NCBI GenBank assembly: GCA_030390025.1
Contig: CM059432.1
Coordinates: forward strand, 98,706,001 to 98,770,000
Length of the DNA: 64,000 bases
Direction of reading: 5' to 3'
Source: Squalus acanthias
Lineage: Eukaryota
Of this stretch, positions 1 through 64,000 are shown one piece after another. Position numbers and translations under genes: made by a program. How positions within the stretch are numbered: position 1 is the first letter of the stretch; the number at the start of each line of letters is the position of its first letter. The notes under the pieces are model-generated. The model was not told the origin of the DNA, did not search any database, and saw only the letters and a program-made list of their open reading frames with translations.

Positions 1-695
1 TCATCATAATTTCCACACTTTTGTATTCTATACCTCTATTCATGAAGCCCAGGATCCCGTAAGCTTTTTTAACTGCTTTCTTAACCTGCCCTGCCACCTT
101 CAATGATTTGTGCACATATACCCCTAGGTCTCTCTGTTCATGCACCCACTTTAGGATTGTACCCTTTAGTTTCTATTTCCTCGCCTCATTCTTTCTACCA
201 AAATGTATCACTTCACACTTTTCCGCATTAAATTTCATCTGCCACGTGTCCGCCCATTCCACCAGCCTGTCTATGTTCTCTTGAAGTCTATCACTATCCT
301 ACTCACTGTTCACTCTACTTCCAAGTTTTGTGTCATCTGCAAATTTTGAAATTGGGCCCTGTACACCCACATCCAAGTCATTAATATATATCAAGAAAAG
401 CAGTGGTCTTAGAACCGACCCCTGGAGAACACCACTGTGTACCTTCCTTCAGTCTGAAAAACAACCATTCACCACTACTCTCTGTTTCCTGTCACTTAGC
501 CAATTTCGTATCCATGCTGCCACTGTCCCCTTTATTCCATGGGCTTCAACTTTGCTGGCAAGCTTATTATGTGACACTTTGTCAAATACCTTTTGGAAAT
601 CTATGTACACCACATCAACCATTGCCCTCATCAACCCTCTCTGTTACCTCATCAAAAAACTCGATCAAGTTGGTTAAACACGATTTGCCTTTAAC
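1..695 (-). mobile_element. CR1 LINE ORF2 (RT) fragment, degenerate
   Basis: Minus-strand peptide VDVVYIDFQKVFDKVSHNKL...WIRNWLSDRKQRVVVNG is typical of CR1 RT; contains frameshifts and runs off the left edge. Confidence 0.9.
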
Positions 696-1986
696 TTAAT
701 TAAGGAATGTTGATGTAGATTCCATGTGGGAAAAGATATGCTCCAAGCTCTGTGCAAAGCCCTGTGCCAAGTTGGTGCTGGACTCCTCCATGCTCCTTGA
801 TATTGAGCGCAGGCTTTCTGGCAGGCTTTCCAGTGCACCAAGCATTTGGTTATGTACACCCATCAGCTTTCTTCTATGGCCTGGCCCATCGAAGTCCTCA
901 TCTGACTCCTCTGCAGCAGAACTAGTGTGTGACCTTGCCCTCCGGCGAGCTGGTGCCTGTGCTATCCTTTTCCCCCACTCTGGCTCCTGTGCACTTGTGC
1001 CTGGTGTCTCACCACATGCAGATCCCTCCTCTATCCTAGCCTCTAAAATATGTGCAGTGCCAGTGTGTGAGCTTGTGGATGCGAGTGTGAAATCGATTGA
1101 TGGTGTATCTTCATCTTCCCTGTCTTCTTTCTCTTCCTCCATTGACTGGGAAGTTGCTTATTCTCAGGTATCTGAAATAAAAAAGGGACAAAGGCTGTGG
1201 TTGTGCACCACCTACTCCTGCAAGAAAGAGGGAAGTGTGTCAATGAGTGTCCTACAATATGTTTGGGTGATGTGGCTGTCATGGTTGAATAGCTGCCCGT
1301 GTGTGTGAGTTGTGGGTGCAAGGCTTGCAACAGTGCTAAGTGTGTGAGGGTGAGGTAAAGCATATATGAATTTTAGGGTTGAGTACTGATTGATAGAGAT
1401 TGTTGGTAGGTGGGTGATGGGAGTGTAGAGAATTGAGCAGTAATAGGGCTAGTGCTGTAGTTGGTACAATATGCCATTTGAAGATGAACTCACTCACCTT
1501 TACAACTCCTGTGAGATTGTTAAACTTCTTCCTGCACAGCATCCATGTTCTTGCAGCAACACTTCTGCCATTGACCTCCACCACTACTTGTTGCCATTGA
1601 CCTCCACCATTACTTTTTCCCACTGCCTCCTGAGCATATGTTTGGACGCCCACTTGCCAACCTGCAGATACGTCTCTCCTTCTTTCCACCTCTTCCACCA
1701 AGACCTCCAGGGCATTTTCTGAAAACCTTGGTGCACGTTCTCCTACACCTGTTCAGCCATTTCTCAAAGTATCAGAACACAGAATTGCCTTTTGAAAAAA
1801 CTCCCATCACTTCTTGCAGCAACAATGCACTCTCCTTTAAGAGGTGCAGGCTGCCTTTAAGTAGCGCTAGCCATAAGCGATATCAGGTAATGTAAGGTGC
1901 TGCCTGCAATGCAATGAATGGACACGAGTTAATCGCACACCGTGATCCCCGCACCCACTTTCAGGGGTTATCCAATTTCTCCCCCC
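696..1986 (-). mobile_element. PIF/Harbinger remnant carrying a split Myb/SANT-like (MSANTD-type) gene
   Basis: ORF 1336-1701 contains RTWMLCRKKFNNLTGVVKVS. An acidic/low-complexity downstream exon lies at 696-1142. Terminal CCAATTTCTCCCCCC near 1972-1986 resembles the other Harbinger TIRs in the window. Confidence 0.7.
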
Positions 1987-2225
1987 ATATTAGCACCCAC
2001 ATAAAATGAGTACTGCATGAACGGCCTCTTCCCTTCAATTGTGTGCCTCCTAAAGGTACATTTTTGCAATTCACTGCTTCACAATTGTATTTCTATTGTT
2101 ATTGGAGAAAGGAATATAGTAAAACTTATTGGAGCCTTAATGATTGCTTCTTAAAGCTGCACTGTATCTGTCATATGTGCCCATTTGCCATGTTTTACGT
2201 GCTACATTGAGAAGAGCTATGGGTA

Positions 2226-2750
2226 TTTTTTTTTTATTCACTTGTGGGATCTGGGCGTCGCTGGCAAGGCCAGCATTTATTGCCCATCCCTAGTTGCCCT
2301 TGAGAAGGTGGTGGTGAGCCGACTTCTTGAACCGCTGCAGTCCGTGTGGTGAAGGTATTCCCACAGTGCTGTTAGGGAGATAGTTCCAGGATTTTGACCC
2401 AGCAACGATGAAGGATCGGCGATATACTTCTAAGTTAGGATGGTGTGTAACTTGGAGGGGAACTTGGAGGAGGTGGTGTTCCTATGCGTCTGCTGCCCTT
2501 GTCCTTCTAGGTGGGAGAGGTCGCGGGTTTGGGAGGTGCTGCCGAAGAAGCCTTGGCGAGTTGCTGCAGTGCATCTTGTAGATGGTACACACTGCAGCCA
2601 CGGTATGCCGGTGGTGGAGGGAGTGAATGTTTAAGGTGGTGGATGGGGTGCCAATCAAATGGGCTTCTTTGTCCTGGATGGTGTCGAGCTTCTTGAGTGT
2701 TGTTGGAGCTGCACTCATCCAGGCAAGTGGAGAGTATTCCATCACACTCC
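2226..2750 (-). mobile_element. 3' fragment of a second CR1-group LINE family (family B)
   Basis: Peptide MEYSPLAWMSAAPTTLKKLDTIQDK...RLLRQHLPNPRP with an A-rich tail at 2226; same family as 26822-27566 and 28443-32326. Confidence 0.8.
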
Positions 2751-3087
2751 TATTTGTCTGCTTGAAGGTTCTGAAGTAGGATCACAGGAAACATATCAGA
2801 CAGGTACATTTATACAATAGATGCTCAATTAGGACCTTTCTTCATGCCAACAGCCATGGATACAGGGCCAATCTATTGTGCCAGAACATGTCTGAAGCCA
2901 CTTCCATATGGAAACTATGGGGGCGATTTTGCCAGCCCTGGGGAGGTGGGTTTGGAGGCGGAACTGCCGGGAAAATGGCAGAATCTGGGGGCGGGTACCC
3001 ATCCTGCCCTCAACCCGCCTCCATGTCATCTTCCCAGGAGGCAGGTACCCTACCCGTGCTGGGTCCCGTCTCCTCGAGGCGGGAAGG

Positions 3088-4695
3088 TGTAGAATTCGCA
3101 AATTATCGCGATTTCAAAATAATGAGAAAGAGACATACAGTTTCGTAAAAACAGCTTTATTTCAGCAAAATGCTGTCATGTTTCAAAACGGACACAAGCA
3201 GCCTGTAAAATGGCCACCGCGCCTCGTGGCAGAAGATTCCAGATTTTTCAGTAGGCAGACAAGATGGCGTTTCAATAAACATTTCAGCATGATCGGACAG
3301 TACTCAGCATATTGATATAAGACAAGACGCGATCGTTTTGCATTCTTAACACCTAAGCAAGAAATATAAGTGCTGGAATCGGTTTTCCATACACAAACGG
3401 GGGCTATTGTACTGGGCAATCAAGGGCCCATCCAAAGACATTGATACGCAAATTCCCCGCGGCTCTACGATGAGAGACCCGTTCGCGGGTACTCACAGCA
3501 AGAATTCGGAGGCCCCCAAAAACACCTCCAGGGAGACTCCTAGCCGGTTCCACAATGGGAGAAATATTAACGGGTACTTAGACAGTTACAAGTATCACCG
3601 AAACCCATTAACGACAAGAACCACCCCATACAAGAAGTTTGAGCGCCAAAACATGACAAAAGATGAACATTAAGTTTGGGTGGGAGATAAGGAATTACAG
3701 TACTATAACTGTAGTGTCCAAAGGCCCATCGCTCTCTTATCCTTTTCATTCACTTGGAATCGTCTCTTGGCAATTCTCCCGGACGACTGTTACTCTCTCT
3801 TGTTCCGCTGATCCCTTTTGGGGTCGACCTCGTGGCGCGCTGCGAAATCGGATGCACCATCCCGAAGGACGGTAAACGGTGTCTGGACCCGAAGGCCCGA
3901 GGAGATGAGATGAGAAGAGAAGAAGAAGAATCCACGTGCCGCCGCGGTCAGTAAACCCCGACCGCGCCCGAAAATATATAGACCATTTTTGAACTCTATA
4001 GGTTACTGCACGAACTGACACAGGAAGACTTTTCTTCGAATTCTATCGAACTGGTGTCGATCCAGAAAGACTTTTCTTTGAGTTCTACAGCCGGGCCCGA
4101 GCACTGTCGAGTTCTTCATGACAACGGGGAGCCCAGCCTGCTTGCAGCAGCAGAGCGAGTAAACAAGTGGGGTACAGAGACCCCTGATCAACACGTGAAT
4201 AGTCAAGTGCTGTGGCGAAAACATCCGAGCATCGGTTTAGAATTCTCCGAGTTATCACGAGTGGTGAGCATGGTTCGCGATCCTACAGATCTAGATTAGG
4301 ACAGGTATTAATAGGGGAGGGTTTTGTTTTAAGGATAATTATAATGTGTGTCCCCTTTTACGATGTGTCGTGCGCTCCTCATTTCCCTAAACCTAGTTGC
4401 ATAAATGTATGTAAGCTTGTACTGTCATTAACCTGTGCTTATGACATGTATTTCATAATCTTGAACAATATGCAATAAAGATTTTCCATTTCGTACTATT
4501 CAACCGGGTCTACCTGACTTTTCTCTGCATTACTGCTCTCGCACCTAAGTCCAGTGTCAGAACCGTAAGGGCGAGTGGGTCGAACCACTCACAGGTGTCT
4601 AGTGCTACCAGGCTGGCTGGAGACCAGAACAGGCAACAAGGCCTAACCCCGCACTAGCACCCAGGCTAAGCACAGAGCCACGCGAACCCCTTACA
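3088..4695 (+). mobile_element. Solo LTR (1608 bp), same family as the 34500-43764 provirus
   Basis: TGTAGAATTCGC...CCCCTTACA with a 4-bp TSD AAGG (3084-3087 / 4696-4699). Shares blocks with the proviral LTR, including GCAATAAAGATTTTCCATTTCGTAC. Confidence 0.93.
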
Positions 4696-4957
4696 AAGGG
4701 GATTAATGCCAATTAACTGCCTGTTAACAGGTAGTTAACAGCCAGTTTTTTTGAGAATCCTCATTTTGAGCCCTGAAGTGTGGGTTTCCCGACGGCTCCG
4801 AATCACACCAGGGTCAGCGAGGCGGGCCGTCGGTATGCGTGGGTCGGAGGGGTCGAGATGTCCGGTGTTCAGGTGAGTGATGGGTGCATGTGTGCAGAGG
4901 TAAGTGTGTGAGGTGTGTGTAAAGTGTTTTAATAAGTTGTACTTAACTTTACTTCTT

Positions 4958-5582
4958 CATGGTACATCGGCGAGACCATGCAGACACTGAGACAACGTAT
5001 GAACGGACACCGCACAACAATCGCCAGGCAGGATTGTTACCTCCCAGTCGGGGAACACTTCAGCAGTCAAGGACATTCAGCCTCGGATCTGCGGGTTAGT
5101 GTTCTCCAAGGCGGCCTTCGAGACACACCACAATGCAAAATCATCGAGCAAAAACTGATAGCCAAGTTCCGCACCCATGAGGACTGACTCAACAGGGAAC
5201 TCGGGTTCATGTCATGCTACAGAACGTGACTCGACATCGTTGTCTGTTTTTCCAGTTTTTTAAAAAAAAAGTTAAAAGCTTAACTGCAGACGGCAGCATT
5301 TGACACGTTGGACCCCCTGTGACCCACCTCATTGTCTTAGCTGTACTCTGATGTGTCTTTGATGTAATGCCTCCCTAACAGATTGTATCTCTGCAGACAC
5401 ATTGTTCTCTGTGTATATATACGGTGTAATCGATTTGTATTCCCTCACTGTACCTGTACCTGAAGAAGGAGCGGAGCTCCGAAAGCTCCTAATTTTAAAT
5501 AAAACAGTTGGACTATAACCTGGTGTTGTGCGACTTCTCATTTTTGTCCACCCCAGTCCAACACCGGCATCTCCGCATCATT
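4958..5582 (+). mobile_element. Penelope-like element 3' end (GIY-YIG endonuclease C-terminus plus terminal region)
   Basis: Translation WYIGETMQTLRQRMNGHR...PVGEHFSSQGHS...EQKLIAKFRTHED, followed by a hammerhead-like motif. Confidence 0.85.
5455..5495 (+). ncRNA. Minimal type I hammerhead ribozyme motif (Penelope-associated), probably degenerate
   Basis: CTGAAGA (5460-5466), stem II GGAGC-GGA-GCTCC, then GAAAGCTC with palindromic AGCT; stem I pairs poorly. Confidence 0.65.
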
Positions 5583-5999
5583 CTTCCTGTAGGCTTCATC
5601 CCTTCAGATCTCAGGAGTCCCTCAGCTCACCGGCACAGAAAGCAGAATGGCCGCTGAACTGTCAAAAGCTGCAGCCTTCTGCTTTCTGCTCAGGAGAGCT
5701 CTCTAACTGCACCTGAGTGACAGGATTGAACTTAGAGGACAGATTGTCCGTGTTTGACAGCTTCACAGAGCCGTCAAACGCTGACATTTCATCTGTCAAA
5801 AGCTCTCGACAGATGAAACGTCACTCGCTGACATCACCTGTAACCGGCTTTCCCTTAATTGGCCTGCTAAGCCCGCTGGGTCAATCAAGGGAAAATAGCG
5901 TGGGTTGGCCACAAGTCGATGGAGGCGGGACTAATACCTGACAAGTGGGAGCCCCGCCTCCAAAAGCTCACCATTGACAAAATCCAGCCCTATGATTCT

Positions 6000-6790
6000 T
6001 CACAGAATTATGCACATTCCTGCAGCCAGACTAGGGAACCACATCCATGACATGGATTGGTCGTGCTGGTTGTGAGAATAACAGCTGCATTGACGTTTAC
6101 GGCAGTAGGCTCATTCCAAGCAACCATGGGAATAGAACAGAACAGATAGGGTAGATAGAGAGAAACTATTTTCGCTGGTTGGGGATTCTAGGACTAGGGG
6201 GCATAGTCTAAAAATTAGAGCCAGACCTTTCAGGAGTGAAATTAGGAAACACGGGGATATGGAGTTAGGTCGCAGATCAGCCATGATCTCATTGAATGGC
6301 GGAACAGGCTCGAGGGGTTAAATGGCCTACTCCTGTTCCTATGTTCCTATGGGATAGGTACCCTCCATTCATGAATAGAAACATCTTCATGAATGATCTG
6401 CAACCATGGAAAACAAATTATGCAAGTGAATGCTAATTACCCTGGCATCTGTCATGATTTCTTCATCCTAAGGGCGTCCATGGTTCTACCGGTGTTTGAG
6501 GGCCACAAAGACTGGATGGATAACTACTGGCAGTTCAAGGACAAGCAATGCAGTCGTGGCTCGTAACATCATGTGAAACCAAAGGACAAGGGCTGAGGAA
6601 AGGATTGCTGACGAGGGAGGAACCAGATAATGGTGCAGGCCCCCTATCGAGCGGGCGGTTCGGTCACTCTGCCAACTTCACGGCTGTTTCAAATGAAGCT
6701 AAACATCACCCCCAGTGTTTTTTGTTCAATGTTCCATTCCATAATTTCAGCAAGACTATCGTGATTTGAGCAGCTCACTACATGGAAGCC
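6000..6790 (+). pseudogene. Old Harbinger (HARBI1-like) transposase remnant, interrupted by a short CR1 3' fragment (~6145-6351)
   Basis: Peptides VVRITAALTFTAVGSFQ and NYPGICHDFFIL match the transposase motifs seen at 18900-19300. Confidence 0.55.
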
Positions 6791-7699
6791 TATTCTCTGA
6801 ATAATCTTTAAGCAGCTATCAGTTCTACAGATTGGTGGAGTGCAGCAGTTGGGATGAATTTGCAGCCAGAAGTCTCACTTCATTCTTTTCTGACGGGTAC
6901 ACTCTGTGCATATTTAAAATTCATTGTGGATGTAAAAATGCAGGTTAATGTCTCCCTTAAAATAATGATCAGAGATTTTTCATGCAAACATTCTAAACAT
7001 TTGTGCAATAATATTGCATGTCTAATTTTTTGTTTATACTAACTTATTTGAAGCAAAGGATATTGATCCATCCAGCCTACTCATTCAATTATCCACTATT
7101 TTTCCTGTAAGATACCACTGCATCATTTATAAAATTTAACAAGCATAAATCCTTTTAGGCGCCAGGAATTTATCTATTTGCTTCCAAAACCCCTTAAAGA
7201 TTCCAGTTCACTCACCTGTACAGATGGTTTGTTTATATGTTGATCACCCCTTTGCTAAGAAATGTTTTCTGAATTGCCTGTTTAGTTTTTCTTATCTTGA
7301 AACTATGGCCCCTAGCACTGGAATTCTATGCATGGCAGAAAAAACTTGACGGTTTTTAGCTAGTCAGTATCCTTCATAACCTTCAATTTTTTAAATCAAA
7401 ATCTTCCTTTAGTCTTCTTTTCTCAGGAGAGAAAAGTCTCAAGGTGCACAATTATTCTTCATTACTCAGTTCTCTAAATTCTGGCATTCATCTGCTGAAC
7501 CCTCTACAATGCCATGATCTCCTTTCTGAAGTCAAGAGCTTAAAACTGGTTACAATATTCCAAATTTACTGGGTACAATACTTCAGATGTACTGGTTACA
7601 ATAATCCAGATTACAAGGTACAAAACTCCAGATTTATTTTTACTAAATCCCATATATAGTTTTAAAATTGCATCTTTCCATTGATGGAGCGAATATTAA

Positions 7700-8476
7700 G
7701 GGCTGGATTTTCAATGACCCGTGGAGTCGGGTTTGGAGGCGTGTGGGGGGTTAAAGTTGCAGATTCGAGGGTCCCGACCCTATCCCGACTCCATTCCGCC
7801 TCCACGCAATTTTGACAAAATCGGTCGCGGGGTTCCCGACTCCGTCCCGCCTCCAAGAGGCGGGAGAGGCTATTAAAGCCCTTAACAAGCCTTAAATTGT
7901 CTCTGTAATGACATTTTGAAACGTTTTAGTTAGTTTAACCCTTTTCCGACGTGAAGTACGCCTGATGTGAAACATGCCAGTGAAACCTGGCGGGAGCACA
8001 AGTGGATAGCTGACTATCAGCTGCAGGTCCACTATTACAACGGAGATGTGATGAAGGAAGTAGTAGTATTGTGATGAAGGTAGTAGTAGTATTAGGTCTG
8101 AAAGTCGCCTCTGATGCTGCTGCATTGAATGTCTTCAGAGACTGCCTGAGAGGACTTGGTTGCAAAAAAAATTCTCTCTCTCCTCTCTCTCTCTCTCTCT
8201 CTGAGATGCTGCTCATTTTGCATCCAGGTCCTCTCACAGCAAAGGCCAGGCAATCTCTGATACCAGGCAGTCAGTCTCTGACCTGCAATGATGACATCAT
8301 CAGAGGCGACTTTCAGACTGAAACCACTAATTGGGTCATGGGTTCCCACATGCTGGAACTCAATTGCCCAATTAAGTGAAAATTGCATCATTCATCCACA
8401 TTAATCTGGAGTCGGGGGGTCAACACGAAATGCGGGTAACACGACCCCAACCCGACCCCAAGACAAAATCCAGCCC
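7700..8476. mobile_element. Harbinger-type MITE
   Basis: Perfect 12-bp TIR GGGCTGGATTTT / AAAATCCAGCCC; flanks TAA / TAT. Confidence 0.8.
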
Positions 8477-8708
8477 TATGACTCCGTGCTCCTGGTGTGG
8501 ATCCTTGCCCACCCGTAACGTGGAGTCATAAATGTAGTTCCTCTACGTGTTGCTCTTTACTGTGTAGCCCAATATTTTGTTAGTAACCTGATTAGGAGTA
8601 TTCTGAGATCACTTTCCAGCTTCGACATCTCCAGTGTTTCCTACTGAGTGCATGTTTCACATTGCCTTTTCTTTTTTCCCCAAATCTCAACACTTTACAT
8701 TTACCTTT

Positions 8709-9161
8709 GTCAGCTGTGGCTCAGTGGGTAGCACACTTGCCTTGAGAAGGTTGTAGGTTCAAGTCTCACTCCAGGGACTTGTGCACATAAATCTAGGCTG
8801 ACACTCCAGTGCAGTGCTGAGGGAGTACTGCAGTGTTCGAGGTGCCGTCTTTTGGATGCAATGTTAAACTGAGGCCCTGTCTGCTCTCTCAGGTGGACAT
8901 AAAAGATCTCATGGCACTATTTCGAAGAAGATTAGGGGAGTCAATATTTATCCCTCAATCAACATGACTAAAAGAGATTATCTGGTAAGTATCACATTGC
9001 TGTTTGTGGAAGCTTGCTGTGTGCAAATTGATTGTCGTATTTCCCACATTACAACAGTGACTACACTTCAAAAAAAGTACTTAATTGGCTGTAAAGCGCT
9101 TTGAGATGTCCAGTGGTCGTGAAAGGCGCTATATAAATGCAAGTCTTTCTTTTCTTTCTTT
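8709..9161 (+). mobile_element. tRNA-derived Deu-domain SINE (SacSINE1/AmnSINE-like)
   Basis: A box TGGCTCAGTGG, B box GGTTCAAGTC, Deu-like core GAGGTGCCGTCTTT...GATCTCATGGCACTATTTCGAAGAAG, L2-type tail GCGCTATATAAATGCAAG(TCTT)n. Confidence 0.85.
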
Positions 9162-9482
9162 ATTAAACTGCATCCATCACTTTACTGACCATAAACCGAG
9201 CATCCAATCAATCTGAACCTATCAGTCAGTGTCATCTGAAAATTCAGATCCTTTGAATTGACACCAACTGCTAAGTTACTTATAAAAATGCAGTTATGGT
9301 ACCAACACTTGGTGACATATCACTAACAAGTGTGAGCAGCTGCCTTTATATTTACTACTAATTACATTCTTTCGGCTAGTCATTATTTTTATCCAATTCA
9401 ATGCATTTCCATCTATTCCATGGGTCTGAATATTATGACCTTTTATGTGGGACAGTGTCATATTCCCTTTTAAAATCCAAGT

Positions 9483-10640
9483 CAACTGTAGAACGTGGGA
9501 GGCCAGCCAGGAGTCCGTTGAAATAGTCAAGTCTATAGGTAACAAAAGGCATGGATGAGGGTTTCAGCAGCGGATGAGCCGAGGCGAGGGCAGAGATGGG
9601 CAATGTTACGGAGGTGGAAATTGGCAGTCTTAGTTATGCTGTGGATATATGGTTGAAAGCTACTTTCAGGGTCAAATATGACACCAAGTGTGGTTCAACC
9701 TCAGACAGATGCTAGGTAGAGAGATGGAGTCAGTGGCTAGGGAACAAAGTTTATGGTGGTGACCGAAAACAATGGCTTCGGTCTTCCCAATATTTAATTG
9801 GAGAAAATTTCTGCTCATCCAGAACTGGATGTCGGACAAGCAGTCTGACAATTTAGAGACCGTGGAGGGGTCGAGAGAAGAGGTGGTGAGGCAGAGCTGG
9901 GTGTCGTCAGCGTACATGTGGAAACTGACGCTGTGTTTTTGGATGATATCACTAAGGGACAGCATCTAGATCAGAAATAGGAGGGGGTCAAAGATAGATC
10001 CTTGGGGACACCAGAGGTAATGATGTGGGAGCAGGAAGAGAAGCCATTGCAGGTGATTCTCTGGTTACGATTAGATAGATAAGAATGGAACCAGGCGAGT
10101 GCAGTCCCACCCAGCTGGATGACGGTGGAGAGGATGGAGTGGTCAACCATGTCAAAGGCTGCAGACAAGTCAAGAAGGATGATGAGGGATAGTTTACCTT
10201 TGTCACAGTCACAAAGGATGTCATTTGTGACTTTGATGAGAGCCATTTCGATACTGTGTCGGGGCGGAAAGCTGATCGGAGGGATTCAAACATGGAGTTG
10301 TGGGAAAGATGGGCACGGATTTGGGAGGCGACAACACATTCAAGGACTTTGGAAAGGAAAGGGAAGTTGGAGATGGGGCGGTAGTTTGCAAGGATGGAGG
10401 GGTCAAGGGTTGTTTTTTTGAGGAGAGGGGTGATGATGGCAGATTTGAGGGAGAGTGGGACAATACCTAAGGAGAGAGAACCGTTAACAATATCAGCTAA
10501 CATGGGAGCCAGAAAAGAAAGTTGGGTGGTCAGCGATTTGGTGGGAATAGGGTCGAGGGAGCAGGAAGTGGGTCTCATGGGCAAGATGAGTGCGGAGAGG
10601 TCATAAGAAGAGATCGGAGAGAATCTGGAGAAAGATGTGA
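9483..10640 (-). mobile_element. L2 LINE RT fragment
   Basis: Peptides TSCSLDPIPT, ANYRPISNFPFLSKVLE, ILLDLSAAFDMVDH, HMYADDTQL, QLNIGKTE. Confidence 0.9.
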
Positions 10641-13600
10641 GTTTATACTTTGTTTGTTTTCAACACACTTGAAGAAGGTTTTACTGTTTGTCTTTATGTC
10701 TGCTGCTACACTTTCTTCATGACCCTCTTTACAACTCTCATATATTCTTGCTATAAACCTAGTCATATGCATTCTTGTTTTAGACTGCCGTGAAGTGCAC
10801 AATTCCTTTACAGACATAAAAGAAAATCGAGTAATGGGTGTATCTTTCTTCATCTCAACAGGTAAAGATTATTTCAAGGAGATGGCCCACCACCATCTTC
10901 CCAGAGATTTGAATGGATTCAAACATGGAGTTGCGGGAAAGATGGGCACGGATCACCACCTCACCATCACATCTCTCAACCCCCTCCACGGTCTCTAAAT
11001 TGTCAGACTGCTTGTCCGACATCCAGTTCTGGATGAGCAGAAATTTTCTCCAATTTTTTGAAGGAGATCCAGGCTGATTTCCTGGCCTTGGCCCCCAATG
11101 GGGCTCACTCAGCATATCAACCTCTAGAGTTACATTGGGTCCTGACTGAGCTGGGGAAGTGTGAACTCCTGCCATAACTTGTCCCAATCCTGGGCCTGTC
11201 CCTTGGGCCGCCCCTGACCTCATTTTACTTTGTAAGGTGAGGGTCCATTCCTTACAATGCTGCCTGGAAGATCCTAGAAAAGGTGGGGACCTGGTGGAGT
11301 GGGTTCAATGGTAGTCCAGTGGAACCCCTGAGGAAATTCAGGACCAATGTTGCCCATATAATGTAGGCATTAAAGGCCAGTCATGTTCATCCCCTTCGAA
11401 CAGTATTTTCTTAAAGATAAGCTGTTTGAATTTTGATTGCTAAATTGTAAAAACATGCACAGCATTCAATGTATCACCCCGGCTGTCCCCTTGCTGGTAT
11501 CCACTAAGCCGTGTTTAATCTACTGTTTACAGATCCAAGCTGAACTATCTGGAAATACCAATATTGCCTTCACAGGCTAAGTTTCACCAAGAAGGTATTG
11601 ACAAAGTTCTGTCTTCTACTGCAAGTTGATCTGCAGACAACAGAAGCCACAGGAACTGCTTTGCTAGTGACAGTTAAGGTCACAAGTTCCCTCAAAATCT
11701 AAGCCTCTGGGTTTTTCCATGCTACTACAAGGGACATCAGCAAAATCAATCAGATGCATCAGGCAGATCACTGATGCTTTGCTCATGAGGACAAACACCT
11801 TCATCATTCTTTCCCTGGAACAACAGAGAATAAAAGGGCACTGCAATTCATCTGTATTGCAGGATTCCCAAATAAATAAATCTCTGGACAAAGCTAAAAC
11901 AATTACATTTGATTCCATGTTCCCAGCAGGGAACTAAATTTAAAGTGAGTGTGGTTCGGACAATTAGGGTTACAACATTGTAGCCTAATCTCTGACCCGT
12001 ACTCCCTTCAAAGTCAGCTTCCCCGCTGGAGTCATTGAATCAGAAAATTAACCCTAAAGTGCAAAAATATAATACCCTGAAAATAATCAGTGTTGAAGGT
12101 TGTCATTCATGATCTATATAACTGTAGTCCGAGCATTGAGCAAAGACACTTCCACTGGGATCGAAACTGTTCATACTTGGTGTTCCATAGTGGATTGGAA
12201 TACTGATAAACCTTCTTGCATGAGTGCATAGGTGGAACTAGTGGACTCCTCCACATTCATCACCACACCATGTAGGGTGCATTGGACTGCATTAAATAGC
12301 TCCATATGATGATTATGATCAGATAACTACTTGCTTAAGAAAAAGTCTATGAGGGCAGAATTTCTACACTCTGCTGCTGAGCAAGGCCCTGTGGTCAGCA
12401 TGCTCATGCTCCTCCAACATCACCTCCATTTGCTCCTCCTCACTCATGCTCAATGCTTCACCAGGTGTCCCCTGCTCTAAATCACTAACTAAATCCTCTG
12501 GGGTGGATGTACCTAGGCTGGAGGTTGCAACAGGGTGGATGAGTGATGTTGAGTACTGTGAGATGCTGGCTTCTGCCTGAGACTGTGTTGCAGTTGTTTC
12601 TTGTGTGTTTGTTCATCTTTTGTAAAATAAATTCACTTGATAATTAAATTTTTTAATATATCTGTTGAGATGCTTTACCTCTTTCGAAGACCAAAGTGAG
12701 ATTTTGTAAGGGCGTAAGATTCGTCCAGTAACTTGCTCTTTGTTTTCTGGGCATATTACCAAAAGGTTAGTTGAATTTCAAGACAAGGGTAGACACTCTC
12801 AAAGATATGGGGAGTAGAGGCGAACCCCTGAAAATGTATTAAGATATAGGAGACAAGATAATCTAGGGTAAAAGGGGTAAAGAAAGACCCAAAAATATAC
12901 CAAGCACATATGGTGATACAGTGGCATCCAAATGACTGAGCTGCAACACATATGTAAGCACATGAACGTACATCAGGAGAAAACTTTATGAGAAAGAATT
13001 TTTGAATGTAGCACTTTTAACATGTCAGTGTGTCAACCATTTCAGTGATAGGTTTTGGATGGAATTTGTGACCTGTTGCAGTGAGAGTGTGCATTGTAAA
13101 TATTTATAGGTCTTATCTGAGTGCTTTGAATGGGAAAGCAGTGAATGTGTAACAGGATGCAAGGTAACATTTTGTGACATGCATAATCTAGCTGTCTACT
13201 CGGTATAAAGTGTGTTGTGTCACCTCAGCTGGTTTCTTCAGCTCTGAAAACGTCTTGCAGAGCTGGCACCAGTGTCTCTGGGTAGGGCACACTGAATTGA
13301 TGCACTGTGCCACCTAATCCCAAACATTGTGGGCTGCTGTGAGGACGACACCCTGGAATTCCAAACAGGGCATCCCTACCTTCCCCATTTTGTGCAGCAG
13401 CAGTTCTATTGCTGCATCTGAAAAGCCGAGGGCTCTGCATTGCCAGCACTTTATTATACCAGGCCGACTGTAAACCAAACTGAAGAAATCTTTTTCCAAA
13501 GGTTTGTCAGCAAAAATGTAACTGCCCTTGAAATTACTCCTGTAGCCCTTTAAATATCCTGCTCATAAATCTGCATGCACCCTGTGAGTGGTGAATTACA

Positions 13601-14014
13601 CACCAGGAGCTCACTTTGAATATGTAATCAGGTCTGACCCGAGAGCATTTACTGGGGTCAGAAATGTGTCTCCCAGGTCAGTGCAAAAACTGCAATTAAC
13701 ATTTTCTTACCATCTGCAATGATTATGGAAAATCAACCTCCATATTTATGCCTTTCAAATATATTTATTTCCCTGCACAAGTGCAGAAATGTATTTTTAA
13801 AACAATTATATAAAGCATAATGTTCTGCAAAAGCTAAAGTAAGTTCTATTTCACTATTGCAAAAAAGGAATAAAATAAACTTAGAGTTTCACCTTTTGTG
13901 ATATAATTCAATTTACCATATCTGTAAGCTAATGTTACTTGGGTTTTTATTCAAATTCAAATTAAAATAAAATCCTATATATGTTTATGAATTTAAATTG
14001 GGTCTCGTTTTAAA

Positions 14015-14332
14015 ACTTAGATCTCTGCGCTCTTCCAATTCTGGCCTCTTGCGCATCCTCGAATTTCATTGCTCCACCATTGGCGGCCGTGTCTTCAACT
14101 GCCTAGGCCTTCAGCTCTGGAATTCCTCCCTAAACTTCTCTGCCTCTCTACCTCTCTTTCATGCTTTATGTCACTCCTTAAAACCTACATCTTTGTCCAA
14201 GTTTTTGGCACCTGTCCTACTATCTCTTTCTGTGCCTCGGTGTCAAAGTTTGTCTGATAACGCTCCTGTGAAGTGCCTTGGCATAGTTTTACTACAATAA
14301 AGGTGCTATATAAATGCAAGTTGTTGTTGTTG
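14015..14332 (+). mobile_element. L2 LINE 3' end
   Basis: LRSLRSS...TIGGRVF...QLWNS peptide with GGTGCTATATAAATGCAAG(TTG)n tail. Confidence 0.75.
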
Positions 14333-15224
14333 AACAAAAATCTTCAGAAATGTGACTATTTTGTAATAGCGAATTCACTACTTTCACAAATATTAATAAT
14401 TTTAAAAATGTTTTAACACTGAGAAATAACTTAAACATATAACTAAGGATATGTTTTGAGAAGCTAATTTGTCTAAATAGCCTTTGTTCATAGCTGTGGC
14501 ATTTCCACTGCAAGTTGAAGTCTCTGATATTCAACCTATGCCAGCTACTTTTTTTTGATGGCACTTCTATATTTATGAGAATATAGTATTGATTTTTAAA
14601 AAAAAACTTTGGTGTATGCAATCTGGCCGTCTGTTTCAAACATAACTTCAGGTCATTAATCGTTTCAGCCACATAAGTAACACTTGCATGGTGGCATTTT
14701 ACCAGCAACTACTTTTATTAGATTTTAGATTAACAAAGCCCTTGACCTGACCTACAGCAAACCGATGGCTCTGAGTCTTTTCAAAATTTGTCTGTGGACC
14801 GTATGTCATTTTCATTTTGTCCTATATATCTAAATAATGGGCAAATTGCTACTTCAGATAAATGTTATCTATATGGACAACTTCAAACCTGTTTCAAGGC
14901 TAATGTCACAATGAAATTAGTTTACTGGAGCTTTGCTTTCTGGAGTTGAGACATTAATCAATCTATCAGCACAGTGGGTGTCAAGGCCAAGGTGATATTT
15001 TCTTTTGTCAGGCCTATGGCATCAAGAAGGTTAAATAATAATAGTCTTATCAAAGGAAATTTAGAACAATTGTCAGAAGTGTAGTTTTTTTTTAAATCAC
15101 TTATATAAACAGCCACAAATAAGTAAAGCTGGAAAGCCGCACCATGCTCTTATAAGATCACAATAAATCCATGCAGGTCACTTCTGATTTGAGCTGTTGT
15201 CATTCAACATGAAAATAAATCAAT

Positions 15225-15500
15225 TTGCATTCACATATCACCTTTTACATCCTCAGGACATCCTAAGAGCATTTCAGAACCAATTAATACTTTTTGAAGT
15301 GTAGTCATTGCTGTAATGTAGGGAAATGCGGCAGCCAATTTGCAGCAAGGTCCCTCAAATAGCAATGATATAAATGACCATGTAATCTGTGTCAGTGGTG
15401 TTAGTTGAGGGAGAAATTTTGACCAAGACAACTCCCCTACTCTTCTTCAAATATTACTGTGGGAGCTTTTATATTCATCTGAGAGGGCAGACAGGGCCTC
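15225..15500 (-). mobile_element. Deu-domain SINE fragment
   Basis: Reverse-complement similarity to the 3' half of the SINE at 8709-9161. Confidence 0.7.
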
Positions 15501-15687
15501 AGTATCTGAAAGATGTTGCATATGACCATTACAGAAACGTATTTTCACTGCCTGTTTTATTAGGAGGAAATGAAGCATGAAACCCCTGCTTTGTTCATCA
15601 CTCACAAATATGTATGCAATATTGGTGTTATTCAATAGGTGGCACTAATTTTCATTGATGCTCTCAGATTAATGCCCATGACATTTT

Positions 15688-16580
15688 GGGGAAAAAATTC
15701 AGTTGGTTGTGCCTCCTGTTAGCGCCTTAAGAGGGCGCTAATGGGGCGCAAAGCAACTAGTGCCCGGGCATGGCGATGTTAGCGCCGCTCGCGAAATTAA
15801 CTAGACATTTTGCGGCGGCGCTAAACACTACCGCCACGATCTCCTGCGCCGGCAGATCGTGATGTCAGTCGAGTGCGCAACGCCCCGGTAGCACCCCAGA
15901 GTGGATATTGAGTAGCGCCCCCTGCCTTACCGCCTGCCGCTAGCAATGACAGGTTGAGGGGAGTGTTTTGCAGTCAGGAAGGGACTGGGGGAGCGCTATT
16001 TAAATGCGACCGCTTCCTGCCTTTTATTGTTGGTGACATTTTTGAACCACGCATTCTGAGAGAGAGAGAGAGAGACTTCTGGAGAGATTCAACACTGTGT
16101 GAAGGAGTTTTGAATACTGAGCAGCACTTTGCAGGTTCATTTTGATTTGCCCTTCCTTGTATCGATTTAGAAGAGACTGTGGGGGCTGCACTCTGAGCTC
16201 TTTCTCTGGTACTCTCCATTGTTCTTTCCAGCAGATTTGATGTGCAGGTCTCTCCAGGCCGAGATTCAAGGCTGCAATGAGCAGGATGTGGATGGAAAGC
16301 AAGATCAACCCTCCCCTTTAAGAACTGGCCGGCACCATTGTGTGTGTGTTCCATTGCTGACTGACATCACATGAGCTTCACCAGCGCTCTGAGGTAGAGC
16401 CTCGCTCCTCGGCCTTTGCGCCTTAAGACAGGTGTGAAGCACCTGATTTAGCGCTCCAATCACCTCCAGGGGCAATAAAAGTCAAGTTTGCAGTCGGAGG
16501 CGATAATTAGCGCCAGGCGCTAATCTTTGCACCCGGCTGATAATTGCGCCCCCAATGGGGCGATACTGAATTTCTCCCCC
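15688..16580. mobile_element. Harbinger-type MITE
   Basis: TIR GGGGAAAAAATTCAGT / ACTGAATTTCTCCCCC; subterminal TTAGCGCC motifs on both sides. Confidence 0.7.
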
Positions 16581-17804
16581 AAAGTGCTGAATATTATCAA
16601 TCATCTCTTGCATAGCAGTAACAGAATATGAGTACAACTTGTTGAATAATGTATATCTCTTCTATCAGTTGAGGATCATTTCATGCTACCTAGGGCAGGT
16701 GGGATGAATGATTTTTAATTCAAATACTACCACAGAGCTCACTGTAGTGTTGATGGTATTTCTGATTAAAAATAAATAATTGCTAAACTACTGACCCTTT
16801 CAAATATTGTAAATCAGTCTGCTTTATTGGACTTTTTCCACTGAAAGGAATAACACTGGGAGAGTTCCTAATAAATCTTTGATCAAATTATGTCACTGTT
16901 TTTCACTTCATATTCTGAACTTTAACTTGATTTATACCACCAGTGCTAACCATACCCAGACTATGCTTTATTTTCACTAACGGTGCTGACTACCTTCCTA
17001 TACCTCGCCCAAGTGGCCATTCTTCATACATTAGCCAAGACAGTGAGTTTTTATTCAACTGTGGGGGGCAACAAAGTGAGCCAGCTTCTATCCCTACTGC
17101 TCCCATGGGTACACTTTACAACAAGGTTCGCTGGAGAGCAATCAGAAGCAGGGACCTTGATTTGCACTCTCCCTAGCTTATGACACCAGACCCAATTGTA
17201 GTCACCCTAATGCCATCCAAGCTGAGATCAGTTAACTCAGCACAAATTGGAGATCAACGCTGGAAACTTCCAGGTCTGTATGGCTCAGTTGCACACTGAG
17301 TACAAAACTTAACATCTGGGCCGTTGGACAAAGTGCAGAAATAACTTTGTACAATAGCTTTAAGTTACCCAGTATTTACTAGACTCCAAACTTTGAATAT
17401 AAATACATTAATGTTATTGTGCCATCAAGATACACTTGACAAATAACTGCAAAGGCATTTTGATGTGTGCAATTTGTACATTTAGATTTTGATGGTTACA
17501 ATTAAATAAAGAAAGCACATGAACAACAAAAACATCCCTTATTTCATTTCTTTTCTCTCTACTTCTCTATCTTTGCACCTTATTCTAAAACTTTATTCCT
17601 AGTTTTAATAATATCCAGTCCTTATTTTTCGTGTATTTTGCCTTGCCTTCTCTTAATCAGTCTTCTGAATGTCTAAAGGATTTATTGTCCATTTTCATAT
17701 CTATCTTTTCCCAGTTTTCCGTTAACATTTTTTCAATTTTAATAATCCCATTATTGTTTTTTTTTTATTGCATTAGTGCAGTAAGTAACTGATTTTTTCT
17801 TGCT

Positions 17805-18052
17805 TGGCTCGGTTGGAAGCACACTCATCTCAGAATCAGGAGATTGTCAGTTCAAGGTACAGTCCAGGACTTGAGGATTTAACTTTGGGAGGCACATTAA
17901 TGCAGTACTGTGGGAGTACTGCATTGTCAGAGGTGCTGTCTCTCAGATGTTCAACCAAGTCTTCATCTGCCTTTTCAGCTGGACATAAAAGATCCCATGA
18001 CACTATTCAAAGAGGAGTAGGGAGTTCTACTACCTTCATGGCCAACATTTTT
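17805..18052 (+). mobile_element. Deu-domain SINE, diverged
   Basis: TGGCTCGGTTGG head and Deu core AAAAGATCCCATGACACTATTC. Confidence 0.7.
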
Positions 18053-18097
18053 TGATCAGACCTATGTTGAAGTTCAGTTCAGACTGATGGAATGAAA

Positions 18098-19907
18098 GGG
18101 GGGAATTTTTACCTGAAAAAAGTGAGTGCCTTTGGGAGCGGGCGGGGGGTTAAAACGGGTGAAACTGACAGCGGGTCGGGAAGCTGGCTCGAACCCACCG
18201 ATTTCCACTTTTAACTGCAGTGCTTTCGGCTGTGTGCGAGAAACTCCCATGGGAGAGGCAGGTTGGCAATTGAAAGATGTTAAGAGGTAATTAGGAACTG
18301 TTTTAACTGCAGATTTGAGCTATAACTCTGATGTACTGGTTTCCTGGGCTTCCTGGAACTCACCAGTGAAAGCAAGGCAAGATGACAGCGCAAATTGAGG
18401 GGCCTGACCAAAAGACAAGCATAAAATCCTATAAGTACTCAGACCTCACACCTGCTTCCTTGCCTAAGTGAAAGACTTCTGGAGAGTGTGCTTTCACTAC
18501 TTTACAGCTGATTTCCACTACTTTGGAAGTCATTTTTGATCCCTTGGAATTTTGTGAGTCTGATCTACACTTTCCATCTATCAAGCATCAGTTCAGCATG
18601 GGTGCAGCTTATGCAGCTTCACCATGGATCTCAGATGAGGACCAAAATGAGCAGCAATCCAATAGCACCAGCAGCAGGAGAAGCACCAGCAGGAGCAGCA
18701 GCAGCCTTCTCGTCATCTATCTGCCGCTCCACAGGAGAGAGGGGATGAGCACAGAAGTGCAGCTCACAGGAGGCGAACCCGCAACACAGGGTATATAGGC
18801 AGAGGATCAGCTTCCTGAACATCTGAACACCAGTGCCTCAGGAGGCTCAGAGTATCGTGTCAGGTGGCTGCAGACATGTGCAGCCTCCTGGGAGAAGACC
18901 TGCTGCCAAATGGACCTGGTGGACACACTTTACCAGTGGCTGTCAAAGTCACCACCGCCCTCAATTTCTTCGCCTCTGGTTCCACTCAGGTGGCCGATGC
19001 CATGTTTGCCAGGGCCAGCAATTATTGCACTTTGCAACCAATGAGGCCAGTCAGAATGAACGAGCGCTCTGCTTTTCAGCTCTGGCTGGCTTCCCACAAG
19101 TCCAGAGAGTCATCCATTGCACACATGTGGCAATCAAGGCGCCCCCAGATCACCCTGGCGTCCTCATCAGCTGCAAGGGTTTCCACCCCCTCAATGTTCA
19201 GCTCGTATGCAATCACAAAAAGATCATCATGCAGGTGTGTGCAAGATTCCCAGGCAGCTATCATGATGCTTTCATCCTGCACCAGTCTACCCTCCCAGAG
19301 CTCTTTGGACCTCGAAGCATAGTTAGCAGCTGGTTCCTTGGAGACAAGGGCTAGCCCCTGAAGACGTGGCTGATAACACCCATTAGAAGCCCAAACAATG
19401 AGGCCCAGAAGAGATACAATCACAGCCATATGACCACAAGAACTGTCATCAAGCAAGCAATCAGAATGCTGAAGATACACTTTAGGTGCCTGAACAGATA
19501 GGAATGGGTGCACCCGCAAGGTAAGTACATTTGAGGAGTGACGTGTTGGAGTCAGCTTGTGGGCCCTTACAGAATGCAGCATCAGCTCCAGGGAGTCATC
19601 ATTTAAGCGAGGTGAGCCTTGTCACATTGGGACTCCATTAATGTAGTTTCTTCCTCCAATATCCCAACTGGACAATCCTTCAACTTTCATTTTTGCAGGG
19701 TCCCTTTAAACAGTTCAGCTAAAACAGACCCATGCATACCGTCATCACGCTCGCTCGCACTAATTGGTCGAGAAAGCCGGAAGTTAGATGCTAATGCAGT
19801 GGCTTCGTTAAAAATCCACTGACAAATGTGCTGCTGAAACTTCCAGGTTTCCCACGTGCTACAGGGCTCCCCCGCTGCCAGCACTTTGGGCAGTGAAAAT
19901 TCTGGCT
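18098..19907 (+). mobile_element. Harbinger element with a disrupted HARBI1-like DDE transposase
   Basis: Peptides [70 protein letters not shown] across frameshifts; GGGGGGAATTTT / AAAATTCTGGCT ends. Confidence 0.85.
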
Positions 19908-20129
19908 AAAGTCTCTGTCTGCTGGCTGTAAGGGTCATATATGAAATGAGTTTGGGCAATCTCCATTCAGTTCCTAGAGTGCATGGGCTGTAGCACATAA
20001 CTATCCCTAATCTAGCATTAATTTGCAATCCCACTCAAGGAGGCGACAGAATGGTTGGTGTGGAAAATGGAAAATCTTTACAATCGTGCAGTACGAGGTG
20101 CTCTTCTGAAGTTGGGGTTGAGGCACATT

Positions 20130-22012
20130 AAGAACATAAGAACATAAGAAATAGGAGCAGGAGTAGGTCATAAGGCCCTTCAAGCCTGCTTCTCCATTCA
20201 ATACAACCATGGCTGATCTTCTACTTCAACACCACTTTCCCGCCCTATCCCCATAGTCCCTTAGTGTCCAAAAATCTATTGATCTCAGTCTTGAATATAC
20301 TCAATGACTGAGCAACCACAGCTCTCTGGGATAGAGAATTCCAAAGATTCACAACCCTTTGAGTGAAGAAATTTCTCCTCATCTCAATCATAAATGGCCG
20401 ACCCCTTATCCTGAGACTGTGACCCCTAGTTCTAGACTCTCCAGCCGTAGAAAACAACCTCTCAGCATCTACCCTGATATGTCTTATAAGAATTTTATAT
20501 GTTTCAATGAGATCACCTCTCATTCTTCTAAATTCCAGTGAATATAGGCCCATTCTACTCAATCTCTCCTCATATTCAACCCTCTCATCCCAGGAATCAA
20601 TCTAGTGAACCTTTGTTGCACTCCTTAGGTAAGGAGACCAAAACTCTACAAAATACTCCAGGTGTGGTCTCATCAAGGTCCTATATAATTGCTGTAAGAC
20701 TTCCTTACTCTTGTACGCCAACCCCCTTGCAATGAAGGCCAACATACCATTTGCCTTCCTAATTTCTTGCTGTACCCGCATGTTAACTTTCTCTGATTAG
20801 TGTACAAGGGCACCCAAATCCCTTTGCATACCAACATTTACTAGTCTTTCAACTTTTAAAAAATATTCTGTTTTTCTATTCTTCCTACCAAAGTGAATAA
20901 TCTCATATTTCTCCACATTCTACTCCATCTGTCACCTTATTGCCCACTGACTTAACCTGTCTATATTCCTTTGCAGGCTATTTGTATCCTCCTCACAGCT
21001 TACTTTCCCACCTAGCCTTGTATCATCAGCAAACTTGGATATATTACACTCGGTCCCCTTATCTAAGTCATTGATATAGATTGTAAATAGCTGAGGCCCA
21101 AGCTAAAAATTACCCGTTTATTCCTACTCTCTTTTTTCTGTCCTTTAACCAATCTTCAATCTATGCTAATATATTACCCCCAATCCCATGAGCCCTAATC
21201 TTGTGTAACAACCTCTTGTGCAGCACCTTATTGAATGCCTTTTGAAAATTAAAATATATTACATCCATTGGTTCCACCTTATCTACCCTGCTAGTTACAC
21301 CCTCAAAAAACTCTCATAGATTTGTCATACACAATTTCCCTTTCATAAAACCATGTTAATTCTGCCTAATCATATTATGATTTTCTAAGTGCCCTGTTAC
21401 CACATCCCTTATAATAGATTCTAGCATTTTCCCTGCTATTGATGTCAGGCTAACTGGCCTATCATTCCCTGTTTTGTTTACCCTCATTTTCAGAATAGTT
21501 GGTTTACATTTGCTACCTTCCAATCTATGGGGACCATTCTAGAATCTAGGGATTTCTGGAAGATCAAAACCAATGCATCCATTATCTCTGCAGACAGATC
21601 TTTTAAAACCCTAGGGTGTAGGCCATCAGATCCAGGGGATTTGTTAGCTTTTAGTTCTATTAATTTCTCCAGTCCTTTTTCTTTACTAATATTAATTAGT
21701 TTAAGTTCCTCTCTCTCTCATTGGACCCTTGGTTCACCACTATTTCATGCATGTTTTTTGTTTCTTCTACTGTGACTGTGAAGACAGATATAAAATATAT
21801 GTTTAACATCTCAGCCATTTCCTTATTCCCCATTATAAATTTTTCTGTCTCTGCCTATAAGGGTCCCACCTTTATTTTCACTAATCTTTTCCTTTTTACA
21901 TATTTGTAGAAGCTTTTTACAATTTGTTTTTATATTTCTTGCTAGTTTACTCTCATATTCTATTTTCTCCCTCTTTATCAATTTCTTGGTCATCCTTTGC
22001 TGATTTTTAAAA
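20130..22012 (-). mobile_element. CR1 LINE ORF2 fragment with 3' tail, degenerate
   Basis: LYSLEFRRMRGDLIETYKI...FFTQRVVNLWNSL peptide; (AAGAACAT)n tail at ~20130. Confidence 0.9.
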
Positions 22013-23327
22013 CCCCGCTACTATATTAGCCTCTAAAGAACGCGTAGTGCCAGTATCTGAGCTGGTGCCTGTGGGTGAGACATGCAGTGACGCGGTGTGT
22101 TCTTCATCCTCATCTTCTTCTGCCTCGCTCTCTATGGTACCCTCAGGGACAGGCTGCTCAGCTGCTTGCTCATTATCTGAAAACATAAAGGCACAAGAGT
22201 CGGGTTAAGGTGAGGGGAGGAGGTGCAGGAAGGGAGAAAGGCAGGCATACAGCATGGTTAGCGGGAAAGTGGGAAAGGCTTGTGGGGTGAGGGGGAAGTG
22301 GGATGTGAGAAGAAGGAGTAGGGATGAAAATACCCTTGTTGTCCCCAATGGGGTCAATGTCACCAGTGGCCACGGCGCCCACCACCTGGCACCCAATGAT
22401 TTGCAGCACTCTATCCTCCAGCTCAGAATGTGATTGGGTGTCAGGTTATCCCCCGCCTGTGCGCTCCTGCTCCCTCCTGTTGTGAGCAACATTGGCCTGC
22501 AAGAGAGAGCAAAGTGTGTGAGTGAGTGTGGAGCAATGTGTTTGGGAGATGTGCCTGCCATAGTTGAATAGCTCTCATTGTGTGCAAGGTGTGAGATGTG
22601 GGTGTGAGTGTTGGTAGGTGGAGATTGTTGGTGGGTGAGTGCTGGGGGTGTGGTGCTTTGGGCAGTGTGTGCAGACTGTGGTTCAGATGGTTGTATGTAG
22701 CATTTGTTGAAGCTTTGACTCACCCTGACCATCCGAGTGAGGTTGTTAAATTTCTCCCTGCACTGTGTGGGGGTCCTGGGGACCACAGTGCTGCCCGAGT
22801 CCTGCTGGGCTATCTCCCTCCACATGGTGCGGATGACTTGCGGCGAGGGCCTCCTGCCACTTGCTGGGTACAGCACCGCCCTCCGTCTCTCCACAGCGAG
22901 GACCAAAGGCCTCCAATGCTTGGTGGCAGAATCTGCGAGTTCTCTCCCTGGGCCATTGATCTGCCATAATGACACCTCCTTCAGTGGTCCAGGTTCCTTC
23001 TCCTTGGCCTTCTGCTGCTTGCTGAAACAGCTGCAGAACCAGCAGTGCTGAGAATGAGGTTCTGCAGCATGATTGAGCCTCCCCTTTAAGAACTGGAAAG
23101 AGCCTGTGACAATGACGACTAGTGATTAGACTGCACCTGAAATTGTTTAGCACTTTGAATCTAACGCCACTGAGCTTGGTCATTAGTTCTTGATTTAGAG
23201 CTCCCATCCTTTCTTTGAGCAATGACGCTGAATTTTGCGTGCAGCCAGATTCATTAGTGCCTGGCGCTGAATCTCAAACTTTTCAGAAATAAGCGCCCAT
23301 TCCTGGGCGATAATGAATCTCGCCCCC
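22013..23327 (-). mobile_element. Harbinger remnant with Myb/SANT-like gene exons
   Basis: AVERRRAVLYP...MWREIAQ...PRTPTQCREKFNNLTRMVRVS; TIR-like GAATCTCGCCCCC at ~23315-23327. Confidence 0.75.
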
Positions 23328-24054
23328 GACATCTTTTTCAAAATTTTCTGTCGTTTGAAATATGAATCACTTTCTCAAATGCCATGTGTCCATTGCATAA
23401 ATCCAAAATGGGCCTAATTCTCACACTGAGCATGCCACCCCAGATTATGTTGGGCAGAGTCTTGCTTCAGTTCATCGGAAGCATGTACTGGTCTGTAGAG
23501 ATTGGATTTTGCGTTGGCATGAGAAAAATAATCCGGAGAGGCCCAAAATGTAACACCTGAATCTTAAGCAAGTTTCCTATTGTAATATGCAAATAGTATT
23601 GCAAATATTAATTGAGATCCTGTAGTATCAGAGAGATATATATTTTTGCCTGAAGACGGTCATGCGATATATGGCTTCAGTAATTTGCTGTATTACAGTG
23701 ACGGAAAACTTCTGTCACATTTAGGCTGCAACAGGATTGTGGTAAACATCAGAAACTGCACTCCTCACCCAGACTAGCCAGGGGATGTGGCTGGGTCATA
23801 TGATGCAAAGCAGTAATGCAGAGCTGTCAAATCACATGTCAAGAGGCAGCGTAAAGCTGTTAATCAAGCAACCTATGCATTGGAAGGGAGTGTGAAGGCT
23901 GTAAACTAGATTAGATGTGTGACTGTAGAGCACGAGCAAGTTGGGAGCGCAGTATAACCACATGGTTAGCAGACACTAATCATATGTACCGACCAATTCT
24001 TAAGATCTGGAAAACAAAACTGAAAATAAAAGACCTTGATCATAGAATTACAAT

Positions 24055-24820
24055 GGCCCAGAAATTAGGCTCCCTGGCTTCCTGCGGGTGCAAGGATCCC
24101 GCGCGCACCTACCTACCGCGCCTGCCGTTGACCTCTGGGCCCACGGGGACTTCAGCTCCTGGGCCTCCTGCAGCTGCCGGCGCGCAGTGCTTGTGTATCC
24201 CAGGGGCGTAGTTAGTGCGATGCGTCCCCTGGGAGCACGTGGGCCATGGAGAGCCAGTGGCAGCAGACCTATCTTTCATTCATAGATTTGACAGGAAGAC
24301 CTGTCAAATCTATGAATTGAAATCGGCCCCAAAACAACACCTAAACTTCAAATACATTTTTAAAAAAACTATCACATTTTTAAAATAACTGTAAGTTAAA
24401 TAAATTAACTACTTTAAACAAAAATTAAATTTTTGAAAAGATTAAAATACTTTTTAACAGTGCTAAAAATAAACTTACCTTTCTTTAAAGTATCTAAAAA
24501 AGATAAGCTTGTTGAAAATTTTTTTAAATTGTAATTAATTAACCACTTACCTTGTTAAAAACGGGTCTTGCGCCTCCTTTTTAAAAGCGCAGCTTCTTCC
24601 ATACTTACCTTCCCGGAGAAACCTGAAAAAAACCCAAAGTTCGCTGCATGCACGCAGCCTCTCCCGCGCACGCGGTTCACCTCTCAACCCCTCCCCTCAC
24701 GAGACCGGAAGTTCTGGTTTCCCGCGCATGTGCAGTGCATGCAGGAAACCGGCACTTCAGGAGGCCTTACGGGTGAGTACACAGCGCGTACTCACCCGGC
24801 AAGTGCCGAATTTTTGGCCC
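24055..24820. mobile_element. Harbinger-type MITE
   Basis: TIR GGCCCAGAAATTAGGC / GCCGAATTTTTGGCCC; GC-rich arms around an AT-rich core. Confidence 0.7.
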
Positions 24821-25454
24821 TTTATTTATATTAACTGATGTGCAGTATTTCTATCTGTCTATCAATCTCTCTTTCTCTACACCTGCCAAAATACAAATTA
24901 TACAACACTGTTGCTGAGAGTATCATAGAAGAGGTGGGGGGGGGGGTGAAAAAACCTGATATCAATTGACTCTTTATGAGAAAAAGATGAGATAATTTGT
25001 CACCTAGTACAAGTGAAAGTGGTGCTTTTGTAAGGATATTGGGCGTCAGCCTTTGCAGCAGTTTTGCCTGGAAGATCTAAGAAGAGATGCGTTATGTAAT
25101 GAGACTAACAGATGAACAAAGAAACAAAGAATGATTTTCCAAAGTGACATTGAGTCATTTGAAGTGCTTGAGGCAACAGTAACAGTTTATGTTCTGTTGG
25201 CACTGTCTGTGGTGAGATACATGTGGAGATGAGTATAGAAACAGATTTGTGTTCAACAGCTACAGTAATGCAAGAGGAAGAGCACATGCTGTGCTGTGTG
25301 CCAGCAAGCAGTCAGTGTTATCTCTCATCAATTCAATTATACATCTGATCCAGTAAAAACAAAGAGCTCCTGAACAGCAAATTTGTTTTTCAGCGCAATG
25401 ATCCTCTGCAGGTGGAACTTAGCTCATTTAGGAAAATTGTTTGAAGAATGCAAT

Positions 25455-25771
25455 GGGCCGGATATTCCGATCCCTACGGGTGGGTACGCGTAGGGACATC
25501 GGAAATGCCGGTTTCAGGCATGCCGACAGCTCTTCCTGTCAAATGTATGAAGGGAGATTCCGTTCTTTGATTGGCTCCCCATGGCCCACGTGATCCCAGG
25601 GACGCTGCGAACTACCCGCGCCTCTGTGATACGTGGGCCCTGCACACCGGCAGTTTGGAGAGGCCCAGCAGCGGAATTGTGCGCCTCCCGGGAGCCCTCA
25701 GGTAAGGGCGCAGATTTTTCCAGATCGCAGCCCTCCGCCCGCGGGAGGCCTGTGATCGGAATATTTGGGCC
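25455..25771. mobile_element. Harbinger-type MITE (317 bp)
   Basis: TIR GGGCCGGATATTCCGATC / GATCGGAATATTTGGGCC; AAT TSD on both sides. Confidence 0.8.
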
Positions 25772-26821
25772 AATGAATTAGCAAACAAAGACATTGAAGA
25801 CAGCATTAAAGGAATGTCTAGTACATTGCAAATGTGAACGCGTTCTCTGCTCCAATTTGCCAGGAAACCAGCTTGCTTTTTTAAAAAACTGTACTGGCAT
25901 AGTATACGAAAACTTAAGTTGGAGTATAAATACTGAGAGTGAATTCGATATTATGGAGGAAATTTTCATCCCCACTTTTGGGCAGGAATGAGATAAGAGC
26001 ACAGGCTCACCACCAGATACAGGTGGGAGCCTCGTTATCCTATGCAAATTGGGTATATGATGTCAATAGGACCCCGATGCACTTTTGAAGTACTGCCTCC
26101 CACCTGATGGACGCAGAAAAATCAAAGTCGGGCCCAATAGACAGATGGCAGACATCAAAAGTGAATTTTTCAAGATTTTGCGCAATAGAGGGACAGCAGA
26201 GGAACAAAAATCCGCCATATTCCTGCTTGGTTATGGCCTTGATCAAATTTTGCGTCCAGCCTCAGGCATCTGAAGCAGATGGGAGCTTCATTAAAGTATT
26301 CGAAAGGGGGCGTGGAAAGACTCAGGGGCATGCAATGAGAAAGGAAGGAGTGCTGGATCTAGTCCTAGGGAATGAAGTGGGACAAGTGGAGCATGTTTCA
26401 GTTGGGGAGTATTTGGGAAACAGTGATCACAATATCATTAGGTTTAGAGTAGTTATGAAAAAGGATAACAAATGATCAAATATGAAAATATTCAACTGGA
26501 GGAGGACTAATTTCAGTGAGTTGAAAAGGGATCTTGTCCAGGTGGATTGGAGTTAAAGATTGGCAGGTAAAACAATAAATGAGCAATGGGAGGCCTTCAA
26601 AGAGGAGGTAGTTTGGGTACAGACTAAACACATTCCCACAAGGGGGAAAGGAAGGACATCCAAAGCTAGAGCTCCCTGGATGACTAAAGATAGAGATTAA
26701 AATGAAGCAGAAAAAGGAGGCTTATGATAAATATCTGGTTCAGTAGAGAACCAGGCTGAATACAGTGGAGAACTGAAAAAGGAAGTAAGAGGGGCAAAGA
26801 GAGTGTATGAGAATAGATTAT

Positions 26822-27566
26822 CTCCAACAAGCGAGAGTCTAACCACCTCCCCTTGACATTCAACGGCATTACCATCGCCGAATCCCCCACCATCAACATC
26901 CTGGGGGTCAACATTGACCAGAAATTTAACTGGACCAGCCACATAAATACTGTGGCAACAAGAGCAGGTCAGAGGCTAGGTATTCTGCGGCAAGTGTCTC
27001 ACCTCCTGACTCCCCAAAGCCTTTCCACCATCTACAAGGCACAAGGAAGGAGTGTGATGGAATACCCTCCACTTGCCTGGATGAGTGCAGCTGCAACAAC
27101 ATTCAAGAAGATCAATACCATCCAGGACAAAGCAGCTCGTTTGATTGGCACCCCATCCACCACCTTAAACATTCACTCCCTCCACCACCGGCGTACCGTG
27201 GCTGCAGTGTGTACCATCTACAAGATGCACTGAAGCAACTCACCAAGGCTTCTTCGGCAGCACCTCCCAAACCCACGACCTCTTCCACCTAGAAGGGCAA
27301 CAGACGCATGGGAACACCACCACCTCCAAGTTCCCCTCCAAGTCCTACACCATCCTGACTTAGAAGCACATCGCCGATCCTTCATCATCGCTGGGTCAAA
27401 ATCCTGGAACTCCCTATCTAACAGCACTGTGGGAGTACCATCACAACACGGGCTGCAGTGGTTCAAGAAGGCGGCACACCACCACCTTCTAAAGGGCAAT
27501 TAGGGATGGGCAATAAATGCTGGCCTTGCCAGCGACGCCCACATCACATAAACAAATAACAAAAAA
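26822..27566 (+). mobile_element. LINE family B 3' fragment
   Basis: ORF 26853-27233 ILGVNIDQKFNWTSHINTVATRAGQRLGILRQ; A-rich tail. Confidence 0.85.
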
Positions 27567-27940
27567 GGTAAGATAAAAGGGAAATCAAAAGACTTTTATA
27601 AACATCTAGATAGTAAAAGGGTAGTCAAAGGAAGAATGCGGCCAATTAGGGACCAAAAAGGAAATATTCTTGTGGAGGCAGAGGGCATCGCTGAGATACT
27701 AAATTAATACTTTGCATCTGTGTACACTAGAGAAGAGGATTCTGCCAATGTCACAGTAAAGGAGGAGGTAGTAGAGAAATTGGATAGAATAAAAAAGAAG
27801 AAAGAGGGGCGATTTAAAAGGTTGGCAGTGCTCAAAGTAGAAGTCACCCAGTCCAGAGGGGATGCATCCTAGGTTGCTGAGGGAAGTAAGGGTGGAAATT
27901 GCAGAGGCTCTGGCCACAATCTTCCACTCCTCCTTAGACA

Positions 27941-28252
27941 TGTCAACTGTGGCTCAGTTGGTAGCACTCTCAATCTGAGTCAGAAGATTGTGGGTTCATA
28001 GTCCCACTCCAGCTACTTGAGCACAAAAATCTAGGCTGACACTCCAGTCCTGTACTGAGGGAGTGCTGCACTGTCAGAGGTGACATCTTTCAGATGAGAT
28101 GTTAAACCGACGCCCCGTCTGCTCTCTCAGGTGGATGTAATCGATCTCATACCACTATTTCGAAGAAGAGTAGGGGAGTTATCCCTGTGTCCTGGCCAAT
28201 ATTTATCGCTGAATCAGCATCACTAAAAAAAACAGATTATCTGGTCATTATC
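27941..28252 (+). mobile_element. Deu-domain SINE
   Basis: TGGCTCAGTTGGTAGC head and Deu core, similar to 8709-9161. Confidence 0.8.
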
Positions 28253-28442
28253 ATGGTGAACAGTTGCTTTTCTGACTGGAGGGAAATGTGCAATGGTGTC
28301 CTGCAGGGGTTGGTGTTGGGACCACTGCTCTTTTTGATATATACTAATGACCTGGACTTGGGTATACAGGGCATAATGTCAAAGTTTGCAGATGGCATGA
28401 AACTCAGAAATGTAATTAACAATGAGGAGCATAGTAACAGAC

Positions 28443-31400
28443 TTTTTTTTTATTCGTTTATGGGATGTGGGCGTCACTGGCAAGGCCAGCATTTATTGTC
28501 TAATTGCCCTTTAGAAGGTGGTGGTGAGCTGCCTTCTTGAACCGCTGCAGTCTGTGTGGTGAAGGTACACCCACAGTGCTGTTAGGGAGGGAGTTCCAGG
28601 ATTTTAACCTAGCGACGATGAAGGATCGGTGATATACTTCTAAGACAGGATGGTGTATGACTTGGAGGGAAATTAGAGGTGGTGGTGTTCCCATGCACCT
28701 GCTGCCCTTGTCCTTCTAGGTGGAAAATGTCGCGGGTTTGGGAGGTGCTGCCGAAGAAGCCTTGGCGAGTTGCTGCAGTGCATCTTGTAGATGGTACACA
28801 CTGCAGCCACGGTACGCCAGTGGTGGAGGGAGTGGATGTTTAAGGTGGTGCCAATCAAGCGGGATGCTTTGTCCTGGCTGGTGTCGAGTTTCTTGAGTGT
28901 TGTTGGAGCTGCACTCATCCAGGCAAGTGGAGAATATTCCATCACAATCCTTACTTGTGCCTTGTAGATGGTGGAAAGGCATTGGGGAGTCAGGAGGTGA
29001 GACACTCGCCACAAAATACATAGCCTCTGACCTGCTCTTGTTGCCACAGTATTTATGTGGCTGGTCCAGTTAAGTTTCTGGTCAATGGTGACCCCGCAGG
29101 ATTTTGATGGTGGGGGATTTGTTGATGGTAATGCCATTGAATGTCAAGGAGCGGTGCTTAGACTCTCGCTTGTTGGAGATAGACTTGCCTGGCACTTCTG
29201 TGGCACAAATGTTACCTGCCACTTATCAGCCCAAGCCTGAACGTCGCACAGGTCTTGTTGCATGCGGGCATGACTGCTTCATTATCTGAGGAGTTGTGAA
29301 TGGCACTGAACACTGTGCACTCATCAGCGAACATCCCCATTTCTGACCTTATGTTGGAGGGAAGGTCATTGATGAAGCAGCTGAAGATGGTTCGGCCTAG
29401 GACACTGCTCTGAGGAACACCTGCAGCGATGTCCTGGGGCTGTGATGATTGACCTTCAATCACCACAACCATTTTCCTTTGTGCTAGGTATGACTCCAGC
29501 CAGTGGAGAGTTTTCCCCCCGATTCATATTGACTTCAGTTTTACTAGGGCTCCTTGATGCCACACTGGGTCAAATGCTGCCTTGATGTCAAGGGCAGTCA
29601 ATCTCACCTCACTCTGGAATTCAGCTTCTTTGTCCATGTTTGGACCAAGGCTGTAATGAGGTCGGAAGCCGAGTGGTCCTGGCGGAACCCAAACTGAGCA
29701 TGTTAATGGTGAGTAAGTACCACTTGATAGCACCATCCATCACTCTGCTGATGATTGAGAGTAGACTGATGGGGCGGTAATTGGCCGGATTGGATTTGTC
29801 CTGCTTTTTGTGGACAGGACAAACCTGGGCAGTTTTCCACATTATCAGATAGATGCCAGTGTTGTAGCTGTACTGGAACAGCTTGGCTAGAGGCGCAGCT
29901 AGTTCTGGAGCACAAGTCTTCAGTACGATAGCCGGGATGTTGTCAGGTCCCCATAGCCTTTGCTGTATCCAGTGCGCTCAGCCATTTCTTGATATCACGT
30001 GGAGTGAATTAAATTGGCTGCAGACTGGCTTCTGTGATGGTAGGGACCGCAGCAGGAGGCTCATATGGATCATCCACTCGGCACTTATGGCTGAAGATTG
30101 TTAGAACATAAGAACATAAGAAATAGGTGCAGGAGTAGGCCAATCGGCCCCTCGAGCCTGCTCCGCCATTCAATAAGATCATGGCTGATCTGATCCTAAC
30201 CGCCAATCTACTAGCTATCACAGAACCATCTCCTGCATCTAACAGAATTGCACACACGAAATAGGAGCAGAATCAGGCTACACGGTCCCTGGGCCCGCTC
30301 CACTACCCACAGGGCCATGACCGGATCCGAACCTAGACTCATGTCCAAATTCCTGCCCGCTCCCCGTAACCCTTAATGCCCTTTACTTCTAGGAAACTGT
30401 CTATTTCTGTTTTAAATTTATTTAATGATGTAGCTTCTACAGCTTTTTGTGGCAGCATATTCCATGGACCTACCACCCTCTGAGTGAAGTAGTTCCTCCT
30501 CATCTCAGTTTTGAAAGAGCAGCCCCTTATTCTAAGACTATGTCCCCTAGTTCTAGTCTCACCCGTCATCGGGAACATCCTCCCCGCATCCACCCGATCC
30601 AACCCCTTCACAATCTTATATGTTTCAATAAGATCGCCTCTCATTCTTCTGAACTCCAATGAGTAGAGTCCCAATCTACCCAACCTCTCCTCATATGACC
30701 ACCCCCTCATCCCCGGGATTAACCGAGTGAACCTTTTTTTCACTGCCTCGAGAGCAAGGATGTCTTTCCTTAAGTAAGGACACCAAAACTGTATGCAGTA
30801 TTCCAGGTGCGGTCTCACCAATACCTTGTACAACTGAAGCAATACCTCCCTATATTTATATTCTATCCCCCTAGCAATGAAAGCCAACATTCCATTTGCC
30901 TTCTTAATCACTTGCTGCACCTGCATACTAACCTTTTGAGTTTCGTGCACCAGGACCCCCAGATCCCTTTGCACTTCAGTACTCTCCAGTTTCTTGCCAT
31001 TAAGATAATAAATTGCTCTAGGATTTTTCCTGCCAAAGTGCATCACCTCACACTTTCCAGTGTTGTATTCCATCTGCCAAATCTCTGCCCACTTACTTAG
31101 CCTGTCTATGTCCCCTTGCAGGTTTTTTATGTCCTCCTCACTCACTACTTTCCCTCCCATCTTTGTATCATCTGCAAATTTTGATATGTTACACTTGGTC
31201 CCTTCCTCCAAATCGTTAATATAGATTGTAAAGAGTTGGGGAACCAACACTGACCCCTGTGGAACACCACTAGTTACTGATTGCCAGTCTGAGAATGAAC
31301 CATTTATCCCAACTCTTTGCTTTCTGTTAGATAGCCAATCCTCTATCCATGCCAGAATATTACCCCCAATCCCGTGATTTTTTACCTTAAGCAATAATCT

Positions 31401-32326
31401 TTTGTGTGGCACCTTGTCAAATGCCTTTTGGAAGTCTAAATACACTACGTCCACTGGTTCCCCTTTATCCACTGTTGGCAGCTATGTCATTCAGCTTTGC
31501 CAGCAGTGGTGCTGCTGAGCCACTCTTGGTGATGGACATTGACACCCTCCACCCAGAGTACATTCTGTGCCCTTGCTACTCTCAGTGCTTCATCCAAGTG
31601 GTGTTCAACATGGCGGAGTACTGATTCATCAGCTAAGTGAGGTTTCCTTGCCTATGCTTGACCTGAAGGCATGAGACTTCATGTGGTCCGGAGTCAATGT
31701 TGAGGACTCCCAGGGCCACTCCTTCCTGACCGTACACCACTGGTGGGGCTGTCCTGCCGGTGGGACAGGACATACCCAGGAATGGAGGAGTTTTGGGACC
31801 TTGGCTGGAAAGGTATGATTCTGTGAGTCAGGCTGTTGCTTGACTAGTCTGTGGGACAGCTCTCCCAATTTTGGCACAAGTCCCCAGATGTTGGTGACGA
31901 GGACTTTGCAGGGTTGACTGGGCTGGGTGTGCCGTTGCCGTGTCCGTAGCCGTTGCCGAGGTCGTCCGTCCGGTTTCATTTTTATTATTTTGTTTCGTCG
32001 TGGTTAGTTACAACTAAGTGGCTTGCTAGGCCATTTCAGAGAGCAGATAAGAGTCAACAACATTGCTGTGGGTCTGGAGTCACATATAGGCCAGACCCCA
32101 GATTTCCTTCCCTAATGGACATCAGTGAACCAGATGGGTTTTTACAACAATCCGATAGTTTCATTGTTACCATTACTGATACTAGTAATTATTCCAGATT
32201 TATTTAATTAACTGCATTTAAATTCCCCAGCTGTTGTGGTGGGATTTGAACTCACATCTCTGGATCATTAGGCCAGACCTCTGGATTACTAGTCCAGTGA
32301 CATTACCATTACGTTACCGCTCCCAG
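28443..32326 (-). mobile_element. LINE family B (EN/RT remnants), interrupted by a young CR1; left boundary firm, right boundary approximate
   Basis: Peptides ALDIKAAFD, GVPQSSVLG, MFADE, NPANYRPISLLSIISR; EN-like TNIWGLVPKLGEL at ~31850-31900. Confidence 0.75.
30103..31472 (-). mobile_element. Young 5'-truncated CR1 LINE with an uninterrupted 377-aa RT C-terminal frame (30339-31472)
   Basis: YLDFQKAFDKV, GVPQGSVL, SKFADDTK; (AGAACATA)n tail; TGTT on both flanks (30099-30102 / 31473-31476). Confidence 0.93.
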
Positions 32327-34499
32327 CAAGGACATAGACAGATTGGTAAAATGGGCAGACACGGCAGATGAAATTTAATGCAGAGAAGAATGAAGTGTTT
32401 CATTTTTGTAGGAAGAATGTGGAGAGGCAATGTAAACTAAATTTTACAAGTTTAAAATGGATGCAGGAATAGTGACACCCGGGGGTGTACGTACTCAAGT
32501 CTTTGAAGGTGGTAGGACAAGTTGAGAAGGCTGATAAAAAGGCATACGGGATCCTTGGCTTTATTAATAGAGACATAGGGCTCGATTTTGCCAGTGTGGA
32601 TGGGCTGGGGCGTGTCAGGTGGTATTCGTGTCAGGACCCCGACTCCGAAGTGAAGTGGGGAAAAAGTGCGATTTTCCCCTAATTGAGCAATTGATTTCCA
32701 GCTTGTGGGAACCCCTGGCCCAATGCGTCTTTTCATCCAGAAAGTCGCCTCCGATGACGTCATCAATGCTGCTGGATTTAAGGCCTGCAAGTAGCCTTGC
32801 TTCTTCTGGAGACTGCAAACTTTATGGCCATTGTAGTAAGCACTTCATTGATCGACTATGTCCACCATTAGGCCAAAGTGTGCTCCACGCTTCAATGAGC
32901 CCTCCCTCCAAGCTCTGGTGGAGGGAACAAGATCCAATAAGGAGGAACTCTTCCCTTCCTCAGGGAGAAAAAAGCCACCCCAGCAGACTAAAGCTGTGTG
33001 GCTGCAAGTGGCCCAGGAGGTCAACTCCATCTCGATGAGCCGCAGAACCTGGCTGCAATGCAGGAAGAGGTTTCATGACCTTCTCCGCACAGGAAAAGTG
33101 AGTATGACTTTCCCATCACCCTCAATCTGATCCCCATCGCCTCTACTCACCAGCACTCTGCTTTGCTAACCTCTTCCTCCACATCCCACTTGACACTTAC
33201 ATCCCTGCACCCTTACCCATTCCCTCTCTCTCTATGGTCACATTCACTTAATTATTTGACCATGCAGCCCTCACACTCCCTATCACTGTGATGCAATGAC
33301 AACAACAACTTGTAACACACAGGGATGGTCCTTTGTCTCCTTCTAAGCATCTATGCTATGCATTCTCTACACTCACTCCTTCATTCTCATTCAAACTCCA
33401 CTTGTGTCCCTCATTGCAGGAAAAGAGAGCCCACAATAAGAGGGAAAGAGCCATGACAGGAGGAGGGCCACCCTAAGCAGCCCAGCTCACCGCCTGGGAG
33501 GAGGCGGCCCTGGAAATTGCCGGGATCGAGGAGGATATCCAAGTGGGGGGCGGACAGACGGGCGCATCACAACAAGCTGGTGACAGAATAGTTTTTCATC
33601 TCTCTCACTGACATTGCATGAGTCACTGATAATGATTCTGATGCTCTAACAGATTGACTTATGGTCATCTGCACTATTCAATGTGCATGTAACCTTGACC
33701 TCACATCTCTAACTCTTTCCTTTACTCCCCCACAGGACCATCGAAAGCCCCCGTCCCCACTATCCAGGAGGAACAGCCTGAGCCTCCAGACTCCTCAGAG
33801 GAAGCTGCAACCTCTGAGGGCGCAGCGTCAGCAGAATTCAGCGCACCCAGCACCAGTGCAGACACTCACACCTCGGTGGGACCTTCGCGAGATAGAGTAG
33901 TGTTGGCACCTGGTGTATCACAGCTGACAAGTGAGCATCAGCAGATGGTGGAGACAGGGACAGCAGTGGAGAGTCCTGGTCGGAGGGCGCAGGACTCTGC
34001 TAGTTCGGCTCCGCTGCATGTCGACCCTGTGCCTCCGGGTCCATCCAGAAGGAGAGCGGAGCTGGAACTCCAGGAACAGGTGCAGGAGTCTCTGGCAGGT
34101 TTTGTCTCCAGGGTCGCTGCGAGTGTGGAGCGAATGTAAGAGTCCATCGCGAACATGAGCAGAGCCTTTGTGGAGGCATTGGCACATGAACGCCTCATGG
34201 CAGAAAGGATGGCAACCTCCGTGGAAAGGATGGCTGCCTCCGTGGTAAGGCTGGCTACCGTAGAGGAGAGGTTGGCTACGGCCATGGAGGAACTTAGACT
34301 CCAGGGTCTTGAAAACATGGTCATTGTTCAGAATAGACAGGCATCTCTTGAGGAGCGATGGTCAGCTATTGAGCATACAAACCTAACCTTCATGGAAGTC
34401 CTCTGGAGTAGGACTTCCAGTGCAGAAACGGGTTCTCATGGCCCCCCTGAAGTGCAGCAAGGTGCTGTCAAGCCACTTGCTAGCTCTGAAGTGGGGCTG

Positions 34500-36061
34500 T
34501 GTAAGGGATTCCTGACCCTGCGTGTCTCGTAGCCTGTGAGATTCACGCGGCTCTGTGCAGCCTGTATGTCAGTGCGGGTCTAGGCCTGGTTGCCTGTTCT
34601 GGTCTCCAGCCAGTCTGGGAACACTAGACACACCTGTGAGTGGTTCGAATCACTCTCCCTTACGGTTCTAGACACTGGACTTAGATGCGAGAGCAGTAAT
34701 GGAGATAAAACTCATGTAGACTTGGTTTGAATGGTACGAAATGGAAAATCTTTATTGCATGATACTTAAAATTATGAAATACATGTCATAAGCACAGATT
34801 AATGACAGTACAATCTTACAAACGGTTATATAGTCGATCTTAGGGAAACGAGGAACGAACGGCACAACGTAAATAGGGGCACACATTACAAATATCCTTA
34901 ATCTTTAAACCCTCCCCTATCAATATCTATCCTAAACTAGCTTCGTAGGATCTCGAGACTCATGCTCACCACTCGTGATAACTCGGAGAAATTCCGAATA
35001 GCTGATCGGATGTTTTTCACCGCAGCACCCACGTGTCGGTCAGGAGATCTCCTGGTCCCACTTGTTTACTTGCTTCTGCTGCTCCGGCTAGTAGGCTGGA
35101 CCGTCTGCTGTGGTGAAGACCTCGTGGCGATGGATATGGTCTTCTTCTCTCATCTCATCTCATCTCATCTCATCTCATCTCATCTCGGGCCTTTGGTTCC
35201 GCTGCCAGTTACCAACATAGGTCTTCGTTACGCGACACGAGGTAGATCCGAACGGATCAGAAAGTTCAACAGTCTTTTCAGAAGAGGCAACAGGCACGCA
35301 GAAGCCCAACTACGAGTACACAGGAGCAGCCACGAGGTTACGAATCGACCGGATAAAACACAGGAGCAATCGAGCGAACGCAGGAGCACGAACAAGAGCA
35401 CGAGGCCAGAGGCAAGAGACAAGAGAGCGAGTGGACGGTTTGGGGCCTGCAATTATAGTGCAAAAATCTTCCGTTTCCCGCCCAACTATAATGTCCATTC
35501 TTTTGTTTAGGGTTTGGCGCCCAAATGTCTTGTATGGGTGATCTCCGTCCTTAATGGGTTTCGGGGCTACTCATGAATGTTTGAGTACCTGTTAATATTT
35601 CTCCCATTGTTAAATCGGTCGGTGTTCTCCCTGGAGGGGTTTGGGGCTTCCAAGTGTCCTGTATAACTACCTGCTAACGGCTCTCTCATCGTAGAGTCGT
35701 TGGGAGTTTACATATTAATGTCCTTTGGATGGGCCCTTGATTACTCGGTACAATGGCTTTCCTTTGTACCTGGGAGACCGATTCCAGTATCTATGTTTAT
35801 ACTGTAAACCCATAATGTCTCGTGTATTATCTTCACTGTGCTGAATCGTTATCGATCTTGAAAAAAACGTTTAATGGAACGCCATCTTGTCTGCCTGTTG
35901 AAAAGTCTAGAATGTTCTGTCACGAGGTGCGGCGGCCATTTTACAGGCTGCTTGTGTCCAATTTAAACCTGTCAGCATTCTGCTGAAATAAAAGCTGTTT
36001 GAACGAAACTTTGTGTTTTCTCCTTATTAATCAAATCGCGATATATATTGCGAATTCTACA
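34500..36061 (-). repeat. 3' LTR (1562 bp)
   Basis: Minus strand TGTAGAATTC...CCCTTACA; AATAAA at 34751-34756; internal (GAGAT)n microsatellite. Confidence 0.96.
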
Positions 36062-36070
36062 GTCCCTCCT
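36062..36070 (-). promoter_or_regulatory. Short polypurine tract
   Basis: Minus strand AGGAGGGAC directly abuts the 3' LTR TGT. Confidence 0.7.
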
Positions 36071-36483
36071 GTTGATGCGAATAACTCCGCTTATCGTATC
36101 AAAAATCACAGTGGTGAGCAATCTTATCTCGATTTCACTCCGAATCCAGTAAATTAATCCCATAAATTTTAACTTAACTAGGGTCTCTGTGTCGTCCTTA
36201 TTTCCCAAGAAAATCACATTTTATATCACCGTAGGCATCATTTGCCCTTAAACTTACACCACTTGTTTTCCTTCCCGGCGTAACCAGGCCGATACCTCAC
36301 GCATCACCTGTATATTTGTCTTTTATTCAGGGAAAGGAAAAACAAAACCCGAAACCAAACAATCAACACCATCACCAAAATAAACAAATCCCAACTCTTA
36401 AACATGTCGAGTTTCCAACGTATTTACAATGAGTACAAACTTCCGCGGCGCACGCGGCGAGCGGGAGTGACGCCATTTTCCTA

Positions 36484-38835
36484 TTACACGGTGCTCTCAT
36501 CGTGCACGCGCACGTAACGTTCTCGCCACTCTCCCGTGTTTTCATGCTTGGTGAGGCGCTTGTCTCTTTTACAATGTATGAACAATAGGTACACTACAAT
36601 AAACACTTGACAGACGACTAAAATGTGGGAGGCTATTCTGATCCATGAAGGCACTTCAATATTGGTGAACAGATTCCACCACGGTGGAACCACTATGTCC
36701 AAAATGTCTGTTCCTATTTCGACAGTTTTCTGCTCTAATGTATAAAAATGTTTCTGTGATACCGCGACGGCTTTCAGAAGTTTGGTTAAATGCTCAGGGA
36801 GAGGGGGAATGAGGTATCCAAAATGCGCGACAAATCGCTGCAAGTCGGTGAAATTCTCTTTTACTGTGAGGTGAACAGTGGATGGTTCAGGGATTGGGAT
36901 AATTCGCTGTTGTGCTACTTGAACTTCAGCCCTGGGTTTAAAACAGAAACTGCTGTCACTCACCGGACACCGGCTACGGTTTCCATGCTGGTAGTGTTGC
37001 GCTGCAGTGGTAACACAATATGTTCCACCCCCGATGTATGCTACCTGCGGAGGCACATGATCTTGTGCCATTGCCTCCATGGTGCAATTCATGGACTTGG
37101 CGCCAGCCGTTCTGAACCCGCACTGTGGTGTTAAAAAGGCATTCAAGTGCTGGGGGCACAGTATTATGTGTGCTCCCCTGCCACGACAACCAGAGAGATC
37201 TGTACCTGTCATCGTTTGCTCCCAGCGGATGACGTAAGGTGGAACCGCTGCATAACGAATGTGGGCTCCCCCCTGAATGACACCAATGTTCTCTACCCGA
37301 TACACCGGGGCGGGCTTTGCTGTGTCGCCCAAAACCGGCATGCGTAATACTATTCCCATAACAGTATGGTTTGATCGTCCGCAGTCCACGGGGACTGGGT
37401 AAGCTTCTGAAGCTAGCCTGAGCTGGCACGGGCTTAATGCGTTCTGAAAAGGGTGGAGCGCCCGCAGGTGTTTGTTACTTATCCAGGACGGAACCAAACC
37501 TTGTTTTAAATCCTCCAAATTACTGCGGCCCTCGCCCAGTAACCACGCCCCGTAAAGCACGCACACCTCGTTCTGCGCAGCTTGATCGGATGCATTCCGA
37601 TCTTCCCTGATCAGGGCATTTACCGTACGCGCATGTTTCTCCAGCTCTGCTATAATTTCCTTTAAATGGAGAGTCATGGCTTGGTCCTCGTGTAGACCGG
37701 ATCCTACCACTTTATTCTCATCTGTTAGAATGTCTTTTAACTGTGTTTTTAAACCATTAATCTGGGTCTGCAGCTCCACACTGTCTAGAGCGTTGACCAC
37801 AGATGTCCCTGTGTTAAAAGCAGTGAACGCATCGTTCACCAAACCCCTTCTTTGCCTCCCTACTTGATCCAAAACTTCCTGCGGTGCGGTGTACAAACTT
37901 GTCTTATCAATTTCTGCAAAATCAAACTCGTAAAATTGTCTGAACATCTTGGTCAACAGGACCTGATACAACTGTTCCGTCTTTTTGGGGCACCACTCTG
38001 GTAACCGTACCTCAGTGAGATTTAAAATCACCGAGGCCACCGCGTAATGTACCCCCTGAAATAGTATCTGGTCTGTGGGGACCAGTACCAAACCGTTCCC
38101 GGGTCCCTTACTAGTTTTAGGGCACCCTTCTTCCTCAGCTAGAACCACCGGAATCGTGGGCGGGGCTTTGCGTGGGCGCGTAATGAGTTCAGTGGCATTT
38201 ACTGGGATCGGGGAGAATGGGGCTCCGCACCCCCTGGTGCTCGCATCCCACCTCATCCCCTGTCCGTTATCCTGCCACTGATTAATAAAAAATATGGAGA
38301 TGCCTTTGGGGCAAACGTACTTTGACCCCCACATACATACATAAATCCCCTCATCCGGTTCCCACCATTTGTCCCAACAGACTTTCACTTGTCCGTCTGT
38401 CCCCGTAATTGTCCGATGGGTATTATTACCCAGTCGTTCCCACTCGACCGAAGAGTTTCTCATAGTTTTGCTCAGCTTTCGCAGCCACCACCATCGGCTC
38501 AATGGGACATCCCCACTACAGGTCAAACAAATCCGTTTGCCGACGGTGACGCTGATCCTGGGTGCGATGATCCGTACTTTGGGGCACATTAAAGAAGTCT
38601 CTTTGTAGGCGAACCCCGATGTGCTGGAATACTCCGTTGAGTTCGTTCCCAGCCATCCTGGCCACCTTCCCTTGTGGAAATAGGTGCTGGTCCCCTCTGC
38701 CTTCCGTCTTCCGGTCCCATCCACCGCGATGGGGGCCGTGTCCCCGGAACATCCAAACACCACGACATCCTTGGTGTGGCCTCGATAGGCCAATCCACAT
38801 CCGATTGCCACGAGCAATACTAGAATTCATTCCAT
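36484..38835 (-). CDS. env: Envelope glycoprotein: signal peptide, Ig-like domain, furin site, class I fusion subunit, transmembrane helix (nonsense codon at codon 3)
   Basis: 777 open codons preceded in frame by ATG GAA TGA ATT CTA GTA. Contains DEGIYVC Ig motif, RQRR|GLVN cleavage/fusion peptide, heptad repeat, Cys-rich region, and TM SHILVVCQVFIVVYLLFIHC. Confidence 0.88.
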
Positions 38836-39124
38836 CCTTCCTTGGTTCCTGTGATCAGATAGAATGAGGTAGCCAGCCTCGCAAAAGTCTCTGGCTTTTG
38901 TGAAGGGTGAGCGGGTCCCCTGACCTCGCCTCACGTAAACTTCAACGTTTGCTGCATAGACTTCCTCTAAACCTAGCCTTAAAACTCCCATCATTTTATC
39001 GTTTTCTGTTAAAACACTACAAACTTAACCTTGAACTAATAAACTTAAAACTTAACCTTGAACTATAAACTTAAAACCTTAAACTAATAACTTTACAGTG
39101 CCGCCCGTTCTCAGGGCGGCCCCT

Positions 39125-40384
39125 TTAAATTCTGAGAAGGCTGCTGCGAGCTCTTCCCGACGGTGGGAGGGCACTGACCCTTCCCTCTGATCTGCCGCAG
39201 CCTGTTGCTGCGCTGACCCTTTCCTCTGATCTGCCGCAGCCTGTTGCTGCGCTGACCCTTTCCTCTGATCTGCCGCAGCCTGTTGCTGCGCTGACCCTTT
39301 CCTCTGATCTGCCGCAGCCTGTTACTGCTGCGATGTGGCCTGTCTCTACCCGGGTTATCTTAACCTGAAGTCTACGCCTTGGGGCAGTCTGGGGACATGA
39401 CCACATCCTCCTAGGCTGGGGTTCTCTACTTGACCTACGGGGAGTTGCTATGGGCGGGGGTTCCGTGACGGACGGACCGGGTTCCGAGACCTCCAACGGG
39501 ATGACCTGGGGTTCCATCACAGTCGCCGGCTCCGCCTCCGCTGACTCCGCCTCCCTAACCTCGGGGCTGGCAGTTCGTGGCTCCGCCCTGCTCGGCCCAG
39601 CAGGCGGCCCTTCACTCGTGATCTCTGCCTCCCCTGAGGACTGGACGTTCAAGGCGGGCGGCCACATCTCTGGGAGCCACATTGGTACTCTCTGTGCTCC
39701 TATAGCGGCTGGCCCTGCCTCCTCTAGCTCCTCCCTCCTGTCCTCGGGACCTGCAGCTTGTGTGTCCACCCTGTGTGGATCTCTACCTATCGGCCCCATT
39801 CCCCCCAGACCGTTCCTCAGGAACCACCCGTCATCATCACTATGCTCATCTGCACTATCCTCATCTGACCAGGGTACCCTGGGTTCTTCGTCATCTAACC
39901 CCCAACTCCAGAAAAACGCTGCATGATCGTCCGGGATGTCCCTTCCTCTGATGCAAGCTGCTATGCCTGCCTGTGTGCCTTGTGGTCCTACCTGGGGCTG
40001 TGCTTTCCCACTCGCAGGTCTGGCCCCTCCCTTAAGACAGGCCACCGCCCCTGCTTGTTTCTGTGAAATCTCACCTGCTGGAGGCTGCAGATTTCTATCC
40101 TGTTTTAAATACTCATACTCCCTGCTCCTGGCTACCCTGTAGGCTGTTTTTATCTCTCTAAGCTGCCCTTCTAGCCTGAGCACGTCTAACTTTCCCATTG
40201 ATCGGGCGTTCTCCTCCCGCAGGGCCTGCTCTCTAAGCTGCCCTTCCAGCCTATCTATTTTCCCTATTAAGCGGGCGTTCTCCTCCCGCAAGGCCTGCTC
40301 TTTTAACCTGGCCTCCTCACCGCAGACCCCCTCCTGTGCGTGTCTTTTAAAAGGACACAGGTAGGCAGGCTGCGTGGGCTCTAG
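39125..40384 (-). CDS. ORF2 of unknown function in the pol position, in frame with gag via a UGA-CUAG stop
   Basis: 419 open codons directly after the gag TGA: coiled-coil repeats, acidic WSDEDSADEHSDDDGWF patch, Pro/Glu-rich region, 13-aa repeats. No protease, RT or integrase motifs. Confidence 0.75.
   Translation of the reverse strand, partial: LEPTQPAYLCPFKRHAQEGVCGEEARLKEQALREENARLIGKIDRLEGQLREQALREENARSMGKLDVLRLEGQLREIKTAYRVARSREYEYLKQDRNLQPPAGEISQKQAGAVACLKGGARPASGKAQPQVGPQGTQAGIAACIRGRDIPDDHAAFFWSWGLDDEEPRVPWSDEDSADEHSDDDGWFLRNGLGGMGPIGRDPHRVDTQAAGPEDRREELEEAGPAAIGAQRVPMWLPEMWPPALNVQSSGEAEITSEGPPAGPSRAEPRTASPEVREAESAEAEPATVMEPQVIPLEVSEPGPSVTEPPPIATPRRSSREPQPRRMWSCPQTAPRRRLQVKITRVETGHIAAVTGCGRSEERVSAATGCGRSEERVSAATGCGRSEERVSAATGCGRSEGRVSALPPSGRARSSLLRI
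39174..39326 (-). repeat. 39-bp coding tandem repeat, ~4 copies (TGCGRSEERVSAA)
   Basis: Plus-strand unit CTGACCCTTTCCTCTGATCTGCCGCAGCCTGTTGCTGCG. Confidence 0.95.
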
Positions 40385-42196
40385 TCATGGGGCACTATTA
40401 GACGGTCCTGCGGCACCTACGGGGCCGGTTGCGACCGCCACCTGTCCACGCGCATTCAAAACCAGCTTGCGCATGGCTCCTAACACTGCTTCGAGGTCGT
40501 CGGGAGGGGTGGGTGCCTTGGCTTCCTTAGCCGGGACAGGCGCCTGGGTTCGGACCGCGGGATTTTTATCCTTGGAATCCTTCCAAGGGTTCCTGCAGTG
40601 CTTGCGCCAGTGCCCTGTCTTCCCACACCCGTAACAGGCATTACTTGCCTGTGGGGCGCGATTACCCTCCTGATGCCACTCTCTTTGAGCCGGGGCTGCG
40701 GGTCGTACCTCATGTACTCTTCCCTTAAAGGGACGTGTCGTCATACCCCTTATGTTACGGTAACCTAACGTGAGTCGATTCAAGACCGACTCTTCCGTAA
40801 GGTTGAGGTCATTGGGATCGAACCAGGCTTTTGCCTGCTCTCTAACGGCTGGTAAACTGTTGGCTATTATGCACCTAAGCCAATGAATTAGAGCGGCGCC
40901 TTCCACATCTTCGCGCTCGGGCGCACCTAGACAGCTGCGCTCATATACTGGCCACAGCCTGTCGGCAAAAACCTTCGGGGGTTCTCCCTCCATCTGCACT
41001 GTCTGTCCCACTCTAGCAAACGGACCTCCGTCGTTCGCCCCCACTACTTCTAGGACCTCATTTTTCAATTCCTCATAACTTTTGTTTCCCCTCTTGCTCT
41101 CGCCTGAGAGGCACTGAAGGACCGAGCTGTCTAACGAGAACAGCAGCATTTTTGCTGTCTCCCCATCATCGCAGCCGTTAATGGCTGCGGCTTGCTCAAC
41201 TTCCCTGAAATGTACGGAAGGGTCGTCTATCTCGGTCAGCTTCCGTACGTGATTTATCATAGCTCTCAGCTGATGTGAACTGTGAGGCAACACCAGCTGT
41301 CCGAGGAGATCCCCCGGTTCTTCCGCACCGTTTCTGCTCAGGCCCCTTTTAATACCCGTTACTGGATACAACGATCCCTTTTTTACCTCCTTTTCAATGG
41401 GCTCTTTTGTTTCTTCCGTTGCTTCCTCCCTAACCCAGGTTTCTGAATAGCTGGGTGGCGCGGAGGGCGCAGTGGCTACTACTTCTGCTGCTTTACTTGG
41501 TGGGGAATTTCTAAATCTCTCATTTACTAGCGGCTGGTGCGCCGACGGATTGATAAGGCACACCATGCCGTTCGCATTATTCACGGCCTTTTTGAGGCTC
41601 TCTATCTCCCTTTGGCAGGCGCTATGGTCGGCTCCCTGAAACTTATCCTCAAGGGCCAACTTATACGCCGACCTAACCCCCATTAAGCTCTCTTCTTGAG
41701 TTCTTATCTGGGCAGCTTGGCGGTTACATCTTTCCTTTAACCTACTCTCATTCAATTTTGCTTCAGTGACCTGGCACTCGAGATACTCTATCCTTGTTTT
41801 AAGGTAACTGGAGACTTCCTGGCTTTCCTGGTGTAACTCATTTAAATTCTTAATGAGCACCTCCCCTCCAGAAACCTTCTCCTCCATTTCTCCCTCTAAA
41901 TGGCTGACACGAGCTGTTAGCGCTGTAATGGTCTGGTTTGAAATCTGAACCTGCCTTTTGTAGCACATAAGCCAGACTGCTTTCTCAACTGCCTTTTTAT
42001 GTTCCTTACTATCAGTCCACCTTTCAGCTGCCTCTAGTGGGCTCTTATCCGCTAACAATTCACTTATCCACTTCTTAGTTAGATTAACCTTTCCAAACAC
42101 ATAATCCGCTATCTTTTCCTGCATAACATTTCGTACAGTCATTCCAAAATCTAACACACTACCCTCTCGCTGCCAGTGTCCTGCCGCGGTCGCCAT
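40385..42196 (-). CDS. gag: Gag polyprotein (603 aa)
   Basis: N-terminal coiled coil, PSAPPSY late domain, capsid MHR-like QMEGEPPKVFADRL, zinc knuckle CYGCGKTGHWRKHC (40595-40636). Confidence 0.93.
   Translation of the reverse strand: MATAAGHWQREGSVLDFGMTVRNVMQEKIADYVFGKVNLTKKWISELLADKSPLEAAERWTDSKEHKKAVEKAVWLMCYKRQVQISNQTITALTARVSHLEGEMEEKVSGGEVLIKNLNELHQESQEVSSYLKTRIEYLECQVTEAKLNESRLKERCNRQAAQIRTQEESLMGVRSAYKLALEDKFQGADHSACQREIESLKKAVNNANGMVCLINPSAHQPLVNERFRNSPPSKAAEVVATAPSAPPSYSETWVREEATEETKEPIEKEVKKGSLYPVTGIKRGLSRNGAEEPGDLLGQLVLPHSSHQLRAMINHVRKLTEIDDPSVHFREVEQAAAINGCDDGETAKMLLFSLDSSVLQCLSGESKRGNKSYEELKNEVLEVVGANDGGPFARVGQTVQMEGEPPKVFADRLWPVYERSCLGAPEREDVEGAALIHWLRCIIANSLPAVREQAKAWFDPNDLNLTEESVLNRLTLGYRNIRGMTTRPFKGRVHEVRPAAPAQREWHQEGNRAPQASNACYGCGKTGHWRKHCRNPWKDSKDKNPAVRTQAPVPAKEAKAPTPPDDLEAVLGAMRKLVLNARGQVAVATGPVGAAGPSNSAP
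42178..42195 (-). promoter_or_regulatory. Primer-binding site, tRNA-Arg(TCG)
   Basis: TGGCGACCGCGGCAGGAC lies 5 nt after the 5' LTR and is complementary to the vertebrate tRNA-Arg-TCG 3' end GTCCTGCCGCGGTCG-CCA as I recall it. Confidence 0.85.
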
Positions 42197-42200
42197 TTTC

Positions 42201-43764
42201 TGTAAGGGATTCCCCTGACCCTGCGTGTCTCGTAGCCTGTGAGATTCACGCGGCTCTGTGCAGCCTGTATGTCAGTGCGGGTCTAGGCCTGGTTGCCTGT
42301 TCTGGTCTCCAGCCAGTCTGGGAACACTAGACACACCTGTGAGTGGTTCGAATCACTCTCCCTTACGGTTCTAGACACTGGACTTAGATGCGAGAGCAGT
42401 AATGGAGATAAAACTCATGTAGACTTGGTTTGAATGGTACGAAATGGAAAATCTTTATTGCATGATACTTAAAATTATGAAATACATGTCATAAGCACAG
42501 ATTAATGACAGTACAATCTTACAAACGGTTATATAGTCGATCTTAGGGAAACGAGGAACGAACGGCACAACGTAAATAGGGGCACACATTACAAATATCC
42601 TTAATCTTTAAACCCTCCCCTATCAATATCTATCCTAAACTAGCTTCGTAGGATCTCGAGACTCATGCTCACCACTCGTGATAACTCGGAGAAATTCCGA
42701 ATAGCTGATCGGATGTTTTTCACCGCAGCACCCACGTGTCGGTCAGGAGATCTCCTGGTCCCACTTGTTTACTTGCTTCTGCTGCTCCGGCTAGTAGGCT
42801 GGACCGTCTGCTGTGGTGAAGACCTCGTGGCGATGGATATGGTCTTCTTCTCTCATCTCATCTCATCTCATCTCATCTCATCTCATCTCGGGCCTTTGGT
42901 TCCGCTGCCAGTTACCAACATAGGTCTTCGTTACGCGACACGAGGTAGATCCGAACGGATCAGAAAGTTCAACAGTCTTTTCAGAAGAGGCAACAGGCAC
43001 GCAGAAGCCCAACTACGAGTACACAGGAGCAGCCACGAGGTTACGAATCGACCGGATAAAACACAGGAGCAATCGAGCGAACGCAGGAGCACGAACAAGA
43101 GCACGAGGCCAGAGGCAAGAGACAAGAGAGCGAGTGGACGGTTTGGGGCCTGCAATTATAGTGCAAAAATCTTCCGTTTCCCGCCCAACTATAATGTCCA
43201 TTCTTTTGTTTAGGGTTTGGCGCCCAAATGTCTTGTATGGGTGATCTCCGTCCTTAATGGGTTTCGGGGCTACTCATGAATGTTTGAGTACCTGTTAATA
43301 TTTCTCCCATTGTTAAATCGGTCGGTGTTCTCCCTGGAGGGGTTTGGGGCTTCCAAGTGTCCTGTATAACTACCTGCTAACGGCTCTCTCATCGTAGAGT
43401 CGTTGGGAGTTTACATATTAATGTCCTTTGGATGGGCCCTTGATTACTCGGTACAATGGCTTTCCTTTGTACCTGGGAGACCGATTCCAGTATCTATGTT
43501 TATACTGTAAACCCATAATGTCTCGTGTATTATCTTCACTGTGCTGAATCGTTATCGATCTTGAAAAAAACGTTTAATGGAACGCCATCTTGTCTGCCTG
43601 TTGAAAAGTCTAGAATGTTCTGTCACGAGGTGCGGCGGCCATTTTACAGGCTGCTTGTGTCCAATTTAAACCTGTCAGCATTCTGCTGAAATAAAAGCTG
43701 TTTGAACGAAACTTTGTGTTTTCTCCTTATTAATCAAATCGCGATATATATTGCGAATTCTACA
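42201..43764 (-). repeat. 5' LTR (1564 bp)
   Basis: Matches the 3' LTR; the only difference I saw by eye is an extra CC in the C-run at 42212-42215. Confidence 0.96.
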
Positions 43765-46699
43765 GCTGAACCATGAGAGGGATGTTGGTGGCAGACAACA
43801 AGGAAGTGGGGGCTCCTCTCCAAGCGCTCACATGACCATGCCACTGCAAAGCCCTTGGTCAAGCCCCACCAGAGTCCTCACCCAACTGAGATGGGCGTCT
43901 TAGCCCCTGCACAGCCACAGGAGCAGCAAACTGTTGCCGAGCCCTCACAGGTTCGCAACCCCAGAGAATGGCTGCCAAAGGTGTCGAGACAGGACCAGCA
44001 AGAAAGTGAGCAAGGGGCCTCCACATCTGCTGAAGCCACAGGGGAAGCACCATGTAGGAGCACGCGTAAGAGGAAGATAAAGCACAAGTAGTCACAAGGG
44101 TAGTCACTTGGGTGTTGTGATGTATTGTTTTTTGACCAGCCATCCTTGTCATGGTATCATAAACAGATTTGATGGAAAACTGTTGAAGTTGTGGCCTGTG
44201 TCATTTGGCAAATGGGACTTCCACATTGAGGGCTTAGGGCGACTTGCAATTGTCAGTATGGTGGTCAGAGTAATAGGAATCCGCAGGTTCTTGTCCATTG
44301 TCGATGGTCTGGTAAGAAGGTGCGAGGCAAAAGTTGATTGTGCAGGCTAAGCAAATCTGACCAACATGAGTGCGTCCCTTGCATCCCGGCCAGCAATGTG
44401 GTCGCGCGCTGGCGCCTTCTGACCTGTGCAACTTCAGGTGGGTGAGCAGCAGCTTGGCACTCCTGTTGTTGCTGCGGCTGTTGGTGCTGCTGTTGCTCAT
44501 GGGTCTGCTGCTGCCACAGCTGGTCTTCGTCCGAATCTGATGTCCAGGAGGAAAGGAAATAAATGTTCGCTATGCTTCTGGTATATGCCTCAGTTGAGGA
44601 AGTGCTCAGTCAAGGTGGGGAGAGGGGTTTCCCAGCAGGTCACACTGGAGATGGGTGTCAGGCTCCAAACTTCCACAACAATGATTATGCCTGCTAAAAG
44701 CTCCCCAGACCTGAGACAACAAGGTTCTGCCACCTGCAAGTGATCATTGGTGAAAACTCCTTTTTAATGGTGGAGCTGCAGCTGTTAGTAAGCAATCCAC
44801 TTGTAAGGCCGTCAGGATTACCTGGCGTGTTCCAGAGGAGGCGTGAAGGATGGGGGAAATGTCTAAAAATCAGAAAGGCCTCTGAAAATGGGATTATAGA
44901 TGCAATTAAGTGGTTGTTAAGGGCCTTAAGGGCCTATCCCGCCTCTTGGAGGTGGGATGGAAATGGGGTCTGAAAACACGAATGTGGGAAAATTGCTCGG
45001 AGGCGGGATGAAGGCGGGATCAGGCCTGCCCGCCATTTTTTGTGATTTTGACAACTCACACGCCTCCAAACTCATCTCCTCGTGCCTGGGAAAATCGAGC
45101 CCATAGAGTACAAAAGCAAGGAAGTTATGCTCCTTTATAAAACACTGGTTAGGCCCCAACTAGTGTATTGTGGCCAATTCACAGTTTATGAAGGATGTCA
45201 AGGCCTTAGAGAGGGTGCAGAGGAGATTTACTAGAATGGTACCAGGGATGAAAGGCTTTAGTTACGTGGAGAAACTAGAGAAACTGGGGTTATTCTCCTT
45301 TGAACAGAGAAGGTTAAGGGGAGATTTGATAGAGGTGTTCAAAATCATGAAGGGTTTTGATAGAGTTAATAAGTAGAAACTGTTTCCAGTGGCAGAAGGG
45401 TTGGTAACCAGAGGACACAGATTTAAGGTAATTGGCAAAAGACCGAGAGGCGACATGAGGAAAAACAAATTTACACAGCGAGTTCTTATGATCTGGAATG
45501 CACTGCCTGAAAGGGTGGTGGAAGCAGGTTCAATAATAACTTTGAAAAAGGAATTGGATAAATACTTGAAGTGGAAAAGATTGCAGGTGTATGGGGAAAG
45601 AGCAGGGGAGTGCGACTAATTGGATAGCTCCATGAAAGAGCTGGCACAGACACGATGGGCCAAATGGCCTCCATCTGTGCTGTATCATTCTATGATTCTA
45701 TGAAATTCCCTCCAGCCTGTAGGGCCACCCAAGGCCTTGTTTTCTCCACATTTCACTACCATGCGAGAGACTCAGTAACCATAGTTACTTTTCCAGTAAA
45801 CATGGAATTTGCACATGTGCAGGAACAGTAATGTGGCCTGAAACTTAGCTTTGCATTCTTGCAGGCATGCTGCAGTGCTGACCTACAAAATGGTGTTGTT
45901 CAGTGGGACAGAGGGAAATGCTCCTCGTAATCATTCAATGCAGCATCAACTCAACTTCAGCAGCCACACCGTCACTTGTCTGCAGATTGACTCCTGCACC
46001 TATGGGCCCTTTTCCCTTCATCCTGAACTGCCACTTCTTAATCCGATACCCCTTCAGCCCTGGAAAAGGTTGCTGATGTGTCGAGGTGTCTTTTAATGCT
46101 CTCCAGAAGATTTCTAAATTTTTGTTGCCCTCCTTATAACACACCCTTAATCCCTTTAAATTTCAGTTACACACATTCTTTGTTTCTTACAAGTGGAGTC
46201 ATTCCTAGAACCATCAGAGTTTGCACATGGAATTGTGAATCATTATGCAATATCATTAGATATGAAAATTGCATGTTATTAGCACCTAAGGGTCCAATAT
46301 GGTGGGTAGCACATGCGCCCATCCTGCACTGGATGTACACCGCCCACCATATTGGATTGGACACCCCCAGATGTGTACAGGGCGCATGCCAGAAGTATTC
46401 AAAAAACATTATTATAATATTAAAATATGGGTCCTACGCTGGTTGTAGGACCTCTTTATGAAATTGGTCTGTCCCAGTGCCTGACTGGCCATATGATATA
46501 CTCACCCAACAACCCATAACTCATGGCACTAACAGGCAGCGAGGACCCTGCAGCAGCGCTACTTAAAGACCTCATCCACCCCTTACAGGTTATTTGCTGG
46601 TTTGTGCTGTAAACCTCTGGGGAACTTTTTGACTATTTTCTCTGTTTCATTATTGATGTATGAATTCTGGGAACAACTTGCTGGTGCTGGAATGCTTGT

Positions 46700-48830
46700 C
46701 TGGCTTGGAAATCTTTTATTTCACTCATGTGTGTTCTGTTAGTTCAGCTTTTCGGGCTGGGGGATGAGGGGGCGCAGCACAGTAGACAGGTGCTTCTGGG
46801 AGAGGAGAGAGGAAGAGGGCACTGCACCCACAGCGGGTCTTTAGGGAACAGTTTTACTATTTCAACCCGACTGAGGCTCCTACACTTTAATAAAGAGGCT
46901 GTAATGGATCTCTGTCACCTGCTGCAGCCTCGAACCAGGGTGTGGGCAGCCTGTGGCTCTTAACTTTTACTCCACGGGGTCATTCCAGGCTGCAGCAGGT
47001 GAAGTCAATGACATCCCCCAGTTCACTGTGCATGCTGTATAAAGGAGGTGACCAAGCTTCTCTACTCCAGGAGGAACACCTACATCTCCTTCCCAAAGAA
47101 CCGTGTGAAGCAGGACAAGAGAGCACTATGCTTTGCATGCATTTCAGGCTTCCTCAGTGTCCAAGGGGTAATAGAATGCACTCACATTGCCCTGAATGCT
47201 CCTCATCACCAGCCAGGCACCTTCCGCAAAAAAAAGGGATACCTCTCCCTCAACATGCAGCACATTTGCAACCACAGATTTAGACATAATGTAGGTCTAT
47301 GCCCGGTTTCTTGGCAGAAGCCATGATGCTTTCATCCTGCTCCAGTCCTTTGTGCCACCTTTAGGTCAAGTTACAGGCTGCTACTTAGTAATAAAGGATA
47401 TCGCCTCCAGACATGGCTCATGACTCCTGTCAGGAACCCGGGCACAGATGCAGAGCTGGTCTACAATAAGAGCCATGCTCCCACCAGAAATCGTACTGAG
47501 CAGACTATAGTCATGTTCATACCTTGGTTCTGCTGCCTGGGCTGTTCTGGTGGAGCTCTGTAGTAAGCCCATGACTGTATCTTCAAAAATGTCATTGTGT
47601 GCTGTGTGCTGTATGCGTCATTTTGCAATACAGAAGCTGCCGTCAACCCGCCCCCATGCGCCATTCCCTCGGGCGCGTCTGCCAGTGCAGCAGAGACCCG
47701 AACGGCAGAGGCGGGCGACCTAATTCAAATCATTAAGAGGTACTTGTCTTACCCTTAAGCGCCTTTTTAACCCTACCTTTCAAATTTACCTGGATGCTCA
47801 CGGGAAACACGTGCTCAGGAAACACGTCTGTCAACCTAAGGCGGGAGTTCTGTGCCCATTGCTTCAGCTGATTAGTTGACAGCATGAAATGTACTATAAA
47901 AGCTCCCACCTGACAGCTGATCACTTTCCTCAGGTAGAAGCTGTTGCTGACTGCATTCCCAGCACATATTTAACTTTCTGCAGTCTGCAAGTCTTTCCAG
48001 TAAAGTCTCCAACCAGTGTCACCTCATTGGAAGAACCTTTCTCACTATTAACAGAATGCTTCTCTCATCTCTACTTGACCTGCCATCTATTCCATCAGCA
48101 TGGGTGCCATTTATATGGTCTCACCTTGGTCCTCAGAATTGGACCATGATATGCCCCAACACCAGCAGCACCAGGCACACCAGTAGCACCAACAACAACA
48201 CTACCAACCTTCTCTTCAACCACCTGAAGCTACACAGGACAGAGGGCATCAGCATAGGGTTGCACCGGGCCAGAGGCAATACCCCCAACACAGGGTATAC
48301 AGGCAGAGGATGAGCTTCCTCAACATGACTGAGCACCAGTGCCAAAGGAGGCTCAGGCTATTGCGCAGGTTATCGCAGACATTTGCACATTGCTTGAGCA
48401 AGACCTGCAGCCCAGATGAGCGGATGGACACGCCTTACCAGTGACTGTCAAAGTCACCAGTGCCCTCAACTTGTTTGCCTCAGGCTCCTTTTAGGGATCT
48501 GCAGCAGACCTTTGCAGCATCTCTCAGTCGGCTGCCCACAGATGCATCACACAGGTCACCGATGCCCTGTTTGACAAGTCAGCCAATTATATCAACTTTG
48601 CCACTGATGAAGCCACTGTTACTGAGCGGTCGCTTGGCTTTGCCATTCTAGCAGCCTTCCCATGAGTGCAGGGCATCATCGACTTCACACATGGCCATCA
48701 GGGCACCCCATCATAACCCAAGAGTCTTTGCCAACCGCAAGGGCTTCCACGCCCTCAATGTGAAGCTCGTCTGCAACCATAGAAAGACCGCCTGCACCCG
48801 ACCCGCCCAGGTAACGAGAATTCCAGCCTC
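46700..48830 (+). mobile_element. Two tandem degenerate Harbinger transposase remnants (boundaries approximate)
   Basis: GFLSVQGVIECTHIAL...KKGYLSLNMQHICNH at ~47140-47280; second copy YRQRMSFLNMTEHQC...LPVTVKVTSALN...[14 protein letters not shown] at ~48290-48785. Confidence 0.75.
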
Positions 48831-48949
48831 AGTCCCAGTCCAATTCGAGGCTCCTTAACTGGTGAGCTGCAGGCAGAAAATGAGCACCTGGGTTAGCCTA
48901 CCAGTTCTGGGCTGCCGCAGTATGGCTGGTCTGGCAAAGCCTCCAGGTC

Positions 48950-49800
48950 TCCACCTTCTAACTATAATTTCCCAACCCTGTCATCGATTTGATGAATCTT
49001 TGCTGTATTCTCTTTATGGCTTTAATGTCCTTTTGATAATAGGACACCCAGAGGTACTCTGGTCTAATCAATGTTTTGTATACATTTATCATCCCTTCTG
49101 TACTTTTGTGTTCTATGCTCCTATTTATGGATTCCAAAATGCTGTTGGCCTTTATTGATCTGCATTCACACTTTCAGGGAGTTATGTATTTGAACCCTGA
49201 GGTCTCTCTGCTCATCTTTAACTTTCAGCATCTTCCCATTGAGTGTACACTCTCATTCCTTGTTTTTCCTCCAAAAACTTACTGCCTTGCACATCCATAT
49301 TAAATTACATCTGTCACCTGTCTGCCCATTCCATTAACCTGTCTTCATCTTCCTGAAGTCTTTTACCACACTCTTTGCTATTTGCCAACCCCTTTACTAT
49401 TACATTCCCTTTCTCTATCCAATCAGTCATTTCTTCAAAAAACTTTATTAAATTTGTCAAAGTATAACTTACTTTTAACAAATCCACATTGGCTGCCCTT
49501 GATTAACCCATGCATTTCTAAATGATCACTAATTTTGTTTTGAATTATGGATTGTAAGAATTTTCCCACAACTGACAGACTAACAGGTCTATAGTTATCC
49601 AGTTTATCCACTCCTTCCTTGAACAAAGGTATTACATTGGCTGCTCTCCAGTCCTATTGTACAATGTGCATATTTACAGAGGATACAGAAATTGGAGCCA
49701 GAATCTTTATCTTCTGCCTGACTTCTTTAAACAACCTAGGGCGCATGCCATCAGGGCCCAATGCTCTATCTACCTTGAGTTCTGCTCATTTATTGAGAAC
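48950..49800 (-). mobile_element. Old CR1 RT fragment
   Basis: NYRPVSLSVVGKFLQSII...LIKGSQCGFVK peptide. Confidence 0.75.
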
Positions 49801-52800
49801 TATGCTCCAAGCAACTCTATTTCCCAAATTGCGTAGAGTTTGCTATTTAACTATAAATAATATCAAGGTATCATATGAAAATCAGCACAATACGGATGAC
49901 GATAAGATTGGGATTGAATTATATCTGCATGTGCTCGTCTAATTATCCTAGCCCTATAACCCTGCTTCACCTGAAGATTACGCTTAGTCTTCAACAACAA
50001 CAACAACTTATATTTATATAGCGCCTTTAACGTAGTAAAACGTCCCAAGGCATGATCTTGACTCCACATATTCAATGCCATGGCAGATCAACTAGTGATT
50101 ACAATATGGACTTTCTCACTTGCTTTCCAAAGATTCATGCAAACTTTAGGATTAAAATTGTGCTATGTTCAAAAAAATCTTGTAAATTCTGATCAAAACA
50201 TTAATGATATATTTCTTTTTCTCCCTTCGAATTAAGACTCTGTATATGAGAATAATTTTCAATATCTTGGCAATTCATTTTGTTGATTCAGAGTATTTTC
50301 TGAGTCTCAAGTGTTGATTCCTATAATGGTTAAAATGATAAACTCTGCTATCTACTTATAGTATAACCCATATAACTTGTGAAATGGGCCACACAGATAG
50401 AAAATAAATTCTGGAGATGACAGAGTAGTGACAAACATAGGCACTTTACTTACAATACATTCATCACTTCCCCTTCATATACTCTACAGCATTTTGATGT
50501 GTTGCCATTAATCTGACAGAGTCATTTGGTAGTGAGCAAGGATGAGCAACAGAATTTGGGTGGTCTGCCTTATACTGAAACATAACTGGGGACAGCCCTC
50601 AATGCAGCTTAGATGCTTTTATTGTCCATTTAAGTCCATGAGCAGGGGCAGAATTTCTGGGTGGTGCAGGATCCATCTCTGATCTCACTACTAAAAACGG
50701 TTAGGAGAGAGATTGTTCCCTGGATTAGCTTTTTATGGCTTCAGAAACAGATCTTTTCTTCCTTTAAAGAAGTGCAGTTTGTTGCTCTGGATGTTTCTCG
50801 GGTGGGGTCAACCATTCACCTGACCTTCCTCTATCACAGAGCAGTCCTCTCCTTAATTCCTGATTCATGGGGTCTCTTAAGACGATTGTCAACCATTTCT
50901 ATCTGCTTTTGTTGGCAGGAGGCCAGGATCTATTGTGTGGATTCTTGTTGATTCCGTGGGGTGTGGGTAAGGATTTTCAAGGTTAGAAGTCATTCCACAA
51001 AAGGAAAATTGAATCTCTACAAGCCAAGTGCACTGTTGGAGCAACAACTGCCTTCTCTCTTCATGGGATCCTGCTACAGAAATACGGGCTGGATTTTCCT
51101 GAAATCATCGGACAAATGGCAGGGCGGGACTTCAGTGTGTTCACATGAACTCGCTGGCACCTGACCACATTTTCCTTAGGGGAGGGGGGCCTTATTATTA
51201 TCTAACACAAGATTTGAGTGAGAATTCCACTCCAGACTGGGTCTCTGCCGCTAAGAAGGCAGAAATTGGTGTTAGCTGCGGTAGTAAAAATGTTAGTGCA
51301 GTTGAAATGGCCAGAAGTACAGCAGATGATTAAGGAAAGAGAGAGAGAGAGAGAGACTGAGCTGGAGCTGCACCTGAAGCTGAAAAGCAATGGCAGAGGG
51401 AGGACCACCATCATGGAGGTGGAGGGAGGGGGGCTTCTGCAATGACCAAGTTTGCAAGATTCTCAGAAGCAACAGTGGAAGTAATGCTGGAAGAGATAAG
51501 GGCACAAAGACAAGTGAATTAAAGAATCATGCCCAGGAAAAGGATATACAGTCAGTCTGGAGAGAGGTGGGACTTGCACTCAGCTCCAAATCTACAAGTC
51601 CATGGACAGCTATTCACTGCCAGAAATGTTTTAATAACCTCAACAGGCTGGCCAAGGTACATGATGACAGGAATGCCCATGCAGATGCTATGATACTGCT
51701 AGAAGCATGACTCACCTTAACACTCTCCAGGAGTACATGGCGTAAAAGATAAAATGAATGATACTCTTACATAGACACATAGAAGATAGGAGCAGGAGTA
51801 GGCCATTCGGCCCCTCGAGCCTGCTCCACCATTCGATGAGATCATGGCTGATCATCCAAACTCAGTACCCTGTACCTGCCTTCTCCCCATATCCCTTGAT
51901 ACCTTTAGCTTTAAGAAATATATCTAACTCATTCTTGAATATATTTAATTACTTGGCCTCAACTACCTTCTGTGGTAGAGAATTCCACAGGTTCACCACT
52001 CTCTGGGTGAAGAAATTCTTCCTCATTTCTGTCCTAAATGGCTTACCCGTTATCCTTAGATTATGACCCCTGGTTCTGGACTCTCCGACCATCAGGAACA
52101 TTCTTCCTGTATCTAGTTTGTCCAGACCTGTCAGAATTTTATATGTTTTGATGAGATCCCCTCTCATTCTTCTATACTCCAGCAGGTATAAGCCCAATCG
52201 ACCCAATCTCTCCTCATATGTCATTCCTGCCATCCCAGGTATCAGCCTTGTGAATCTTCGCTGAACTCCTTCCATGGCAAGAACATCCTTCCTCAGATAA
52301 GGCGACCAAAACTGCACACAGTACTCAAGGTTTGGTCCCACCAAGGCCCTGTACAACTGCAGCAGGACATCCCTGTTCCTATACTCAAACCCTTTTGCTA
52401 TGAAGGCCAACATACCATTTGCCTTCTTCACCGCCTGCTGCACCTGCATGCTTACTTTCAGCGACTGGTGCACAAGGACACCCAGGTCCCGTTGCACTTC
52501 CCCTTCTCCCAATCTATTGCCATTCAGATAATAGTCTGCCTTTCTGTTTTTGACACCAAAGTGGATAACCTCGCATTTATCCACGTTATATTGCATCTGC
52601 CATGCTTCTGCCCACTCACCCAACCTGTCCAAATCATCCTGGAGTTTCTCGGTATCCTTCTCGCAGCACACACTCCCACCCAGCTTTGTGTCATCTGCAA
52701 ACTTGGAGATATTATATTTAGTTCCCCTATCTAGATCATTAATGTATATTGTGAATAGCTGGGGTCCAAGGACCGATCCCTGCAGTACCCCACTAGTCAC

Positions 52801-53361
52801 TGCTTGCCACTCGGAAAAAGACCCATTAATTCCTACTCTCTACTTTCTGTCCGCCAACCAGTTCTCTATCCAAGTCAATACCTTGCCCCCAATCCCATGT
52901 GCCTTAACTTTACATGCTAATCTCTTATGCGGGACCTTATCAAAAGCCTTTTGAAAGTCCAAATACACCACATCTACTGGTTCTCCCTTATCTATTTTCC
53001 CAGTTACATCCTCAAAAAATTCCAGTAGATTAGTCAAGCACGATTTACCTTTTGTAAATCCATGTTGACTTTGTCCGATCCTGTCACTGTTTTTCAACTG
53101 CTCAGCTATTACATCCTTTATAATGGACTCCAGCATTTTCCCCACTACCGATGTCAGGCTTACCGGTCTGTATTTCACCGTTTTCTCTCTACCACCCTTT
53201 TTGAATAGTGGGGTAACATTAGCTACCCTCCAATCTATGGGTACAGTTCCAGATTCCATCGAATGTTGGAAGATGATCAGCAATGCATCTACTATTTCTA
53301 GGGCCACTTCCTTAAGTACCCTAGGATGTAGATTATCAGGCGCTGGGGATTTATCGGCCTT

Positions 53362-53725
53362 CGGAGTTTGCACATTCTCCCCGTGTCTGCGTGGGTTTCC
53401 TCCGGGTGCTCCGGTTTCCTCCCACAGTCCAAAAATGTGCGGGTTAGGTTGATTTGGCTATGATAAATTGACCCTTAGTGTTAGGGGGGATTAAATATGT
53501 GGGGTTACGGGGATAGGATGGGATATGTTAGGGGGAATTAAATACGTGGGGTTACGGGGATTGGGTGGGATATGTGTCGGTGCAGGCTCGATGGGGATTC
53601 TGTGTGGGAGAGCAGGGACGGGGTGCTGGATTTGGATGATCAGCCATGATCGTATTGAATGGTGGAGCGGGCTCGACGGGCCGAATGGCCTACTCCTGCT
53701 CCTGGTTTCTGTGTTTCTGTGTTTC
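53362..53725 (+). mobile_element. 5'-truncated V-SINE (HE1-like) with a CR1-derived tail
   Basis: V-domain GGAGTTTGCACATTCTCCCCGTGTCTGCGTGGGTTTCCTCCGGGTGCTCCGGTTTCCTCCCAC; tail GGGCCGAATGGCCTACTCCTGCTCC(TGTTTCTG)n. Confidence 0.85.
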
Positions 53726-54784
53726 AATCCCGTCAATTTCCCTAACACCATTTCCCTGCAAATACTGATTTCTTTCAGTTCCTCCCTTTCATCAGACCGT
53801 ATGTTCTCCAACATCTCTGGGAGGTTATTTGTGTCCTCCTTTGTGAAGACAGAACCAAAATATGCATTTAATTGGTCTGCCATTTCTTTGTTCCCCATTA
53901 TAACTTACCCCGCTTCTAACTGCAAGGGACCTACACTTGATTTCACTAATCTTTTTCTCTTCACATATCTATAAAAGCTCTTACAGTCAGTTTTTATGTT
54001 CCCAGCAAGCTGACCTTCATATTCTATTTTCCCCTTCTTAATTAATCCCTTTGTCGTCCTTTGTTGAATCCTAAACTGCTCCCAATCCTCAGGGTTACCG
54101 CTTTTTCTGGCCAATTTATATGCCGTCTCCTTGGATCTTATGCTATCCCTAATTTCCCTTGTTAGCCACGGTTGAGTCACCCTTTTTGTTTTATTCTTAT
54201 GCCACACTGGGATAAACAAATTCTGTAGTTCATCCATGCAGTCTTTGAATGTTTGCCATTGCCTATCCACCATCAACTCCTTGAGTGACATTCCCCAATC
54301 AATCCTACCCAATTCGCGCCTCATACCATCATTTGGAGGTCTATATACCACTCCCACTAACGTTTTCTGCCCCTTGTTATTTCTCATTTCTACCCATACA
54401 GATTCTGCATCATCAGAGCTAATATCCTTCCTTTCAATTGTGTTAATCCCCTCTTTAACCATAATGCTACCCCACCTCCCTTTCTTTTTTGCCTATCTTT
54501 CCTAAATATTGAATAACCCTGGATGTTGAGTTCCCAGCCTTGGCCACCCTGGAGCCATGTTTCTGTAATCCCAATCAAATCGTATTAATTTACCTCTATT
54601 TGCGCAGCTAATTCATCCACCTTGTTCCGAATGCTCCTTGCATTAAGACACCCTTCAGGATGTGTTTTTAATGCTCTCAGACCTATATGAATTATTATTT
54701 ACTGTGACCATGTTTGATTTAAACCATTGAGTACTTTGCCTTCTACTTTTGTTTTTCTCCTTCCTGTCTTTAGCTTTTATCCTT

Positions 54785-56499
54785 TGTAAAGTTTCGCAAT
54801 TATCGCGATTCGAAATAACAAGATAGAAGCAGATTCGTTTGATCAGTTTATTTAAACGAAATGCTGTCATGATATAAAGGACACAGAAGCCTGTAAAATG
54901 GCCACCGAGCATCGTGGCAGAAGCTTCCAGAAGTACCGTGGGCAGACAAGATGGCGTTCGAATAAACATTTTCAATATAAGACGGGATCATACTCGATAA
55001 GCACTGATAAAGACAGGATGAAACCTGTTTGCATTTGTGACAATAGCAAAAGATATGAGTGCTGGAATCGTTTTCCATGCACAAGTAAGGACCATTGTAC
55101 TGGGCAATCGAAGGCCCATCCAGACACATCAATACACAAATACCCCCACGGCTCTACAATGAGAGAGCCATTCTCGGGTGATTAAACAAGTATTCGGGGG
55201 CCCCCAAAACCAGTCAGGGAGACGATTCATACGATCCTGGCTGGGCCAACAATGGGGAAAACATTAACGGGTAGTTGGCCAGTCTCAGGTGCTATCGAAA
55301 CCCGTTAAAGACAAGAATCACCCCATGCTGGGAGTTTTGAGCGCCAATATTTCACAAAGGTCAAACATTAAGATTTGGGCGGGAGATAACGGAACACAGC
55401 ACTCTAACTATAGACAACAAATGTCCATCGCTCTCTTATTCTCTTATCTCGCTGCTGACTGTTGAGGGTTTTATTCTCTTATTCGCTTGCCGCTTCATGA
55501 ACTTGCTTGACTGGTGAGCTTCTGTGCTTTTCCTGGACTTTGTTGACTCTTAGCCGTACTGGTCGGTTATTCGAATGTTGGGTGGAGCTCAAACGGAACG
55601 AGCCGCCTCAACGAGGGCAAGTGACCGAGTGCACCATCCCGAGGGTCGGTAAATGGTGTCCGGACCCGAAGGCCCGAAGAGACGAGACGAGACGAGAAGA
55701 AGAGGAGAAGAATCCACGTGCCGCCACGGTCAGTAAACCCCGACCGCGCCCAAAAATATAAGAAAGAACTTTTCATTGAAGTCTTCCGACAACCGGTGTT
55801 GGGGACAGGAAGACTCTTCTTCGAATTCTACCGACAACTGGTATCAGTACAGGAAGACTTTTCTTTGAATTCTACAGCCGGGCCCGAGTGCTGTCGAGTT
55901 CTTCATGACAGCGGGGAGCCCAGCCTGCTTGCCGCAGCAGCGAAGATAAACAAGTGGGGTACAGAGACCCCTCCAAACACGTGACAGTCAGGCGCTGCAG
56001 CGAAACGAGCCGAGTGCCTCACTTTAAAATTCTCCGAAGTATCACGAGTGGTGAGCATGTTTCCCGATCCTACAAATCTAGACGTAGTGTAGGTATTGAT
56101 AGGGGAGGGTGGTTTTAATAAGGATAAAGTATAATGTGTTCCCCTTTTTACGATGTGCCGTGCGTTCTTCATTACCATAGACCAAGCTTTATGAATGTAT
56201 GTATACTTGTACTCTCGTTAATTTGCGCCTATGACATGTACTTCATGATCTTGGATGCTATGCAATAAAGATTTCCATTTCGTACTATTCAACCAGGGTC
56301 TGTTTGGGTTTTTCTCTGCATTACTGCTCTCGCACCTAAGTCCAGTGTTAGAACCGTAAGGGCGAGTGGGTCGAACCACTCACAGGTGCTTACTGCAACA
56401 AGGCTGGCCGGAGACCAGAGCAAGCAATAGTATTAGGCAACGAAGGCCTAACCCCGCACCAGCACCGTCTGCGATACAAGCACGCCAAAACCCCTTACA
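54785..56499 (+). mobile_element. Solo LTR (1715 bp), third variant of the provirus LTR family
   Basis: TGTAAAGTTTCGC...CCCCTTACA with TSD CCTT (54781-54784 / 56500-56503), inserted between CR1 ORF1 and ORF2. Confidence 0.93.
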
Positions 56500-56624
56500 C
56501 CTTGTTTCCCTTTCCTCTGTCTCCCTGCTCAGGTTCCCAACCCCCTGCCACTTTAGTTTAAACCCTCCCCAACAGCACTAGCAACAGCCCTGCCCAGGTG
56601 CAGACCTTCCCGTTTGTACTGGTC

Positions 56625-57476
56625 CTACCTCCCCCAGAACCGGTTCCAATGTCCAAGGAATTTGAATCCCTCCCCCTTGCACCATTCCTCTAGCCACGTA
56701 TTCATTTGAAATATCCTCCTATTTCTACTCTGACTAGCACGTGGCACTGGTAGCAATCCTGAGATTACTACCTTTGAGGTCCTATTTTTTAATTTACCTC
56801 CTAACTCCCTATATTCTGCTTTTAGGACCTCATCCAGTTTTTTACCTATATCGTTGATGCCTATGTGCACCACGACAACTGGCTGTTTTCCCTCCCCCTC
56901 CAAAATGTTCTTTAGCCGCTCCGAGACGTCCTTGACCCTTGCACCAGGGAGGCAACACACCATCCTGGAGTCTCGTTTGCGGCTGCAGAAACGCCTATCT
57001 ATTCCCCTTACAATTGAATCCCCTATCACTCTAGCTCTTCCACACTTTTTCCTCCCAGCCTGTGCAGCAGAGCCACCCATGGTGCCAGGAAGTTGGCAGC
57101 TGCCTCCTTCCCCTGATAAGTCATCCCCCCCAACAGCATCCAAAGTGGTATATCTGTTTGAGAGGGGGATGGCCACAGGGGACCCCTGCACTATCTGCCT
57201 GCACCTCTTACTCTGCCTGGTGGTCACCCATTTACTTCCTGCCTGTACACCCTTTACCTGCAGTGTGACCAACTCGCTAAACGTGTTATCCACGTTCTCA
57301 GCGTCGCAAATGCTCCAATATACATCCATCCGCAGCTCCAGTGCCGCAATGCGATCCGTCAGTAGCTGCAGCTGGATACATTTCCCACACACATGGTCGT
57401 CAGGGACACAGGAAGCGTCCGTGATTTCCCACATATAGCAGGAGGAGCATATCACGGGGCGGAGCTCTCCTGCCAT
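56625..57476 (-). CDS. CR1 ORF1p: zinc finger/leucine zipper plus SGNH esterase domain (C-terminus cut by a stop)
   Basis: CSSC...CGKC, LLTDRIAALELRM, VIGDSIVRG, CLPGARVKDV, VVVHIGIND. Confidence 0.88.
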   Translation of the reverse strand: MAGELRPVICSSCYMWEITDASCVPDDHVCGKCIQLQLLTDRIAALELRMDVYWSICDAENVDNTFSELVTLQVKGVQAGSKWVTTRQSKRCRQIVQGSPVAIPLSNRYTTLDAVGGDDLSGEGGSCQLPGTMGGSAAQAGRKKCGRARVIGDSIVRGIDRRFCSRKRDSRMVCCLPGARVKDVSERLKNILEGEGKQPVVVVHIGINDIGKKLDEVLKAEYRELGGKLKNRTSKVVISGLLPVPRASQSRNRRIFQMNTWLEEWCKGEGFKFLGHWNRFWGR

Positions 57477-57737
57477 GACTTACCCTTTAATTAATTAATT
57501 CAAATTAAACTAATTGAATCCCACCAATTTCACTTCAATTAAATGATATACTCAAGGGCCCTTGCTTAACAGCAGTCCCCGCTACACCACAGAGACTCTA
57601 GAAACTATAAACCACAGAATTTAAGTATGGAAAGAAGGAGAAAGAGAGAAATACTCACCAACCAATCACTTACCTGCTTTTTGGTGATGTCACACTTCGA
57701 TTACTTTTTACTTCTTTACACTCACCGGTCCGTTGTA

Positions 57738-58442
57738 GCTCACCTTTGAAATCTCCCGAGGTTTGGCGCTCTCCAGCCGCTCTCGCTCACCTTTGAAATC
57801 TCCCGAGGTTTGGCGCTCTCCAGCCGCTCTCACTCACCTTTGAAATCTCCCGAGGTTTGGCGCTCTCCAGCCGCTCTCGCTCACCTTTGAAATCTCCCGA
57901 GGTTTGTCACTCTCCAGCCGCTCTCGCTCACCTTCGAAATCTCCCGAGGTTTGGCGCTCTCCAGCCGCTCTCGCTCACCTTTGAAATCTCCTGAGATTTG
58001 GCGCTCTCCAGCCGCTCTCGCTCACCTTTGAAATCTCCCGAGGTTTGTCACTCTCCAGCCGCTCTCACTCACCTTTGAAATCTCCTGAGATTTGGCGCTC
58101 TCCAGCCGCTCTCGCTCACCTTTGAAATCTCCCGAGGTTTGTCACTCTCCAGCTGCTCTCGCTCACCTTTGAAATCTCCCGAGGTTTGGCGCTCTCCAGC
58201 CGCTCTCGCTCACCTTTGAAATCTCCCGAGGTTTGGCGCTCTCCAGCCGCTCTCGCTCACCTTTGAAATCTCCCGAGGTTTGGAGCTCTCCAGCCGCTCT
58301 CACTCACCTTTGAAATCTCCCGAGGTTTGGCGCTCTCCAGCCGCTCTCGCTCACCTTTGAAATCTCCCGAGATTTGGCGCTCTCCAGCCGCTCTCGCTCA
58401 CCTTTGAAATCTCCCGAGGTTTGGCGCTCTCCAGCCACTCTC
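57738..58442. repeat. 47-bp tandem array, ~15 copies, in the CR1 5' region
   Basis: Unit GCTCACCTTTGAAATCTCCCGAGGTTTGGCGCTCTCCAGCCGCTCTC, head-to-tail with no spacers. Confidence 0.95.
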
Positions 58443-60391
58443 CGCTTTAACTAATTGAACTTAAATTAAATCAAATCAATCCCACCAATTATACTATAAT
58501 TAAATGATATAGGGCACTTGTTTACCAACTTTCCCCGCTACACCACAGAGACCCTAGAAACTTTAAACCACAAAATTTAAGTTTCAAAAAGGAGAAAAAG
58601 AGAAATACTCACCAACCAATCACTTACCTGTTTTCTGGTGACGTCACACTTTGATTATTTTTCACTTCTCTCTCTCCCGCTCTCGGGGCTCAGATTGGTC
58701 GCCTACCTGGTCGCTGCCGCCTTTTATGGCCACCGCCTCGCCGCTGTCGCTCCACACAGGTCCGCCGCCTCTGCATGACCTTTCACCTTCCTTATCTTTT
58801 CCCGCCTGTGGGGCAACATAGAGGCTCAGCACCACCACCTTTACTGTGGCGGTGATTTACAGGGGTAGCAAGTGGATGGAAATTCAGGAAAATCTCAGGG
58901 GGTGCTTAGCCATCCATCCTCTGCTTCATTTAAATGTGGGGCAGATCAGGAACACAGTGGGATCACGGGAGGAAAATTGTGGCGGACGTTTTACAAGGTG
59001 GAGACTTGGTAGAAGGCTTCATCAGCTTATTTTGCTTGTCAGCCTGCCTCTATACTGCCCAAAAATGGATAGTTTTTTCCAAGGAAAATCTAGGCCTATC
59101 TCTGAATTAGCACCTTGTTGGTAGCTGGGAGTGATTAGTTTGGTCAAGTTTAAGTTCAACCAGGAAGTTAGTGGCATTAGAGTCTTCAGCAAGAATCAGG
59201 ACTCCTAGTTACTATGAACATAAGAAGTCAGTGAGTCCCATTACAATATGATATAGCAACATGATCTTAATTCCTCACACACCAAACTTGTGACATGCTT
59301 AAATTGGGCAGTACATTGTACCTTTTTGCCACTCTTATCTTTTATACTTTGAGAATTATGTGCAGTGAAGCAAACAAGTATTGGTGGTAGTAAATTGTAA
59401 TTATTAGTTTGTATTCTGTGGACGAAACCACAAGCAGATCTTCCCTTTTAGTGTTCCCGATTTTAAAATAAAAAATAAAATCCCATGTTATGGTTTCAAA
59501 TCATTTGAAAAGAGGAAATGTAATCAAATAATAAACTAAAATGTAATTGAATTCAAGTAGTTAAAATGGTATGCTTCACTATAGGTAGTCATTAATAGAT
59601 TTTAACAATTCATGTGACATTTCTTTAAGTTTCGTTCCTTTTTCCTTGGAATAAATACTGGATAATAAAATCTTCTGTTGTAGATTCGGCGTTTTGATTT
59701 AATGTTAAAACTCGAGCCAAATTCACATGACAGTTATGTTCTATGCTACAATTAGGTTCATTTGAAACTCATTTTTCAAAACTAAGACAGGTAGAGGTCT
59801 GGTCCCACAAGGCTCTATGTTTATTCTACTGCTCGTTTTACTGTGTATTAATAACATCCCTAAAGATTACAAGTAGCAGTGTTCACATGTGCAGATAATA
59901 CTTCTGGGTGGTTTGGAGTCTGTCTCTGGAAATAAGACTTTTTTGGAAGCAGTGAGAAAAAAGGTAAGCTCAATTGTTTGCAAGCCTTTCAAGTAAAAGA
60001 TGTATTCTGTGTCTTTCTCACTAAGGAGTTGAAATCATGATATATTAGTAGTAAATATATTAATACATTCTAAAGTAATTCCTGCATCCATTGAAGAAAA
60101 AACAAGGAAAGGTTTCCCTCTTTGGCGCATATTGAAAAATTGTGCAACCCCACCTCACGATTTTCCACCCTACAGAGGATAATGCTTATATAATAGCCCG
60201 GTGAATAGTATTATAATGGGTTATTAGCTTTGTTAGAATAGTGAACGAAAGAATTTCAGGCAAATATGTTACTGCATTTGTTAAGGGTAATATTGCACAG
60301 TTAACCCAAAGGTACTTGCTTAAAATAATAAGAAATGAATGGGTCAGCCAATCTAATGGTTCAGTGGGTAACTGTCTGTTATAATAATACT

Positions 60392-60425
60392 GTTGGACTA
60401 TAACCTGGTGTTGTGCGACCGCTCA
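60392..60425 (+). mobile_element. 34-bp Penelope terminal micro-insertion
   Basis: GTTGGACTATAACCTGGTGTTGTGCGAC is identical to 5507-5534; flanked by an 11-bp direct repeat ATAATAATACT. Confidence 0.8.
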
Positions 60426-61434
60426 ATAATAATACTAGACAGGAAGATCCCAAGTTCAGTTCATGTGCTATGAGTTGATTTCAGCAAGAGCTGCATTCGG
60501 GACTTAACAATTGCCTTAAGCATTTTGGATTAGGTTGGGACAAAAAAAAATTCAGCTCGGGTGCTTGTTCTTGATCACTGTCCAGTGACCCTCCTAAAAA
60601 GCCAATGTATACAGACATCAGGTGGGGACAGGATCGAACTCAGGCCACATAGCCTGTTGATACTCGCTGCTGAAACTCAGACGTGAAGTATGGCCACTTG
60701 AGTGAGGTAACAAAAGCTGCTAATGCCCATAGTGTTGTGATAAGTCTGACTTCAAGACAGGAAGGAAGGAAATTGGATCTTTTAAAATTAGTAGGCCATT
60801 TTTATGCTGCAACCAAGTGACATATTCTTAGGAAGCAATAAGTGTCAGACCTTCCAAGTCAGACACTGGATAGAAAACTTAATGGGATTTTGCACTGAGT
60901 ATATTGCACGTGTGATCACTTCATCAAAGTTTTATGATGTGTGCGATCTATCATTTGTTAAATTGGTGTTTTTAGTTCACTGGCTGTAATCATTTATCAC
61001 TGTGTTAAATCTATTTCAAATATGTGGAGTGACGCTTTCAGTTACCACAAAAAATATATGACTTTGTCTGGTAGTTATTGGACCCTAAGGTTATGGACTT
61101 TCCAGAATCTGTTACTGAAAAATTTCTTACATTTTTCACTCTTGATATAAAATCCATGAGGAAAATTACACAGTACCAGCCATAGGAAAATCAATGTGAT
61201 TGCTTTTCTTTACAACATCTGCATTCCATTACCTTTCAATCACTGAACCATCTTCTGCTCCTGTGGCAGATGGCATTTTCTGCCACACACCAGCTAATGT
61301 CAAGTTCAACAGCAGCAATTGTTGCTATTCGGGGAGGCAGGCCTGGTTGTACATTCCCAAAACATAAAGCATCACTTATTGTACTCATTGCCATTTGCCT
61401 TCAGACAGTGCCCTTCCTTTTATTAACAGAAAGA

Positions 61435-61792
61435 GAAGAAAGAACTTGCACTTGTATAGCATCTGAACACATCTTAGGACATCCCAAAGCACTTCACATA
61501 AAATTAATTACTTTGAAGTGTAGTCATTGTTGCTCTATATTTTAACCATTTTATATAGAGCAAAATCCCACATACTGGAATGAGATGAGTTAATTAATTT
61601 TTGAAAGCATTTGTTGAGGATGAATTTTGACCAGGGCACCAGGAGAGCTCCCACTCTTCTTTGACTGATGCCACTGGATCTTCAATATCCACCAAAACAG
61701 ACCCATCTGGTGAGATTTGGTTTAAAATTTCATCTAAAAGATGGCACCTCTGGCAATGCAGCATTCTTTCAGTAGTGCACTGAAGTGTCAGA
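61435..61792 (-). mobile_element. Old Deu-domain SINE
   Basis: Reverse-complement similarity to the core and tail of 8709-9161. Confidence 0.6.
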
Positions 61793-62159
61793 CTGAAGGG
61801 AATTTTAACCCCAAAAAACAGGTGAGTTGGGGTCGGGTGGGAGGTTAAAGTGTTAAAAAACTGAATCCCGACCCCAACCTGCCTCCAAACTGCCCACTTT
61901 GGGTTTTAGTGGATTCAGGATGGGGGGCAGGCAGCCAACTTGCTCCCAGGAGGCAGGTCACCCATTTAAATGTTATAATGAGGCTGACGTGTCTCAGATT
62001 TAACCACCATTACAAATTTAACTCTGGCTGATCGGGTTTCTCAGGCATCAGGGACCCCGCCAGTTAAAATAAGACGAGGACTGCTGTATCAAGGAGGTAA
62101 GTGTCTTTACACTTGCCTCCTGGATCCACTGTCACTGCCTCAGCCACCCTCGTGATCAG

Positions 62160-64000
62160 AGACCCGCCACGAGACCACCGATCCCGCCCCCCACGATGCC
62201 TCTGATCAGCTTCCCAAGGCCGCCGACCCCTCCTCAAGGCCTCCGATATACCCCGCATGATACCTCCAATCCCCCCCACGAGGCCTCCAATCCCCCCCAC
62301 GAGGCCTCCAATCCCCCCCACGAGGCCTCCAATCCTCCCCACGAGGTCTCCAATCCCCCCCACGAGGCCTCCAATCCCCCCCACGAGGCCTCCAATCCCC
62401 CCCACGAGGCCTCCAATCCCCCCCACGAGGCCTCCAATCCTCCCCACGAGGTCTCCGATCTCCCCACGTGGTCTCCGATTCCCCCACGAGGTCTCCAATC
62501 CCCCCCGCATGATACCTCCAATCCCCGCCACGAGGTCTCCGATCCCCCCACGAGGTCTCCGATCCCCCCACGAGGTCTCCAATCCCCCCCACGAGGTCTC
62601 CGATACCCCCACGAGGTCTCCGATACCCCCACGTGGTCTCCGATCCCCCCCACGAGGTCTCCGATACCCCCACGTGCTCTCCGATCCCCCCCACGTGGTC
62701 TCCGATCCCCCCACGTGGTCTCCGATCCCCCCACGTGGTCTCCGATCCCCCCCACGAGGACTCCGATTCCCCCCACGAGGACTCCAAACCCCCCCACGAG
62801 GTCTCCGAACTCCCCCATGAGGTCTCCAATCACCTTCCAAGGCCTCCGACACCTGCTCGAGGGCTCTTATACCTCCACGAGGCCTCCAATCAATTTCTTG
62901 AGGCCTCCAATCCTCCCCCCGAGGCCTGCGATAACTGCCCACCCCCCGCTCGAGGCCTGCGATCGCCCCCATGAGGCCTCCGATCGCCTTCCCAGACTTC
63001 CCCCTCCAGCCCCGATCCATCCAGCCCCCCGATCATTACACACCCCGATCCATCCACCCGCCGATCCATCCACCCCCCGATCCATCCACCCCCCGATCCA
63101 TCCACCCCCCGATCCATCCACCCCCCGATCCATCCACCCCCCGATCCATCCACCCCCCGATCCATCTACCCCCGATCATTACACCCCCCGATCCATCCAC
63201 CCCCCGATCCATCCACCCCCTGATCCATCCACCCCCCGATCCATCCACCCCCCGATCCATCCACCCCCCGATCCATCCACCCCCCGATCCATCCACCCCC
63301 CGATCCATCCACCCCCCGATCCTTCCACCCCCCGATCCTTCCACCCCCCGATCCATCCACCCCCAATCCATCCAGCCCCAAATCCTCCCACCCCCGATCC
63401 ATCCACCCCCCGATCCATCCACCCCCCGATCCATCTACCCCCGATCATTACACCCCCCGATCCATCCACCCCCCGATCCATCCACCCCCTGATCCATCCA
63501 CCCCCCGATCCATCCACCCCCCGATCCATCCACCCCCCGATCATTACACCCCCCGATCCGCCCACTCCCCGATCCATCCACCCCCCGATCCGCCCACCCC
63601 CCGATCCATCCAGCCCCAAATCCATCCACCCCCCGATCCATCCACCCCACGATCTGCCCACCCCCGATCCATCCACCCCCCGATCCATCCACCCCCCGAT
63701 CCTTCCACCCCCCGATCCTTCCACCCCCCGATCATTACACCCCCCGATCCTTCCACCCCCCGATCATTACACCCCCCGATCCGCCCACCCCCCGATCCAT
63801 CCAGCCCCCGATCCGCCCACCCCCCGATCCATCCACCCCCGATCATTACACCCCCCGATCCATCCACCCCCGATCCATCCACCCCCCGATCCATCCACCC
63901 CACGATCTGCCCACCCCCCGATCCATCCACCCCCCGATCCTTCCACCCCCCGATCCTTCCACCCCCCGATCATTACACCCCCCGATCCTTCCACCCCCCG
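62160..64000. repeat. C-rich compound minisatellite (~21-bp unit to ~62990, then ~16-bp unit) within a Harbinger-like element starting ~61798
   Basis: Units TCCCCCCCACGAGGCCTCCAA and CCCCCCGATCCATCCA; runs off the right edge. Confidence 0.92.

Follow-up and report, generated by a model that had tools for sequence, protein, structure and literature searches.

A probable immunoglobulin-like domain in the N-terminal head of an F-type retroviral Env from Squalus acanthias

The Env protein of an endogenous retrovirus (ERV) family of Squalus acanthias was predicted to combine a paramyxovirus-F-type class I fusion core with an N-terminal head, in which residues 81-180 very probably fold as an immunoglobulin (Ig) domain. 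Single tests of sequence and model for this fold were weak, but together they were concordant. The head slot is modular: Env lineages of sharks and frogs vary in the head set on the same core, and some have none. The combination of an Ig head with an F-type core was not found in the literature searched; Ig receptor-binding domains (RBDs) on other retroviral Envs are already known.

Provirus and layout of the Env protein

The window (the whole 64,000-nucleotide stretch analysed, from contig CM059432.1) contained a minus-strand provirus at 34500-43764, with gag, a pol remnant and an env frame of 780 aa (36484-38826, minus). Features of the provirus and of its predicted Env were as follows:

42201-43764, minus: 5' LTR with TG...CA ends, flanked by a 4-bp target-site duplication (CAGC)
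40385-42196, minus: gag, with a coiled-coil N-terminal part and a CCHC knuckle (zf-CCHC Pfam match below cut-off)
39125-40384, minus: pol remnant, with the pol start and C-terminal extension present (by comparison with 20 other copies)
38788-38835, minus: Env start codon (38833-38835) and signal-like hydrophobic stretch
38587-38784, minus: N-terminal head subdomain, residues 15-80, with C26 (conserved; pLDDT below 50)
38287-38586, minus: predicted Ig-like domain, residues 81-180 (motif, profiles, predicted structure)
38125-38286, minus: head-to-core linker, residues 181-234, with a conserved C200 and a Pro/Thr-rich end
36667-38124, minus: predicted F-type class I fusion core, residues 235-720 (AF2 model and Foldseek)
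36484-36648, minus: transmembrane helix (36571-36648), cytoplasmic tail and stop (hydropathy; model helix 727-763)
34500-36061, minus: 3' LTR, preceded by a purine tract; no mismatch and one 2-base gap relative to the 5' LTR

Both LTRs were about 1.56 kb long. The gag ATG lay 4 nt downstream of the 5' LTR, so the leader must sit mostly within this unusually long LTR; the ATG also overlapped a TGGCG start resembling a primer-binding site (42190-42201, minus). Gag closed with a TGA-CTAG stop (40381-40387, minus), past which the next ORF continued the same frame, as did pol in the copies read. We take this to be a stop read-through context, built on UGA where gamma/epsilon retroviruses use UAG.

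The PR, RT, RNase H and IN regions of pol were gone from this copy, with about 340 nt of unrelated sequence instead. Pol was carried by 14 of the 20 other copies sampled, and the deletion was common to six of the 20 (L014, L021, L022, L029, L031 and L032). Together with this copy they make up a pol-deleted subfamily that retained gag, env and an open frame of about 400 aa, with a short coiled-coil repeat, replacing the enzymes; it is likely mobilised in trans. The long C-terminal extension of pol past the integrase encompassed 39-bp tandem repeats (39132-39326), whose copy number differed among proviruses. The third codon of env was an in-frame stop in this copy (38827-38829), while eight of the ten other loci read, out of 12 sampled, had an open Met start. 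With pol deleted and env interrupted at codon 3, the function proposed below applies to the family and not to this copy.

The ERV family is very young and abundant: the domain sequence was identical in 149 of the best 150 scored matches (of 5467 candidates in the own genome), and the LTRs were free of mismatches. The closest named proteins were from Rhinoraja, Pristiophorus and Rhincodon. Two contig sets guessed to be RNA spanned the element, a coverage that cannot show transcription. Elsewhere in the window, a fragment of the same LTR family was found in opposite orientation (56027-56427, 79% identical), together with an inverted pair of LINE-like fragments (26819-29181 and 30339-31481, arms 88-93% complementary) and a 380-aa frame resembling, by eye, a CR1-type reverse transcriptase. 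No tRNA genes were found within the window.

Sequence and predicted structure of the Ig-like domain

A sequence-only reading of this DNA had proposed a V-type Ig domain at 38325-38565, between the signal peptide and the fusion module of Env. Its place was right, the domain itself being somewhat larger (about 38287-38586), and the motifs on which it relied were present in the Env frame as ISVTVGKRICLTCSG (C100, C103), WWWLRK (W112-114) and WEPDEGIYVCMW (D158-C164). These provide the Ig hallmarks of a B-strand Cys (C103), a C-strand Trp (W113/W114) and an F-strand DEGIYVC, all conserved in a 17-row alignment. The location between a signal-like N-terminus and an F-like core starting at residue 235 was also borne out, with about 65 conserved residues, absent from that reading, separating the signal from the domain; identity among homologues over this N-terminal subdomain (15-80) was 45-72%.

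The spacing between the B and F cysteines (C103-C164) was 61, compared with 65-74 in 24 host V domains. Four further conserved cysteines (C81, C100, C150 and C172) and two sequons (N124 and N134) were located within the domain; these cysteines, like the stop at env codon 3, had been missed by the sequence-only reading. C100 and C150 were invariant in all 17 aligned domains, lying 3 residues ahead of the B cysteine and 14 ahead of the F cysteine, respectively, positions which we take to be cross-strand neighbours in Ig V domains, with the B facing the E strand; the two may form a cross-strand pair. Conservation of C81/C172 and C26/C200 as well suggests a nested head with four disulfides. The CLTC at 100-103 was considered as a gamma-type thiol-isomerase motif and rejected, having no CX6CC partner, with both its cysteines fitting the Ig register.

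The B-Cys/C-Trp/DxGxYxC pattern occurred in 8 of 20000 shuffles of Env, an optimistic figure given that the pattern was written post hoc. Against an HMM of 26 host I-set domains, the domain outscored 985 of 1000 shuffles with a score of only 2.5 bits, and its relatives P0096 and P0009 outscored 1000 and 999 of 1000, respectively. When host profiles were compared, 76 of 500 shuffles beat the domain on the V profile and 6 of 500 on the I-set profile, the latter being a biased sample of mostly titin-like domains. The Pfam search suggested by the sequence-only reading gave a match to Ig_3 (E=0.017, 16 bits versus a curated cut-off of 30) and none to V-set or I-set. Ig_3 was matched by all 17 domains of the alignment (older subfamilies and other species), every one below cut-off (best E=3.6e-4), and V-set (PF07686) by none of the 17. 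The best PDB match of the domain profile was the Ig domain of CRTAM (positions 11-102, E=0.0068), in an alignment nearly gap-free over 92 positions. The single-sequence PDB search returned nothing significant (best, JAM-A domain 2, E=1.3), and the whole-Env profile gave nothing below E=0.25 against PDB sequences.

In the ESM Atlas, nine of the ten best matches with a family agreed on Ig at the level of family or clan (top score 0.90), a lead only; about one third of shuffled proteins also yield one-clan lists. The AlphaFold check proposed earlier came out as six strands in the Ig order B-C-C'-D-E-F at low confidence (AF2, pLDDT 58, pTM 0.53). The A and G strands were unmodelled, and C' alone was seen, without C'', where pLDDT was about 50. 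Foldseek rows listed for this model were antibody, TCR and pre-BCR chains (best E=1.9e-3, TM 0.45-0.59), none of them at E<=0.001. All 50 rows listed by VIA were Ig-containing chains (Z 7.0-7.9, rmsd 2.4-3.9), at Z values below 8, which can reflect a common arrangement and lie below the level that the tool deems safe; in several of these entries the aligned part was an antibody fragment. In the full-length AF2 model, the head was mostly at pLDDT below 50.

Profiles, Atlas and model matches together point to an Ig-superfamily (IgSF) fold, so this part of the proposed V-type assignment stands. A canonical V-set is not supported, in view of the missing Pfam V-set match, the spacing of 61 and the better I-set profile, while a short V-type like that of CRTAM may still apply. 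The domain is predicted to be a short, disulfide-rich V/I-set Ig fold with a C103-C164 B-F disulfide. It resembles CRTAM D1, JAM-A D2, CD147 D2 and titin/obscurin I-set domains by its Cys spacing near 60, strand order and DxGxYxC, and differs from the short V/I-set adhesion domains by an identity of about 20% or less, Trp-rich C and E-F segments and two predicted extra disulfides. That the Ig match could be domain II of the F core itself was ruled out by position, since the core begins only at residue 235.

The domain was 56-66% identical to nine copies of older subfamilies. Pairwise dN/dS was 0.09-0.15 in seven of the nine comparisons (two were saturated), against 0.10-0.11 for the core and 0.25-0.47 for the flanking head parts, all values being rough because dS was close to saturation. 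The eight head cysteines were all present in four of the five database homologues spanning the head. Low dN/dS argues that the Ig-like domain was kept as a working part under purifying selection. It was nearly as conserved as the core and not hypervariable, a mild point against a receptor arms race or a fast-evolving RBD.

Fusion core, retroviral lineage and exchange of heads

The core (residues 235-720) was modelled by AF2 with fair confidence. Its best Foldseek match was the F protein of hPIV3 (E=4.8e-11), and all 41 rows listed were paramyxovirus or pneumovirus F, with no foamy virus Env among them. It displayed a furin-type RQRR (37846-37857, residues 324-327), a fusion-peptide-like stretch (37777-37845), long helices, Cys-rich beta domains and a second heptad helix, and is predicted to be a paramyxovirus-F-type class I fusogen. 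No CX6CC motif was found in the 780 aa of Env, which is therefore not gamma-type. The core stretch 560-660 lacked the Ig motif, and its score was reached by 66 of 1000 shuffles, that is, it scored like shuffles.

A pol-bearing copy encoded PR, RT, tether, RNase H and IN. Pfam matches to RT_RNaseH (470-602) and RNase_H (650-793) reflected the dual RNase H common to all retroviruses. The RT carried LPQG and YVDD motifs, unlike published lokiretrovirus RTs (PFGY type). In a tree of 31 RTs the family was placed among frog and coelacanth elements, the nearest named RTs being about 53% identical. A branch of 0.89 (support 95/96) parted it from two RTs with the loki motif, the loki labels having been set by motif and the published loki rows and labelled SnRV/ERV-L rows lying outside the tree. 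We rejected lokiretrovirus membership on the basis of these RT motifs and this tree. By eye, the RT motifs were like those of MuERV-L, and the best PDB match of the integrase alone was PFV. Most ERV RTs of cartilaginous fish are assigned to clade III in the account of PMC11089739. The family likely belongs to class III, in a retroviral lineage that is apparently undescribed.

Lokiretrovirus Envs start just after the signal peptide, at a motif matching residue ~241, and were headless in seven of eight entries (of 23; one partial), so that the head here appears as an addition. Other relatives carried different heads in the same slot. The head of P0012 (Chiloscyllium), named 'Ig-like domain-containing' in UniRef, outscored all 500 shuffles with the V profile; that of P0034 was V-set-like (E=0.0014) without the cysteines. 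The frog heads P0019 and P0046 displayed Ig-like patterns with weak scores, P0019 reaching Ig clusters of the ESM Atlas at scores of 0.86 at most. The P0011 group had a Cys-rich head, and P0036 and P0047 were headless. Pfam Ig families were absent from the P0019, P0046 and P0011 heads and from six other heads of the own genome. Homology between different heads was not found by HHalign (probability 0.3% and 2.8%). In a tree of 13 cores, four of them under half filled, this family had the Cys-rich P0011 group as its sister (100/100), and the V-set-like Env was placed next to a headless one (97/96). This mixture of head types across the core tree implies gains, swaps or losses.

The own genome harbored more F-type Env families (L056, L059, L063, L068-L077), with cores about 30% identical and distinct Cys-rich heads on mucin-like Thr/Pro stalks before the same core; V-profile scores of the L073 and L056 heads were weak, being reached by 4 and 10 of 500 shuffles, respectively. 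The P0046 cluster of Mantella aurantiaca encompassed 16 near-identical F-type Envs with an Ig-like head, a second recent expansion of the lineage. Two Pristiophorus gene models (P0002 and P0007) had Env fragments fused to Niban-like and zinc-finger host genes, which could reflect faulty annotation or proviral pieces that became exons.

Searches for a host donor of the domain returned Env-derived proteins only with the profile (five matches) and proviral copies throughout the best 150 of the 5467 own-genome candidates. The best of 50 host domains scored 7.4 bits, and the best identities were about 20%. Plausibly, the Ig fold was taken long ago from a host IgSF gene, the donor being no longer nameable from sequence.

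Proposed role of the head and relation to known Envs

We consider it fairly probable that the domain centres an N-terminal head acting as a swappable attachment module of the F-type fusogen, by analogy and on grounds of position, stalk, modularity and precedent. After signal cleavage, a furin-type cut at RQRR would leave the head on the N-terminal subunit, held outward on the Pro/Thr-rich linker. The head would bind a partner on the target-cell surface, as host adhesion Ig domains do, and the F core would then fuse the membranes. Attachment would thus be supplied in cis, comparable to the inserted RBD of foamy viruses; paramyxoviruses obtain it from a separate attachment protein.

Two observations sit uneasily with attachment: the domain is about as conserved as the core, unlike a fast-evolving RBD, and the core also occurs on its own, in headless relatives. 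The equally low dN/dS would suit a structural role, in which the domain caps the prefusion core to shield and stabilise it, helps it to fold or spaces it from the target, with receptor contact elsewhere, and so would a rigid nested head as suggested by the eight conserved cysteines, and the two sequons within the domain. We regard this as unlikely, because headless relatives and lokiretrovirus Envs exist and because dissimilar heads share the slot behind long Thr/Pro stalks, an arrangement that a flexibly tethered binder fits better. Since the best sequence matches were adhesion or immune IgSF members (CRTAM and, at E=1.3, JAM-A domain 2), the domain might instead mimic a host IgSF ligand (CRTAM/nectin-, CD147- or JAM-like) and dampen immune cells, outside entry. 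Such a role seems quite improbable, as identity to any host domain was about 20% or less, whereas a SIRP-like RBD retains clear similarity and contact residues, and no sign of shedding or separate expression was seen.

The Ig likeness itself could stem from chance or convergence, in a virus-born beta-rich domain or a duplicate of the Ig-fold domain II of the F core. Every score fell short of its threshold, domain II of F itself adopts an Ig-superfamily fold, and shuffled proteins readily give one-clan Atlas lists; five methods nevertheless concurred on Ig, the CRTAM alignment was full-length and almost gap-free, the motif was rare among shuffles, and the core stretch 560-660 had neither motif nor a score above shuffles. 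We therefore hold this origin to be highly doubtful and retain the attachment module as the preferred reading.

The fusion-core fold is common to paramyxovirus/pneumovirus F and this Env, and we know of no N-terminal Ig head on those F proteins. The sequence-only reading had stated that classical retroviral SU domains and paramyxovirus F proteins do not begin with a canonical V-set domain. For retroviruses the contrast was partly wrong, since the RBDs of MLV and FeLV are described as modified IgV folds and Env-Dbi as bearing a canonical SIRP-derived IgV RBD at its N-terminus (Hotzel, bioRxiv 10.1101/2024.03.17.585361). In kind, therefore, both Ig-headed Envs and capture from a host are already known. 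The present Env resembles Env-Dbi and gamma-type RBD-C, as presented there, in having an N-terminal IgV-type domain, a linker and extra disulfides, with RBDs swapped among Env lineages. It differs by a cartilaginous-fish host, an F-type core without CX6CC and no recognisable donor, those RBDs sitting on gamma/alpha-type Envs of amniotes and the SIRP donor being clear.

Like lokiretroviruses as described in PMC7947760, the family has an F-like Env with signal, furin site, fusion peptide, coiled coil and TM, and a pol tether and RNase H; unlike them, it possesses an N-terminal head and an LPQG rather than PFGY-type RT. The four sharks and the chimaera in the lokiretrovirus table of that paper carry no loki mark (Wang and Han, PMC7947760). 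Foamy virus Env, in the description of PMC11468914, is likewise a retroviral Env built on a core like that of paramyxo/pneumovirus F, and carries an RBD of its own, which has a novel fold and is inserted in domain III, whereas the extra domain here is N-terminal and Ig-like. Neither 'immunoglobulin' nor 'Ig-like' appears anywhere in the main text of a paper on errantivirus F-type Envs (bioRxiv 10.1101/2023.10.26.564294). A survey of anamniote Envs covers, in its available text, gamma- and beta-type Envs (bioRxiv 10.1101/2021.11.23.469661), and that of a preprint on Anura mentions neither immunoglobulin nor paramyxo (10.1101/2024.07.05.601823). The accessible parts of PMC6001957, PMC4422223 and bioRxiv 10.1101/2024.03.25.586437 had no bearing on the head. 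The literature searched, subscription journals lying outside it, yielded no account of an F-type retroviral Env with an Ig head.

A wider picture can be offered tentatively, as one possibility: sharks, rays and frogs may host a lineage of true retroviruses with an F-type Env whose slot was repeatedly filled by host-derived IgSF and other heads, and the one Ig-headed family multiplying now may represent a bare F that gained an RBD by gene capture. F-type class I fusogens acquire target specificity in various ways, through a separate attachment protein or by insertion of an RBD. With an Ig head at the N-terminus of an F core, and with heads that vary among related Envs, the capture and exchange of RBDs, hitherto a matter of gamma/alpha-type Envs, would reach an F-type lineage, and the headless lokiretrovirus Env would be connected with the RBD-bearing foamy Env. 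The youth and abundance of the family bring its receptor and its influence on the host within reach of study.

Follow-up and report, generated by a model that had tools for sequence, protein, structure and literature searches.

A young pol-less endogenous retrovirus in the Squalus acanthias genome (contig CM059432.1; the window analysed spans 64,000 nt) carries a gag gene that ends in UGA-CUAG and continues, in the same frame, into a second open frame, ORF2. We suggest that this is an inherited leaky junction with few-percent readthrough, giving a 1023-aa Gag-ORF2 fusion predicted to help the element in cis, and we give this overall reading a probability of about 45%. For the retroviral group to which the element belongs, comparison of sequences points strongly to type II readthrough as the route to Pol.

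Results

The provirus lies on the minus strand (Table 1), and its Gag product has a coiled coil, a capsid-like region and a CCHC knuckle. Of 57 copies examined, 56 have an open env start region. When contigs from 4 presumed-RNA runs (of 14 listed) were compared with positions 39340-42800, the pol-less junction was bridged in 2 runs and no splice-type joints were seen, the contigs showing neither level nor absence.

Table 1. Features of the pol-less provirus, in window coordinates.
Feature	Position	Strand	Evidence or remark
5' LTR, TG...CA	42201..43764	-	Against 3' LTR: 0 mismatches, one 2-nt indel
3' LTR; 4-bp target-site duplication CAGC on either flank	34500..36061	-	LTR comparison
Primer-binding site, tRNA-Arg(TCG)	42178..42195	-	Complementarity to host tRNA-Arg(TCG) genes at their 3' end
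gag, 603 codons (585 from ATG 42142)	40385..42196	-	Homologs use same upstream ATG; 99% identical to helper gag
TGA-CTAG, gag stop with its context, predicted readthrough site	40381..40387	-	Identical junction in pol-bearing relatives
First ~11 pol codons, retained after deletion	40353..40384	-	blastn match to pol-bearing copies stops at 40353
Gag-derived coiled-coil insert in place of 3.7 kb of pol	40019..40352	-	No pol match; common to sister pol-less family
pol C-terminal tail beyond integrase SH3-like domain, to native pol stop; predicted disordered	39125..40018	-	DNA 96-97% identical to helper copies
Tail motif R[RK]SxRxPQP[RK]xxW, ORF2 residues 316-328	39401..39439	-	Kept in three pol-less lineages and pol-bearing tails; coordinates derived by hand
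Basic/hydrophobic stretch LQVKITR, after tail motif	39370-39350	-	Sequence
39-nt tandem repeat within tail, copy number varies	39132..39326	-	Sequence, copy comparison
env frame, 780 codons stop to stop	36484..38826	-	This copy: in-frame stop just inside start region

Across the junction the minus strand reads GCC CCA TGA CTA GAG CCC ACG CAG, with the TGA at 40387-40385, and the 31 codons behind it (LEPTQPAYLCPFKRHAQEGVCGEEARLKEQA) are free of stops and in the gag frame, as the original prediction had read them. The next codon is the TTG at 40291 that had been called as the start of ORF2; the TTG is present but is no start, and the earliest in-frame AUG of ORF2 is at codon 63. The ORF2 frame holds 419 open codons and ends in a TAA at 39127-39125. 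Counted from ATG 42196, which overlaps the primer-binding site, the 603 codons of gag, the stop and ORF2 give the predicted fusion of 1023 aa that had been proposed (1005 if ATG 42142 is used). Frameshifting to Pol or ORF2 was ruled out, the gag and downstream frames being identical. By itself the TGACTAG heptamer is at chance level in the whole window (7 observed, 7.3 expected); what goes beyond chance is its position and conservation, not its occurrence there. A frame difference among copies, suspected from 499 versus 501 aligned bases, was traced to end clipping, and 0 of 30 copies had an indel at the junction.

The stop carries one of the two hexanucleotides of type II readthrough (UGACUA or UGACGG), as TGACTA at 40387-40382, and behind it stands a conserved in-frame coding frame: a pol of 1507 codons in helper copies, and here ORF2. 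In 83 of 87 distinct copies ORF2 reaches the native pol stop without interruption; the sample is young throughout (~99% alike), and 57 of its loci were chosen because they resemble the present copy in junction, insert or gag. The UAG-G of type III readthrough is not found, the gag stop being TGA-C.

Helper copies in the same genome have the order LTR-gag-TGA CTAG-pol-env-LTR, with gag 99% identical and pol intact and in the gag frame. The TGACTAG that the original prediction expected at the gag/pol junction of autonomous relatives is thus present in frame, and the peptide after it is homologous (LEPAQPVYLC versus LEPTQPAYLC). The protease match begins at pol residue 17, and the first AUG of pol comes only at codon 24. 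Pfam finds RVP, RVT_1, RT_RNaseH, RNase_H, Integrase_H2C2 and rve in the helper Pol (P0006), which has the Retroviridae-type order PR-RT-tether-RNase H-IN with two RNase H domains. No longer fused Gag-Pol protein was found among 8000 candidates, which is weak evidence.

Genome-wide, TGA precedes 3826 of 3861 junction-pattern sites, and CUA or CUG follows the stop in 3785 of these 3826. CTC or CTT stands after the TGA 41 times (26 of these CTY sites being a single UGA-CUC sub-variant) and the synonymous TTA or TTG 11 times. Among the first 100 junction sites the context is CUAG in 84, CUGG in 14 and CUAA in 2, so that UGA-CUAG, the context singled out at the outset, is indeed the commonest, but what is conserved is UGA-CU(A/G). 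The UGA-CUA/CUG junction spans families whose Gags are 53-71% identical, and neither a sense codon nor another frame was found in other copies. Because the helpers have the same junction and TGA-CUA/CUG recurs across divergent families, we infer that TGA-CTAG is the gag-pol junction inherited from a pol-bearing helper family, which in turn makes readthrough the likely route. The idea of an ancestral gag-pol signal survives in this form, with the amendment that the frame behind it is a deleted pol and no separate gene.

By homology, ORF2 is what remains of pol after an internal deletion, with an insert derived from gag, and is not a new gene: 11 pol codons are followed by a gag-derived coiled coil and then by the disordered integrase tail. 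The insert of the sister pol-less family matches Gag (E 7e-16), and helices are predicted in the insert at residues 20-59 and 65-97 (pLDDT 78-96). A candidate identity with the lokiretroviral 'smc' gene was rejected, since smc is the gag N-terminus in the supplement of PMC7947760 and ORF2 consists of pol and gag pieces. The three pol-less lineages all show synonymous changes at the core of the tail motif, as do pol-bearing tails, and one element carries a second copy of the motif. We take the motif to be probably a docking site for a host factor or chromatin. When the tail peptide was modelled in complex with the ET domain of a host BET protein, the score was 0.31, short of the mark of 0.34, with controls at 0.00-0.02.

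Length variants shared among copies keep the frame in ORF2 in 9 of 9 cases (7 of 7 excluding the 39-nt repeat), versus 3 of 17 in the spacer (p 3.5e-4). Single-copy length changes in ORF2 that break the frame, counted by bin, number 4, and single-copy stops in the tail number 0 where 4.7 are expected. Five apparently shared tail stops were classing artefacts of multi-base variants, the frames concerned being open in the copy count. A tally of intact gags that flagged 14 of the 87 was set aside, since it lumps diverged genes together with broken ones. In three pol-less lineages the native frames survive across at least 8 joints left by deletions or insertions, 4 of them in the independent third lineage; the probability of 8 in-frame random joints is 3^-8, or ~1.5e-4. 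In-frame changes confined to pol-less elements comprise a 46-codon loss, a 9-nt loss in the insert and a 33-nt junction variant (25 copies). Omega is 0.44 in gag, 0.67 in the insert (p 0.07, a trend only; pairwise 0.35-1.16) and 1.18 in the tail (p 0.93), and the amino acids of ORF2 are barely constrained, the 13-residue tail motif excepted. The same ORF2 type sits behind gags 67% to 99% like that of family A, so recombination must be frequent.

The original prediction had called for folding of the downstream RNA, and no significant conserved structure emerged behind the gag stop in this copy or its relatives (folding z of -1.8 to -2.6 here and +1.0 to -1.7 in relatives). Pol-type junctions showed one-sided changes only, and their synonymous variation was 0.29 versus 0.29-0.49, no clear drop, windows past codon 140 being left out for indel misalignment. 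The sequences of 29 of 29 junction variants would allow a possible 6-bp hairpin (40375-40370 with 40360-40355), although the motif used as a filter fixes part of it. A 7-bp helix (+20-26 with +74-80) is compatible with 28-29 of 29 pol-type junctions and has lost its 3' strand in this pol-less element. A putative hairpin at +10, its loop able to pair at +76-80, is likewise compatible with pol-type junctions, and its distal strand is deleted here.

Discussion

We propose that a near-cognate tRNA would decode the UGA owing to its CU(A/G) context, so that ribosomes pass the gag stop a few percent of the time and produce the 1023-aa Gag-ORF2, which would co-assemble with Gag in the manner of Gag-Pol. 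Selection would then keep a coiled coil and a disordered tether bearing one conserved integrase-tail motif, and the fusion would act in cis for the defective element, as in mouse IAP 1-delta-1.

An open frame could also be favoured for the act of translation and not for its product, if ribosomes passing the gag stop shield the genomic RNA from nonsense-mediated decay. This is somewhat unlikely in our judgement, although it suits a tail in which the frame is kept and stops are avoided without overall amino-acid constraint, and low readthrough does inhibit decay in reporters, the unstable control being a construct with a second stop in frame (PMC5360307). According to the same source, longer downstream frames need more readthrough, and ORF2 makes up only 1.26 kb of the several kb 3' of the gag stop; nor would protection from decay explain why the same tail and motif occur in three lineages, or the second motif copy in one element. 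We regard as unlikely the reading that the stop is leaky and ORF2 a relic, open through youth, its origin from an intact pol and recombination with helpers. LTRs without mismatch, copies ~99% alike, a tail nearly identical to the helper's with omega near 1, and the frequent exchange between gags and ORF2 all agree with it, but changes confined to pol-less elements keep the frame too, which random joints would seldom do. Against our own reading, recombination may have brought in the tail variants and the conservation of the motif from helpers, in which they belong to integrase; RNA signals close to env may be what preserves the tail; and joints that keep the frame can be favoured when the template switches from one coding sequence to another.

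It is quite improbable that Pol arises instead from a spliced RNA, from re-initiation at the codon 24 AUG in the manner of foamy viruses or from RNA editing of the stop, with ORF2 silent or begun at codon 63. Met24, with a G at +4, is retained by 27 of the 29 pol-type junction variants, but a start there would cut into the protease match. In family A and part of C the stop is followed by a pyrimidine-rich run that ends in AG; the AG is missing in family B and others. Most families have an AUG overlapping the stop; it lies in the -1 frame, which closes after 13-15 codons, and is missing where C or G is the last letter of gag's final sense codon. None of these alternatives would explain why UGA-C is fixed in the gag frame.

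Extending the readthrough account, we offer tentatively, as a possibility about which we are more doubtful than confident, that defective satellites three times dropped the enzymes and kept the leaky stop and integrase tail, readthrough metering a Gag-tethered host-docking motif that gives them an advantage over the helper, in a cartilaginous-fish group that uses the alphavirus-type UGA-CUA for Pol.

Type II readthrough (UGA-CUA/CGG) is described in alphaviruses, PSIV and vertebrate genes such as OPRL1, AQP4 and MAPK10 (PMC13517186, PMC4132726), and in human cells UGA-CUA is by itself enough for 1.5% readthrough (PMC4132726). The present junction resembles these in its UGA followed by CUA(G) and, in the helper, in the long polymerase frame that continues in phase behind the stop, and the UGA-CUG variant occurs in alphaviruses too; it differs in being a retroviral gag-pol junction, in having no significant extended stem-loop (a conditional element of type II readthrough at UGACUA) and in that readthrough is predicted. 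Readthrough of a gag-pol stop is known from gamma- and epsilonretroviruses (MoMLV, WDSV) and SnRV (PMC13517186), which, like the present family, have one stop, in frame, separating the CCHC knuckle from the protease DTG. The distance from stop to DTG is 36 codons in the family and about 32 in locus L243, where the junction is gag-TAG-GGC-pol, as described for SnRV. Theirs, however, is a type III UAG-G, with an H-type pseudoknot behind an 8-nt spacer in gammaretroviruses, in place of UGA-CU(A/G). The contrast first drawn with gammaretroviral UAG is right in that the stop here is UGA-C, but UGA as a retroviral gag stop has precedent in fish and frog viruses: UGAAGA in SSSV, UGACGA in ZFERV, UGAAGU in RMEV (PMC13517186) and TGA in XtERV-S (PMC8278194). 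In these, too, an in-frame UGA separates gag from pol and readthrough is predicted; the contexts of the first three are other than UGA-CUA, which is not among the retroviral gag-stop contexts in the available text of the review (PMC13517186), and frame-keeping pol-less satellites are described for none of the four in the available parts of the two sources.

Mouse IAP 1-delta-1 is a deletion derivative whose open Gag-Pol fusion is reported to act in cis (PMC6466679). Like the present element it is helper-dependent and highly amplified, and its deletion keeps the frame open; an enzyme deletion that leaves an open frame, with a helper present, is found here as well. There, however, the end of gag is deleted and the fusion constitutive, whereas here gag is intact, the stop leaky and the fusion predicted to be minor; the present element also keeps env and has the inserted coiled coil. 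The MLV integrase tail, with its BET-binding motif WX7PLK[IL]R (PMC4027182), is likewise disordered, follows the SH3 fold and holds a short conserved motif with Trp and a basic/hydrophobic stretch. The MLV motif itself is unmatched (family A has W-x6-P-RRR-LQVKITR, and B and C differ again), the tail here is longer, at 200-290 residues, and its docking role is predicted.

Neither gag-pol readthrough nor helper-dependent deletion derivatives are new in kind, so the surprise is moderate. To our knowledge, retroviral gag-pol readthrough has been tested for gammaretroviral UAG only, and the junction would add to it a type II (UGA-CUA) context, with some 3800 natural copies that could be studied. 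Selection for the open frame in the pol-less lineages, if it operates, would make them a repeated natural experiment on the cis requirements of a defective retrovirus, whether a product or no more than translation that prevents decay. The comparison also highlights a conserved 13-residue motif in the long integrase tail.

In classification the family shows SnRV-like traits, namely an in-frame gag stop shortly before protease, an arginine-tRNA primer and a Gag coiled coil, the latter two being features of SnRV itself. Grouping with SnRV was not found in the RT trees: in one tree the family falls with 'NYNRIN-like' Pols of frog and coelacanth (95/98), a second leaving the grouping unresolved, and L243 joins class I-like sequences (98/93) apart from it. 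A teleost clade adjoining gypsy is also separate from the family, in trees whose taxa include no named loki sequence. A study of lokiretroviruses found 0 in 6 chondrichthyan genomes (PMC7947760). Judged by eye alone, env may have an RXXR site and a layout as in paramyxovirus F (PF00523), to which it gave no Pfam match at E 0.1; it had no PDB match. A viral collection searched with a single RT gave no match, and a metagenome scan returned 80 distant loci, left out of the comparisons, at 26-32% identity.

The gag stop and its frame

The gag stop TGA-CTAG is followed directly, on the minus strand, by an open frame of 419 codons (ORF2). The original prediction held that the 31 codons from this TGA to the TTG are stop-free and that read-through would yield a product of ~1023 residues; the open codons and the predicted size were confirmed, the product being computed at 1023 residues from an ATG that homologous Gags also use as their start. 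The heptamer TGA-CTAG is seen 7 times in the window against 7.3 expected, a chance level, and its meaning therefore rests on position. The provirus is 9.3 kb long, with a 4-bp target duplication and two LTRs whose sole difference is one 2-nt indel; its nearest named Gag is a skate protein.

Features read in the window
Feature	Position	Strand	Remark
Proviral LTRs	43764-42201; 36061-34500	minus
Gag ATG	42196	minus	likely start; overlaps first base of primer-binding site
Primer-binding site	42195-42178	minus	fits tRNA-Arg(TCG); 5 nt past LTR
gag stop TGA	40387-40385	minus	preceded by CCA, followed by CTA GAG
Insert in ORF2	40352-40019	minus	helper matches end at 40353, resume at 40018
TTG	40291	minus
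Tail motif region	39439-39350	minus	13-residue motif, then alternating basic/hydrophobic stretch
env start region	~38835-38826	minus	stop-closed
env N-terminal part	~38540-38330	minus	immunoglobulin V domain-like pattern, by eye
Older LTR relatives	3182-4667; 55836-56274	opposite	piecewise similarity 75-88%; probable solo LTRs from related families
Long repeat, three diverged copies	20131-21917; 30103-31481; 51766-53982		~70% alike, frames broken; probably LINE fragments
Tandem arrays	57589-58593; 62209-63900		units 47-nt, 21-nt, 16-nt

Probable read-through at the gag-pol junction

Searching the 3.7-Gb host genome with Gag identified copies (helpers) with 98-99% identical Gag, the stop TGA-CTAG and an in-frame 1507-codon pol encoding protease, RT, two RNase H domains and integrase, so that the same stop and frame do precede an intact pol in autonomous relatives, a check proposed with the original prediction. 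In families further off, whose last 300 Gag residues are 53-71% identical, TGA-CTA-A, TGA-CTA-G or TGA-CTG-G stands ahead of protease. A junction motif with its first codon unconstrained matched 141 of 150 loci, some being the same place twice, and all read TGA; genome-wide, TGA precedes 3826 of 3861 junction-pattern sites. Synonymous loss of the C after the stop occurs at 11 sites, the level of single-copy mutation, and CTC or CTT at 41, of which 26 are one sub-variant often near contig ends. As the 3826 sites represent a handful of lineages rather than thousands of independent events, TGA conservation by itself is modest support.

Architecture is the stronger argument: the frame is shared, and the protease match begins at pol residue 17, upstream of the first pol AUG at codon 24. 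Read-through is very probably the route to Pol in this group. That AUG is conserved in 27 of 29 junction variants, so Pol made without read-through, from a spliced RNA or by re-initiation, stays a candidate, but with the protease match starting before it we consider this improbable.

Type II read-through signals (UGACUA or UGACGG) have been tested in alphaviruses, a coltivirus and a triatovirus, according to a review that among retroviral stops lists UAG-G in gamma- and epsilonretroviruses and SnRV, UGA-AGA in SSSV, UGA-CGA in ZFERV and UGA-AGU in RMEV (PMC13517186); XtERV-S is described with an in-frame TGA (PMC8278194). In the open-licence literature that we searched, UGA-CUA was not reported for the gag stop of any retrovirus; Repbase entries or supplements may hold such a case. 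TGA-CTAG is real and well conserved as a putative recoding signal; its class is known, the retroviral setting is new, and a defective subfamily has inherited it. In Pol, the family comes closest to frog and coelacanth proteins that bear the name NYNRIN-like (44-46%). Lokiretroviruses, several with fused gag-pol, are reported as not found in chondrichthyans (PMC7947760). One host locus (L243) has an SnRV-type TAG-GGC junction and the layout of the window family, but a different RT clade.

UGA-CUA reportedly gives ~1.5% read-through without any structure (PMC4132726). The window copy can form a hairpin that spans +7 to +70 (z -1.8 to -2.6), its 3' arm being insert sequence; relatives give z of +1.0 to -1.7. 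Pol-type junctions can accommodate a 6-bp hairpin at +10, partly fixed by the junction filter motif, and a 7-bp helix reaching +74-80, but show one-sided changes only; the distal strand of the helix is deleted in the window element. A CAC/GTG pair in the third pol-less family looks compensatory by eye.

Origin and conservation of ORF2

Helper matches flank a 334-nt stretch that replaces 3.7 kb of pol; ORF2 therefore combines ~11 pol codons with an insert of 110 codons and the tail behind integrase, 298 codons long, and it stops where pol natively stops. In a single-sequence fold, the insert formed two helices of high confidence and the tail had no structure. A sister pol-less family has a longer insert, which matches the Gag coiled coil (E 7e-16), and a third, independent pol-less family consists of pol fragments strung together. 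Taking the first 30 junction loci along the largest contig, 18 start as pol, 8 belong to this subfamily, 3 to the sister and 1 to the third; an exact 33-nt marker of the subfamily occurs 882 times genome-wide. IAP 1-delta-1 (PMC6466679) serves as our working analogue for the pol-less state.

The same ORF2 type stands behind gags 67-99% like that of the window's family (loci L183-L212), and the sister type behind a gag like that of another family (L190); these pairings point to recombination having recurred at the gag-pol junction or close to it. A third-family copy (L127/L128) also lacks env, forming LTR-gag-ORF2-LTR of ~5.5 kb with its 364-codon frame still open, and head-to-tail proviral tandems with a common LTR occur at L135/L136 and L239-L241.

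A sense codon or another frame in other copies would have spoken against the original prediction; TGA-CTAG is kept in 85 of 87 distinct copies. Of these 87 copies, 83 have an ORF2 that runs to the native stop, in ~18 lengths of 368-423 codons, many loci having been chosen by similarity. Shared length variants keep frame in 9/9 cases (7/7 without a 39-nt repeat) versus 3/17 in a non-coding spacer, and single-copy variants in 6/10, although tails can be refreshed from helpers. At least eight joints preserve native frames (four in the third family, three in the sister, one of these on a weak match with E 0.019, plus one more, the loss of 46 codons, in the window subfamily), an outcome that template switching may favour. 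Selection appears to keep open what is left of the pol frame.

Spectrum-corrected omega was 0.44 for gag, 0.67 for the insert (p 0.07) and 1.18 for the tail, suggesting that ORF2 amino acids are hardly constrained apart from one motif. Matches to this motif, R[RK]SxRxPQP[RK]xxW, occur in 83/85, 14/16 and 15/20 copies in the three pol-less lineages. Helper tails have it too; changes at its core are synonymous, and replacements lie around it. It may be a site for docking to chromatin or BET proteins; the tail is similar to the BET-binding tail of MLV integrase but does not match it (PMC4027182). In all families, the integrase tails diverge elsewhere but keep the motif and the stretch behind it, and one element (L129/L130) carries the motif twice.

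We suggest as most likely (probability about 0.45) that a few percent of ribosomes would insert an amino acid at the UGA, and that the resulting Gag-ORF2 would co-assemble with Gag, as Gag-Pol biology implies, so that particles supplied by helpers would receive its coiled coil and its tail motif. That translation itself shields the RNA from decay, an effect described elsewhere (PMC5360307), seems rather unlikely, and that the leaky stop is a relic in a pol-less element less likely still.

Envelope and primer source

The env start region is stop-closed only in the window copy (1 of 57 examined), its LTRs nonetheless being without mismatch. The N-terminal part of env, with a Cys...Trp...D-x-G-x-Y-x-C pattern preceding an RQRR site, had no Pfam or PDB match. 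On one contig (G000:C26, 39.0-42.2 Mb, L178-L182), a 1.62-kb unit containing tRNA-Arg(TCG) is repeated in long tandem arrays, with 431 pattern matches genome-wide; these arrays are an abundant source of the family's primer.

Follow-up and report, generated by a model that had tools for sequence, protein, structure and literature searches.

In the 64,000 nt of Squalus acanthias DNA analysed here (the window, whose coordinates are used throughout), an LTR element on the minus strand carries between gag and env a frame, ORF2, which runs stop-to-stop over 419 codons (40384-39125 (-)). How is such a frame translated, from which pieces was it assembled, and is it kept for its protein, for its openness or not at all? 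A first-pass annotation of the locus took ORF2 to be a replacement of pol under selection for a protein, and suggested an assembly cofactor, a decoy interacting with helper Gag or an acidic regulator. Judged from the sequence, ORF2 is probably not a separate gene; it appears to be a tail added to Gag by leaky reading of the gag stop codon, which would yield a minor Gag-ORF2 fusion.

The provirus, its Gag and its Env

The LTR element occupies 9.27 kb of the minus strand (43764-34500) and contains gag, ORF2, a short AT-rich spacer and env in this order. Its features outside ORF2 are the following:

42201..43764 (-): 5′ LTR, 1564 nt, with TG...CA ends; 4-bp TSD GCTG at 43765-43768
42178..42195 (-): primer-binding-site position (TGG...), PBS-like, overlapping the first gag ATG at 42196
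40388..42196 (-): gag, 603 aa, with a coiled coil (68-215), a capsid-like helical domain (about 305-486) and one CCHC knuckle (520-535)
38992..39124 (-): AT-rich non-coding spacer, in which 1-2 nt indels are frequent among copies; internal control
36484..38835 (-): env, F-type class I fusion protein with an RQRR cleavage site
36062..36073 (-): polypurine tract
34500..36061 (-): 3′ LTR, 1562 nt; TSD GCTG at 34496-34499

The two LTRs differ by a single 2-nt indel, with zero substitutions. LTRs, PBS, polypurine tract and TSD are all intact, while no protease, RT or integrase motif was found in the element by a three-frame motif scan, and this is the composition of a non-autonomous LTR element. 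A pol-less LTR element that is still inserting must rely on the enzymes of a helper. The element is best read as a lokiretrovirus-like provirus that is young, lacks pol and depends on a helper. At least half of the sampled 31-mers of its internal region are present in 20 public runs from 9 studies under six organism labels, a spread that may reflect either close kinship or recent transfer between species; no related loci and no instance of the junction pattern described below were found in the metagenome and viral contigs searched. Assignment to the Troyka LTR elements was rejected, since these are defined by CG..CG termini and a 3-bp TSD (PMC12440569), not by the TG..CA termini and 4-bp TSD present here.

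The surroundings of the provirus may be recorded briefly. Two solo LTRs lie in the window, at 3087-4694 (flanked by AAGG) and at about 54784-56497 (flanked by CCTT), and both belong to related older families, about 70-80% identical to the provirus LTR. Each LTR of the provirus contains an antisense ORF of 182 codons (34962-35510 and 42665-43213, plus strand). Long tandem arrays with units of 47 nt, 21 nt and 16 nt occur at 57589-58593 and 62200-64000, and no tRNA genes were found within the 64-kb window.

The named relatives of Gag come from skate (50% identity), whale shark, catshark and horn shark, and distantly from Xenopus. In the AF2 model, Gag consists of a long N-terminal coiled coil and a capsid-like domain, and the comparison of this model with solved structures by Foldseek placed MLV capsid in the top rows (E 0.012, prob 1.0, with none at E<=0.001). 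According to the model and Foldseek, Gag joins a retroviral capsid fold to an N-terminal coiled coil, which is the combination that characterises lokiretrovirus Gag. No longer Gag fusions were found among the Gag relatives searched, an absence that carries little weight. The Gags of the relatives begin with the same MAT motif as the provirus gag, whose first ATG overlaps the PBS (42178-42196).

For Env, the language-model features (Atlas) reach 0.93 to the Fusion_gly and Baculo_F clusters, with 204/256 shared. Because the direct Pfam scan of Env did not match PF00523, the relation of Env to F proteins is supported at the level of features; at that level Env has the properties of a lokiretrovirus Env (relation to Mononegavirales F, RXXR site, fusion peptide and TM). 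By sequence, Env had no match below E 1 among solved structures. The env of the present copy has an in-frame stop at its third codon, within the signal peptide (38827-38835), a site that does not figure among the 40 listed of 344 variants. In its N-terminal part (38340-38580 (-), residues about 85-165 of the 780-aa frame) there are weak hints of an Ig domain (Pfam Ig_3, E 0.58; JAM, E 1.3). Upstream of env, 38836-38991 (-) holds an ATG-started frame of 52 codons that leads, in phase, into the env ATG, which is directly preceded by an AG acceptor-like site; a 1-nt insertion in part of run X11 speaks against a conserved leader at 38836-38991.

The gag-ORF2 junction

ORF2 opens with the codon that follows the gag stop; it shares the frame of gag and stands behind TGA-CTAG:

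40381..40387 (-): gag stop TGA, then CTAG; putative readthrough signal and apparently inherited gag-pol junction

On base composition, CTAG would follow the stop by chance with a probability of 0.004. A UGA-CUA(G) context followed by an open downstream frame is the arrangement of type II programmed stop-codon readthrough; a hairpin 3′ of the stop is weakly supported (z -2.4 and -1.2). According to the accessible parts of two sources (PMC4132726, PMC13517186), UGA-CUAG supports readthrough when tested in reporters and has been conserved among vertebrates, the heptamer of the provirus being that of AQP4, OPRK1, OPRL1 and MAPK10; UGA-CUA(G) readthrough also occurs in alphaviruses, and gag-pro readthrough in gamma- and epsilonretroviruses obeys the same Gag-Pol logic. 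The retroviral readthrough contexts given in the accessible part of PMC13517186 are UAG-GGA/GGC, UGA-AGA, UGA-CGA and UGA-AGU; UGA-CUA is not among them there, and the word "loki" is absent. As for a start of its own, ORF2 has no ATG before codon 63, whose context is weak (T at -3), and no polypyrimidine-AG splice acceptor was found between 40100 and 40700. The free-standing ORF2 protein of the first-pass annotation thus finds no support, for ORF2 has no usable start and stands in a readthrough context instead.

The lokiretroviruses offer a comparison for this junction. In the accessible part of the supplement to PMC7947760, TGA-CTA stands at the gag stop in all four consensuses annotated with a plain gag gene: Ofa, Pyo and Sau have CTAG, and by eye the frame is open into the annotated pol; Loki-Bsp has CTAA after the gag TGA, and its annotated pol is in another frame. 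In Loki-Cne, TGA-CTAG is found in frame upstream of pol, and in ten consensuses gag and pol are fused with no stop; this count covers the plain-gag, fused and Cne consensuses, with the three smc-gag ones left out and the frames judged by eye. Where gag is separate, a conserved V-Y-x-V-x-W peptide follows TGA-CTA(G), before the annotated pol start. It is probable, from these sequences, that TGA-CTA(G) in lokiretroviruses with separate gag is an undescribed gag-pol readthrough signal. The terms "readthrough" and "stop codon" are absent from the accessible main text of the lokiretrovirus paper (PMC7947760), and none of the accessible main texts searched mentions a UGA-CUA(G) at the gag-pol junction of lokiretroviruses, though the signal may be on record in subscription journals or Repbase entries. 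The junction of the provirus matches the TGA-CTA context of lokiretroviruses, a context observed here and not a published criterion.

Copies in other runs bear on the origin of the junction. In run X7, a 252-nt contig spans the gag stop into ORF2, and a contig, which comes from another organism, follows the window as far as ORF2 codon 11, then departs from it and stays stop-free in frame, for 30 letters only; by eye this continuation looks like the run-up to a protease, and ORF2 codons 1-11 are probably a stub of pol. Since ORF2 shares the frame of gag, lies behind the TGA-CTAG signal, has the junction context of lokiretroviruses and is left by the run X7 contig after codon 11, it would be read as Pol was, and a readthrough anatomy of gag-ORF2 appears likely.

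Composition, origin and variation of ORF2

ORF2 may be divided into the following parts:

40352..40384 (-): codons 1-11, stub common to the run X7 contig that continues into another, protease-like frame; probable pol start
40118..40318 (-): codons 23-89, tandemly doubled Gag N-terminal coiled-coil piece; the sole confidently folded part
39944..40057 (-): codons 110-147, an old duplication offset by 84 nt (QAGAVAC / QAGIAAC), with a pair of short helices of low confidence
39821..39919 (-): codons 156-188, acidic/aromatic patch, 34% D+E, 7 aromatics in 156-190; predicted disordered
39335..39814 (-): codons 191-350, Pro/Glu-rich, then basic; predicted disordered; near-neutral variants
39173..39328 (-): four 39-nt repeats (13 aa); a form two units shorter in runs X7 and X11
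39125..39127 (-): ORF2 stop codon

Over the ORF2 span there are 0 stops in the ORF2 frame, against 23 and 25 in the two remaining sense frames, and in 5000 dinucleotide shuffles of the 1059 nt outside its repeats no sense frame was ever open. What had been seen of its make-up holds: the doubled unit (EQALREENAR...RLEGQLRE) is present, and so are the acidic/aromatic patch, the Pro/Glu stretch, the basic segment and the four 13-aa Cys repeats; the frame is intact through the duplications over 419 codons, and two more in-frame internal duplications (offsets 84 and 183 nt) can be added. AlphaFold without alignment gave confident helices only at 20-59 and 65-97, with pLDDT <50 for 300 of the 419 residues. 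No homologue of the whole ORF2 was found among 8000 candidates at E<=1; the best Pfam match (E 0.026) was to a coiled-coil family and below the cut-off, and the best Atlas value (0.81) was to an unnamed entry. The proposal of an acidic regulator found no support.

The N-terminal coil is derived from Gag, as the annotation had supposed: codons 23-89 score 18.3 bits against a profile of the relatives' Gag N-terminal coils, a value reached by 0 of 1995 local shuffles (maximum 9.3) and 0 of 1999 heptad-preserving shuffles (maximum 11.1). One coil unit and its tail align ungapped to Gag residues 145-181. In this register EARLKE lies over Gag EAKLNE (residue 145) and not over the ESRLKE that it had been said to echo. 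Identity over the 37 residues is 18 with the whale-shark relative, 15 with each of two unnamed relatives and 13 with the provirus's own Gag, and a recent DNA copy of the own gag was rejected (51 of 111 nt identical, no blastn match). These values mean that the coil is not a fresh copy of the adjacent gag; on sequence comparison it is an old Gag copy or one from a sister family. In the profile/shuffle comparison, a resemblance of the downstream codons 100-150 to what follows the coil in Gag was unsupported. In runs X7 and X11, loose ends join ORF2 near codon 125 from other upstream sequence.

ORF2 is covered throughout by contigs in 4 of 4 runs, under four organism labels. Three length variants are well supported and all are in frame: a 21-nt deletion in codons 191-350 (runs X11 and X12), a 78-nt shorter form with two repeats fewer (runs X7 and X11), and a net 75-nt shorter form with a single coil unit (run X3). 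Frame-breaking indels account for 10 of 11 listed in the spacer/env leader versus 0 of 3 well-supported ones in ORF2 (Fisher p 0.011), a value that is optimistic because a single event may have been placed in several ways among the spacer rows, 12 of the 26 indels are listed and five low-depth joints in ORF2 were left out. Three of these five joints, all in run X3 (943, 647 and 887 nt), have a short side of 22 letters and lengths not divisible by three, and were judged too unreliable to count; the other two touch ORF2. Copies diverged by 8-17% over the ORF2 pieces present also exist, and by eye none of the seven diverged loose ends, each 24-30 nt long, contains a stop (chance about 0.05-0.1).

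Substitutions give a divided answer. Among the 40 listed of 344, ORF2 has 4 silent, 8 replacement and 0 stop changes, and gag has 12, 10 and 0; against a neutral silent share of 0.29, the silent excess has p 0.014 for gag and p 0.51 for ORF2, the difference between them (p 0.30) not being significant with 40 variants listed of 344. Within the coil, 2 of the 2 variants listed are replacements. When the two coil copies are compared with each other, pS is 0.31 and pN 0.06 over 23 codons, and pS 0.40 and pN 0.12 over 27 codons, that is, pN/pS is about 0.2-0.3, with boundaries that were picked on similarity, which lowers pN. The silent excess of the coil has p about 0.01 by sites (Fisher) and 0.04-0.05 versus a transition-weighted expectation. 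The 183-nt-offset duplication in the tail (pS 0.35, pN 0.28) is neutral-like. A dN/dS near 1 is accordingly seen in the ORF2 tail and not in the coil, in a small and biased sample. Selection for a protein can be upheld in part: the open frame and the Gag-derived coil, with fewer replacement than silent changes, speak for it, while the whole protein, with 4 silent and 8 replacement changes, does not. The picture suggested by the sequences is that of an open frame with a constrained coil, in which tail and repeats would be drifting.

Possible roles of ORF2 and related systems

If the junction works as its sequence suggests, a few percent of ribosomes would pass the gag UGA-CUAG and make a Gag-ORF2 of about 1020 residues, so that ORF2 would occupy the pol slot and be translated in the manner of Pol. 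The extension would give Gag another coil of Gag origin, in doubled form, and behind it a long tail predicted to be disordered, of which the part after about codon 125 may be a left-over pol tail. Made on the element's own RNA at a low, Gag-Pol-like dose, Gag-ORF2 would enter particles via Gag, and the extra coil would bind the coils of Gag or of helper Gag-Pol; co-assembly with Gag and helper Gag-Pol would favour the packaging and copying of that RNA in cis. Selection would then act on the open frame and the coil, leaving tail and repeats to drift. This reading, a readthrough anatomy combined with a cis-packaging function like that of the mouse IAP 1-delta-1 fusion, is given a probability of about 0.5. 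Among the roles first suggested for ORF2, assembly together with helper Gag is the best guess. A more far-reaching version is held only tentatively: a satellite provirus that kept the leaky stop and swapped its enzymes for a doubled coil from the Gag of a sister family, so that a few Gag-ORF2 molecules in each particle would serve as a cis adaptor to a helper with a differing Gag, with an undescribed UGA-CUA(G) readthrough common to lokiretroviruses of bony and cartilaginous fishes.

The drift of the tail leads to the strongest rival, in which the protein is inert and the role of ORF2 lies in the RNA: readthrough into a long open frame would shield the genomic RNA from nonsense-mediated decay. 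Some 5.9 kb separate the gag stop from the 3′ end, any open sequence would serve, and according to the accessible part of PMC5360307 the suppression of nonsense-mediated decay by readthrough scales with the length of the downstream ORF. A frame that is kept while residues drift, as in the 183-nt-offset duplication, and repeats that extend the open frame agree with such a role. However, the silent excess between the coil copies would remain unexplained, and more than 4 kb of untranslated RNA is left past the ORF2 stop; the RNA-level role is considered rather unlikely.

Less likely again is that ORF2 is a neutral leftover, its frame being open as assembled from coding pieces (pol stub, gag piece, pol tail) in a young lineage under no current selection. 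LTRs without substitution and the neutral look of the listed ORF2 variants would fit. Yet the junctions and duplications all happen in frame, and so do the polymorphic length changes of ORF2, unlike the indels of the spacer; in addition, diverged copies with stop-free loose ends exist, and pN/pS of the coil is below 1. An independent accessory protein (a regulator, or a dominant decoy versus helper Gag), translated from an ATG of its own or from a spliced message, is improbable: the significant open frame, the ATG at codon 63 and the acidic/aromatic and basic patches invite the idea, but this ATG is weak and would drop the first coil unit, no splice acceptor lies in 40100-40700, 0 of 10 listed joints (contigs only) are of splice type into ORF2, and the readthrough signal accounts for translation without an own start or splicing.

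The Gag-ORF2 fusion favoured here has its nearest parallel in the mouse IAP 1-delta-1 element, a highly successful deletion derivative whose leftover gag-pol fusion protein has been reported, in the accessible part of PMC6466679, to act in cis. Both elements are non-autonomous and have lost enzymes, and the putative Gag-ORF2 would be an in-frame fusion like that of IAP 1-delta-1; deletion derivatives that depend on a helper and retain an in-frame leftover are already known as a kind. IAP 1-delta-1, however, has a constitutive fusion with part of gag and pol gone and no env (PMC6466679, accessible part), whereas the provirus has a whole gag, a stop with a readthrough signal, a retained env and an inserted extra doubled Gag coil; the literature searched contained no element of this form, with intact gag, readthrough signal, env and a doubled Gag coil as insert.

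The lokiretroviruses of Wang and Han (PMC7947760, accessible part) share with the provirus the coiled coil ("smc") before capsid, the F-type Env with RXXR and the TGA-CTA junction, and the distant Gag matches in Xenopus are a further point in common. The layout of the provirus is theirs minus pol, the likeness resting here on gag, env and junction, RT being absent. Their Env differs from that of the provirus, which has a long extra N-terminal part, and the accessible text describes no ORF2-like gene. The identification of ORF2 with the lokiretrovirus smc gene was rejected because smc is annotated as smc-gag(-pol), upstream of gag, while ORF2 lies downstream. Other relatives are Bik-1 and Bik-2 of zebrafish BHIKHARI (bioRxiv 10.1101/2024.03.25.586437), which in the accessible text are, like the provirus, non-autonomous loki relatives with a coiled-coil and capsid Gag; Bik-2 has gag only, with neither pol nor env, and "readthrough" does not occur in that text.

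If the rivals hold, the provirus is an ordinary deletion derivative. If the Gag-ORF2 reading is true, a dose control by readthrough that was built for Pol would now meter a new, Gag-derived extension in a defective retroelement. The large family with its variable ORF2 would then allow selection on the protein to be separated from selection on the open frame, that is, a packaging aid from RNA stability. For the lokiretroviruses, the findings point to gag-pol readthrough at UGA-CUA(G), and also to the presence of loki-like elements among cartilaginous fishes, a group without finds in the original screen (0 of 3 genomes of Chondrichthyes in the accessible part of PMC7947760).
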